DNA from: the human T2T-CHM13v2.0 reference genome, Homo sapiens
Assembly: GCF_009914755.1 (NCBI RefSeq)
Contig: NC_060940.1
Length of the DNA: 64,000 nucleotides
Reading direction: 5' to 3' (one strand)
How positions within the stretch are numbered: position 1 is the first letter of the stretch; the number at the start of each line of letters is the position of its first letter. The position numbers and the translations under genes are program-made. Below the pieces are notes generated by a model. It saw only the letters and a program-made list of their open reading frames with translations, did not search any database and was not told the DNA's origin. Below are positions 1 to 64,000 of the stretch, piece by piece.

Positions 1-3000
1 GATTTCATTCGAGTCCATTCGACACTTCCAATCGATTCCATTTGATGATTCCATTCGAGTCCAATTGATGATTCCATACAATTCCATTCGATGATGATTC
101 CGTACGATTCCATTCTGTGATGATTCCATGTGATTGCATTCAATGATGATTCCTTTCGATTGCATTCGATTATGATTCATTTCGTGTTCATTCTATGGTT
201 CCACAGGTTTCCATTCGTGTCCATTCCATTATTCCATTCTATTCCATTTGATGATGATTCCATTCGATTCCATTCATTGGTGATTCCACTCAATTCCATT
301 CAATGATTCCATTCCATTTCTTTCAACAATGATTCCATTAGTTTCTAATCGATGATCCACTTGATTCCATTTGACGACGATTCCATTCTTGTCCATTCGA
401 TGATTCCATTTGATTCCATATGATGATGATTCCATTCGATTCCATACCATGATGATTCCATTCGAGTCCATTCAATGGTGATTCCATTCAATTCCATTCG
501 ATGTTTCCTTTTGATTCCATTCGATGATGATGGCATTCGATTCCTTTCAATCATTCCCTTTGATTCCATTCAAAGGTGATTTCATTCAAGTCCATTCGAT
601 AATTGCATTCGATTCCATTCTATGATGATTCCATTCGAGTCCATTTGATGATTCCATTCAATTCAAGTCAATGATGATTCCATTCGATTCCATTCGATGA
701 TTCCATTGGATTCCATTCGATGATGATTCCATTCAAATCCATTCGATAATTCAATTCAAGTCCATTCGATGATGATTCCAATCGAATCCATTCAAAGATT
801 CCATTCAGTTCCATTCGAAGATTCCCTTAGATTCCATTCGATGATTCCACTTGATTCCATTTACGATGATTCCATTCGATTCCATGTGATGATTCCATTC
901 AATTCTATTCAATGATGTCTCCATTTGATTCCATTCGACCATGATTGCCTTTGATTCCATTCAATGATTCCATTCGGTTCCGTTTGATGATGATTCCGTT
1001 CGATTCCATTTGATGATTCCATTTGATTCCATTGGATGAGTCCATTCGATTACATTCGATGATTATTCCATTCGAGTGCATTAGATGATTCCATTCGAGT
1101 CCATTCGATGATTCCATTCGATTCCATTCGATGTTGATTCTGTTCAAATCCATTCGATGATTCCACTCGATTCCATTCGTTGACTCCATTTGATCCCATT
1201 CGATGATTTCCTTTGATTCCCTTTGATGATCATTCCATTTGATTCAATTCGGTGATTTCATTTGATTCCATTCAGTGATGTTTCCATTCGACTCCATTCG
1301 ATGATGATTCCATTCGACTCCATTCGATTATGATTTCATTCAATTCCATTCGATAATGATTCCCTTCGAGTCCATTCGATGATTCCATTCGATTCCATTC
1401 AACGATGATTTGATTCGTGTCCATTCGATGATTCCATTTGATTCCACTTGATGATGATTCCATTCGAGTCCATTTGATGATTCCATTCAATTCCATACTC
1501 CGATGATTTCTTTTGAGCCCACTCAATGCTTCCACTCGATTCCATATGATGATGACTCCATTCGATGAAATTCGATGATGATTCCATTCGCTTGCTTTCG
1601 ATGATGATTCCACTTGAGTCTGTTAGAAGATTCTATTCAATTACATTCCATGACGATTCCGTTCGAGTCCATTTGATGATTCCATTAGACTCCATTCGAC
1701 GATGATTCCATTCGATGTTATTCGATGATTCCATTCGATCTCATTCGATGATGATTCCATTCAACTCCATTCGATGTTTCCATTCGAGTTCATTCTATTA
1801 TTCCATTAGATTCCATTCGATGATGATTCCATTCGATTCCATTTGATGATTGCATTCTATTTCATTTGATGATGATTCCATTCGAGTCCACTCGATGATT
1901 CCATTCGAGTCCATTTAATGAATCCATTGGTTTCAATTCTATGATGATTACATTGGATTCCATTCGTTGATGATTTCATTCGGTTCCATTCAATGATGAT
2001 TCCATTCAATTCCTTTCAATGTTTCCATTCAATTCCCTACGATGATGATTCCATTTGATTTGATTCGACAGTGAGCCATTCGATTCAATTCCATGACGAT
2101 TCTATTTGATTCAATTGGTTGACATTTCCATTCGATTCCATTCGATGATGATTCCCTTTGATTCCGTTCAAAGATGATTCCATTCTAGCCCATTCAATCA
2201 TTCCATTCGATTCTATTCAATGATGATTCCATTCATGTCGATTTGGTGATTCCATTTGACTTCATTTGATGATGATTCCTTTCAAGTTCATTAGATGATT
2301 CCATTCGATTCCATTTGATGATGATCCCATTCGAGTCCATTCAGTGATTCCATTCGTTTCCATTCCATGATGATTCCATTCCTTTCCATTCAATGATTCC
2401 ATTCGATTCCGTTTGATGATGATTTCATTCGAGTCCATTTGATGATTCCATTTGATTCCATTCGATGATGATTCCATTCGAGTCCATTCGATGATTCTAT
2501 TCGAATCCATTTGATGATTTCTTTTGATTATATTTGGTGATGATTCCATTGGAGTCCATTCAATGATTCCATTCTATTCCAATCGATGATGATTCCATTA
2601 GAGTCCATTTAATGATTCCATTTGATTCCAGTCTCTGATGATTACATTCGAGTCCATACGATGATTCCACTCAATTCCATATGATGATGATTCCATTTGA
2701 TTCCATTCGGTGATTCCATTCTATTCTATTCAATGGTGATTCCATTCGAGTACATTAGATGATTCCATTCGATTCCATTCAATGATGATTCTATTTGTGT
2801 CCCTTAGATGATTCCACATGATTCCATTAGATGATGATACTATTTGAGCCCATCCAATGATTCCCTTCGATTCCATTCGATGAGGATTCCATTCGATTCA
2901 ATTCATTGGTGATTCTATTCAATTCAATTCTTTGATTCCATTCCATTCCATTCGACAATGATTCCATTCGATTTCTTTCGATGATTCCACTCGATTCCAC

Positions 3001-6000
3001 TTGACATTGATTCCATTCGATTCCATTCAATGATTCCATTTGATTCCAGTGGATGATGATTGCCATCGATTCCATTCGATCACTCCATTCTATTCCATTT
3101 GATGATGATTACATTCGATTCCATTTGATGATTCCATCTGATTCTATTCGAGGATTCCATTTGATTCCATTCGATGATGATTCCATTCGAGTCCATTCGA
3201 TGATTTCATTCCAGTACATCCAATGATTCCATTCGAGTCCATTAGATGATTCCATTTGATTCCATTTGAAAATGATTCTACTAGAGTCCATTCAATGACT
3301 CCATTCGAGTCCATTCAACAATTCCATTCGACTCCATTCGATGATTCCATTCGATTCCATTTGATGGTTCCATTCGAGTCCATTTAATCATTACAGTCGA
3401 GTCCGTTTGGTGATTCCACTGGATTTCTTTTGATAATGATACCATTCAATTACATTTGATGATGATCCCATTCAATTTCATTTGATGATGATTCCATTAG
3501 AGTCCATTCGATGATTTCATTCGAGTCCCTTCATTGATTCCATCCGATTTCATTGGATGATGACTCCATTCGAGTCCATTCGATGATTCCACTCGATTCC
3601 ATTAGATGACTCCATTGGAGTCCATTTGATTGTTCCATTCGATTCCATTCGATTCCTTTCGAAGATTATTCCATTTGAGTCCATTCGATGATGATTCCAT
3701 TCCATTCCATTCGATGATTCCGTTTGATTCCATTCGATGATTCCCTTCGATTCCTTTCTTTGATGATTCCATTCCATTCCATTCAATGATTCCATTCGAA
3801 TCTATTCCATGATGATTCCTTTCGATTCCATTCGCTGATGTTTCCGTTCAATTCCATTCGATGATGATTCCATTCGATTCCATTCATTGAGGATTCCATT
3901 TGATTCCATTCAATGATGATTCCATTCTATTCCATTCAATGATTGCATTCAATTCCATTCAATGATTATCCCATTAGAGTAAACTCAACGATTCCATTCA
4001 ATACCATTCGATGATGATTCCTTTTGAGTCCATTCAATGATTTCATTCAAGTTCATTTGATGATTCCTTTCAATTCCATTCTATGATGATTCCATTCGAG
4101 TCCATTCGATGATTCCATTCGATTGCATTCGATGATTCCATTATATTCCATTCAACGGTGATTCCATTCGAGTCCATTCCATGATTCCATTAGAGTACAT
4201 TTAATGATTGCTTTGTTTTCAATTCGAAGATGATTACATTGGATTCCATTCTATGATACCATTCGATTCCATTCAATGATGATTCCACTCAAATCCATTG
4301 GATGATTCCATTCGTGTCCATTCGGTGATTTCATTAGATTCCATTCGAGGATGATTCCATTCGATTCCATTCGATGATTCCATTCAATTCCATTCGATGA
4401 TGATTCCATTCCAGTCCATATGATCATTCCATTTGATTTCATTCGATGATGATTCCATTCGATTCGATTCGACGATTCCATTCTATTCCATTCGATGATG
4501 ATTCCATTCGAGTCCATTCGATGATTCCATTCGAGTCCATTTAATGATTCCATTGGGTTCAATTCAATGATGATTACATTGGATTCCGTTCTATGATTCC
4601 ATTCAATTCCGTTCATTGACAATTTGATTCCATTCGATGATGATTCCATTTGAGTTCATTCGATGATTCTATTCGATTCTCTTCGATGGTGATTCAATTC
4701 TATTATATTGGATGATTCCATTCGATTCCATTTGATGTTGATTCAATTCGATTCTATTCGATGATGATTCCATTGGATTTCACTTGATGATTCTATTCGA
4801 TTCCATTCAATGATGATTCACTTCTCGTCCATTGGATGATTCCATTTCATTCCATTCGATGATGATTCCATTCGATTCCATTCGATGATTCCATTTGATT
4901 CCATTCGACGGTGAGCAATTCGATTCAATTCCATGATGATTCTATTTGATTCAATTAGATGATGTTTCCATTCGAATCCATTCCATGATTATTCCATTGG
5001 AATCCATTCGGCGATGATTCCATATGAGTCAATTCAATGATGATTCCATATGGGTCCGTTCGATGATAATTCCATTTGATTTCATTCGATGCTTCTATTC
5101 AATTCCAGTCGATGATGATTCCGTTGGAGTCCATACGATGATTCCATTTGATTTCATTTGATGATGGTTCCATTCGATGATGATTACATTGGTTTCCATT
5201 CTATGATTCCATTCAATTCCATTCGTTGATGATTCGATTCCATTCAATGATGATTCCATTTGAGTTCATTCGATGATTCTATTCGATTCCGTTCGATGGT
5301 GATTCAATTCTATTATATTGGATGATTCCACTCGATTCCATTTGATGATTATTCCATTGGAGTCCACTTAGTGAATCCTTTAGATTCTACTCGACGATGA
5401 TTCCATTCGAGTCCATTCGATGATACCATTCAATTCCATTCGTTGATGCTTCCATTCAAGTGCATTCGATGATATCATTCGATTCCATTTGATGATAATT
5501 CCATTTGATTCCGTGCGATGATTCTATTCGATTCCATTCAATGATAATTCCATTCAATTCAGTGATTCCTCTGGACTCCATTTGATGATGATTCCATTCA
5601 ATGATTCCATTCGATTCTATTCGAAAATGATTCCATTTGAATCCATTTGATGATGATTCCATTAGATTCCATTTGATGATTCCATTCGATTCCATTCGAC
5701 GATGATTCCATTCGATTCCCTTTGATGATTCCATTCTATTCTATTCGATGATGATTCCATTCGATTCCATTCGATGATGATTGGATTCGATTCCATTTGA
5801 TGATTTCATTTGATTCCATTCGTTAATGATTTCGATCAATTCCATTCGATGATTCCATTCGATTCCATTCGATAATGATTACATCCGAGTCCATTCGATG
5901 ATTCCCTTTGAGCCTGTTCGATAATTCCATTTGAGTCCAACCAATGATTCCATTCATTTCCATTCAATGATTCCATTCGAGTCCATTTGATCATTCCGGT

Positions 6001-9000
6001 AGGGTCCATTCGATGTTGATTCCATTGGAGTGCATTCGATGATTCCATTCGAGTCCATTTTAGGATTTGATTCGAGTCCTTTCGATGATTCCATTCGATT
6101 CCACTCGATGATGATTTCATTCGAGTCCATTCGACACTTCCAATCGATTCCATTTGATGATTCCATTCGAGTCCAATTGATGATTCCATTCAATTCCATT
6201 CGATGATGATTCCGTACGATTCCATTCTGTGATGATTCCATGTGATTGCATTCAATGATGATTCCTTTCGATTGCATTCGATTATGATTCATTTCGTGTT
6301 CATTCTATGGTTCCACAGGTTTCCATTCGTGTCCATTCCATTATTCCATTCTATTCCATTTGATGATGATTCCATTCGATTCCATTCATTGGTGATTCCA
6401 CTCAATTCCATTCAATGATTCCATTCCATTTCTTTCAACAATGATTCCATTAGTTTCTAATCGATGATCCACTTGATTCCATTTGACGACGATTCCATTC
6501 TTGTCCATTCGATGATTCCATTTGATTCCATATGATGATGATTCCATTCGATTCCATACCATGATGATTCCATTCGAGTCCATTCAATGGTGATTCCATT
6601 CAATTCCATTCGATGATTCCTTTTGATTCCATTCGATGATGATGGCATTCGATTCCTTTCAATCATTCCCTTTGATTCCATTCAAAGATGATTTCATTCA
6701 AGTCCATTCGATAATTGCATTCGATTCCATTCTATGATGATTCCATTCGAGTCCATTTGATGATTCCATTCAATTCAAGTCAATGATGATTCCATTCGCT
6801 TCCATTCGATGATTCCATTGGATTCCATTCGATGATGATTCCATTCAAATCCATTCGATAATTCAATTCAAGTCCATTCGATGATGATTCCAATCGAATC
6901 CATTCAAAGATTCCATTCAGTTCCATTCGATGATTCCCTTAGATTCCATTCGATGATTCCACTTGATTGCATTTACGATGATTCCATTCGATTCCATGTG
7001 ATGATTCCATTCAATTCTATTCAATGATGTCTCCATTTGATTCCATTCGACCATGATTGCCTTTGATTCCATTCAATGATTCCATTCGGTTCCGTTTGAT
7101 GATGATTCCGTTCGATTCCATTTGATGATTCCATTTGATTCCATTGGATGAGTCCATTCGATTACATTCGATGATTATTCCATTCGAGTGCATTAGATGA
7201 TTCCATTCGAGTCCATTCGATGATTCCATTCGATGCCATTCGATGTTGATTCTGTTCAAATCCATTCGATGATTCCACTCGATTCCATTCGTTGACTCCA
7301 TTTGATCCCATTCGATGATTTCCTTTGATTCCCTTTGATGATCATTCCATTTGATTCAATTCGGTGATTTCATTTGATTCCATTCAGTGATGTTTCCATT
7401 CGACTCCATTCGATGATGATTCCATTCGACTCCATTCGATTATGATTTCATTCAATTCCATTCGATAATGATTCCCTTCGAGTCCATTCGATGATTCCAT
7501 TCGATTCCATTCAACGATGATTTGATTCGTGTCCATTCGATGATTCCATTTGATTCCACTTGATGATGATTCCATTCGAGTCCATTTGATGATTCCATTC
7601 AATTCCATACTCCGATGATTTCTTTTGAGCCCACTCAATGCTTCCACTCGATTCCATATGATGATGACTCCATTCGATGAAATTCGATGATGATTCCATT
7701 CGCTTGCTTTCGATGATGATTCCACTTGAGTCCGTTAGAAGATTCTATTCAATTACATTCCATGACGATTCCGTTCGAGTCCATTTGATGATTCCATTAG
7801 ACTCCATTCGACGATGATTCCATTCGATGTTATTCGATGATTCCATTCGATCTCATTCGATGATGATTCCATTCAACTCCATTCGATGTTTCCATTCGAG
7901 TTCATTCTATTATTCCATTAGATTCCATTCGATGATGATTCCATTCGATTCCATTTAATGATTGCATTCTATTTCATTTGATGATGATTCCATTCGAGTC
8001 CACTCGATGATTCCATTCGAGTCCATTTAATGAATCCATTGGTTTCAATTCTATGATGATTACATTGGATTCCATTCGTTGATGATTTCATTCGGTTCCA
8101 TTCAATGATGATTCCATTCAATTCCTTTCAATGTTTCCATTCAATTCCATACGATGATGATTCCATTTGATTTGATTCGACAGTGAGCCATTCGATTCAA
8201 TTCCATGACGATTCTATTTGATTCAATTGGTTGACATTTCCATTCGATTCCATTCGATGATGATTCCCTTTGATTCCGTTCCAAGATGATTCCATTCTAG
8301 CCCATTCAATCATTCCATTCGATTCTATTCAATGATGATTCCATTCATGTCGATTTGGTGATTCCATTTGACTTCATTTGATGATGATTCCTTTCAAGTT
8401 CATTAGATGATTCCATTCGATTCCATTTGATGATGATCCCATTCGAGTCCATTCAGTGATTCCATTCGTTTCCATTCCATGATGATTCCATTCCTTTCCA
8501 TTCAATGATTCCATTCGATTCCGTTTGATGATGATTTCATTCGAGTCCATTTGATGATTCCATTTGATTCCATTCGATGATGATTCCATTCGAGTCCATT
8601 CGATGATTCTATTCGAATCCATTTGATGATTTCTTTTGATTATATTTGGTGATGATTCCATTGGAGTCCATTCAATGATTCCATTCTATTCCAATCGATG
8701 ATGATTCCATTAGAGTCCATTTAATGATTCCATTTGATTCCAGTCTCTGATGATTACATTCGAGTCCATACGATGATTCCACTCAATTCCATATGATGAT
8801 GATTCCATTTGATTCCATTCGGTGATTCCGTTCTATTCTATTCAATGGTGATTCCATTCGAGTACATTAGATGATTCCATTCGATTCCATTCAATGATGA
8901 TTCTATTTGTGTCCCTTAGATGATTCCGCATGATTCCATTAGATGATGATACTATTTGAGCCCATCCAATGATTCCCTTCGATTCCATTCGATGAGGATT

Positions 9001-12000
9001 CCATTCGATTCAATTCATTGGTGATTCTATTCAATTCAATTCTTTGATTCCATTCCATTCCATTCGACAATGATTCCATTCGATTTCTTTCGATGATTCC
9101 ACTCGATTCCACTTGACATTGATTCCATTCGATTCCATTCAATGATTCCATTTGATTCCAGTGGATGATGATTGCCATCGATTCCATTCGATCACTCCAT
9201 TCTATTCCATTTGATGATGATTACATTCGATTCCATTTGATGATTCCATCTGATTCTATTCGAGGATTCCATTTGATTCCATTCGATGATGATTCCATTC
9301 GAGTCCATTCGATGATTTCATTCGAGTACATCCAATGATTCCATTCGAGTCCATTAGATGATTCCATTTGATTCCATTTGAAAATGATTCTACTAGAGTC
9401 CATTCAATGACTCCATTCGAGTCCATTCAACAATTCCATTCGACTCCATTCGATGATTCCATTCGATTCCATTTGATGGTTCCATTCGAGTCCATTTAAT
9501 CATTACAGTCGAGTCCATTTGGTGATTCCACTGGATTTCTTTTGATAATGATACCATTCAATTACATTTGATGATGATCCCATTCAATTTCATTTGATGA
9601 TGATTCCATTAGAGTCCATTCGATGATTTCATTCGAGTCCCTTCATTGATTCCATCCGATTTCATTGGATGATGACTCCATTCGAGTCCATTCGATGATT
9701 CCACTCGATTCCATTAGATGACTCCATTGGAGTCCATTTGATTGTTCCATTCGATTCCATTCGATTCCTTTCGAAGATTATTCCATTTGAGTCCATTCGA
9801 TGATGATTCCATTCCATTCCATTCGATGATTCCGTTTGATTCCATTCGATGATTCCCTTCGATTCCTTTCTTTGATGATTCCATTCCATTCCATTCAATG
9901 ATTCCATTCGAATCTATTCCATGATGATTCCTTTCGATTCCATTCGCTGATGTTTCCGTTCAATTCCATTCGATGATGATTCCATTCGATTCCATTCATT
10001 GAGGATTCCATTTGATTCCATTCAATGATGATTCCATTCTATTCCATTCAATGATTGCATTCAATTCCATTCAATGATTATCCCCTTAGAGTAAACTCAA
10101 CGATTCCATTCAATACCATTCGATGATGATTCCTTTTGAGTCCATTCAATGATTTCATTCAAGTCCATTTGATGATTCCTTTCAATTCCATTCTATGATG
10201 ATTCCATTCGAGTCCATTCGATGATTCCATTCGATTGCATTCGATGATTCCATTATATTCCATTCAACAGTGATTCCATTCGAGTCAATTCCATGATTCC
10301 ATTAGAGTACATTTAATGATTGCTTTGTTTTCAATTCGAAGATGATTACATTGGATTCCATTCTATGATACCATTCGATTCCATTCAATGATGATTCCAC
10401 TCAAATCCATTGGATGATTCCATTCGTGTCCATTCGGTGATTTCATTAGATTCCATTCGAGGATGATTCCATTCGATTCCATTCGATGATTCCATTCAAT
10501 TCCATTCGATGATGATTCCATTCCAGTCCATATGATCATTCCATTTGATTTCATTCGATGATGATTCCATTCGATTCGATTCGACGATTCCATTCTATTC
10601 CATTCGATGATGATTCCATTCGAGTCCATTCGATGATTCCATTCGAGTCCATTTAATGATTCCATTGGGTTCAATTCAATGATGATTACATTGGATTCCG
10701 TTCTATGATTCCATTCAATTCCGTTCATTGACAATTTGATTCCATTCGATGATGATTCCATTTGAGTTCATTCGATGATTCTATTCGATTCTCTTCGATG
10801 GTGATTCAATTCTATTATATTGGATGATTCCATTCGATTCCATTTGATGTTGATTCAATTCGATTCTATTCGATGATGATTCCATTGGATTTCACTTGAT
10901 GATTCTATTCGATTCCATTCAATGATGATTCACTTCTCGTCCATTGGATGATTCCATTTCATTCCATTCGATGATGATTCCATTCGATTCCATTCGATGA
11001 TTCCATTTGATTCCATGCGACGGTGAGCAATTCGATTCAATTCCATGATGATTCTATTTGATTCAATTAGATGATGTTTCCATTCGAATCCATTCCATGA
11101 TTATTCCATTGGAATCCATTCGGCGATGATTCCATATGAGTCAATTCAATGATGATTCCATATGGGTCCGTTCGATGATAATTCCATTTGATTTCATTCG
11201 ATGCTTCTATTCTATTCCAGTCGATGATGATTCCGTTGGAGTCCATACGATGATTCCATTTGATTTCATTTGATGATGATTCCATTCGATGATGATTACA
11301 TTGGATTCCATTCTATGATTCCATTCAATTCCATTCGTTGATGATTCGATTCCATTCAATGATGATTCCATTTGAGTTCATTCGATGATTCTATTCGATT
11401 CCGTTCGATGGTGATTCAATTCTATTATATTGGATGATTCCACTCGATTCCATTTGATGATTATTCCATTGGAGTCCACTTAGTGAATCCTTTAGATTCT
11501 ACTCGACGATGATTCCATTCGAGTCCATTCGATGATACCATTCAATTCCATTCGTTGATGCTTCCATTCAAGTGCATTCGATGATATCATTCGATTCCAT
11601 TTGATGATAATTCCATTTGATTCCATGCGATGATTCTATTCGATTCCATTCAATGATAATTCCATTCAATTCAGTGTTTCCTCTGGACTCCATTTGATGA
11701 TGATTCCATTCAATGATTCCATTCGATTCTATTCGAAAATGATTCCATTTGAATCCATTTGATGATGATTCCATTAGATTCCATTTGATGATTCCATTCG
11801 ATTCCATTCGTCGATGATTCCATTCGATTCCGTTTGATGATTCCATTCTATTCTATTCGATGATGATTCCATTCGATCCCATTCGATGATGATTGGATTC
11901 GATTCCATTTGATGATTTCATTTGATTCCATTCGTTAATGATTTCGATCAATTCCATTCGATGATTCCATTCGATTCCATTCGATAATGATTACATCCGA

Positions 12001-15000
12001 GTCCATTCGATGATTCCCTTTGAGCCTGTTCGATAATTCCATTTGAGTCCAACCAATGATTCCATTCATTTCCATTCAATGATTCCATTCGAGTCCATTT
12101 GATCATTCCGGTAGGGTCCATTCGATGTTGATTCCATTGGAGTGCATTCGATGATTCCATTCGAGTCCATTTTAGGATTTGATTCGAGTCCTTTCGATGA
12201 TTCCATTCGATTCCACTCGATGATGATTTCATTCGAGTCCATTCGACACTTCCAATCGATTCCATTTGATGATTCCATTCGAGTCCAATTGATGATTCCA
12301 TTCAATTCCATTCGATGATGATTCCGTACGATTCCATTCTGTGATGATTCCATGTGATTGCATTCAATGATGATTCCTTTCGATTGCATTCGATTATGAT
12401 TCATTTCGTGTTCATTCTATGGTTCCACAGGTTTCCATTCGTGTCCATTCCATTATTCCATTCTATTCCATTTGATGATGATTCCATTCGATTCCATTCA
12501 TTGGTGATTCCACTCAATTCCATTCAATGATTCCATTCCATTTCTTTCAACAATGATTCCATTAGTTTCTAATCGATGATCCACTTGATTCCATTTGACG
12601 ACGATTCCATTCTTGTCCATTCGATGATTCCATTTGATTCCATATGATGATGATTCCATTCGATTCCATACCATGATGATTCCATTCGAGTCCATTCAAT
12701 GGTGATTCCATTCAATTCCATTCGATGATTCCTTTTGATTCCATTCGATGATGATGGCATTCGATTCCTTTCAATCATTCCCTTTGATTCCATTCAAAGA
12801 TGATTTCATTCAAGTCCATTCGATAATTGCATTCGATTCCATTCTATGATGATTCCATTCGAGTCCATTTGATGATTCCATTCAATTCAAGTCAATGATG
12901 ATTCCATTCGATTCCATTCGATGATTCCATTGGATTCCATTCGATGATGATTCCATTCAAATCCATTCGATAATTCAATTCAAGTCCATTCGATGATGAT
13001 TCCAATCGAATCCATTCAAAGATTCCATTCAGTTCCATTCGATGATTCCCTTAGATTCCATTCGATGATTCCACTTGATTGCATTTACGATGATTCCATT
13101 CGATTCCATGTGATGATTCCATTCAATTCTATTCAATGATGTCTCCATTTGATTCCATTCGACCATGATTGCCTTTGATTCCATTCAATGATTCCATTCG
13201 GTTCCGTTTGATGATGATTCCGTTCGATTCCATTTGATGATTCCATTTGATTCCATTGGATGAGTCCATTCGATTACATTCGATGATTATTCCATTCGAG
13301 TGCATTAGATGATTCCATTCGAGTCCATTCGATGATTCCATTCGATTCCATTCGATGTTGATTCTGTTCAAATCCATTCGATGATTCCACTCGATTCCAT
13401 TCGTTGACTCCATTTGATCCCATTCGATGATTTCCTTTGATTCCCTTTGATGATCATTCCATTTGATTCAATTCGGTGATTTCATTTGATTCCATTCAGT
13501 GATGTTTCCATTCGACTCCATTCGATGATGATTCCATTCGACTCCATTCGATTATGATTTCATTCAATTCCATTCGATAATGATTCCCTTCGAGTCCATT
13601 CGATGATTCCATTCGATTCCATTCAACGATGATTTGATTCGTGTCCATTCGATGATTCCATTTGATTCCACTTGATGATGATTCCATTCGAGTCCATTTG
13701 ATGATTCCATTCAATTCCATACTCCGATGATTTCTTTTGAGCCCACTCAATGCTTCCACTCGATTCCATATGATGATGACTCCATTCGATGAAATTCGAT
13801 GATGATTCCATTCGCTTGCTTTCGATGATGATTCCACTTGAGTCCGTTAGAAGATTCTATTCAATTACATTCCATGACGATTCCGTTCGAGTCCATTTGA
13901 TGATTCCATTAGACTCCATTCGACGATGATTCCATTCGATGTTATTCGATGATTCCATTCGATCTCATTCGATGATGATTCCATTCAACTCCATTCGATG
14001 TTTCCATTCGAGTTCATTCTATTATTCCATTAGATTCCATTCGATGATGATTCCATTCGATTCCATTTGATGATTGCATTCTATTTCATTTGATGATGAT
14101 TCCATTCGAGTCCACTCGATGATTCCATTCGAGTCCATTTAATGAATCCATTGGTTTCAATTCTATGATGATTACATTTGATTCCATTCGTTGATGATTT
14201 CATTCGGTTCCATTCAATGATGATTCCATTCAATTCCTTTCAATGTTTCCATTCAATTCCATACGATGATGATTCCATTTGATTTGATTCGACAGTGAGC
14301 CATTCGATTCAATTCCATGACGATTCTATTTGATTCAATTGGTTGACATTTCCATTCGATTCCATTCGATGATGATTCCCTTTGATTCCGTTCCAAGATG
14401 ATTCCATTCTAGCCCATTCAATCATTCCATTCGATTCTATTCAATGATGATTCCATTCATGTCGATTTGGTGATTCCATTTGACTTCATTTGATGATGAT
14501 TCCTTTCAAGTTCATTAGATGATTCCATTCGATTCCATTTGATGATGATCCCATTCGAGTCCATTCAGTGATTCCATTCGTTTCCATTCCATGATGATTC
14601 CATTCCTTTCCATTCAATGATTCCATTCGATTCCGTTTGATGATGATTTCATTCGAGTCCATTTGATGATTCCATTTGATTCCATTCGATGATGATTCCA
14701 TTCGAGTCCATTCGATGATTCTATTCGAATCCATTTGATGATTTCTTTTGATTATATTTGGTGATGATTCCATTGGAGTCCATTCAATGATTCCATTCTA
14801 TTCCAATCGATGATGATTCCATTAGAGTCCATTTAATGATTCCATTTGATTCCAGTCTCTGATGATTACATTCGAGTCCATACGATGATTCCACTCAATT
14901 CCATATGATGATGATTCCATTTGATTCCATTCGGTGATTCCGTTCTATTCTATTCAATGGTGATTCCATTCGAGTACATTAGATGATTCCATTCGATTCC

Positions 15001-18000
15001 ATTCAATGATGATTCTATTTGTGTCCCTTAGATGATTCCGCATGATTCCATTAGATGATGATACTATTTGAGCCCATCCAATGATTCCCTTCGATTCCAT
15101 TCGATGAGGATTCCATTCGATTCAATTCATTGGTGATTCTATTCAATTCAATTCTTTGATTCCATTCCATTCCATTCGACAATGATTCCATTCGATTTCT
15201 TTCGATGATTCCACTCGATTCCACTTGACATTGATTCCATTCGATTCCATTCAATGATTCCATTTGATTCCAGTGGATGATGATTGCCATCGATTCCATT
15301 CGATCACTGCATTCTATTCCATTTGATGATGATTACATTCGATTCCATTTGATGATTCCATCTGATTCTATTCGAGGATTCCATTTGATTCCATTCGATG
15401 ATGATTCCATTCGAGTCCATTCGATGATTTCATTCGAGTACATCCAATGATTCCATTCGAGTCCATTAGATGATTCCATTTGATTCCATTTGAAAATGAT
15501 TCTACTAGAGTCCATTCAATGACTCCATTCGAGTCCATTCAACAATTCCATTCGACTCCATTCGATGATTCCATTCGATTCCATTTGATGGTTCCATTCG
15601 AGTCCATTTGGTGATTCCACCGGATTTCTTTTGATAATGATATCATTCAATTACATTTGATGATGATCCCATTCAATTTCATTTGATGATGACTCCATTA
15701 GAGTCCATTCGATGATTTCATTCGAGTCCCTTCATTGATTCCATCCGATTTCATTGGATGATGACTCCATTCGAGTCCATTCGATGATTCCACTCGATTC
15801 CATTAGATGATTCCATTGGAGTCCATTTGATTGTTCCATTCGATTCCATTCGATTCCTTTCGAAGATTATTCCATTTGAGTCCATTCGATGATGATTCCA
15901 TTCCATTCCATTCGATGATTCCGTTTGATTCCATTCGATGATTCCCTTTGATTCCTTTCTTTGATGATTCCATTCCATTCCATTCAATGATTCCATTCGA
16001 ATCTATTCCATGATGATTCCTTTCGATTCCATTCGCTGATGTTTCCGTTCAATTCCATTCGGTGATGATTCCATTCGATTCCATTCATTGAGGATTCCAT
16101 TTGATTCCATTCAATGATGATTCCGTTCTATTCCATTCAATGATTGCATTCAATTCCATTCAATGATTATCCCCTTAGAGTAAACTCAACGATTCCATTC
16201 AATACCATTCGATGATGATTCCTTTTGAGTCCATTCAATGATTTCATTCAAGTCCATTTGATGATTCCTTTCAATTCCATTCTATGATGATTCCATTCGA
16301 CTCCATTCGATGATTCCATTCGATTACATTCTATGATTCCATTATATTCCAGTCAATGATGATTCCATTCGAGTCCATTCGATGATTCCATTAGAGTACA
16401 TTTAATGATTGCTTTGTTTTCAATTCGAAGATGATTACATTGGATTCCATTCTATGATACCATTCGATTCCATTCAATGATGATTCCACTCAAATCCATT
16501 GGATGATTCCATTCGTGTCCATTCGGTGATTTCATTAGATTCCATTCGAGGATGATTCCATTCGATTCCATTCGATGATTCCATTCAATTCCATTCGATG
16601 AAGATTCCATTCCAGTCCATATGATCATTCCATTTGATTTCATTCGATGATGATTCCATTCGATTCCATTCGATGATTCCATTCTATTCCATTCGATGAT
16701 GATTCCATTGGAGTCCATTCGATGATTGCATTCGAGTCCATTTAATGATTCCATTGGGTTCAATTCAATGATGATTACATTGGATTCCGTTCTATGATTC
16801 CATTCAATTCCGTTCATTGACAATTTGATTCCATTCGATGATGATTCCGTTTGAGTTCATTCGATGATTCTATTCGATTCTCTTCGATGGTGATTCAATT
16901 CTATTATATTGGATGATTCCATTCGATTCCATTTGATGTTGATTCAATTCGATTCTATTCGATGATGATTCCATTGGATTTCACTTGATGATTCTATTCG
17001 ATTCCATTCAATGATGATTCACTTCTCGTCCATTGGATGATTCCATTTCATTCCATTCGATGATGATTCCATTCGATTCCATTCGATGATTCCATTTGAT
17101 TCCATGCGACGGTGAGCAACTCGATTCAATTCCATGATGATTCTATTTGATTCAATTAGATGATGTTTCCATTCGAATCCATTCCATGATTATTCCATTG
17201 GAATCCATTTGGTGATGATTCCATATGAGTCAATTCAATGATGATTCCATATGGGTCCGTTCGATGATAATTCCATTTGATTTCATTCGATGCTTCTATT
17301 CTATTCCAGTCGATGATGATTCCGTTGGAGTCCATACGATGATTCCATTTGATTTCATTTGATGATGATTCCATTCGATGATGATTACATTGGATTCCAT
17401 TCTATGATTCCATTCAATTCCATTCGTTGATGATTCGATTCCATTCAATGATGATTCCATTTGAGTTCATTCGATGATTCTATTCGATTCCGTTCGATGG
17501 TGATTCAATTCTCTTATATTGGATGAATCCACTCGATTCCATTTGATGATTATTCCATTGGAGTCCACTTAGTGAATCCTTTAGATTCTACTCGAAGATG
17601 ATTCCATTCGAGTCCATTCAATGATACCATTCAATTTCATTCGTTGATGCTTCCATTCAAGTGCATTCGATGATATCATTCGATTCCATTTGATGATAAT
17701 TCCATTTGATTCCATGCGATGATTCTATTCGATTCCATTCAATGATAATTCCATCCAATTCAGTGATTCCTCTGGACTCCATTTGATGATGATTCCATTC
17801 AATGATTCCATTCGATTCTATTCCAAAATGATTCCATTTGAATCCATTTGATGATGATTCCATTAGATTCCATTTGATGATTCCATTCGATTCCATTTGA
17901 TGATGATTCCATTCGATTCCATTTGATGATTCCATTCTATTCTATTCGATGATGATTCCATTCGATTCCATTTGATGATGATTGGATTCGATTCATTTGA

Positions 18001-18312
18001 TGATTTCATTTGATTCCATTCGTTAATGATTTCGATCAACTCCATTCGATGATTCCATTTGATTCCATTCGATAATGATTACATCCGAGTCCATTCGATG
18101 ATTCCATTTGAGCCCGTTCGATAATTCCATTTGAGTCCAATCAATGATTCCATTCATTTCCATTCAATGATTCCATTCGAGTCCATTTGATCATTCTGGT
18201 AGGGTCCGTTCGATGTTGATTCCATTGGAGTGCATTCGATGATTCCATTCGAGTCCATTTTATGATTTGATTCGAGTCCTTTCGATGATTCCATTCGATT
18301 CCACTCGATGAT
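1..18312 (+). repeat. Three tandem copies of a 6,112-bp HOR (1-6112, 6113-12224, 12225-~18312), HSat2B/chr16-like period
   Basis: Landmarks recur at +6112 (ORFs 274/6386/12498, 2262/8374/14486; the motif GGTTCCACAGGTTTCC). Copy 3 loses 23 bp near 15608 and diverges more after that point. The chr16 HSat2B link rests on the remembered ~6.1-kb period. Confidence 0.93.
4947..4957 (-). promoter_or_regulatory. DUX4-type motif TAATTGAATCA (also at 11059, 17148, 27114, 36447, 38190, 47522, 55374)
   Basis: The + strand reads TGATTCAATTA, whose reverse complement fits TAAYBBAATCA. DUX4 is known to bind and activate HSATII. Binding at these positions is not shown by the sequence. Confidence 0.55.
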
Positions 18313-18601
18313 GATTTCATTCGAGTCCATTCGACACTTCCAATCGATTCCATTTGATGTTTCCATTCGAGTCCAATTGATGATTCCATTCAATTCCATT
18401 CGATGATGATTCCGTACGATTCCATTCTGTGATGATTCCATGTGATTGCATTCAATGATGATTCCTTTCGATTGCATTCGATTATGATTCATTTCGTGTT
18501 CATTCTATGGTTCCACAGGTTTCCATTCGATGACGTTTCCGTTCGTGTCCATTCCATTATTCCATTCTATTTCATTTGATGATGATTCCATTCGATTCCA
18601 T

Positions 18602-21600
18602 TCATTGGTGATTCCACTCAATTCCATTCAATGATTCCATTCCATTTCTTTCAACAATGATTCCATTAGTTTCTATTCGATGATCCACTTGATTCCATTT
18701 GGCGATGATTCCATTCGTGTCCATTCGATGATTCCATTTGATTCCATATGATGATGATTCCATTCGATTCCATACCATGATGATTCCATTCGAGTCCATT
18801 CAATGGTGATTCCATTCAATTCCATTCGATGATTCCTTCCGATTCCATTCGATGATGATGGCATTCGATTCCTTTCAATCATTCCCTTTGATTCCATTCA
18901 AAGGTGATTTCATTCAAGTCCATTCGATAATTGCATTCGATTCCATTCTATGATGATTCCATTCGAGTCCATTTGATGATTCCATTCAATTCAAGTCAAT
19001 GATGATTCCATTCGATTCCACTCGATGATTCCATTGGATTCCATTCGATGATGATTCCATTCAAATCCATTCGATAATTCAATTCAAGTCCATTCGATGA
19101 TGATTCCAATCGAATCCATTCAAAGATTCCATTCAGTTCCATTCGATGATTCCCTTAGATTCCATTCGATGATTCCACTTGATTCCATTTACGATGATTC
19201 CATTCAATTCCATGTGATGAATCCATTCAATTCTATTCAATGATGTTTCCATTTGATTCCATTGGACCATGATTGCCTTTGATTCCATTCAATGATTCCA
19301 TTCGGTTCCATTTGATGATGATTCCGTTCGATTCCATTTCATTATTCCATTTGATTCCATTGGATGAGTCCATTCGATTACATTCGATGATTATTCCATT
19401 CGAGTGCATTAGATGATTGCATTCGAGTCCATTCGATGATTCCATTCGATTCCATTCGATGTTGATTCTGTTCAAATCCATTCGATGATTCCACTCGATT
19501 CCATTCGATGACTCCATTTGATCCCATTCGATGATTTCCTGTGATTCCCTTTGATGATCATTCTATTTGATTCAATTCGGTGATTTCATTTCATTCCATT
19601 CAGTGATGTTTCCATTCGACTGTATTCGATGATGATTCCATTCGACTCCATTCGATTATGATTTCATTCAATTCCATTCAATAATGATTCCCTTCGAGTC
19701 CATTCGATGATTCCATTCGATTCCATTCAACGATGATTTGATTCGTTTCCATTCGATGATTCCATTTGATTCCACTTGATGATGATTCCATTCGAGTCCA
19801 TTTGATGATTCCATTCGAGTCTATTTATGTATTATATTCGTATCCACTTCATGATTCCATTCAATTCCATTTAATGTTGATTCCATTTGATTCCATTTGA
19901 TGATTCAGTTCGATTCCTTGCAATGATTCCCTACGATTCCTTTCTATGATGATTCCATTCGATTCCATTCATTGATGATTTCATTCGACTCCATTCGATG
20001 ATGATTCCTTTCGATTCCATTTGACGATGTTTCCATTCGAGTCCATTCGATCATGATTCTATTCAATTCTGTTCTATTATGATTCCATTCGATTTCATTC
20101 AATGCTTCTATTTGATTCCATTCGATGATGATTCCATCTCTTTCCCTTCGATGATTCCATTTGATTCCATTCAGTGATGATTCCATTTGATTCCATCTGA
20201 TGATGATTTCACTTGATTCCTTTCAATGATGATTCAATTCAAGTCCATTCGATGATTCCATTGGAGTCCAAACGATCATTCCGTTCGATTCCATTCAATG
20301 GTGATTCCATTCATGTCCATTCGATGAATCCATTCAATTCCATTCGATGATGACTCCATTCGAGTACATTCGATGATTCCATTTGATTCCATTTGAAGAT
20401 GATTCCATTCAATTCCATTCGAAGATGATTCCATTCAATTCCATTCGATGATGATTCCGTATGAATCCATTCTCTGATTATTCCATTCGATTCCATTCAT
20501 TGACGATTCCATTCAATTCCATTCAATGATGATTCTCTTCTATTCCATTCGATGATTCCGGTCGATTCCATTCGATGATGATTCCATTAGATTCCATTCG
20601 ATTGTTGCATTCGATTCCCTTCGATGATGATTCCTTTGAATTCCATTCGATTATCATTCCGTATGAATCCATTTGATGATTATTCCATTGGATTCCTTTC
20701 GTTGATGATTCCATTCGATTCCATTTGATGATGTTTCTCTTGTATTCCATTGGATAATTCCTTTCAGTTCCCTTCGATGATTATTCTTTCGAGTCAATTC
20801 GATGATTCTATTCCATTCCCTTCGATGATGATTCCATTTCACTCCATTTGATGATTCCATTCGACTCAATTTGGTGATGATTCAATTCGATGACATTCGA
20901 TGACTCCATTCAATTTCATTTGATGATGATTACATTCGAGTCCATTTGATGATTGTATTCCTTTCCTTTTGATGATTATTCCATTCGTGTCTATTCAAAG
21001 ATTCCATTCTATTCCATTCAATGATGATTGCATTTGATTCCATTCAATGATTATGGCTATCGATTCCACTCGTTGATTCCATTTGATTCCGTTCGATGAT
21101 TATTCCGTTAGATTCCATTAGAAGATTCCATTCGATTTTATTCAATGATTCCAATGGATTCCATTCAATGATGATTCCATTCGACTCCATTCAGTGATTC
21201 CATTCGAGTCCATTTGATGATTCCATTCTTTTCCATTTGATGATGATTCCATTAGGGTCCATTCAATGATTCCATTCGAGTCCATTCGTTAATGCCTTTC
21301 TAGTCCTTTTGATCACTACATTCGAGTCCATTCAATGATTCTATTCGATTCCATTCCATGATGATTCCATTCGAGTTCATTCGATGATTGCATTCGAGTC
21401 CATTTGATGATTCCATATGATTCCCTTCGACAATGATTCCATTCGTGTCCATTTGATGATTCCATTCATTTCCTATCGATGAAGATTCCATTCAAGTGTA
21501 TTCGATGATTCCATTCAAATCCATTCGATGATGATTCCATTCCAGTCCATTCGATCATTCCACTTGATTCCATTTGATGACTATTCCATTCAAATCCATT

Positions 21601-22712
21601 TGATGATTCCATTCTATTCCATTCGATGTTACCATTCGAGTATGTACGATGATTCCACTCGATTCCATTTGATGATTATTCCATTGGAGTCCACTTAGTG
21701 AATCCTTTAGATTCTACTGGAAGATGATTCCATTCGAGTCCATTCGATGATACCATTCAATTCCATTCGTTGATGCTTCCATTCAAGTGCATTCGATGAT
21801 ATCATTCGATTCCATTTGATGATAATTCCATTTGATTCCATGCGATGATTCTATTCGATTCCATTCAATGATAATTCCATTCAATTCAGTGATTCCTCTG
21901 GACTCCATTTGATGATGATTCCATTCAATGATTCCATTCGATTCTATTCGAAAATGATTCCATTTGAATCCATTTGATGATGATTCCATTGGATTCCATT
22001 TGATGATTCCATTCGATTCCATTCGATGATGATTCCATTCGATTCCATTTGATGATTCCATTCTATTGCATTCGATCATGATTCCATTCGATTCCATTCG
22101 ATGATGATTGGATTCGATTCCATTTGATTCCATTCGATAATGATTTCGATCAATTCCATTCGATGATTCCATTCGATTCCATTCGATAATGATTACATCC
22201 GAGTCCATTCGATGATTCCATTTGAGCCCGTTCGATAATTCCATTTGAGTCCAATCAATGATTCCATTCATTTCCATTCAATGATTCCATTCGAGTCCAT
22301 TTGATCATTCCGGTAGGGTCCGTTCGATGTTGATTCCATTGGAGTGCATTCGATGATTCCATTCGAGTCCATTTTAGGATTTGATTCGAGTCCTTTCGAT
22401 GATTCCATTCGATTCCACTCGATGATTTCATTCGAGTCCATTCGACACTTCCAATCGATTCCATTTGATGATTCCATTCGATTCCAATTGATGATTCCAT
22501 TCAATTCCATTCGATGATGATTCCGTACGATTCCATTCTGTGATGATTCCATGTGATTGCATTCAATGATGATTCCTTTCGATTGCATTTGATTATGATT
22601 CATTTCGTGTTCATTCTATGGTTCCACAGGTTTCCATTCGATGATGTTTCCATTCGTGTCCATTCCATTATTCCATTCTATTCCATTTGAAGATGATTCC
22701 ATTCGATTCCAT
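18602..22712 (+). repeat. ~4.1-kb variant unit, copy 1 (4,111 bp)
   Basis: Landmark spacing 18602 to 22713. HOR positions ~1487-5320 are replaced by a ~1.83-kb block (~19818-21647) that the 6,112-bp HOR lacks. Confidence 0.88.
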
Positions 22713-25700
22713 TCATTGGTGATTCCACTCAATTCCATTCAATGATTCCATTCCATTTCTTTCAACAATGATTCCATTAGTTTCTATTCGATGATCCACT
22801 TGATTCCATTTGACGATGATTCCATTCGTGTCCATTCGATGATTCCATTTGATTCCATATGATGATGATTCCATTCGATTCCACACGATGATGATTCCAT
22901 TCGAGTCCATTCAATGGTGATTCCATTCAATTCCATTCGATGATTCCTTTCGATTCCATTCAATGATGATGGCATTCGATTCCTTTCGATCATTCCCTTT
23001 GATTCCATTCAAAGGTGATTTCATTCAAGTCCATTCGATAATTGCATTCGAAACCATTCTATGATGATTCCATTCGAGTCCATTTGATGATTCCATTCAA
23101 TTCAAGTCAATGATGATTCCATTCGATTCCACTCGATGATTCCATTGGATTCCATTCGATGATGATTCCATTCAAATCCATTCGATAATTCAATTCAAGT
23201 CCATTCGATGATGATTCCAATCGAATCCATTCAAAGATTCCACTCAATTCCATTCGATGATGATTCCCTTAGATTCCATTCGATGATTCCACTTGATTCC
23301 ATTTACGATGATTCCATTCGATTCCATGTGATGATTCCACTCAATTCTATTCAATGATGTTTCCACTTGATTCCATTCGAACATGATTGCCTTTGATTCC
23401 ATTCAATGATTCCATACGGTTCCATTTGATGATGATTCCATTCGAGTGCATTAGATGATTCCATTCGAGTCCATTCGATGATTCCATTCGATTCCATTCG
23501 ATGTTGATTCTGTTCAAATCCATTCGATGATTCCACTCGATTCCATTCGATGACTCCATTTGATCCCATTCGATGATTTCCTTTGATTCCCTTTGATGAT
23601 CATTCCATTTGATTCAATTCGGTGATTTCATTTGATTCCATTCAGTGATGTTTCCATTCAACTCCTTTCGATGATGATTCCATTCGACTCCATTCGATTA
23701 TGATTTCATTCAATTCCATTCGATAATGATTCCCTTCAAGTCCATTCGATGATTCCATTCGATTCCATTCAACGATGATTTGATTCGTGTCCATTCGATG
23801 ATTCCATTTGATTCCATTTGATGATGATTCCATTCGAGTCCCTTTGATGACTCCATTCAATTCCATTCTCCGATGATTTCTTTTGAGCCCATTCAATGCT
23901 TCCACTCGATTCCATATGATGATGAATCCATTTGATGAAATTCCATGATGATTCCATTCGCTTGCATTCGATGATGATTCCACTTGAGTCCGTAAGAAGA
24001 TTCTATTCAATTACATTCCATGACGATTCTGTTCGAGTCCATTTGATGATTCCATTAGACTCCATTCGACGATGATTCCATTCGATGTTATTCGATGATG
24101 ATTCCATTCAACTCCATTCGATGTTTCCATTCGAGTTCATTCTATTATTCCATTAGATTCCATTCGATGATGATTCCATTCGATTCCATTTGATGATTGC
24201 ATTCTATTTCATTTGATGATGATTCCATTCGAGTCCATTCGATGATTCCATTCGAGTCCATTTAATGAATCCATTGGTTTCAATTCTATGATGATTACAT
24301 TGGATTCCATACGTGGATGATTTCATTCGATTCCATTCAATGATGATTCCATTCAATTCCATTCAATGATTCCATTCAATTCCATACGATGATGATTCCA
24401 TTTGATTTGATTCGACAGTGAGCCATTCGATTCAATTACATGATGATTCTATTTTATTCAATTGGTTGACATTTCCATTCGATTCCATTCGATGATGATT
24501 CCATTTGATTCCATTCAAAGATGATTCCATTCTAGCCCATTCAATCATTCCATTCGATTCTATTCAATGATGATTCCATTCATGTCGATTTGGTGATTCC
24601 ATTTGACTTCATTTGATGATGATTCCTTTCAAGTTCATTAGATGATTCCATTCGATTCCATTTGATGATGATCCCATTCGAGTCCATTCAGTGATTCCAC
24701 TCGTTTCCATTCCATGATGATTCCATTCCTTTCCATTCAATGATTCCATTCGATTCCGTTTGATGATGATTTCATTCGAGTCCATTTGATGATTCCATTT
24801 GATTCCATTCGATGATGATTACATTCGAGTCCATACGATGATTCCACTCAATTCCATATGATGATGATTCCATTCGATTCCATTCGATGATTCCATTCTA
24901 TTCTATTCAATGGTGATTCCATTCGAGTACATTAGATGATTCCATTCGATTCCATTCAATGATGATTCTATTTGTGTCCCTTAGATGGTTCCACATGATT
25001 CCATTTCATGATGATACTATTTGAGCCCATCCAATGATTCCCTTCGATTCCATTCGATGAGGATTCCATTCGATTCAATTCATTGGTGATTCTATTCAAT
25101 TCAATTCTTTGATTCCATTCCATTCCATTCGACAATGATTCCATTCGATTTCTTTCGATGATTCCACTCGATTCCACTTGACATTGATTCCATTCGATTC
25201 CATTCAATGATTCCGTTTGATTCCAGTGGATGATGATTGCCATCGATTCCATTCGATCACTCCATTCTATTCCATTTGATGATGATTACATTCGATTCCA
25301 TTTGATGATTCCATCTGATTCTATTCGAGGATTCCATTTGATTCCATTCGATGATGATTCCATTCGAGTGCATTCGATGATTTCATTCGAGTACATCCAA
25401 TGATTCCATTCGAGTCCATTTGATGATTCCATTTAATTCCATTTGATTATGATTCTACTAGAGTCCATTCAATGACTCCATTCGAATCCATTCAACAATT
25501 CCATTCGAGGCCATTCGATGATTCCATTTCATGATTCCATTCGAGTCCATTTAATCATTACAGTCGAGTCCATTTGGTGATTCCACTGGATTTCTTTTGA
25601 TAATGATACCATTCAATTACATTTGATGATGATCCCATCCAATTTCATTTGATGGTGATTCCATTAGAGTCCATTCGATGATTTCATTCGAGTCCCTTCA

Positions 25701-28568
25701 TTGATTCCATCCGATTTCATTTGATGATGACTCCATTCGAGTCCATTCGATGATTCCACTCGATTCCATTAGATGATTCCATTGGAGTCCATTTGATTGT
25801 TCCATTCGATTCTATTCGATTCCTTTCGAAGATTATTCCGTTTGAGTCCATTCGATGATGATTCCATTCCATTCCATTCGATGATTCCGTTTGATTCCAT
25901 TCGATGATTCCCTTCGATTCCTTTCTTTGATGATTCCATTCCATTCCATTCAATGATTCCATTCGAATCTATTCCATGATGATTCCTTTCGATTCCATTC
26001 GCTGATGTTTCCGTTCAATTCCATTCGATGATGATTCCATTCGATTCCATTCATTGAGGATTCCATTGGATTCCATTCAATGATGATTCCATTCTATTCC
26101 ATTCAATGATTGCATTCAATTCCATTCAATGATTATCCCATTAGAGTAAACTCAACGATTCCATTCAATACCATTCGATGATGATTCCTTTTGAGTCCAT
26201 TCAATGATTTCATTCAAGTCCATTTGATGATTCCTTTCAATTCCATTCTATGATGATTCCATTCGAGTCCATTCGATGATTCCATTCGATTGCATTCGAT
26301 GATTCCATTATATTCCAGTCAACGATGATTCCATTCGAGTCCATTCGATGATTCCATTAGAGTACATTTAATGATTGCTTTGTTTTCAATTCGAAGATGA
26401 TTACATTGGATTCCATTCTATGATACCATTCGATTCCATTCAATGATGATTCCACTCAAATCCATTGGATGATTCCATTCGTGTCCATTCGGTGATTTCA
26501 TTAGATTCCATTCGAGGATGATTCCATTCGATTCCATTCGATGATTCCATTCAATTCCATTCGATGATGATTCCATTCCAGTCCATATGATCATTCCATT
26601 TGATTTCATTCGATGATGATTCCATTCGATTCCATTCGATGATTCCATTCTATTCCATTCGATGATGATTCCATTCCAGTCCATTCGATGATTCCATTCG
26701 AGTCCATTTAATGATTCCATTGGGTTCAATTCAATGATGATTACATTGGATTCCGTTCTATGATTCCATTCAATTCCGTTCATTGACAATTTGATTCCAT
26801 TCGATGATGATTCCATTTGAGTTCATTCGATGATTCTATTCGATTCTCTTCGATGGTGATTCAATTCTATTATATTGGATGATTCCATTCGATTCCATTT
26901 GATGTTGATTCAATTCGATTCTATTCGATGATGATTCCATTGGATTTCACTTGATGATTCTATTCGATTCCATTCAATGATGATTCACTTCTCGTCCATT
27001 GGATGATTCCATTTCATTCCATTCGATGATGATTCCATTCGATTCCATTCGATGATTCCATTTGATTCCATGCGTCGGTGAGCAATTCGATTCAATTCCA
27101 TGATGATTCTATTTGATTCAATTAGATGATGTTTCCATTCGAATCCATTCCATGATTATTCCATTGGAATCCATTCGGCGATGATTCCATATGAGTCAAT
27201 TCAATGATGATTCCATATGGGTCCGTTTGATGATAATTCCATTTGATTTCATTCGGTGCTTCTATTCAATTCCAGTCGATGATGATTCCGCTGGAGTCCA
27301 TACGATGATTCCATTTGATTTCATTTGATGATGATTCCATTCGATGATGATTACATTGGATTCCATTCTATGATTCCATTCAATTCCATTCGTTGATGAT
27401 TCGATTCCATTCAATGATGATTCCATTTGAGTTCATTCGATGATTCTATTCGATTCCGTTCGATGGTGATTCAATTCTATTATATTGGATGATTCCACTC
27501 GATTCCATTTGATGATTATTCCATTGGAGTCCACTTAGTGAATCCTTTAGATTCTACTCGAAGATGATTCCATTCGAGTCCATTCGATGATACCATTCAA
27601 TTCCATTCGTTGATGCTTCCATTCAAGTGCATTCGATGATATCATTCGATTCCATTTGATGATAATTCCATTTGATTCCATGCGATGATTCTATTCGATT
27701 CCATTCAATGATAATTCCATTCAATTCAGTGATTCCTCTGGACTCCATTTGATGATGATTCCATTCAATGATTCCATTCGATTCTATTCCAAAATGATTC
27801 CATTTGAATCCATTTGATGATGATTCCATTAGATTCCATTTGATGATTCCATTCGATTCCATTTGATGATGATTCCATTCGATTCCATTTGATGATTCCA
27901 TTCTATTCTATTCGATTATGATTCCATTCGATTCCATTTGATGATGATTGGATTCGATTCCATTTGATGATTTCATTTGATTCCATTCGTTAATGATTTC
28001 GATCAACTCCATTCGATGATTCCATTTGATTCCATTCGATAATGATTACATCCGAGTCCATTCGATGATTCCATTTGAGCCCGTTCGATAATTCCATTTG
28101 AGTCCAATCAATGATTCCATTCATTTCCATTCAATGATTCCATTCGAGTCCATTTGATCATTCTGGTAGGGTCCGTTCGATGTTGATTCCATTGGAGTGC
28201 ATTCGATGATTCCATTCGAGTCCATTTTATGATTTGATTCGAGTCCTTTCGATGATTCCATTCGATTCCACTCGATGATGATTTCATTCGAGTCCATTCG
28301 ACACTTCCAATCGATTCCATTTGATGTTTCCATTCGAGTCCAATTGATGATTCCATTCAATTCCATTCGATGATGATTCCGTACGATTCCATTCTGTGAT
28401 GATTCCATGTGATTGCATTCAATGATGATTCCTTTCGATTGCATTCGATTATGATTCATTTCGTGTTCATTCTATGGTTCCACAGGTTTCCATTCGATGA
28501 CGTTTCCGTTCGTGTCCATTCCATTATTCCATTCTATTTCATTTGATGATGATTCCATTCGATTCCAT
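22713..28568 (+). repeat. 5,856-bp variant of the 6.1-kb HOR
   Basis: Collinear with the HOR. Deletions of 72 bp (~23435), 23 bp (~24095), 170 bp (~24818) and 10 bp (~25525), plus 16-bp and 3-bp insertions: 6112+19-275=5856. Confidence 0.86.
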
Positions 28569-31500
28569 TCATTGGTGATTCCACTCAATTCCATTCAATG
28601 ATTCCATTCCATTTCTTTCAACAATGATTCCCTTAGTTTCTATTCGATGATCCACTTGATTCCATTTGGCGATGATTCCATTCGTGTCCATTCGATGATT
28701 CCATTTGATTCCATATGATGATGATTCCATTCGATTCCATACCATGATGATTCCATTCGAGTCCATTCAATGGTGATTCCATTCAATTCCATTCGATGAT
28801 TCCTTCCGATTCCATTCGATGATGATGGCATTCGATTCCTTTCAATCATTCCCTTTGATTCCATTCAAAGGTGATTTCATTCAAGTCCATTCGATAATTG
28901 CATTCGATTCCATTCTATGATGATTCCATTCGAGTCCATTTGATGATTCCATTCAATTCAAGTCAATGATGATTCCATTCGATTCCACTCGATGATTCCG
29001 TTGGATTCCATTCGATGATGATTCCATTCAAATCCATTCGATAATTCAATTCAAGTCCATTCGATGATGATTCCAATCGAATCCATTCAAAGATTCCATT
29101 CAATTCCATTCGATGATGATTCCCTTAGATTCCATTCGATGATTCCACTTGATTCCATTTACGATGATTCCATTCGATTCCATGTGATGAATCCATTCAA
29201 TTCTATTCAATGATGTTTCCATTTGATTCCATTGGACCATGATTGCCTTTGATTCCATTCAATGATTCCATTCGGTTCCATTTGATGATGATTCCGTTCG
29301 ATTCCATTTCATTATTCCATTTGATTCCATTGGATGAGTCCATTCGATTACATTCGATGATTATTCCATTCGAGTGCATTAGATGATTCCATTCGAGTCC
29401 ATTCGATGATTCCATTCGATTCCATTCGATGTTGATTCTGTTCAAATCCATTCGATGATTCCACTCGATTCCATTCGATGACTCCATTTGATCCCATTCG
29501 ATGATTTCCTGTGATTCCCTTTGATGATCATTCTATTTGATTCAATTCGGTGATTTCATTTCATTCCATTCAGTGATGTTTCCATTCGACTGTATTCGAT
29601 GATGATTCCATTCGACTCCATTCGATTATGATTTCATTCAATTCCATTCAATAATGATTCCCTTCGAGTCCATTCGATGATTCCATTCGATTCCATTCAA
29701 CGATGATTTGATTCGTTTCCATTCGATGATTCCATTTGATTCCACTTGATGATGATTCCATTCGAGTCCATTTGATGATTCCATTCGAGTCTATTTATGT
29801 ATTATATTCGTGTCCACTTCATGATTCCATTCAATTCCATTTAATGTTGATTCCATTTGATTCCATTTGATGATTCAGTTCGATTCCTTGCAATGATTCC
29901 CTACGATTCCTTTCTCTGATGATTCCATTCGATTCCATTCATTGATGATTTCATTCGACTCCATTCGATGATGATTCCTTTCGATTCCATTTGACGATGT
30001 TTCCATTCGAGTCCATTCGATGATGATTCTATTCAATTCTGTTCTATTATGATTCCATTCGATTTCATTCAATGCTTCTATTTGATTCCATTCGATGATG
30101 ATTCCATCTCTTTCCCTTCGATGATTCCATTTGATTCCATTCAGTGATGATTCCATTTGATTCCATCTGATGATGATTTCACTTGATTCCTTTCAATGAT
30201 GATTCAATTCAAGTCCATTCGATGATTCCATTGGAGTCCAAACGATCATTCCGTTCGATTCCATTCAATGGTGATTCCATTCATGTCCATTCGATGAATC
30301 CATTCAATTCCATTCTATGATGACTCCATTCGAGTACATTCGATGATTCCATTTGATTCCATTGGAAGATGATTCCATTCAATTCCATTCGAAGATGATT
30401 CCATTCAATTCCATTCGATGATGATTCCGTATGAATCCATTCTCTGATTATTCCATTCGATTCCATTCATTGACGATTCCATTCAATTCCATTCAATGAT
30501 GATTCTCTTCTATTCCATTCGATGATTCCGGTCGATTCCATTCGATGATGATTCCATTAGATTCCATTCGATTGTTGCATTCGATTCCCTTCGATGATGA
30601 TTCCTTTGAATTCCATTCGATTATCATTCCGTATGAATCCATTTGATGATTATTCCATTGGATTCCTTTCGATGATGATTCCATTCGATTCCATTTGATG
30701 ATGTTTCTCTTGTATTCCATTGGATAATTCCTTTCAGTTCCCTTCGATGATTATTCTTTCGAGTCAATTCGATGATTCTATTCCATTCCCTTCGATGATG
30801 ATTCCATTTCACTCCATTTGATGATTCCATTCGACTCAATTTGGTGATGATTCAATTCGATGACATTCGATGACTCCATTCAATTTCATTTGATGATGAT
30901 TACATTCGAGTCCATTTGATGATTGTATTCCTTTCCTTTTGATGATTATTCCATTCGTGTCTATTCAAAGGTTCCATTCTATTCCATTCAATGATGATTG
31001 CATTTGATTCCATTCAATGATTATGGCTATCGATTCCACTCGTTGATTCCATTTGATTCCGTTCGAGGATTATTCCGTTAGATTCCATTAGAAGATTCCA
31101 TTCGATTTTATTCAATGATTCCAATGGATTCCATTCAATGATGATTCCATTCGACTCCATTCAGTGATTCCATTCGAGTCCATTTGATGATTCCATTCTT
31201 TTCCATTTGATGATGATTCCATTAGGGTCCATTCAATGATTCCATTCGAGTCCATTCGTTAATGCCTTTCGAGTCCTTTTGATCACTACATTCGAGTCCA
31301 TTCAATGATTCTATTCGATTATATTCCATGATGATTCCATTCGAGTTCATTCGATGATTGCATTCGAGTCCATTTGATGATTCCATATGATTCCCTTCGA
31401 CAATGATTCCATTCGTGTCCATTTGATGATTCCATTCATTTCCTATCGATGAAGAGTCCATTCAAGTGTATTCGATGCTTCCATTCAAATCCATTCGATG

Positions 31501-32695
31501 ATGATTCCATTCCAGTCCATTCGATCATTCCACTTGATTCCATTTGATGACTATTCCATTCAAATCCATTTGATGATTCCATTCGATTCCATTCGATGTT
31601 ACCATTCGAGTATATACGATGATTCCACTCGATTCCATTTGATGATTATTCCATTGGAGTCCACTTAGTGAATCCTTTAGATTCTACTCGAAGATGATTC
31701 CATTCGAGTCCATTCGATGATACCATTCAATTCCATTCGTTGATGCTTCCATTCAAGTGCATTCGATGATATCATTCGATTCCATTTGATGATAATTCCA
31801 TTTGATTCCATGCGATGATTCTATTCGATTCCATTCAATGATAATTCCATTCAATTCAGTGATTCCTCTGGACTCCATTTGATGATGATTCCATTCAATG
31901 ATTCCATTCGATTCTATTCGAAAATGATTCCATTTGAATCCATTTGATGATGATTCCATTGGATTCAATTTGATGATTCCATTCGATTCCATTCGATGAT
32001 GATTCCATTCGATTCCTTTTGATGAATCCATTCTATTGTATTCGATGATGATTCCATTCGATTCCATTCGATGATGATTGGATTCGATTCCATTTGATGA
32101 TTTCATTTGATTCCATTCGATAATGATTTCGATCAATTTCATTCGATGATTCCATTCGATTCCATTCGATAATGATTACATCCGAGTCCATTCGATGATT
32201 CCATTTGAGCCCGTTCGATAATTCCATTTGAGTCCAATCAATGATTCCATTCATTTCCATTCAATGATTCCATTCGAGTCCATTTGATCATTCCGGTAGG
32301 GTCCGTTCGATGTTGATTCCATTGGAGTGCATTCGATGATTCCATTCGAGTCCATTTTAGGATTTGATTCGAGTCCTTTCGATGATTCCATTCGATTCCA
32401 CTCGATGATTTCATTCGAGTCCATTCGACACTTCCAATCGATTCCATTTGATGTTTCCATTCGATTCCAATTGATGATTCCATTCCATTCCATTCGATGA
32501 TGATTCCGTACGATTCCATTCTGTGATGATTCCATGTGATTGCATTCAATGATGATTCCTTTCGATTGCATTCGATTATGATTCATTTCGTGTTCATTCT
32601 ATGGTTCCACAGGTTTCCATTCGATGATGTTTCCATTCGTGTCCATTCCATTATTCCATTCTATTCCATTTGAAGATGATTCCATTCGATTCCAT
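28569..32695 (+). repeat. ~4.1-kb variant unit, copy 2 (4,127 bp)
   Basis: Same junction (GAGTCTATTTATGTATTATATTCG, ~29787) and same 1.83-kb block as copy 1. Spacing 28569 to 32696. Confidence 0.88.
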
Positions 32696-35600
32696 TCATT
32701 GGTGATTCCACTCAATTCCATTCAATGATTCCATTCCATTTCTTTCAACAATGATTCCATTAGTTTCTATTCGATGATCCACTTGATTCCATTTGACGAT
32801 GATTCCATTCGTGTCCATTCGATGATTCCATTTGATTCCATATGATGATGATTCCATTCGATTCCATACGATGATGATTCCATTCGAGTCCATTCAATGG
32901 TGATTCCATTCAATTCCATTCGATGATTCCTTTCGATTCCATTCAATGATGATGGCATTCGATTCCTTTCGATCATTCCCTTTGATTCCATTCAAAGGTG
33001 ATTTCATTCAAGTGCATTCGATAATTGCATTCGATTCCATTCTATGATGATTCCATTCGAGTCCATTTGATGATTCCATTCAATTCAAGTCAATGATGAT
33101 TCCATTCGATTCCACTCGATGATTCCATTGGATTCCATTCGATGATGATTCCATTCAAATCCATTCGATAATTCAATTCAAGTACATTCGATGATGATTC
33201 CAATCGAATCCATTCAAAGATTCCACTCAATTCCATTCGATGATGATTCCCTTAGATTCCATTCGATGATTCCACTTGATTCCATTTACGATGATTCCAT
33301 TCGATTCCTTGTGATGATTCCATTCAATTCTATTCAATGATGTTTCCACTTGATTCCATTCGAACATGATTGCCTTTGATTCCATTCAATGATTCCATAC
33401 GGTTCCATTTGATGATGATTCCATTCGAGTGCATTAGATGATTCCATTCGAGTCCATTCGATGATTCCATTCGATTCCATTCGATGTTGATTCTGTTCAA
33501 ATCCATTCGATGATTCCACTCGATTCCATTCGATGACTCCATTTGATCCCATTCGATGATTTCCTTTGATTCCCTTTGATGATCATTCCATTTGATTCAA
33601 TTCGGTGATTTCATTTGATTCCATTCAGTGATGTTTCCATTCAACTCCTTTCGATGATGATTCCATTCGACTCCATTCGATTATGATTTCATTCAATTCC
33701 ATTCGATAATGATTCCCTTCAAGTCCATTCGATGATTCCATTCGATTCCATTCAACGATGATTTGATTCGTGTCCATTCGATGATTCCATTTGATTCCAT
33801 TTGATGATGATTCCATTCGAGTCCCTTTCATGATTCCATTCAATTCCATTCTCCGATGATTTCTTTTGAGCCCATTCAATGCTTCCACTCGATTCCATAT
33901 GATGATGACTCCATTTGATGAAATTCCGTGATGATTCCATTCGCTTGCATTCGATGATGATTCCACTTGAGTCCGTTAGAAGATTCTATTCAATTACATT
34001 CCATGACGATTCTGTTCGAGTCCATTTGATGATTCCATTAGACTCCATTTGACGATGATTCCATTCGATGTTATTCGATGATGATTCCATTCAACTCCAT
34101 TCGATGTTTCCATTCGAGTTCATTCTATTATTCCATTAGATTCCATTCGATGATGATTCCATTCGATTCCATTTGATGATTGCATTCTATTTCATTTGAT
34201 GATGATTCCATTCGAGTCCATTCGATGATTCCATTCGAGTCCATTTAATGAATCCATTGGTTTCAATTCTATGATGATTACATTGGATTCCATTCGTTGA
34301 TGATTTCATTCGATTCCATTCAATGATGATTCCATTCAATTCCATTCAATGATTCCATTCAATTCCATACGATGATGATTCCATTTGATTTGATTCGACA
34401 GTGAGCCATTCGATTCAATTCCATGATGATTCTATTTTATTCAATTGGTTGACATTTCCATTCGATTCCATTCGATGATGATTCCATTTGATTCCATTCA
34501 AAGATGATTCCATTCTAGCCCATTCAATCATTCCATTCGATTCTATTCAATGATGATTCCATTCATGTCGATTTGGTGATTCCATTTGACTTCATTTGAT
34601 GATGATTCCTTTCAAGTTCATTAGATGATTCCATTCGATTCCATTTGATGATGATCCCATTCGAGTCCATTCAGTGATTCCACTCGTTTCCATTCCATGA
34701 TGATTCCATTCCATTCCATTCAATGATTCCATTCGATTCCGTTTGATGATGATTTCATTCGAGTCCATTTGATGATTCCATTTGATTCCATTCGATGATG
34801 ATTACATTCGAGTCCATACGATGATTCCACTCAATTCCATATGATGATGATTCCATTCGATTCCATTCGATGATTCCATTCTATTCTATTCAATGGTGAT
34901 TCCATTCGAGTACATTAGATGATTCCATTCGATTCCATTCAATGATGATTCTATTTGTGTCCCTTAGATGGTTCCACATGATTCCATTTCATGATGATAC
35001 TATTTGAGCCCATCCAATGATTCCCTTCGATTCCATTCGATGAGGATTCCATTCGATTCAATTCATTGGTGATTCTATTCAATTCAATTCTTTGATTCAA
35101 TTCCATTCCATTCGACAATGATTCCATTCGATTTCTTTCGATGATTCCACTCGATTCCACTTGACATTGATTCCATTCGATTCCATTCAATGATTCCGTT
35201 TGATTCCAGTGGATGATGATTGCCATCGATTCCATTCGATCACTCCATTCTATTCCATTTGATGATGATTACATTCGATTCCATTTGATGATTCCATCTG
35301 ATTCTATTCGAGGATTCCATTTGATTCCATTCGATGATGATTCCATTCGAGTGCATTCGATGATTTCATTCGAGTACATCCAATGATTCCATTCGAGTCC
35401 ATTTGATGATTCCATTTAATTCCATTTGATTATGATTCTACTAGAGTCCATTCAATGACTCCATTCGAATCCATTCAACAATTCCATTCGAGGCCATTCG
35501 ATGATTCCATTTCATGATTCCATTCGAGTCCATTTAATCATTACAGTCGAGTCCATTTGGTGATTCCTTTCAATTCCATTCTATGATGATTCCATTCGAG

Positions 35601-37170
35601 TCCATTCGATGATTCCATTCGATTGCATTCGATGATTCCATTATATTCCATTCAACAATGATTCCATTCGAGTCCATGCGATGATTCCATTAGAGTACAT
35701 TTAATGATTGCTTTGTTTTCATTTCGAAGATGATTACATTGGATTCCATTCTATGATACCATTCGATTCCATTCAATGATGATTCCACTCAAATCCATTG
35801 GATGATTCCATTCGTGTCCATTCGGTGATTTCATTAGATTCCATTCGAGGATGATTCCATTCGATTCCATTCGATGATTCCATTCAATTCCATTCGATGA
35901 TGATTCCATTCCAGTCCATATGATCATTCCATTTGATTTCATTCGATGATGATTCCATTCGATTCCATTCGATGATTCCATTCTATTCCATTCGATGATG
36001 ATTCCATTCGAGTCCATTCGATGATTCCATTCGAGTCCATTTAATGATTCCATTGGGTTCAATTCAATGATGATTACATTGGATTCCGTTCTATGATTCC
36101 ATTCAATTCCGTTCATTGACAATTTGATTCCATTCGATGATGATCCCATTTGAGTTCATTCGATGATTCTATTCGATTCTCTTCGATGGTGATTCAATTC
36201 TATTATATTGGATGATTCCATTCGATTCCATTTGATGTTGATTCAATTCGATTCTATTCGATGATGATTCCATTGGATTTCACTTGATGATTCTATTCGA
36301 TTCCATTCAATGATGATTCACTTCTCGTCCATTGGATGATTCCATTTCATTCCATTCGATGATGATTCCATTCGATTCCATTCGATGATTCCATTTGATT
36401 CCATGCGACGGTGAGCAATTCGATTCAATTCCATGATGATTCTATTTGATTCAATTAGATGATGTTTCCATTCGAATCCATTCCATGATTATTCCATTGG
36501 AATCCATTCGGCGATGATTCCATATGAGTCAATTCAATGATGATTCCATATGGGTCCGTTCGATGATAATTCCATTTGATTTCATTCGATGCTTCTATTC
36601 TATTCCAGTCGATGATGATTCCGTTGGAGTCCATACGATGATTCCATTTGATTTCATTTGATGATGATTCCATTCGATGATGATTACATTGGATTCCATT
36701 CTATGATTCCATTCAATTCCATTCGTTGATGATTCGATTCCATTCAATGATGATTCCATTTGAGTTCATTCGATGATTCTATTCGATTCCGTTCGATGGT
36801 GATTCAATTCTCTTATATTGGATGAATCCACTCGATTCCATTTGATGATTATTCCATTGGAGTCCACTTAGTGAATCCTTCAGATTCTACTCGAAGATGA
36901 TTCCATTCAAGTCCATTCGATGATACCATTCAATTCCATTCGTTGATGCTTCCATTCAAGTGCATTCGATGATATCATTCGATTCCATTTGATGATAATT
37001 CCATTTGATTCCATGCGATGATTCTATTCGATTCCATTCAATGATAATTCCATTCAATTCAGTGATTCCTCTGGACTCCATTTGATGATGATTCCATTCA
37101 ATGATTCTATTCGATTCTATTCGATAATGATTCCATTTGAATCCATTTGATGATGATTCCATTCGATTCC
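32696..37170 (+). repeat. Truncated 5.86-kb-type unit with an extra 650-bp deletion
   Basis: Shares the 72/23/170/10-bp deletions. At ~35561 GGTGATTCC joins TTTCAATTCC (HOR ~3417 to ~4067), so ORF spacing is 800 instead of 1450. Ends at a junction near 37165. Confidence 0.84.
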
Positions 37171-39643
37171 ATTCGATTCCATTTGACGATGATTTGATTC
37201 GTGTCCATTCGATGATTCCATTTGATTCCACTTGATGAGGATTCCATTCGAGTCCATTTGATGATTCCATTCAATTCCATTCTCCGATGATTTCTTTTGA
37301 GCCCATTCAATGCTTCCACTCGATTACATATGATGATGACTCCATTCGATGAAACTCGATGATGATTCCATTCGCTTGGATTCGATGATGATTCCACTTG
37401 AGTCCGTTAGAAGATTCTATTCAATTACATTCCATGACGATTCCGTTCGAGTCCATTTGATGATTCCATTACACTCCATTCGACAATGATTCCATTCAAT
37501 GTTATTCGATGATTCCATTCGATCTCATTCGATGATGATTCCATTCAACTCCATTCGATGTTTCCATTCGAGTTCATTCTATTATTCCATTAGATTCCAT
37601 TCGATGATGATTCCATTCGATTCCATTTGATGATTGCATTCTATTTCATTTGATGATGATTCCATTCGAGTCCATTCGATGATTCCATTCGAGTCCATTT
37701 AATGAATCCATTGGTTTCAATTCTATGATGATTATATTGGATTCCATTCGTTGATGATTTCATTCGATTCCATTCAATGATGATTCCATTCAATTCCATT
37801 CAATGATTCCATTCAATTCCATGCGATGATGATTCCATTTGATTTGATTCGACAGTGAGCCATTCAATTCAATTCCATGATGATTCTATTTGATTCACTT
37901 GGTTGACATTTCCATTCGATTCCATTCGATGATGATTCCATTTGATTCCATTCAAAGATGATTCCATTCTAGCCCATTCAATCATTCCATTCGATTCTAT
38001 TCAATGATGATTCCATTCATGTCGATTTGGTGATTCCATTTGACTTCATTTGATGATGATTCCTTTCAAGTTCATTAGATGATTCCATTCGATTCCATTT
38101 GATGATGATCCCATTCGAGTCCATTCAGTGATTCCATTTGATTCCATGCGACGGTGAGCAACTCGATTCAATTCCATGATGATTCTATTTGATTCAATTA
38201 GATGATGTTTCCATTCGAATCCATTCCATGATTATTCCATTGGAATCCATTTGGTGATGATTCCATATGAGTCAATTCAATGATGATTCCATATGGGTCC
38301 GTTCGATGATAATTCCATTTGATTTCATTCGATGCTTCTATTCTATTCCAGTCGATGATGATTCCGTTGGAGTCCATACGATGATTCCATTTGATTTCAT
38401 TTGATGATGATTCCATTCGATGATGATTACATTGGATTCCATTCTATGATTCCATTCAATTCCATTCGTTGATGATTCGATTCCATTCAATGATGATTCC
38501 ATTTGAGTTCATTCGATGATTCTATTCGATTCCGTTCGATGGTGATTCAATTCTCTTATATTGGATGAATCCACTCGATTCCATTTGATGATTATTCCAT
38601 TGGAGTCCACTTAGTGAATCCTTTAGATTCTACTCGAAGATGATTCCATTCGAGTCCATTCAATGATACCATTCAATTTCATTCGTTGATGCTTCCATTC
38701 AAGTGCATTCGATGATATCATTCGATTCCATTTGATGATAATTCCATTTGATTCCATGCGATGATTCTATTCGATTCCATTCAATGATAATTCCATCCAA
38801 TTCAGTGATTCCTCTGGACTCCATTTGATGATGATTCCATTCAATGATTCCATTCGATTCTATTCCAAAATGATTCCATTTGAATCCATTTGATGATGAT
38901 TCCATTAGATTCCATTTGATGATTCCATTCGATTCCATTTGATGATGATTCCATTCGATTCCATTTGATGATTCCATTCTATTCTATTCGATGATGATTC
39001 CATTCGATTCCATTTGATGATGATTGGATTCGATTCATTTGATGATTTCATTTGATTCCATTCGTTAATGATTTCGATCAACTCCATTCGATGATTCCAT
39101 TTGATTCCATTCGATAATGATTACATCCGAGTCCATTCGATGATTCCATTTGAGCCCGTTCGATAATTCCATTTGAGTCCAATCAATGATTCCATTCATT
39201 TCCATTCAATGATTCCATTCGAGTCCATTTGATCATTCTGGTAGGGTCCGTTCGATGTTGATTCCATTGGAGTGCATTCGATGATTCCATTCGAGTCCAT
39301 TTTATGATTTGATTCGAGTCCTTTCGATGATTCCATTCGATTCCACTCGATGATGATTTCATTCGAGTCCATTCGACACTTCCAATCGATTCCATTTGAT
39401 GTTTCCATTCGAGTCCAATTGATGATTCCATTCAATTCCATTCGATGATGATTCCGTACGATTCCATTCTGTGATGATTCCATGTGATTGCATTCAATGA
39501 TGATTCCTTTCGATTGCATTCGATTATGATTCATTTCGTGTTCATTCTATGGTTCCACAGGTTTCCATTCGATGACGTTTCCGTTCGTGTCCATTCCATT
39601 ATTCCATTCTATTTCATTTGATGATGATTCCATTCGATTCCAT

Positions 39644-42600
39644 TCATTGGTGATTCCACTCAATTCCATTCAATGATTCCATTCCATTTCTTTCAACAAT
39701 GATTCCCTTAGTTTCTATTCGATGATCCACTTGATTCCATTTGGCGATGATTCCATTCGTGTCCATTCGATGATTCCATTTGATTCCATATGATGATGAT
39801 TCCATTCGATTCCATACCATGATGATTCCATTCGAGTCCATTCAATGGTGATTCCATTCAATTCCATTCGATGATTCCTTCCGATTCCATTCGATGATGA
39901 TGGCATTCGATTCCTTTCAATCATTCCCTTTGATTCCATTCAAAGGTGATTTCATTCAAGTCCATTCGATAATTGCATTCGATTCCATTCTATGATGATT
40001 CCATTCGAGTCCATTTGATGATTCCATTCAATTCAAGTCAATGATGATTCCATTCGATTCCACTCGATGATTCCGTTGGATTCCATTCGATGATGATTCC
40101 ATTCAAATCCATTCGATAATTCAATTCAAGTCCATTCGATGATGATTCCAATCGAATCCATTCAAAGATTCCATTCAATTCCATTCGATGATGATTCCCT
40201 TAGATTCCATTCGATGATTCCACTTGATTCCATTTACGATGATTCCATTCGATTCCATGTGATGAATCCATTCAATTCTATTCAATGATGTTTCCATTTG
40301 ATTCCATTGGACCATGATTGCCTTTGATTCCATTCAATGATTCCATTCGGTTCCATTTGATGATGATTCCGTTCGATTCCATTTCATTATTCCATTTGAT
40401 TCCATTGGATGAGTCCATTCGATTACATTCGATGATTATTCCATTCGAGTGCATTAGATGATTCCATTCGAGTCCATTCGATGATTCCATTCGATTCCAT
40501 TCGATGTTGATTCTGTTCAAATCCATTCGATGATTCCACTCGATTCCATTCGATGACTCCATTTGATCCCATTCGATGATTTCCTGTGATTCCCTTTGAT
40601 GATCATTCTATTTGATTCAATTCGGTGATTTCATTTCATTCCATTCAGTGATGTTTCCATTCGACTGTATTCGATGATGATTCCATTCGACTCCATTCGA
40701 TTATGATTTCATTCAATTCCATTCAATAATGATTCCCTTCGAGTCCATTCGATGATTCCATTCGATTCCATTCAACGATGATTTGATTCGTTTCCATTCG
40801 ATGATTCCATTTGATTCCACTTGATGATGATTCCATTCGAGTCCATTTGATGATTCCATTCGAGTCTATTTATGTATTATATTCGTGTCCACTTCATGAT
40901 TCCATTCAATTCCATTTAATGTTGATTCCATTTGATTCCATTTGATGATTCAGTTCGATTCCTTGCAATGATTCCCTACGATTCCTTTCTCTGATGATTC
41001 CATTCGATTCCATTCATTGATGATTTCATTCGACTCCATTCGATGATGATTCCTTTCGATTCCATTTGACGATGTTTCCATTCGAGTCCATTCGATGATG
41101 ATTCTATTCAATTCTGTTCTATTATGATTCCATTCGATTTCATTCAATGCTTCTATTTGATTCCATTCGATGATGATTCCATCTCTTTCCCTTCGATGAT
41201 TCCATTTGATTCCATTCAGTGATGATTCCATTTGATTCCATCTGATGATGATTTCACTTGATTCCTTTCAATGATGATTCAATTCAAGTCCATTCGATGA
41301 TTCCATTGGAGTCCAAACGATCATTCCGTTCGATTCCATTCAATGGTGATTCCATTCATGTCCATTCGATGAATCCATTCAATTCCATTCTATGATGACT
41401 CCATTCGAGTACATTCGATGATTCCATTTGATTCCATTGGAAGATGATTCCATTCAATTCCATTCGAAGATGATTCCATTCAATTCCATTCGATGATGAT
41501 TCCGTATGAATCCATTCTCTGATTATTCCATTCGATTCCATTCATTGACGATTCCATTCAATTCCATTCAATGATGATTCTCTTCTATTCCATTCGATGA
41601 TTCCGGTCGATTCCATTCGATGATGATTCCATTAGATTCCATTCGATTGTTGCATTCGATTCCCTTCGATGATGATTCCTTTGAATTCCATTCGATTATC
41701 ATTCCGTATGAATCCATTTGATGATTATTCCATTGGATTCCTTTCGATGATGATTCCATTCGATTCCATTTGATGATGTTTCTCTTGTATTCCATTGGAT
41801 AATTCCTTTCAGTTCCCTTCGATGATTATTCTTTCGAGTCAATTCGATGATTCTATTCCATTCCCTTCGATGATGATTCCATTTCACTCCATTTGATGAT
41901 TCCATTCGACTCAATTTGGTGATGATTCAATTCGATGACATTCGATGACTCCATTCAATTTCATTTGATGATGATTACATTCGAGTCCATTTGATGATTG
42001 TATTCCTTTCCTTTTGATGATTATTCCATTCGTGTCTATTCAAAGGTTCCATTCTATTCCATTCAATGATGATTGCATTTGATTCCATTCAATGATTATG
42101 GCTATCGATTCCACTCGTTGATTCCATTTGATTCCGTTCGAGGATTATTCCGTTAGATTCCATTAGAAGATTCCATTCGATTTTATTCAATGATTCCAAT
42201 GGATTCCATTCAATGATGATTCCATTCGACTCCATTCAGTGATTCCATTCGAGTCCATTTGATGATTCCATTCTTTTCCATTTGATGATGATTCCATTAG
42301 GGTCCATTCAATGATTCCATTCGAGTCCATTCGTTAATGCCTTTCGAGTCCTTTTGATCACTACATTCGAGTCCATTCAATGATTCTATTCGATTATATT
42401 CCATGATGATTCCATTCGAGTTCATTCGATGATTGCATTCGAGTCCATTTGATGATTCCATATGATTCCCTTCGACAATGATTCCATTCGTGTCCATTTG
42501 ATGATTCCATTCATTTCCTATCGATGAAGAGTCCATTCAAGTGTATTCGATGCTTCCATTCAAATCCATTCGATGATGATTCCATTCCAGTCCATTCGAT

Positions 42601-43770
42601 CATTCCACTTGATTCCATTTGATGACTATTCCATTCAAATCCATTTGATGATTCCATTCGATTCCATTCGATGTTACCATTCGAGTATATACGATGATTC
42701 CACTCGATTCCATTTGATGATTATTCCATTGGAGTCCACTTAGTGAATCCTTTAGATTCTACTCGAAGATGATTCCATTCGAGTCCATTCGATGATACCA
42801 TTCAATTCCATTCGTTGATGCTTCCATTCAAGTGCATTCGATGATATCATTCGATTCCATTTGATGATAATTCCATTTGATTCCATGCGATGATTCTATT
42901 CGATTCCATTCAATGATAATTCCATTCAATTCAGTGATTCCTCTGGACTCCATTTGATGATGATTCCATTCAATGATTCCATTCGATTCTATTCGAAAAT
43001 GATTCCATTTGAATCCATTTGATGATGATTCCATTGGATTCAATTTGATGATTCCATTCGATTCCATTCGATGATGATTCCATTCGATTCCTTTTGATGA
43101 ATCCATTCTATTGTATTCGATGATGATTCCATTCGATTCCATTCGATGATGATTGGATTCGATTCCATTTGATGATTTCATTTGATTCCATTCGATAATG
43201 ATTTCGATCAATTTCATTCGATGATTCCATTCGATTCCATTCGATAATGATTACATCCGAGTCCATTCGATGATTCCATTTGAGCCCGTTCGATAATTCC
43301 ATTTGAGTCCAATCAATGATTCCATTCATTTCCATTCAATGATTCCATTCGAGTCCATTTGATCATTCCGGTAGGGTCCGTTCGATGTTGATTCCATTGG
43401 AGTGCATTCGATGATTCCATTCGAGTCCATTTTAGGATTTGATTCGAGTCCTTTCGATGATTCCATTCGATTCCACTCGATGATTTCATTCGAGTCCATT
43501 CGACACTTCCAATCGATTCCATTTGATGTTTCCATTCGATTCCAATTGATGATTCCATTCCATTCCATTCGATGATGATTCCGTACGATTCCATTCTGTG
43601 ATGATTCCATGTGATTGCATTCAATGATGATTCCTTTCGATTGCATTCGATTATGATTCATTTCGTGTTCATTCTATGGTTCCACAGGTTTCCATTCGAT
43701 GATGTTTCCATTCGTGTCCATTCCATTATTCCATTCTATTCCATTTGAAGATGATTCCATTCGATTCCAT
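39644..43770 (+). repeat. ~4.1-kb variant unit, copy 3 (4,127 bp)
   Basis: Duplicate of 28569-32695 at +11075. Confidence 0.88.
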
Positions 43771-46700
43771 TCATTGGTGATTCCACTCAATTCCATTCAA
43801 TGATTCCATTCCATTTCTTTCAACAATGATTCCATTAGTTTCTATTCGATGATCCACTTGATTCCATTTGACGATGATTCCATTCGTGTCCATTCGATGA
43901 TTCCATTTGATTCCATATGATGATGATTCCATTCGATTCCATACGATGATGATTCCATTCGAGTCCATTCAATGGTGATTCCATTCAATTCCATTCGATG
44001 ATTCCTTTCGATTCCATTCAATGATGATGGCATTCGATTCCTTTCGATCATTCCCTTTGATTCCATTCAAAGGTGATTTCATTCAAGTGCATTCGATAAT
44101 TGCATTCGATTCCATTCTATGATGATTCCATTCGAGTCCATTTGATGATTCCATTCAATTCAAGTCAATGATGATTCCATTCGATTCCACTCGATGATTC
44201 CATTGGATTCCATTCGATGATGATTCCATTCAAATCCATTCGATAATTCAATTCAAGTACATTCGATGATGATTCCAATCGAATCCATTCAAAGATTCCA
44301 CTCAATTCCATTCGATGATGATTCCCTTAGATTCCATTCGATGATTCCACTTGATTCCATTTACGATGATTCCATTCGATTCCTTGTGATGATTCCATTC
44401 AATTCTATTCAATGATGTTTCCACTTGATTCCATTCGAACATGATTGCCTTTGATTCCATTCAATGATTCCATACGGTTCCATTTGATGATGATTCCATT
44501 CGAGTGCATTAGATGATTCCATTCGAGTCCATTCGATGATTCCATTCGATTCCATTCGATGTTGATTCTGTTCAAATCCATTCGATGATTCCACTCGATT
44601 CCATTCGATGACTCCATTTGATCCCATTCGATGATTTCCTTTGATTCCCTTTGATGATCATTCCATTTGATTCAATTCGGTGATTTCATTTGATTCCATT
44701 CAGTGATGTTTCCATTCAACTCCTTTCGATGATGATTCCATTCGACTCCATTCGATTATGATTTCATTCAATTCCATTCGATAATGATTCCCTTCAAGTC
44801 CATTCGATGATTCCATTCGATTCCATTCAACGATGATTTGATTCGTGTCCATTCGATGATTCCATTTGATTCCATTTGATGATGATTCCATTCGAGTCCC
44901 TTTCATGATTCCATTCAATTCCATTCTCCGATGATTTCTTTTGAGCCCATTCAATGCTTCCACTCGATTCCATATGATGATGACTCCATTTGATGAAATT
45001 CCGTGATGATTCCATTCGCTTGCATTCGATGATGATTCCACTTGAGTCCGTTAGAAGATTCTATTCAATTACATTCCATGACGATTCTGTTCGAGTCCAT
45101 TTGATGATTCCATTAGACTCCATTTGACGATGATTCCATTCGATGTTATTCGATGATGATTCCATTCAACTCCATTCGATGTTTCCATTCGAGTTCATTC
45201 TATTATTCCATTAGATTCCATTCGATGATGATTCCATTCGATTCCATTTGATGATTGCATTCTATTTCATTTGATGATGATTCCATTCGAGTCCATTCGA
45301 TGATTCCATTCGAGTCCATTTAATGAATCCATTGGTTTCAATTCTATGATGATTACATTGGATTCCATTCGTTGATGATTTCATTCGATTCCATTCAATG
45401 ATGATTCCATTCAATTCCATTCAATGATTCCATTCAATTCCATACGATGATGATTCCATTTGATTTGATTCGACAGTGAGCCATTCGATTCAATTCCATG
45501 ATGATTCTATTTTATTCAATTGGTTGACATTTCCATTCGATTCCATTCGATGATGATTCCATTTGATTCCATTCAAAGATGATTCCATTCTAGCCCATTC
45601 AATCATTCCATTCGATTCTATTCAATGATGATTCCATTCATGTCGATTTGGTGATTCCATTTGACTTCATTTGATGATGATTCCTTTCAAGTTCATTAGA
45701 TGATTCCATTCGATTCCATTTGATGATGATCCCATTCGAGTCCATTCAGTGATTCCACTCGTTTCCATTCCATGATGATTCCATTCCATTCCATTCAATG
45801 ATTCCATTCGATTCCGTTTGATGATGATTTCATTCGAGTCCATTTGATGATTCCATTTGATTCCATTCGATGATGATTACATTCGAGTCCATACGATGAT
45901 TCCACTCAATTCCATATGATGATGATTCCATTCGATTCCATTCGATGATTCCATTCTATTCTATTCAATGGTGATTCCATTCGAGTACATTAGATGATTC
46001 CATTCGATTCCATTCAATGATGATTCTATTTGTGTCCCTTAGATGGTTCCACATGATTCCATTTCATGATGATACTATTTGAGCCCATCCAATGATTCCC
46101 TTCGATTCCATTCGATGAGGATTCCATTCGATTCAATTCATTGGTGATTCTATTCAATTCAATTCTTTGATTCAATTCCATTCCATTCGACAATGATTCC
46201 ATTCGATTTCTTTCGATGATTCCACTCGATTCCACTTGACATTGATTCCATTCGATTCCATTCAATGATTCCGTTTGATTCCAGTGGATGATGATTGCCA
46301 TCGATTCCATTCGATCACTCCATTCTATTCCATTTGATGATGATTACATTCGATTCCATTTGATGATTCCATCTGATTCTATTCGAGGATTCCATTTGAT
46401 TCCATTCGATGATGATTCCATTCGAGTGCATTCGATGATTTCATTCGAGTACATCCAATGATTCCATTCGAGTCCATTTGATGATTCCATTTAATTCCAT
46501 TTGATTATGATTCTACTAGAGTCCATTCAATGACTCCATTCGAATCCATTCAACAATTCCATTCGAGGCCATTCGATGATTCCATTTCATGATTCCATTC
46601 GAGTCCATTTAATCATTACAGTCGAGTCCATTTGGTGATTCCTTTCAATTCCATTCTATGATGATTCCATTCGAGTCCATTCGATGATTCCATTCGATTG

Positions 46701-48245
46701 CATTCGATGATTCCATTATATTCCATTCAACAATGATTCCATTCGAGTCCATGCGATGATTCCATTAGAGTACATTTAATGATTGCTTTGTTTTCATTTC
46801 GAAGATGATTACATTGGATTCCATTCTATGATACCATTCGATTCCATTCAATGATGATTCCACTCAAATCCATTGGATGATTCCATTCGTGTCCATTCGG
46901 TGATTTCATTAGATTCCATTCGAGGATGATTCCATTCGATTCCATTCGATGATTCCATTCAATTCCATTCGATGATGATTCCATTCCAGTCCATATGATC
47001 ATTCCATTTGATTTCATTCGATGATGATTCCATTCGATTCCATTCGATGATTCCATTCTATTCCATTCGATGATGATTCCATTCGAGTCCATTCGATGAT
47101 TCCATTCGAGTCCATTTAATGATTCCATTGGGTTCAATTCAATGATGATTACATTGGATTCCGTTCTATGATTCCATTCAATTCCGTTCATTGACAATTT
47201 GATTCCATTCGATGATGATCCCATTTGAGTTCATTCGATGATTCTATTCGATTCTCTTCGATGGTGATTCAATTCTATTATATTGGATGATTCCATTCGA
47301 TTCCATTTGATGTTGATTCAATTCGATTCTATTCGATGATGATTCCATTGGATTTCACTTGATGATTCTATTCGATTCCATTCAATGATGATTCACTTCT
47401 CGTCCATTGGATGATTCCATTTCATTCCATTCGATGATGATTCCATTCGATTCCATTCGATGATTCCATTTGATTCCATGCGACGGTGAGCAATTCGATT
47501 CAATTCCATGATGATTCTATTTGATTCAATTAGATGATGTTTCCATTCGAATCCATTCCATGATTATTCCATTGGAATCCATTCGGCGATGATTCCATAT
47601 GAGTCAATTCAATGATGATTCCATATGGGTCCGTTCGATGATAATTCCATTTGATTTCATTCGATGCTTCTATTCTATTCCAGTCGATGATGATTCCGTT
47701 GGAGTCCATACGATGATTCCATTTGATTTCATTTGATGATGATTCCATTCGATGATGATTACATTGGATTCCATTCTATGATTCCATTCAATTCCATTCG
47801 TTGATGATTCGATTCCATTCAATGATGATTCCATTTGAGTTCATTCGATGATTCTATTCGATTCCGTTCGATGGTGATTCAATTCTCTTATATTGGATGA
47901 ATCCACTCGATTCCATTTGATGATTATTCCATTGGAGTCCACTTAGTGAATCCTTCAGATTCTACTCGAAGATGATTCCATTCAAGTCCATTCGATGATA
48001 CCATTCAATTCCATTCGTTGATGCTTCCATTCAAGTGCATTCGATGATATCATTCGATTCCATTTGATGATAATTCCATTTGATTCCATGCGATGATTCT
48101 ATTCGATTCCATTCAATGATAATTCCATTCAATTCAGTGATTCCTCTGGACTCCATTTGATGATGATTCCATTCAATGATTCTATTCGATTCTATTCGAT
48201 AATGATTCCATTTGAATCCATTTGATGATGATTCCATTCGATTCC
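43771..48245 (+). repeat. Duplicate of the truncated unit carrying the 650-bp deletion
   Basis: Matches 32696-37170 at +11075. Deletion junction at ~46636. Confidence 0.85.
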
Positions 48246-51200
48246 ATTCGATTCCATTTGACGATGATTTGATTCGTGTCCATTCGATGATTCCATTTGA
48301 TTCCACTTGATGAGGATTCCATTCGAGTCCATTTGATGATTCCATTCAATTCCATTCTCCGATGATTTCTTTTGAGCCCATTCAATGCTTCCACTCGATT
48401 ACATATGATGATGACTCCATTCGATGAAACTCGATGATGATTCCATTCGCTTGGATTCGATGATGATTCCACTTGAGTCCGTTAGAAGATTCTATTCAAT
48501 TACATTCCATGACGATTCCGTTCGAGTCCATTTGATGATTCCATTACACTCCATTCGACAATGATTCCATTCAATGTTATTCGATGATTCCATTCGATCT
48601 CATTCGATGATGATTCCATTCAACTCCATTCGATGTTTCCATTCGAGTTCATTCTATTATTCCATTAGATTCCATTCGATGATGATTCCATTCGATTCCA
48701 TTTGATGATTGCATTCTATTTCATTTGATGATGATTCCATTCGAGTCCATTCGATGATTCCATTCGAGTCCATTTAATGAATCCATTGGTTTCAATTCTA
48801 TGATGATTATATTGGATTCCATTCGTTGATGATTTCATTCGATTCCATTCAATGATGATTCCATTCAATTCCATTCAATGATTCCATTCAATTCCATGCG
48901 ATGATGATTCCATTTGATTTGATTCGACAGTGAGCCATTCAATTCAATTCCATGATGATTCTATTTGATTCACTTGGTTGACATTTCCATTCGATTCCAT
49001 TCGATGATGATTCCATTTGATTCCATTCAAAGATGATTCCATTCTAGCCCATTCAATCATTCCATTCGATTCTATTCAATGATGATTCCATTCATGTCGA
49101 TTTGGTGATTCCATTTGACTTCATTTGATGATGATTCCTTTCAAGTTCATTAGATGATTCCATTCGATTCCATTTGATGATGATCCCATTCGAGTCCATT
49201 CAGTGATTCCACTCGTTTCCATTCCATGATGATTCCATTCCATTCCATTCAATGATTCCATTCGATTCCGTTTGATGATGATTTCATTCGAGTCCATTTG
49301 ATGATTCCATTTGATTCCATTCGATGATGATTCCATTCGAGTCCATTCGATGATTCTATTCGAATCCATTTGATGATTTCTTTTGATTATATTTGGTGAT
49401 GATTCCATTGGAGTCCATTCAATGATTCCATTCGATTCCAATCGATGGTGGTTCCATTAGAGTCCATTTAATGATTCCATTTGATTCCAGTCTCTGATGT
49501 TTACATTCGAGTCCATACGATGATTCCACTCAATTCCATATGATGATGATTCCATTCGATTCCATTCGATGATTCCATTCTATTCTATTCAATGGTGATT
49601 CCATTCGAGTACATTAGATGATTCCATTCGATTCCATTCAATGATGATTCTATTTGTGTCCCTTAGATGATTCCACATGATTCCATTAGATGATGATACT
49701 ACTTGAGCCCATCCAATCATTCCCTTCGATTCCATTCGATGAGGATTCCATTCGATTCAATTCATTGGTGATTCTATTCAATTCAATTCTTTGATTCCAT
49801 TCCATTCCATTCGACAATGATTCCATTCGATTTCTTTCGATGATTCCACTCGATTCCACTTGACATTGATTCCATTCGATTCCATTCAATGATTCCATTT
49901 GATTCCAGTGGATGATGATTGCCATCGATTCCATTTGATCACTCCATTCTATTCCATTTGATGATGATTACATTCGATTCCATTTGATGATTCCATCTGA
50001 TTCTATTCGAGGATTCCATTTGATTCCATTCGATGATGATTCCATTCGAGTCCATTCGATGATTTCACTCGAGTACATCCAATGATTCCATTCGAGTCCA
50101 TTTGATGATTCCATTTCATTCCATTTGATTATGATTCTACTAGAGTCCATTCAATGACTCCATTCGAGTCCATTCAACAATTCCATCCGAGTCCATTCGA
50201 TGATTCCATTCGATTTCATTTGATGATTCCATTCGAGTCCATTTAATCATTACAGTCGAGTCCATTTGGTGATTCCACTGGATTTCTTTTGATAATGATA
50301 CCATTCAATTACATTTGATGATGATCCCATTCAATTTCATTTGATGATGATTCCATTAGAGTCCATTCCATGATTTCATTCGAGTCCCTTCATTGATTCC
50401 ATCCGATTTCATTTCATGATGACTCCATTCGAGTCCATTCGATGATTCCACTCGATTCCATTAGATGATTCCATTGGAGTCCATTTGATTGTTCCATTCG
50501 ATTCCATTCGATTCCTTTCGAAGATTATTCCATTTGAGTCCATTCGATGATGATTCCATTCCATTCCATTCGATGATTCCGTTTGATTCCATTCGATGAT
50601 TCCCTGCGATTCCTTTCTATGATGATTCCATTCCATTCCATTCAATGATTCCATTCGAATCTATTCCATGATGATTCCTTTCGATTCCATTCGCTTATGT
50701 TTCCGTTCAATTCCATTCGATGATGATTCCATTCGATTCCATTCATTGAGGATTCCATTGGATTCCATTCAATGATGATTCCATTCTATTCCATTCAATG
50801 ATTGCATTCAATTCCATTCAATGATTATGCCATTAGAGTAAATTCAACGATTCCATTCAATACCATTCGATGATGATTCCTTTTGAGTCCATTCAATGAT
50901 TTAATTCAAGTCCATTTGATGATTCCTTTCAATTCCATTCCATGATGATTCCATTCGAGTCCATTCGATGATTCCATTCGATTGCATTCGATGATTCCAT
51001 TATATTCCATTCAACGATGATTCCATTCGAGTCCATTCGATGATTCCATTAGAGTACATTTAATGATTGCTTTGTTTTCAATTCGAAGATGATTACATTG
51101 GATTCCATTCTATGATTCCATTCGATTCCATTCATTGATGATTCCACCCAATTCCATTCGATGATGATTCCATTCGATTTCATTCAATGATTCTACTCGA

Positions 51201-54200
51201 TTCCATTCAATGATGATTCAATTCTATTCCGTTTGATGATTCCATTAGATTCCATTCTATGATGATTCCATTCGAGTCCATTCGAAGATTTCATTCGATT
51301 ACATTCCATGACGATTCCATTCGAGTCCATTCGATGATTCCATTTGAATCCATTCGACGATGATTCCATTTGATGCTATTCGATGATTCCATTGGATTCC
51401 ATTCGATGATGATTCCATTCGACTTGATTTGATGTTTCTATTTGAGTCCATTCGGTTATTTTATTAGACTACATTCGATGATGATTCCATTCGATGCCAT
51501 TCAATGATTCCATTTGATTCCACTCAATGATGATTGCATTCGTGTCCATTCGATGATTCCATTTGGTTCCATTTGATGATGATTCCATTCGAGTCCATTC
51601 GATGATACCATTCAATTCCATTCGATGATCATTCCATTCGAATCCATTTGATGATTCCACTCAATTCCATTTGATGACTCCTTTCATTCCCATTCGATGA
51701 TTCCCTTCAGTTCCAATTGGATGATCTTTCCATTTGATTCAATATGGTGACTCCATTCTATTATATTCAATGATGATTCCATTCGACTCCATTAGATGAT
51801 GACTCCATTCCATTCCATTCGATTGTGATTTCATTCGATTCCATTCGAAGATGATTCCATTCGAGTCCATTTGATGATTCCATTCGATTCCATTCAATGA
51901 TGATTCCACTCAAATCCATTGGATGATTCCATTCGTTTCCAATCGGTGATTTCATTAGATTCCATTCGAGGATGATTCTATTCGAGTCCATTCAATGATT
52001 CCATTGGATTCCGTTTGATAATGATTCCATTAGAGTTCATTCGATGATTCCCTTCGAGTCCATTCGATTATTTCTTTTGATTCCATTTGATGATGATTCC
52101 ATTCGATTCCATTCAATGATTCCATTCCATTCCATTCGATGATGATTCCATTCGATAATGATTACATTCGAGCCCATGTGATGATTCCATTAGATTCTAT
52201 TCAATGATGATTCCATTCGACCACATTCGATGATGGCATTCGAGTCCATTCGATGATTTCACTCGATTCCACTTGATGATGATTCCTTTTGAGTCCATTT
52301 GATGATTACATTCGAGTCCATGAGATGACTCCATTCGATTCCATTTCATGATGATGCAATTCGAGGCTATTCGATCATCCCATTTTAGTGCATTCGGTGA
52401 TTCTCTTTTATTACATTCGATGAGGGCTCCATTCGAGTCCATTCAATGATTCCATTAGATTCCACTCGATGATGATTCCATTTGAGTCCATTCAAAGATT
52501 CCTTTCGAGTCCATTCGATAATTCTATTGGATTCCACTAGGTGATGATTCCTTTCGAGTCAATTCGATGATTCCTTTCAAGTGCCTTCAATGATTCCATT
52601 CGATTCCATTCGATGACGATTCATTTCAAGTCCATTCAATGGTTCCATTCTGTTGAATTTGATGGTTCCATTTGATTCCATTCGATGATGATTCCATTCG
52701 TGTCCATTGGATGATTCCATTCGATTCCTTTCGAGGAAGATTCCATTCGACTCCATTCGATGATTCCGTTCGATTCCATTCCATGATGATTCCATTTGAT
52801 TCCATTCCATGATTCCATTCGATACCATTCGATGATGATTCCATTCGACTCCATTTGATGAATCCATTCAATGCTTCCATTCGAGTCCATTCGATGATTC
52901 CATTCGATTCCATTCCATGAAGATTCCATTCGAGTACATTTGATGATTCCATTTAATTCCATAGGATGATGATTCTATTAGGGTCCGTTGACTATTCCAT
53001 TCAATTCCATTCGAAGATTCCATTCGAGTCCACTCGATGATTCTATTTGATTCCATTTGATAATTCCATTCGATTCCATTTGATGTTGATTCCATTCGAG
53101 TCCATTCGATCATTATTACATTTGATTCTATTCGATGATTCCATTCGATTCCATTTGATGAGGATTCCATTCGAGACCATTTGATGATTCCATTCAATTC
53201 CATTGGATGATTCCAATATTTTCCATTAGATGATGATTCCATTCGATTCCATTCAATGATGATTCCATCAGAATCCATTCGATGATGACTCCTTTTGCTT
53301 CCATTCAATGATCATTACATTCGGTTCCATTCGATGATGATTCCTTTGGATTCCATTCGATGATGCTTCCATTCGATTCCATTTGATGATGATTCTTTTC
53401 GATTCCATTTGATGATGATTCCATTTGATTCCATTCGATGGTGATTCCATTTGATGATTCCATTCGATTGTATTCGATGATGATTCCACTCGATTCTATT
53501 TGATGATGACTGCATTCGATTCCATTTGATGATTCCATTTGATTCCATTCGATGATGATTCTGATCAATTGCATTCGATGATCCATTCGATTCCATTTGA
53601 TGGTTCCATTTGATTCCATTTGATAATGATTCCTTTCGAGTCCATTCGATGATTCCATTTGCGGATATTCGATAATTCCATTTGAGTCCAACCGATGATT
53701 CCATTCGAGGCCATTCAATCATTCTTTTTGAGTCCTTTCGATAAAGATTCCATTTTAGTCCATTCAATAATTCCACTGGAGTCCATTCGATGATTGCTTT
53801 TAATTCCATTCGATGATATTCCATTCGAGTCCATTCGATGATTCCATTCGTTGCTATTAGATGATGATTCCATTCATGACCATTTGGTGATTCCATTCGA
53901 TTTCATTCGTTGATGATTCCATTCGAGTCCATTCCATGATTCCATTCAAGTCCATTTGATGATTTCTTTGAATTCAATTCGATGATGATTCCATTCGAGT
54001 CCATTCGATGATTCCATTCAGTTCCATTCGATGATGATTCCTTTCGAGACCATATGATGATTCCATTTGATTTCATTCGATGATGATTCCATTCGATTCC
54101 ATTCGATGATTCCATTCTATTCCATTCGATGATGATTCCATTCGAGTCCATTTAATGATTCCATTGGGTTCAATTCAATGATGATTACATTGGATTCTCT

Positions 54201-57200
54201 TCTATGATACCATTCAATTCCGTTCATTGACAATTTGATTCCATTCGATGATGATTCCATTTGAGTTCATTCGATGATTCTATTCGATTCTCTTCGATGG
54301 TGATTCAATTCTATTATATTGGATGATTCCATTCGATTCCATTTGATGTTGATTCAATTCGATTCTATTCGATGATGATTCCATTGGATTTCATTTGATG
54401 ATTCTATTCGATTCCATTCAATGATGATTCACTTCTCGTCCATTGGATGATTCCATTTCATTCCATTCGATGATGATTCCATTCGATTCCATTCGATGAT
54501 TCCATTTGATTCCATTCGACGGTGAGCAATTCGATTCAATTCCATGATGATTCTATTTGATTCAGTTAGATGATGTTTCCATTCGAATCCATTCCATGAT
54601 TATTCCATTGGAATCCATTCGGCGATGATTCCATATGAGTCAATTCAATGATGCTTCCATATGGGTCAGTTCGATGATAATTCCATTTGATTTCATTCGA
54701 TGCTTCTATTCAATTCCAGTCGATGATGATTCCGTTGGAGTCCATACGATGACTCCATTTGATTTCATTTGATGATGATTCCATTCGATTCCATTCGATG
54801 ACTCCATTCTGTTCCATTCGATGATGATTCCATTCGAGTCCATTCGATGATTCCATTCGAGTCCATTTCATGATTCCATTGGGTTCAATTCGATGATGAT
54901 TACACTGGATTCCATTCTATGATTCCATTCAATTCCATTCGTTGATGATTCGATTCCATTCAATGATGATTCCATTTGAGTTCATTCGATGATTCTATTC
55001 GATTCCGTTCGATGGTGATTCAATTCTATTATATTGGATGATTCCATTCGATTCCATTTGATGATGATTCCATTCGATTCCATTCGATGATGATTCCATT
55101 TGATTCCATTTGATGTTGATTCTATTCGATTCTATTCAATGATGATTCCATTCGATTTCATTTGATGATTCTATTCGATTCCTTTCGATGATTCTATTCC
55201 ATTCCATTCGATGATGATTCAATTCTCTTCCATTGGATGATTCCATTTTATTCCATTCGACGATGACTCCATTTGATTCCATTCAATGATGATTCCATTC
55301 GATTCCATTCGGTGATTCCATTTGATTCCATTCGACGGTGAGCAATTTGATTCAATTCCATAATGATTCTATTTGATTCAATTAGATGATGTTTCCATTC
55401 GAATCCATTCGGTGATGATTCCATTGGTATCCATTCGACCATGATTCCATATGAGTCAATTCGATGATGATTCCATACGAGTCCGTTGGATGATAATTCC
55501 ATTTGATTTCATTCAATCCTTCTATTCGATTCCATTTGATGATGATTCCATCTGAATCCATTCTCCGATTCCATTCGATTTCATTCGATGCTTCTATTTG
55601 ATTTCATTCGAAGATGATTCCTTTCAATTCCGTTCATTAATTCCATTTGATTCCATTCGATGATGATTCCATCCGATTCCATTGGATGATGATTCCATTC
55701 GAGTCCATTCGATGATTCCGTTCTAATCCATTCTATGATTCCATTCGAGTCCATTCGATGATTCCATTCGATTCCATTCAGTGATGATTCCATTTGATTC
55801 CATCTGATGATGATTTCATTTGATTCCATTCGATGATGATTCCATTGGAGTCCATTGAATGATTCAATTCAATTCCATTCCATGTGGATTCCATTCGAAT
55901 TCATTCGATTATTCCATTCAAATCCCTTCGTTGATTCCATCTGATTCCACTTGACGATGATTCCATTCAAGTCCAATCGATGATTCCATTCGGTTCCATT
56001 CAATGATTCCATTCGAGTCCATTTATGTATTATATTCGTGTCCACTTGATGACTCACTCCATTCAATTCCATTTAATGATGATTCCATTTGATTCCATTT
56101 GATGATTCAGTTCGATTCCTTACAATGATTCCCTACGATTCCTTTCTATGATGATTCCATTCGATTCCATTCATTGATGATTCCATTCGACTCCATTCAA
56201 TGATGATTCCTTTCGATTCCATTTGACGATGTTTCCATTTGAGTCCATTCGATGATGATTCCATTGGTATCCATTCGACGATGATTCCATATGAGTCAAT
56301 TCGATGATGATTCCATACGAGTCCGTTGGATGATAATTCCATTTGATTTCATTCAATCCTTCTATTCGATTCCATTTGATGATGATTCCATCTGAATCCA
56401 TTCACCGATTCCATTCGATTTCATTCGATGCTTCTATTTGATTTCATTCGAAGATGATTCCTTTCAATTCCATTCATTAATTCCATTTGATTCCATTCGA
56501 TGATGATTCCATCCGATTCCATTGGATGATGATTCCACTCGAGTCCATTCGATGATTCCGTTCTAATCCATTCTATGATTCCATTCGAGTCCATTCGATG
56601 ATTCCATTCGATTCCATTCAGTGATGATTCCATTTGATTCCATCTGATGATGATTTCATTTGATTCCATTCGATGATGATTCCATTGGAGTCCATTGAAT
56701 GATTCAATTCAATTCCATTCCATGTGGATTCCATTCGAATTCATTCGATTATTCCCTTCAAATCCCTTCGTTGATTCCATCTGATTCCACTTGACGATGA
56801 TTCCATTCAAGTCCAATCGATGATTCCATTCGGTTCCATTCAATGATTCCATTCGAGTCCATTTATGTATTATATTCGTGTCCACTTGATGACTCACTCC
56901 ATTCAATTCCATTTAATGATGATTCCATTTGATTCCATTTGATGATTCAGTTCGATTCCTTACAATGATTCCCTACGATTCCTTTCTATGATGATTCCAT
57001 TCGATTCCATTCATTGATGATTCCATTCGACTCCATTCGATGATGATTCCTTTCGATTCCATTTGACGATGTTTCCATTTGAGTCCATTCGATGATGATT
57101 CAATTCAGTTCTGTTCTATTATGAATCCATTCGATTTCATTCAATGCTTCTATTTGATTCCATTGGACGATGATTCCATCTCTTTCCCTTCGATGTTTCC

Positions 57201-60200
57201 ATTTGATTCCATTCAGTGATGATTCCATTTGATTCCATCTGATGATGATTTCACTTGATTCATTTCAATGATGATTCCATTCAAGTCCATTCGATGATTC
57301 CATTGGAGTCCAAACGATCATTCCATTCGATTCCATTCAATGATGATTCCATTCATGTCCATTCAATGAATCCTTTCAATTCCATTCGATGATGACTCCA
57401 TTCGAGAACATTCGATGATTCCATTTGATTCCATTTGATGATGATTACATTCAATTCCATTCGAAGATGATTCCATTCAATTCCACTTGATGATGATTCC
57501 GTATGAATCCATTCGCTGATTATTCCATTCGATTCCATTCATTGACGATTCCATTCGATTCCATTCAATGATGATTCTCTTCTATTCCATTCGATGATTC
57601 CGGTCGATTCCATTCGATGATGATTCCATTAGATTCCATTCGATTGTTGCATTCGATTCCCTTCGATGATGATTCCTTTGAATTCCATTCGATTATGATT
57701 CCGTATGAATCCATTTGATGATTATTCCATTGGATTCCTTTCGATGATGATTCCATTCGATTCCATTTGATGATGTTTCTCATGTATTCCATTTGATAAT
57801 TCCTTTCAATTCCCTTCGATGATGATTCTTTCGAGTCAATTCGATGACTCTATTCCATTCCCTTCGATGATGATTCCATTTCACTCCATTCGATGATTCC
57901 ATTCGATTCAATTTGGTGATGATTCAATTCGATGACATTCGATGACTCCATTCAATTTCATTTGATGATGATTACATTCGAGTCCATTTGATGATTGTAT
58001 TCCTTTCCTTTTGATGATTATTCCATTCGTGTCTATTCAAAGATTCCATTCTATTCCATTCAATGATGATTCCAATTGATTCCATTCAATGATTATGGCT
58101 ATCGATTCCACTCGTTGATTCCATTTGATTCCATTCGATGATTATTCCGTTAGATTCCATTAGGAGATTCCATTCGATTTTATTCAATGATTCCAATTGA
58201 TTCCATTCAATGATGATTCCATTCGACTCCATTCAGTGATTCCATTTGAGTCCATTTGATGATTCCATTCGAGTCCATTTGATGATTCCATTCTTTTCCA
58301 TTTGATGATGATTCCATTAGGGTCCATTCAATGATTCCATTCGAGTCCATTCGTTAATGCCTTTCGAGTCCTTTTGATCACTACATTCGAGTCCATTCAA
58401 TGATTCTATTCGATTCCATTCCATGATGATTCCATTCGAGTTCATTCGATGATTGCATTCGAGTCCATTTGATGATTCCATAAGATTCCATTCGACAATG
58501 ATTCCATTCGTGTCCATTGGATGATTCCATTCATTTCCTATCGATGAAGATTCCATTCGAGTGTATTCGATGATTCCATTCAAATCCATTCGATGATGAT
58601 TCCATTCCAGTCCATTCGATCATTCCACTTGATTCCATTTGATGACTATTCCATTCAAATCCATTTGATGATTCCATTCGATTCCATTCGATGTTACCAT
58701 TCCAGTATATACGATGATTCCACTCGATTCCATTTGATGATTATTCCATTGGAGTCGACTTAGTGAATCCTTTAGATTCTACTCGAAGATGATTCCATTC
58801 GAGTCCATTCGATGATACCATTCAATTCCATTCGTTGATGCTTCCATTCAAGTGCATTCGATGATATCATTCGATTCCATTTGATGATAATTCCATTTGA
58901 TTCCATGTGATGATTCTATTCCATTCCATTCAATGATAATTCCATTCAATTCAGTGATTCCTCTGGACTCCATTTGATGATGATTCCATTCAATGATTCC
59001 ATTCGATTCTATTCGAAAATGATTCCATTTGAATCCATTTGATGATGATTCCATTCGATTCCATTTGATGATTCCATTCGATTCCATTCGACGATGATTC
59101 CATTCGATTCCATTTGATGATTCCATTCTATTCTATTCGATGATGATTCCATTCGATTCCATTCGATGATGATTGGATTCGATTCCATTTGATGATTTCA
59201 TTTGATTCCATTCGATGATGATTTCGATCAATTCCATTCGATGATTCCATTCGATTCCATTTGATAATGATTACATCCGAGTCCATTCGATGATTCCATT
59301 TGAGCCCGTTCGATAATTCCATTTGAGTCCAATCAATGATTCCATTCATTTCCATTCAATGATTCCATTCGAGTCCATTTGATCATTCCGGTAGGGTCCG
59401 TTCGATGTTGATTCCATTGGAGTGCATTCGATGATTCCATTCGAGTCCATTTTAGGATTTGATTCGAGTCCTTTCGATGATTCCATTCGATTCCACTCGA
59501 TGCGATGATGATTTCATTCGAGTCCATTCGACACTTCCAATCGATTCCATTTGATGTTTCCATTCGACTCCAATTGATGATTCCATTCAATTCCATTCGA
59601 TGATGATTCCGTACGATTCCATTCTGTGATGATTCCATGTGATTGCATTCAATGATGATTCCTTTCGATTGCATTCGATTATGATTCATTTCGTGTTCAT
59701 TCTATGGTTCCACAGGTTTCACATCGTGTCCATTCCATTATTCCATTCTATTCCATTTGATGATGATTCCATTCGATTCCATTCATTGGTGATTCCACTC
59801 AATTCCATTCAATGATTCCATTCCATTTCTTTCAACAATGATTCCATTAGTTTCTAATCGATGATCCACTTGATTCCATTTGACGATGATTCCATTCTTG
59901 TCCATTCGATGATTCCATTTGATTCCATATGATGATGATTCCATTCGATTCCATACGATGATGATTCCATTCGAGTCCATTCAATGGTGATTCCATTCAA
60001 TTCCATTCGATGATTCCTTTCGATTCCATTTGATGATGATGGCATTCGATTCCTTTCAATCATTCCCTTTGATTCCACTCAAAGGTGGTTTCATTCAAGT
60101 CCATTCGATAATTGCATTCGATTCCATTCTATGATGATTCCATTCGAGTCCATTTGATGATTCCATTCAATTCAAGTCAATGATGATTCCATTCGATTCC

Positions 60201-60913
60201 ATTCGATGATTCCATTGGATTCCATTCGATGATGATTCCATTCAAATCCATTCGATAATTCAATTCACGTCCATTCGATGATGATTCCAATCGAATCCAT
60301 TCAAAGATTCCATTCAATTCCATTCGATGATTCCCTTAGATTCCATTCGATGATTCCACTTGATTCCATTTACGATGATTCCATTCGATTCCATGTGATG
60401 ATTCCATTCAATTCTATTCAATGATGTTTCCATTTGATTCCATTCGACCATGATTGCCTTTGATTCCATTCAATGATTCCATTCGGTTCCGTTTGATGAT
60501 GATTCCGTTCGATTCCATTTGATGATTCCATTTGATTCCATTGGATGAGTCCATTCGATTACATTCGATGATTATTCCATTCGAGTGCATTAGATGATTC
60601 CATTCGAGTCCATTCGATGATTCCATTCGAGTCCATTCGATGATTCCATTCGATTCCATTCGATGTTGATTCTGTTCAAATCCATTCGATGATTCCACTC
60701 GATTCCATTCGATGACTCCATTTGATCCCATTCGATGATTTCCTTTGATTCCCTTTGATGATCATTCCATTTGATTCAATTCGGTGATTTCATTGGATTC
60801 CATTCAGTGATGTTTCCATTCGACTCCATTCGATGATGATTCCATTCGACTACATTCGATTATGATTTCATTCAATTCCATTCGATAAAGATTCCCTTCG
60901 AGTCCAATCGATG
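48241..60913 (+). repeat. 12,673-bp long HSat2 unit, full copy
   Basis: 48481 GTTAGAAGAT recurs at 61154 (+12673). ORFs 49121/61794 recur at +12673, and 49686/62358 and 50409/63081 at +12672. Contains ~6.5 kb not present in the 6,112-bp HOR. Confidence 0.88.
55413..57101 (+). repeat. 840-bp tandem duplication inside the long unit
   Basis: CCATTGGTATCC at 55421 and 56261; ORFs 55581/56421 and 55869/56709. Only a few substitutions between copies. Confidence 0.93.
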
Positions 60914-63900
60914 ATTCCATTCGATTCCATTCAACGATGATTTGATTCGTGTCCATTCGATGATTCCATTTGATTCCACTTGATGATGATTCCATTCGAC
61001 TCCATTTGATGATTCCATTCAATTCCATTCTCCGATGATTTCTTTTGAGCCCATTCAATGCTTCCACTCGATTACATATGATGATGACTCCATTCGATGA
61101 AACTCGATGATGATTCCATTCGCTTGCATTCGATGATGGTTCCACTTGAGTCCGTTAGAAGATTCTATTCAATTACATTCCATGACGATTCCGTTCGAGT
61201 CCATTTGATGATTCCATTACACTCCATTCGACAATGATTCCATTCAATGTTATTCGATGATTCCATTCGATCTCATTCGATGATGATTCCATTCAACTCC
61301 ATTCGATGTTTCCATTCGAGTTCATTCTATTATTCCATTAGATTCCATTCGATGATGATTCCATTCGATTCCATTTGATGATTGCATTCTATTTCATTTG
61401 ATGATGACTCCATTCGAGTCCATTCGATGATTCCATTCGAGTCCATTTAATGAATCCATTGGTTTCAATTCTATGATGATTATATTGGATTCCATTCGTT
61501 GATGATTTCATTCGATTCCATTCAATGATGATTCCATTCAATTCCATTCAATGATTCCATTCAATTCCATACGATGATGATTCCATTTGATTTGATTCGA
61601 CAGTGAGCCATTCGATTCAATTCCATGATGATACTATTTGATTCACTTGGTTGACATTTCCATTCGATTCCATTCGATGATGATTCCATTTGATTCCATT
61701 CAAAGATGATTCCATTCTAGCCCATTCAATCATTCCATTCGATTCTATTCAATGATGATTCCATTCATGTCGATTTGGTGATTCCATTTGACTTCATTTG
61801 ATGATGATTCCTTTCAAGTTCATTAGATGATTCCATTCGATTCCATTTGATGATGATCCCATTCGAGTCCATTCAGTGATTCCACTCGTTTCCATTCCAT
61901 GATGATTCCATTCCATTCCATTCAATGATTCCATTCGATTCCGTTTGATGATGATTTCATTCGAGTCCATTTGATGATTCCATTTGATTCCATTCGATGA
62001 TGATTCCATTCGAGTCCATTCGATGATTCTATTCGAATCCATTTGATATTTCTTTTGATTATATTTGGTGATGATTCCATTGTGGTCCATTCAATGATTC
62101 CATTCGATTCCAATCGATGGTGGTTCCATTAGAGTCCATTTAATGATTCCATTTGATTCCAGTCTCTGATGATTACATTCGAGTCCATACGATGATTCCA
62201 CTCAATTCCATATGATGATGATTCCATTCGATTCCATTCGATGATTCCATTCTATTCTATTCAATGGTGATTCCATTCGAGTACATTAGATGATTCCATT
62301 CGATTCCATTCAATGATGATTCTATTTGTGTCCCTTAGATGATTCCACATGATTCCATTAGATGATGATACTACTTGAGCCCATCCAATCATTCCCTTCG
62401 ATTCCATTCGATGAGGATTCCATTCGATTCAATTCATTGGTGATTCTATTCAATTCAATTCTTTGATTCCATTCCATTCCATTCGACAATGATTCCATTC
62501 GATTTCTTTCGATGATTCCACTCGATTCCACTTGACATTGATTCCATTCGATTCCATTCAATGATTCCATTTGATTCCAGTGGATGATGATTGCCATCGA
62601 TTCCATTTGATCACTCCATTCTATTCCATTTGATGATGATTACATTCGATTCCATTTGATGATTCCATCTGATTCTATTCGAGGATTCCATTTGATTCCA
62701 TTCGATGATGATTCCATTCGAGTCCATTCGATGATTTCATTCGAGTACATCCAATGATTCCATTCGAGTCCATTTGATGATTCCATTTCATTCCATTTGA
62801 TTATGATTCTACTAGAGTCCATTCAATGACTCCATTCGAGTCCATTCAACAATTCCATCCGAGTCCATTCGATGATTCCATTCGTTTCCATTTGATGATT
62901 CCATTCGAGTCCATTTAATCATTACAGTCGAGTCCATTTGGTGATTCCACTGGATTTCTTTTGATAATGATACCATTCAATTACATTTGATGATGATCCC
63001 ATTCAATTTCATTTGATGATGATTCCATTAGAGTCCATTCCATGATTTCATTCGAGTCCCTTCATTGATTCCATCCGATTTCATTTCATGATGACTCCAT
63101 TCGAGTCCATTCGATGATTCCACTCGATTCCATTAGATGATTCCATTGGAGTCCAGTTGATTGTTCCATTCGATTCCATTCGATTCCTTTCGAAGATTAT
63201 TCCATTTGAGTCCATTCGATGATGATTCCATTCCATTCCATTCGATGATTCCGTTTGATTCCATTCGATGATTCCCTGCGATTCCTTTCTATGATGATTC
63301 CATTCCATTCCATTCAATGATTCCATTCGAATCTATTCCATGATGATTCCTTTCGATTCCATTCGCTGATGTTTCCGTTCAATTCCATTCGATGATGATT
63401 CCATTCGATTCCATTCATTGAGGATTCCATTGGATTCCATTCAATGATGATTCCATTCTATTCCATTCAATGATTGCATTCAATTCCATTCAATGATTAT
63501 GCCATTAGAGTAAATTCAACGATTCCATTCAATACCATTCGATGATGATTCCTTTTGAGTCCATTCAATGATTTCATTCAAGTCCATTTGATGATTCCTT
63601 TCAATTCCATTCCATGATGATTCCATTCGAGTCCATTCGATGATTCCATTCGATTGCATTCGATGATTCCATTATATTCCATTCAACGATGATTCCATTC
63701 GAGTCCATTCGATGATTCCATTAGAGTACATTTAATGATTGCTTTGTTTTCAATTCGAAGATGATTACATTGGATTCCATTCTATGATTCCATTCGATTC
63801 CATTCATTGATGATTCCACCCAATTCCATTCGATGATGATTCCATTCGATTTCATTCAATGATTCTACTCGATTCCATTCAATGATGATTCAATTCTATT

Positions 63901-64000
63901 CCGTTTGATGATTCCATTAGATTCCATTCTATGATGATTCCATTCGAGTCCATTCGAAGATTTCATTCGATTACATTCCATGACGATTCCATTCGAGTCC
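60914..64000 (+). repeat. Partial second copy of the 12.67-kb unit, running off the window
   Basis: Shares long-unit SNPs (CGATTACATATG, GAAACTCG, TCCCTGCG) and continues into long-unit-only sequence: 63800-64000 matches ~51130-51328. Confidence 0.88.

What the first reader, a model, noticed from the sequence alone, without database searches (positions are those of the whole stretch)
48241..60913. The 12,673-bp unit looks like the preserved progenitor of the 6,112-bp HOR, with exact length accounting
Seen: the HOR is collinear with the long unit apart from four missing blocks. These are 762 bp (~51119-51880, at HOR ~4260), 2,013 bp (~51971-53983, at ~4350), 105 bp (~54783-54887, at ~5172) and 3,676 bp (~55037-58712, at ~5321). 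Small indels: +23 in the HOR (~4520), and +5 (~59502) and +23 (~60615) in the long unit. 12673-762-2013-105-3676+23-5-23=6112. All four breakpoints fall within ~1.1 kb of the HOR, each at short GATTCC/CATTCGAT homology. Inference: the dominant HOR arose by serial deletion of this unit and then expanded, leaving the ancestor at the array margin, analogous to layered expansion of alpha satellite. I do not know whether this derivation has been described.
Basis: partly seen in the sequence, partly recalled or inferred. Interest (0 to 1): 0.8.

Follow-up and report, generated by a model that had tools for sequence, protein, structure and literature searches.

The report
Long and short chr16 HSat2 units
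The common 6.1-kb repeat of the chromosome 16 satellite 2 array is a cut-down version of an older 12.7-kb layout, but the long version is not a leftover at the array's edge: about a hundred near-identical copies lie scattered all along the array.

Summary
The rotated alignment of 1-6112 with 48241-60913 has exactly the gaps claimed: 762, 2013, 105 and 3676 bp missing from the short unit, +23 in it, and +5 and +23 in the long unit. Identity is 98.0% over 6,089 columns.

The direction, deletion from a long layout, is supported. Blocks 1 and 2 have no paralogue above 81%. A chr7 HSat2 copy is collinear with block 2, block 4 and both block-4 junctions. Two inverted copies at the true ends of the chr16 array keep the long layout.

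- The window lies about 2.9 Mb inside a 39.54-52.19 Mb array.
- The long left junction of block 4 occurs 106 times, in at least 46 clusters between 39.6 and 50.6 Mb.
- A grid-sampled long unit 9.2 Mb away is 99.7% identical.
- The interior long units carry changes of their own: a 23-bp loss and probably an extra 840-bp subrepeat.

They are a sister lineage, not the preserved progenitor. No unit with only some of the deletions was seen (0 of 27). The 6,112-bp unit is already in print. The derivation was not found in five searches.

The parts
1..1381 (+). Tail of a short (6.1-kb) unit, equal to long-unit positions 11270-12673
   Evidence: k-mer map
1382..7493 (+). Short unit, 6,112 bp. It has all four joined junctions (4252|4253, 4349|4350, 5165|5166, 5320|5321) and the 23-bp piece 4497-4519 that interior long units lack
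7494..13605 (+). Short unit, 6,112 bp
13606..23751 (+). Composite unit, 10,146 bp. It has the short-type layout with all four joined junctions, plus an inserted 4.1-kb segment (unit 8603-12673 and 95 bp more) that carries the last 1.87 kb of block 4
23752..33734 (+). Composite unit, 9,983 bp. It is built like the previous one, with a further 170-bp loss (unit 1091-1260)
33735..37165 (+). Truncated short-type unit, 3,431 bp. It ends at unit 10817, where it is joined to unit position 1
37166..44809 (+). Recombinant unit, 7,644 bp. Its first 963 bp are 100% identical to the head of the long unit. It then jumps to unit 6257 in short-type sequence and carries the 4.1-kb insert. Together with the previous part it forms the 11,075-bp period
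   Evidence: the 11,075 period spans 27954-49227 at 99.9% identity
44810..48240 (+). Second copy of the truncated short-type unit
48241..60913 (+). Long unit, 12,673 bp
   Evidence: The genome holds 106 copies of its J4 left junction
51112..51873 (+). Block 1, 762 bp, absent from short units
   Evidence: Best paralogue in the window 80.9%. Present in both array-end copies
51874..51970 (+). 97-bp island kept in short units between deletions 1 and 2
51971..53983 (+). Block 2, 2,013 bp, absent from short units
   Evidence: Best paralogue 76.1%. chr7 is collinear with unit 3903-5316 at 82-93%
54777..54881 (+). Block 3, 105 bp, absent from short units. It has a 95-97% paralogue about 690 bp upstream
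54882..55036 (+). 155-bp island kept in short units between deletions 3 and 4
55037..58712 (+). Block 4, 3,676 bp, absent from short units. Its last 1.87 kb is also present in the composite units
55385..57108 (+). Tandem 840-bp duplication inside block 4 (55385-56268 against the same stretch +840), 98.4% identical over 884 bp. chr7 and the 52.19-Mb edge copy have one copy fewer
60914..64000 (+). Start of a second long unit, 99.4% identical to the first over 3,087 bp. Its junctions lie just past the window at chr16:49292617, 49295691 and 49299348. No third long unit follows

Best explanation
The chr16 HSat2 array is built from variants of one multi-kilobase nested tandem repeat.

**Ancestral layout (inferred).** It was long, about 11.8-12.7 kb, with blocks 1-4 in place.

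**Short lineage.** One lineage lost four blocks clustered in a 7.6-kb stretch and kept islands of 97, about 800 and 155 bp between them. Three of the four breakpoints lie in short in-register repeats. This fits unequal or slipped exchange between HSat2 subrepeats. One multi-jump replication event is also possible. The 6.1-kb product then amplified to most of the array.

**Long lineage.** It persisted, changed on its own (a 23-bp loss, probably a gained 840-bp subrepeat) and was itself re-amplified recently. It was spread in clusters of 1-7 units, apparently carried inside larger duplicated segments.

**Composite units.** Exchange between the two lineages made the 10-11 kb composite units. The window samples one such transition zone.

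**Shown:** the anatomy, the counts, the long layout in chr7 and at both array ends, and the homogeneity of the long units. **Inferred:** the recombination mechanism, the number of deletion events and the order of amplification.
For: - **Exact four-gap alignment:**
- **Blocks are not recent copies:** block 1 is at most 80.9% and block 2 at most 76.1% identical to anything else in the window, against 98% for the shared parts.
- **chr7 outgroup:** it holds the exact 53-base long-type J4 left junction. Independent 300-bp windows hit unit 3903-5316 and unit 6539-11987 on a near-constant diagonal. Over unit 3903-5052 and 9256-11987 identity is 85-93% against 78-84% for the second-best site.
- **Array-end copies:** the 52.19-Mb copy is 97.7% identical over unit 2429-13046 with all four blocks. 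The 39.54-Mb copy is 97-98% identical over unit 2528-7700.
- **Block-4 tree:** chr7, then the 52.19-Mb edge copy, then two starred clades, composite (7 of 7 rows) and long (9 of 9 rows).
- **Segment between blocks 2 and 3:** short 25 of 25 rows in one clade (99/94), long 9 of 9 (100/99), and both edge copies on branches of their own.
- **Whole-genome junction counts:**
  - short J4: 1,132 at 1 mismatch or fewer
  - short J4: 1,668+3 at 2 or fewer, which includes long-type copies at distance 2
  - long J4 left: 103 forward + 3 reverse
  - long J2 left: 98
  - J4 right: 349
- **Grid sample:** a grid-sampled long unit at 40.0 Mb is 99.7% identical to the window's.
Against: - There is only one non-chr16 outgroup. 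It is not collinear over unit 5316-6539, so it says nothing on J1, J2 or J3. Those rest on two edge copies and on the lack of a donor for the blocks.
- No ape or other human assembly could be consulted.
- In the flank right of block 4 the short-type copies are not one clade (3 changes), so exchange between lineages blurs any tree.
- Eight of the nine long copies in the trees were the best matches to the window's own copy. They are therefore biased towards similarity. The unbiased evidence for homogeneity is one grid sample, plus 98 exact matches among the 100 listed of 106 junction hits.
- The microhomology at J3 is nil.
- If the 840-bp duplication arose after the split, the historical block-4 deletion was about 2.8 kb, not 3,676 bp.
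Confidence: 0.8

Rival explanations
1. One reading: the 12,673-bp unit at 48241 is the preserved progenitor itself. It was left at the margin of the array while the short unit, made by four successive deletions, expanded away from it.
For: The gap arithmetic is exact and the deletion direction is supported. Inverted long-layout copies do sit at the real ends of the array, so a layered picture is not absurd for the array as a whole.
Against: - The window is about 9.7 Mb from the proximal end and 2.9 Mb from the distal end.
- The local cluster is 2 long units among at least 46 clusters.
- Long units are 99.7% alike across 9.2 Mb.
- chr7 sides with the long unit 22 times and the short unit 19 times at 42 differing sites.
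- The long units have a private 23-bp loss.
- 0 of 27 unit passes is a stepwise intermediate.
Confidence: 0.05
2. The short unit is ancestral and the long unit arose from it by four insertions, or by import of foreign HSat2 segments from another chromosome.
For: Short-type copies are more numerous and more varied than long ones. This could be read as greater age.
Against: - No donor exists in the short unit for blocks 1 and 2.
- chr7 has block 4 joined on both sides to sequence that the short unit shares, in the long order.
- Two edge copies outside the long clade have all the blocks.
- The composite lineage carries a block-4 piece about 4% diverged from the long units' copy (identity, tree).
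Confidence: 0.04
3. The direction is deletion, but the four gaps arose in one complex event rather than serially. The likely mechanism would be template switching during replication or repair, which skips forward four times and copies short islands in between.
For: - All four gaps lie in one 7.6-kb stretch, with small retained islands of 97 and 155 bp.
- No partial intermediate occurs in 27 passes.
- The long-type J2 and J4 counts nearly match, 98 against 106.
- In the one segment that lies among the junctions, all 25 short-type copies are a single clade.
Against: Intermediates could simply have been lost to homogenisation. Thirteen junctions are unpaired (7 J2 left, 6 J4 left) and were not inspected, so some could be partial forms. 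J1 and J3 were not counted genome-wide.
Confidence: 0.35

Closest known systems
The published 6,112-bp chr16 satellite unit (SRF paper PMC10153287, passage seen, which credits Altemose 2022), and the nested tandem repeats (NTRs) of HSat2/3 found with NTRprism (bioRxiv 10.1101/2021.07.12.452052, passages seen)
   Same: It is the same array and the same 6,112-bp period. The preprint states that periodicity varies along HSat arrays and that NTRs expand very locally. The window shows exactly this.
   Different: In the passages I could read, neither paper mentions a 12.7-kb form, its relation to the 6.1-kb unit, the junctions or the counts. Their supplementary figures were not available to me and may show the periodicities.
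Structural variants of alpha-satellite higher-order repeats made by unequal crossing-over (for example HOR variants that lack several monomers), and the layered-expansion model of centromeric arrays (the model is described in the passages; the HOR examples are recalled)
   Same: A dominant unit and minority length variants differ by internal deletions at homologous subrepeats. Variants lie in local clusters. Older, more divergent forms lie at the array ends.
   Different: No discrete monomers showed up here: block sequence aligns to the rest of the window at about 74-81% in many registers, though monomer structure was not tested directly. The array is not a centromere core. The long form is interspersed through the interior rather than confined to flanking layers.
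DYZ1, the 3.6-kb HSat3 unit on Yq, and other multi-kilobase HSat units (the unit sizes of 3,569 and 2,420 bp on chrY are in the passage; the DYZ1 name is recalled)
   Same: It is a multi-kilobase repeat unit built of diverged CATTC-derived sequence and amplified to megabases.
   Different: It is a different family and chromosome, and I know of no comparable long/short pair described there.

Membership tests
Human satellite 2 (HSat2) | Diverged CATTC-derived sequence with strong strand asymmetry, rich in the ATTCCATTCG-type decamer | tested here: met
   In the window CATTC occurs 2,592 times on the + strand and 2 on the reverse. ATTCCATTCG occurs 935 against 0. CCATTCGATT, the complement of the 'HSat2Anc' decamer named in PMC11305138, occurs 346 against 0.
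HSat2 subfamily B | The subfamily-specific 24-mer sets of Altemose 2014 | not tested
   The k-mer sets were not available. A passage of PMC11622622 says the CHM13 annotation labels the whole chr16 array HSat2B.
Nested tandem repeat (NTR, as defined in 10.1101/2021.07.12.452052) | A multi-kilobase unit repeated head to tail and made of simple-repeat-derived sequence without discrete equal monomers | tested here: met
   Periods of 6,112 and 12,672/12,673 bp in the window. Long-unit spacings of 12,660-12,673 bp in 34 of 51 within-cluster steps. Internal paralogy is only 74-81% in many registers.
Higher-order repeat in the alpha-satellite sense | A unit composed of a whole number of discrete monomers of similar length | tested here: inconclusive
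   Monomer structure was not analysed as such. Block sequences align to the rest of the unit at about 75% in many shifted registers, which does not suggest discrete kilobase monomers.
Relic layer at an array margin (layered expansion) | The older form lies at the edge of the array, outside the younger expanded form | tested here: not met
   The window lies 2.9 Mb from the distal and 9.7 Mb from the proximal end. Long junctions lie in at least 46 clusters between 39.6 and 50.6 Mb. Separately, diverged inverted long-layout copies do lie at both true ends.
Deletion derivative of the long unit | An outgroup carries the unjoined (long) arrangement | tested here: met
   chr7 for block 2, the J4 left junction, block 4 and the J4 right junction. 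Array-end copies for all four blocks. chr7 is uninformative for J1, J2 and J3.

The most novel reading that the evidence does not exclude
The chr16 HSat2 array may keep a readable, datable history:
- an old long-layout array whose remnants survive inverted at both ends, as if one large inversion had turned the interior;
- a single-origin 6.1-kb derivative made in one multi-jump deletion event, which swept to about two thirds of the array;
- a long lineage re-amplified very recently inside 60-70 kb super-units copied at megabase spacing.

If so, junction-specific markers could measure rates and modes of satellite turnover across human haplotypes.
Probability: 0.25. Interest if true: 0.5.

Novelty: new member of a known kind. 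Interest (0 to 1): 0.33.

Why it matters
HSat2 on chr16 is one of the largest satellite arrays in the genome, and how such arrays turn over is poorly known.

This result gives a concrete case with base-exact junctions: a dominant unit that is a deletion derivative, a coexisting ancestral-layout lineage, and recombinants between them. The junction sequences are near-unique markers (106 against more than 1,100 copies). They could be counted in pangenome assemblies or long reads to type chr16 heterochromatin haplotypes.

It is a refinement within known satellite dynamics, not a new kind of element. No function is implied.

Tried and rejected
- **Systematic 160-kb grid.** The positional picture therefore rests on one 0.8-Mb grid (15 samples inside the array) and on junction pattern listings capped at 100 rows.
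- **Megablast of chr7 against the units.** With an 86% identity filter it returned nothing. It was replaced by windowed blastn.
- **Whole-genome DNA search with the chr7 piece.** Only 11 of 20,806 candidates were scored. All were on chr16 at 74-78%, and the query's own locus was not among them. It gives no information on other chromosomes.
- **Junction scan with 22-mers and 3 mismatches.** It matched everywhere in the satellite and was discarded. It was replaced by anchor distances.
- **Pattern by reference.** Not accepted by the tool.
- **Paper look-ups.** Two ids recalled from memory were not held. I therefore did not see the Altemose 2022 review or the journal version of the centromere paper.
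- **Not done.** J1 and J3 were not counted genome-wide. The 13 unpaired long junctions were not inspected.
- **Considered and rejected.** An assembly artefact is unlikely because the long unit recurs about 106 times with constant structure. The long unit is not a dimer of two diverged short units, because the blocks show no elevated similarity to the short unit at any register.
Full report
**What was checked**

The window is T2T-CHM13 chr16:49,228,001-49,292,000. It is strongly strand-asymmetric CATTC-derived satellite: CATTC occurs 2,592 times on the + strand and 2 on the reverse, and ATTCCATTCG 935 against 0. A passage of PMC11622622 says the CHM13 annotation labels the whole 12.7-Mb chr16 array HSat2B. 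I did not test the subfamily.

I rotated the first 6,112-bp unit into register (short 1382 = 48241) and aligned it globally to 48241-60913. This gives seven gaps and no others (first pass):
- 762 bp (51112-51873)
- 2013 bp (51971-53983)
- +23 in the short unit (4497-4519)
- 105 bp (54777-54881)
- 3676 bp (55037-58712)
- +5 in the long unit (59498-59502)
- +23 in the long unit (60593-60615)

6,089 aligned columns are 98.03% identical and the arithmetic closes at 6,112.

The islands kept between the gaps are uniquely placed. The 97-bp island matches at 96.9% against 85.4% for the next best site, and the 155-bp island at 98.1% against 91.0%. So there really are four gaps, not two placed ambiguously.

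Three junctions lie in exact in-register repeats of 23, 8 and 10 bp. J3 has none. Random pairs at the same distances reach 8 bp in 3.2% and 20 bp in 0.07% of 20,000 trials.

**The window is a mosaic, not a short-unit array followed by long units**

Offsets of 6,112, 9,970/9,983, 10,123/10,146, 11,075 and 12,672/12,673 bp all occur. Alignment of each stretch to the long unit gives this layout:

| Window coordinates | Content |
|---|---|
| 1382-13605 | two short units |
| 13606-23751 | composite unit, 10,146 bp |
| 23752-33734 | composite unit, 9,983 bp |
| 33735-37165 | truncated short-type unit |
| 37166-44809 | recombinant unit |
| 44810-48240 | second copy of the truncated unit |
| 48241-60913 | long unit |
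| 60914-64000 | start of a second long unit, 99.4% identical |

- The composite units have the short-type layout with all four joined junctions. They also carry an inserted 4.1-kb segment (unit 8603-12673 plus 95 bp) that brings back the last 1.87 kb of block 4.
- The recombinant's first 963 bp are 100% identical to the head of the long unit. It then jumps to unit 6257.
- Position 48241 is therefore a rearrangement junction that occurs twice, not a natural unit boundary.

**Where the long unit lies in the genome**

The assembly could be searched.
- Grid samples at 36.0-39.2 Mb do not map to the unit, and those at 40.0-51.2 Mb all do. That is 5 outside and 15 inside of 20.
- The exact short-type J4 junction first appears at 39,549,347.
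- Long-type junctions on the reverse strand lie at 39,542,163 and 52,191,018.
- The array therefore spans about 39.54-52.19 Mb, in line with the 12.7 Mb stated in the preprint passage. The window is about 2.9 Mb from its distal end.

Whole-genome pattern counts:

| Junction | Mismatches allowed | Forward | Reverse |
|---|---|---|---|
| short J4 | 1 or fewer | 1,132 | 0 |
| short J4 (includes long-type copies at distance 2) | 2 or fewer | 1,668 | 3 |
| long J4 left | 1 or fewer | 103 | 3 |
| long J2 left | 1 or fewer | 98 | 0 |
| J4 right | 2 or fewer | 349 | 0 |

- The 99 zero-mismatch J4 right junctions listed are the long-unit type. The one listed 1-mismatch hit has the composite-type base, so the rest are presumably composite.
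- Of the 98 J2 left junctions, 91 pair with a listed J4 left junction, 80 of them at exactly +3,074 bp.
- The 97 listed forward J4 left junctions form 46 clusters of 1-7 units: 20 singletons, 11 pairs, 10 triples and 5 larger. They lie between 39.6 and 50.6 Mb and are densest at 39.5-42 Mb.
- Spacings are mostly 12,660-12,673 bp, with a minority near 11,820-11,830 bp.
- The window's cluster is two units.

My rough estimate from these counts is that long units make up about 1.3 Mb, or about 10% of the array. Composite units make up about a fifth and plain 6.1-kb units about two thirds. In the 15 in-array grid samples, 1 is long, 5 contain the composite-type block-4 piece and 9 are short-type only.

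**Direction of change**

*No donor for the blocks.* Blocks 1 and 2 are not copies of anything the short unit holds. Their best matches elsewhere in the window are 80.9% and 76.1%, near the 74-78% that any HSat2 stretch reaches in many registers.

*chr7 outgroup.* The one long-type J4 left junction outside chr16 is on chr7. I cut ten kilobases around it into 300-bp windows and searched each one independently against the long unit.
- The windows hit unit 3903-5316 (inside block 2), then unit 6539-11987 on a near-constant diagonal.
- The second stretch covers J4 left, block 4 less one 840-bp subrepeat, J4 right and the flank shared with short units.
- Identity is 85-93% over unit 3903-5052 and 9256-11987, against 78-84% for the second-best sites.
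- Between unit 6539 and 8846 internal paralogues score nearly as well.
- chr7 is not collinear over unit 5316-6539, so it says nothing on J1, J2 or J3.

*Array-end copies.* The two reverse-strand copies at the array ends have the long layout.
- The 52.19-Mb copy is 97.7% identical over unit 2429-13046, with all four blocks.
- The 39.54-Mb copy is 97-98% identical over unit 2528-7700.

*Trees.*
- Last 1.5 kb of block 4: chr7, then the 52.19-Mb edge copy, then two starred sister clades, composite (7 rows) and long (9 rows). Block 4 therefore predates the split of those lineages.
- Segment between blocks 2 and 3: all 25 short-type rows form one clade (99/94) and the 9 long rows another (100/99). 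The two edge copies stand on branches of their own. The long layout thus sits on three of four lineages.
- Flank right of block 4, rooted on chr7: the edge copy is near the base. The short-type rows need three changes, which shows exchange between lineages.

Together these results support deletion.

**Why the long unit is not a preserved progenitor**

- A grid-sampled long unit at 40.0 Mb is 99.7% identical to the window's.
- 98 of the 100 listed junction hits (of 106) are exact. The family is young or strongly homogenised.
- The eight other long copies I used were picked as best matches, so their similarity is biased.
- At 42 sites where the window's long and short units differ and chr7 aligns, chr7 has the long state 22 times, the short state 19 times and another base once.
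- In the segment between blocks 2 and 3, the short units and both edge copies are 816 bp and the long units 793 bp. The 23-bp difference is therefore a loss in the long lineage.
- Block 4 of the long unit holds a tandem 840-bp duplication, 98.4% identical over 884 bp. chr7 and the 52.19-Mb edge copy have one copy fewer.
- Long-unit spacings of about 11.82 kb also exist. The ancestral unit may therefore have been about 11.8 kb, and the historical fourth deletion about 2.8 kb.

**One event or several**

Between an anchor left of J1 and one right of J4, 27 unit passes in the held sequence give only three kinds of distance:
- 25 at the short distance (1,347-1,362 bp)
- 1 at the long distance (7,880 bp)
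- 1 edge copy (7,132 bp)

None is intermediate. Seven J2 left and six J4 left junctions lack a listed partner. I did not inspect them, and six J4 hits were unlisted. Serial deletion is thus unsupported but not excluded. A single multi-jump event fits the clustering and the small retained islands equally well.

**Literature**

- The SRF paper (PMC10153287, passage seen) lists a 6,112-bp unit on chr16 as reported previously.
- The centromere preprint (10.1101/2021.07.12.452052, passages seen) names such units nested tandem repeats. It says periodicity varies along HSat arrays and that units expand very locally, and it points to a supplementary figure I could not see.
- Five full-text searches found no paper describing a 12.7-kb chr16 unit or this derivation.
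- The Altemose 2022 review and the journal version of the centromere paper were not held under the ids I tried.

**Verdict**

The sequence observation is excellent. The deletion direction is supported. The claims of 'ancestor at the margin' and 'preserved' are wrong for this locus. The result is a well-resolved example of ordinary satellite turnover with some new detail.

Noticed in passing
chr16:41.88-47.97 Mb (outside the window; positions): Clusters of long units recur with the same internal spacing. For example +23,382, +12,660, +12,664, +21,277 occurs at 42,977,530, and nearly the same at 41,968,916, 44,254,115, 46,472,531 and 47,917,379. A pair of long units follows about 0.6 Mb after several of them. 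This suggests that 60-70 kb super-units, and perhaps megabase blocks, were copied within the array.
   Followed up: partly
chr16:39,541,100-39,546,500 (L030) and 52,185,501-52,195,500 (L031): Both ends of the array carry long-layout units in the opposite orientation to the 12.6-Mb interior, 2-3% diverged from interior long units. One large inversion of the interior, or old flanking layers, would each explain this. Only 10 kb was read at each end.
   Followed up: partly
chr7:59,346,001-59,356,000 (L029, reverse strand): A chr7 HSat2 stretch is collinear with about 7 kb of the chr16 long unit at about 85-93%. It has about 1.2 kb of unrelated HSat2 in place of unit 5316-6539. Whether it sits in a tandem array of such units was not examined.
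   Followed up: partly
window 37166-38128 and 48241-49203: These 963 bp are 100% identical, and the junction before them (unit 10817 joined to unit 1) occurs twice. The 11,075-bp composite at 27954-49227 therefore arose by duplication of a segment that already abutted a long unit.
   Followed up: yes
window 54062-54341 versus 54777-55050 (unit about 5821-6100 versus 6537-6810): An older internal duplication of about 0.3 kb lies within the long unit. Block 3 is 95-97% identical, and the 155-bp island 91%, to sequence about 700 bp upstream.
   Followed up: partly
short-type J4 junctions genome-wide: The short junction comes in at least three single-base variants just left of the breakpoint (seen). 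This explains why 1,132 copies match at 1 mismatch or fewer and about 1,570 at 2 or fewer. The variants may mark sub-lineages of the short unit.
   Followed up: no
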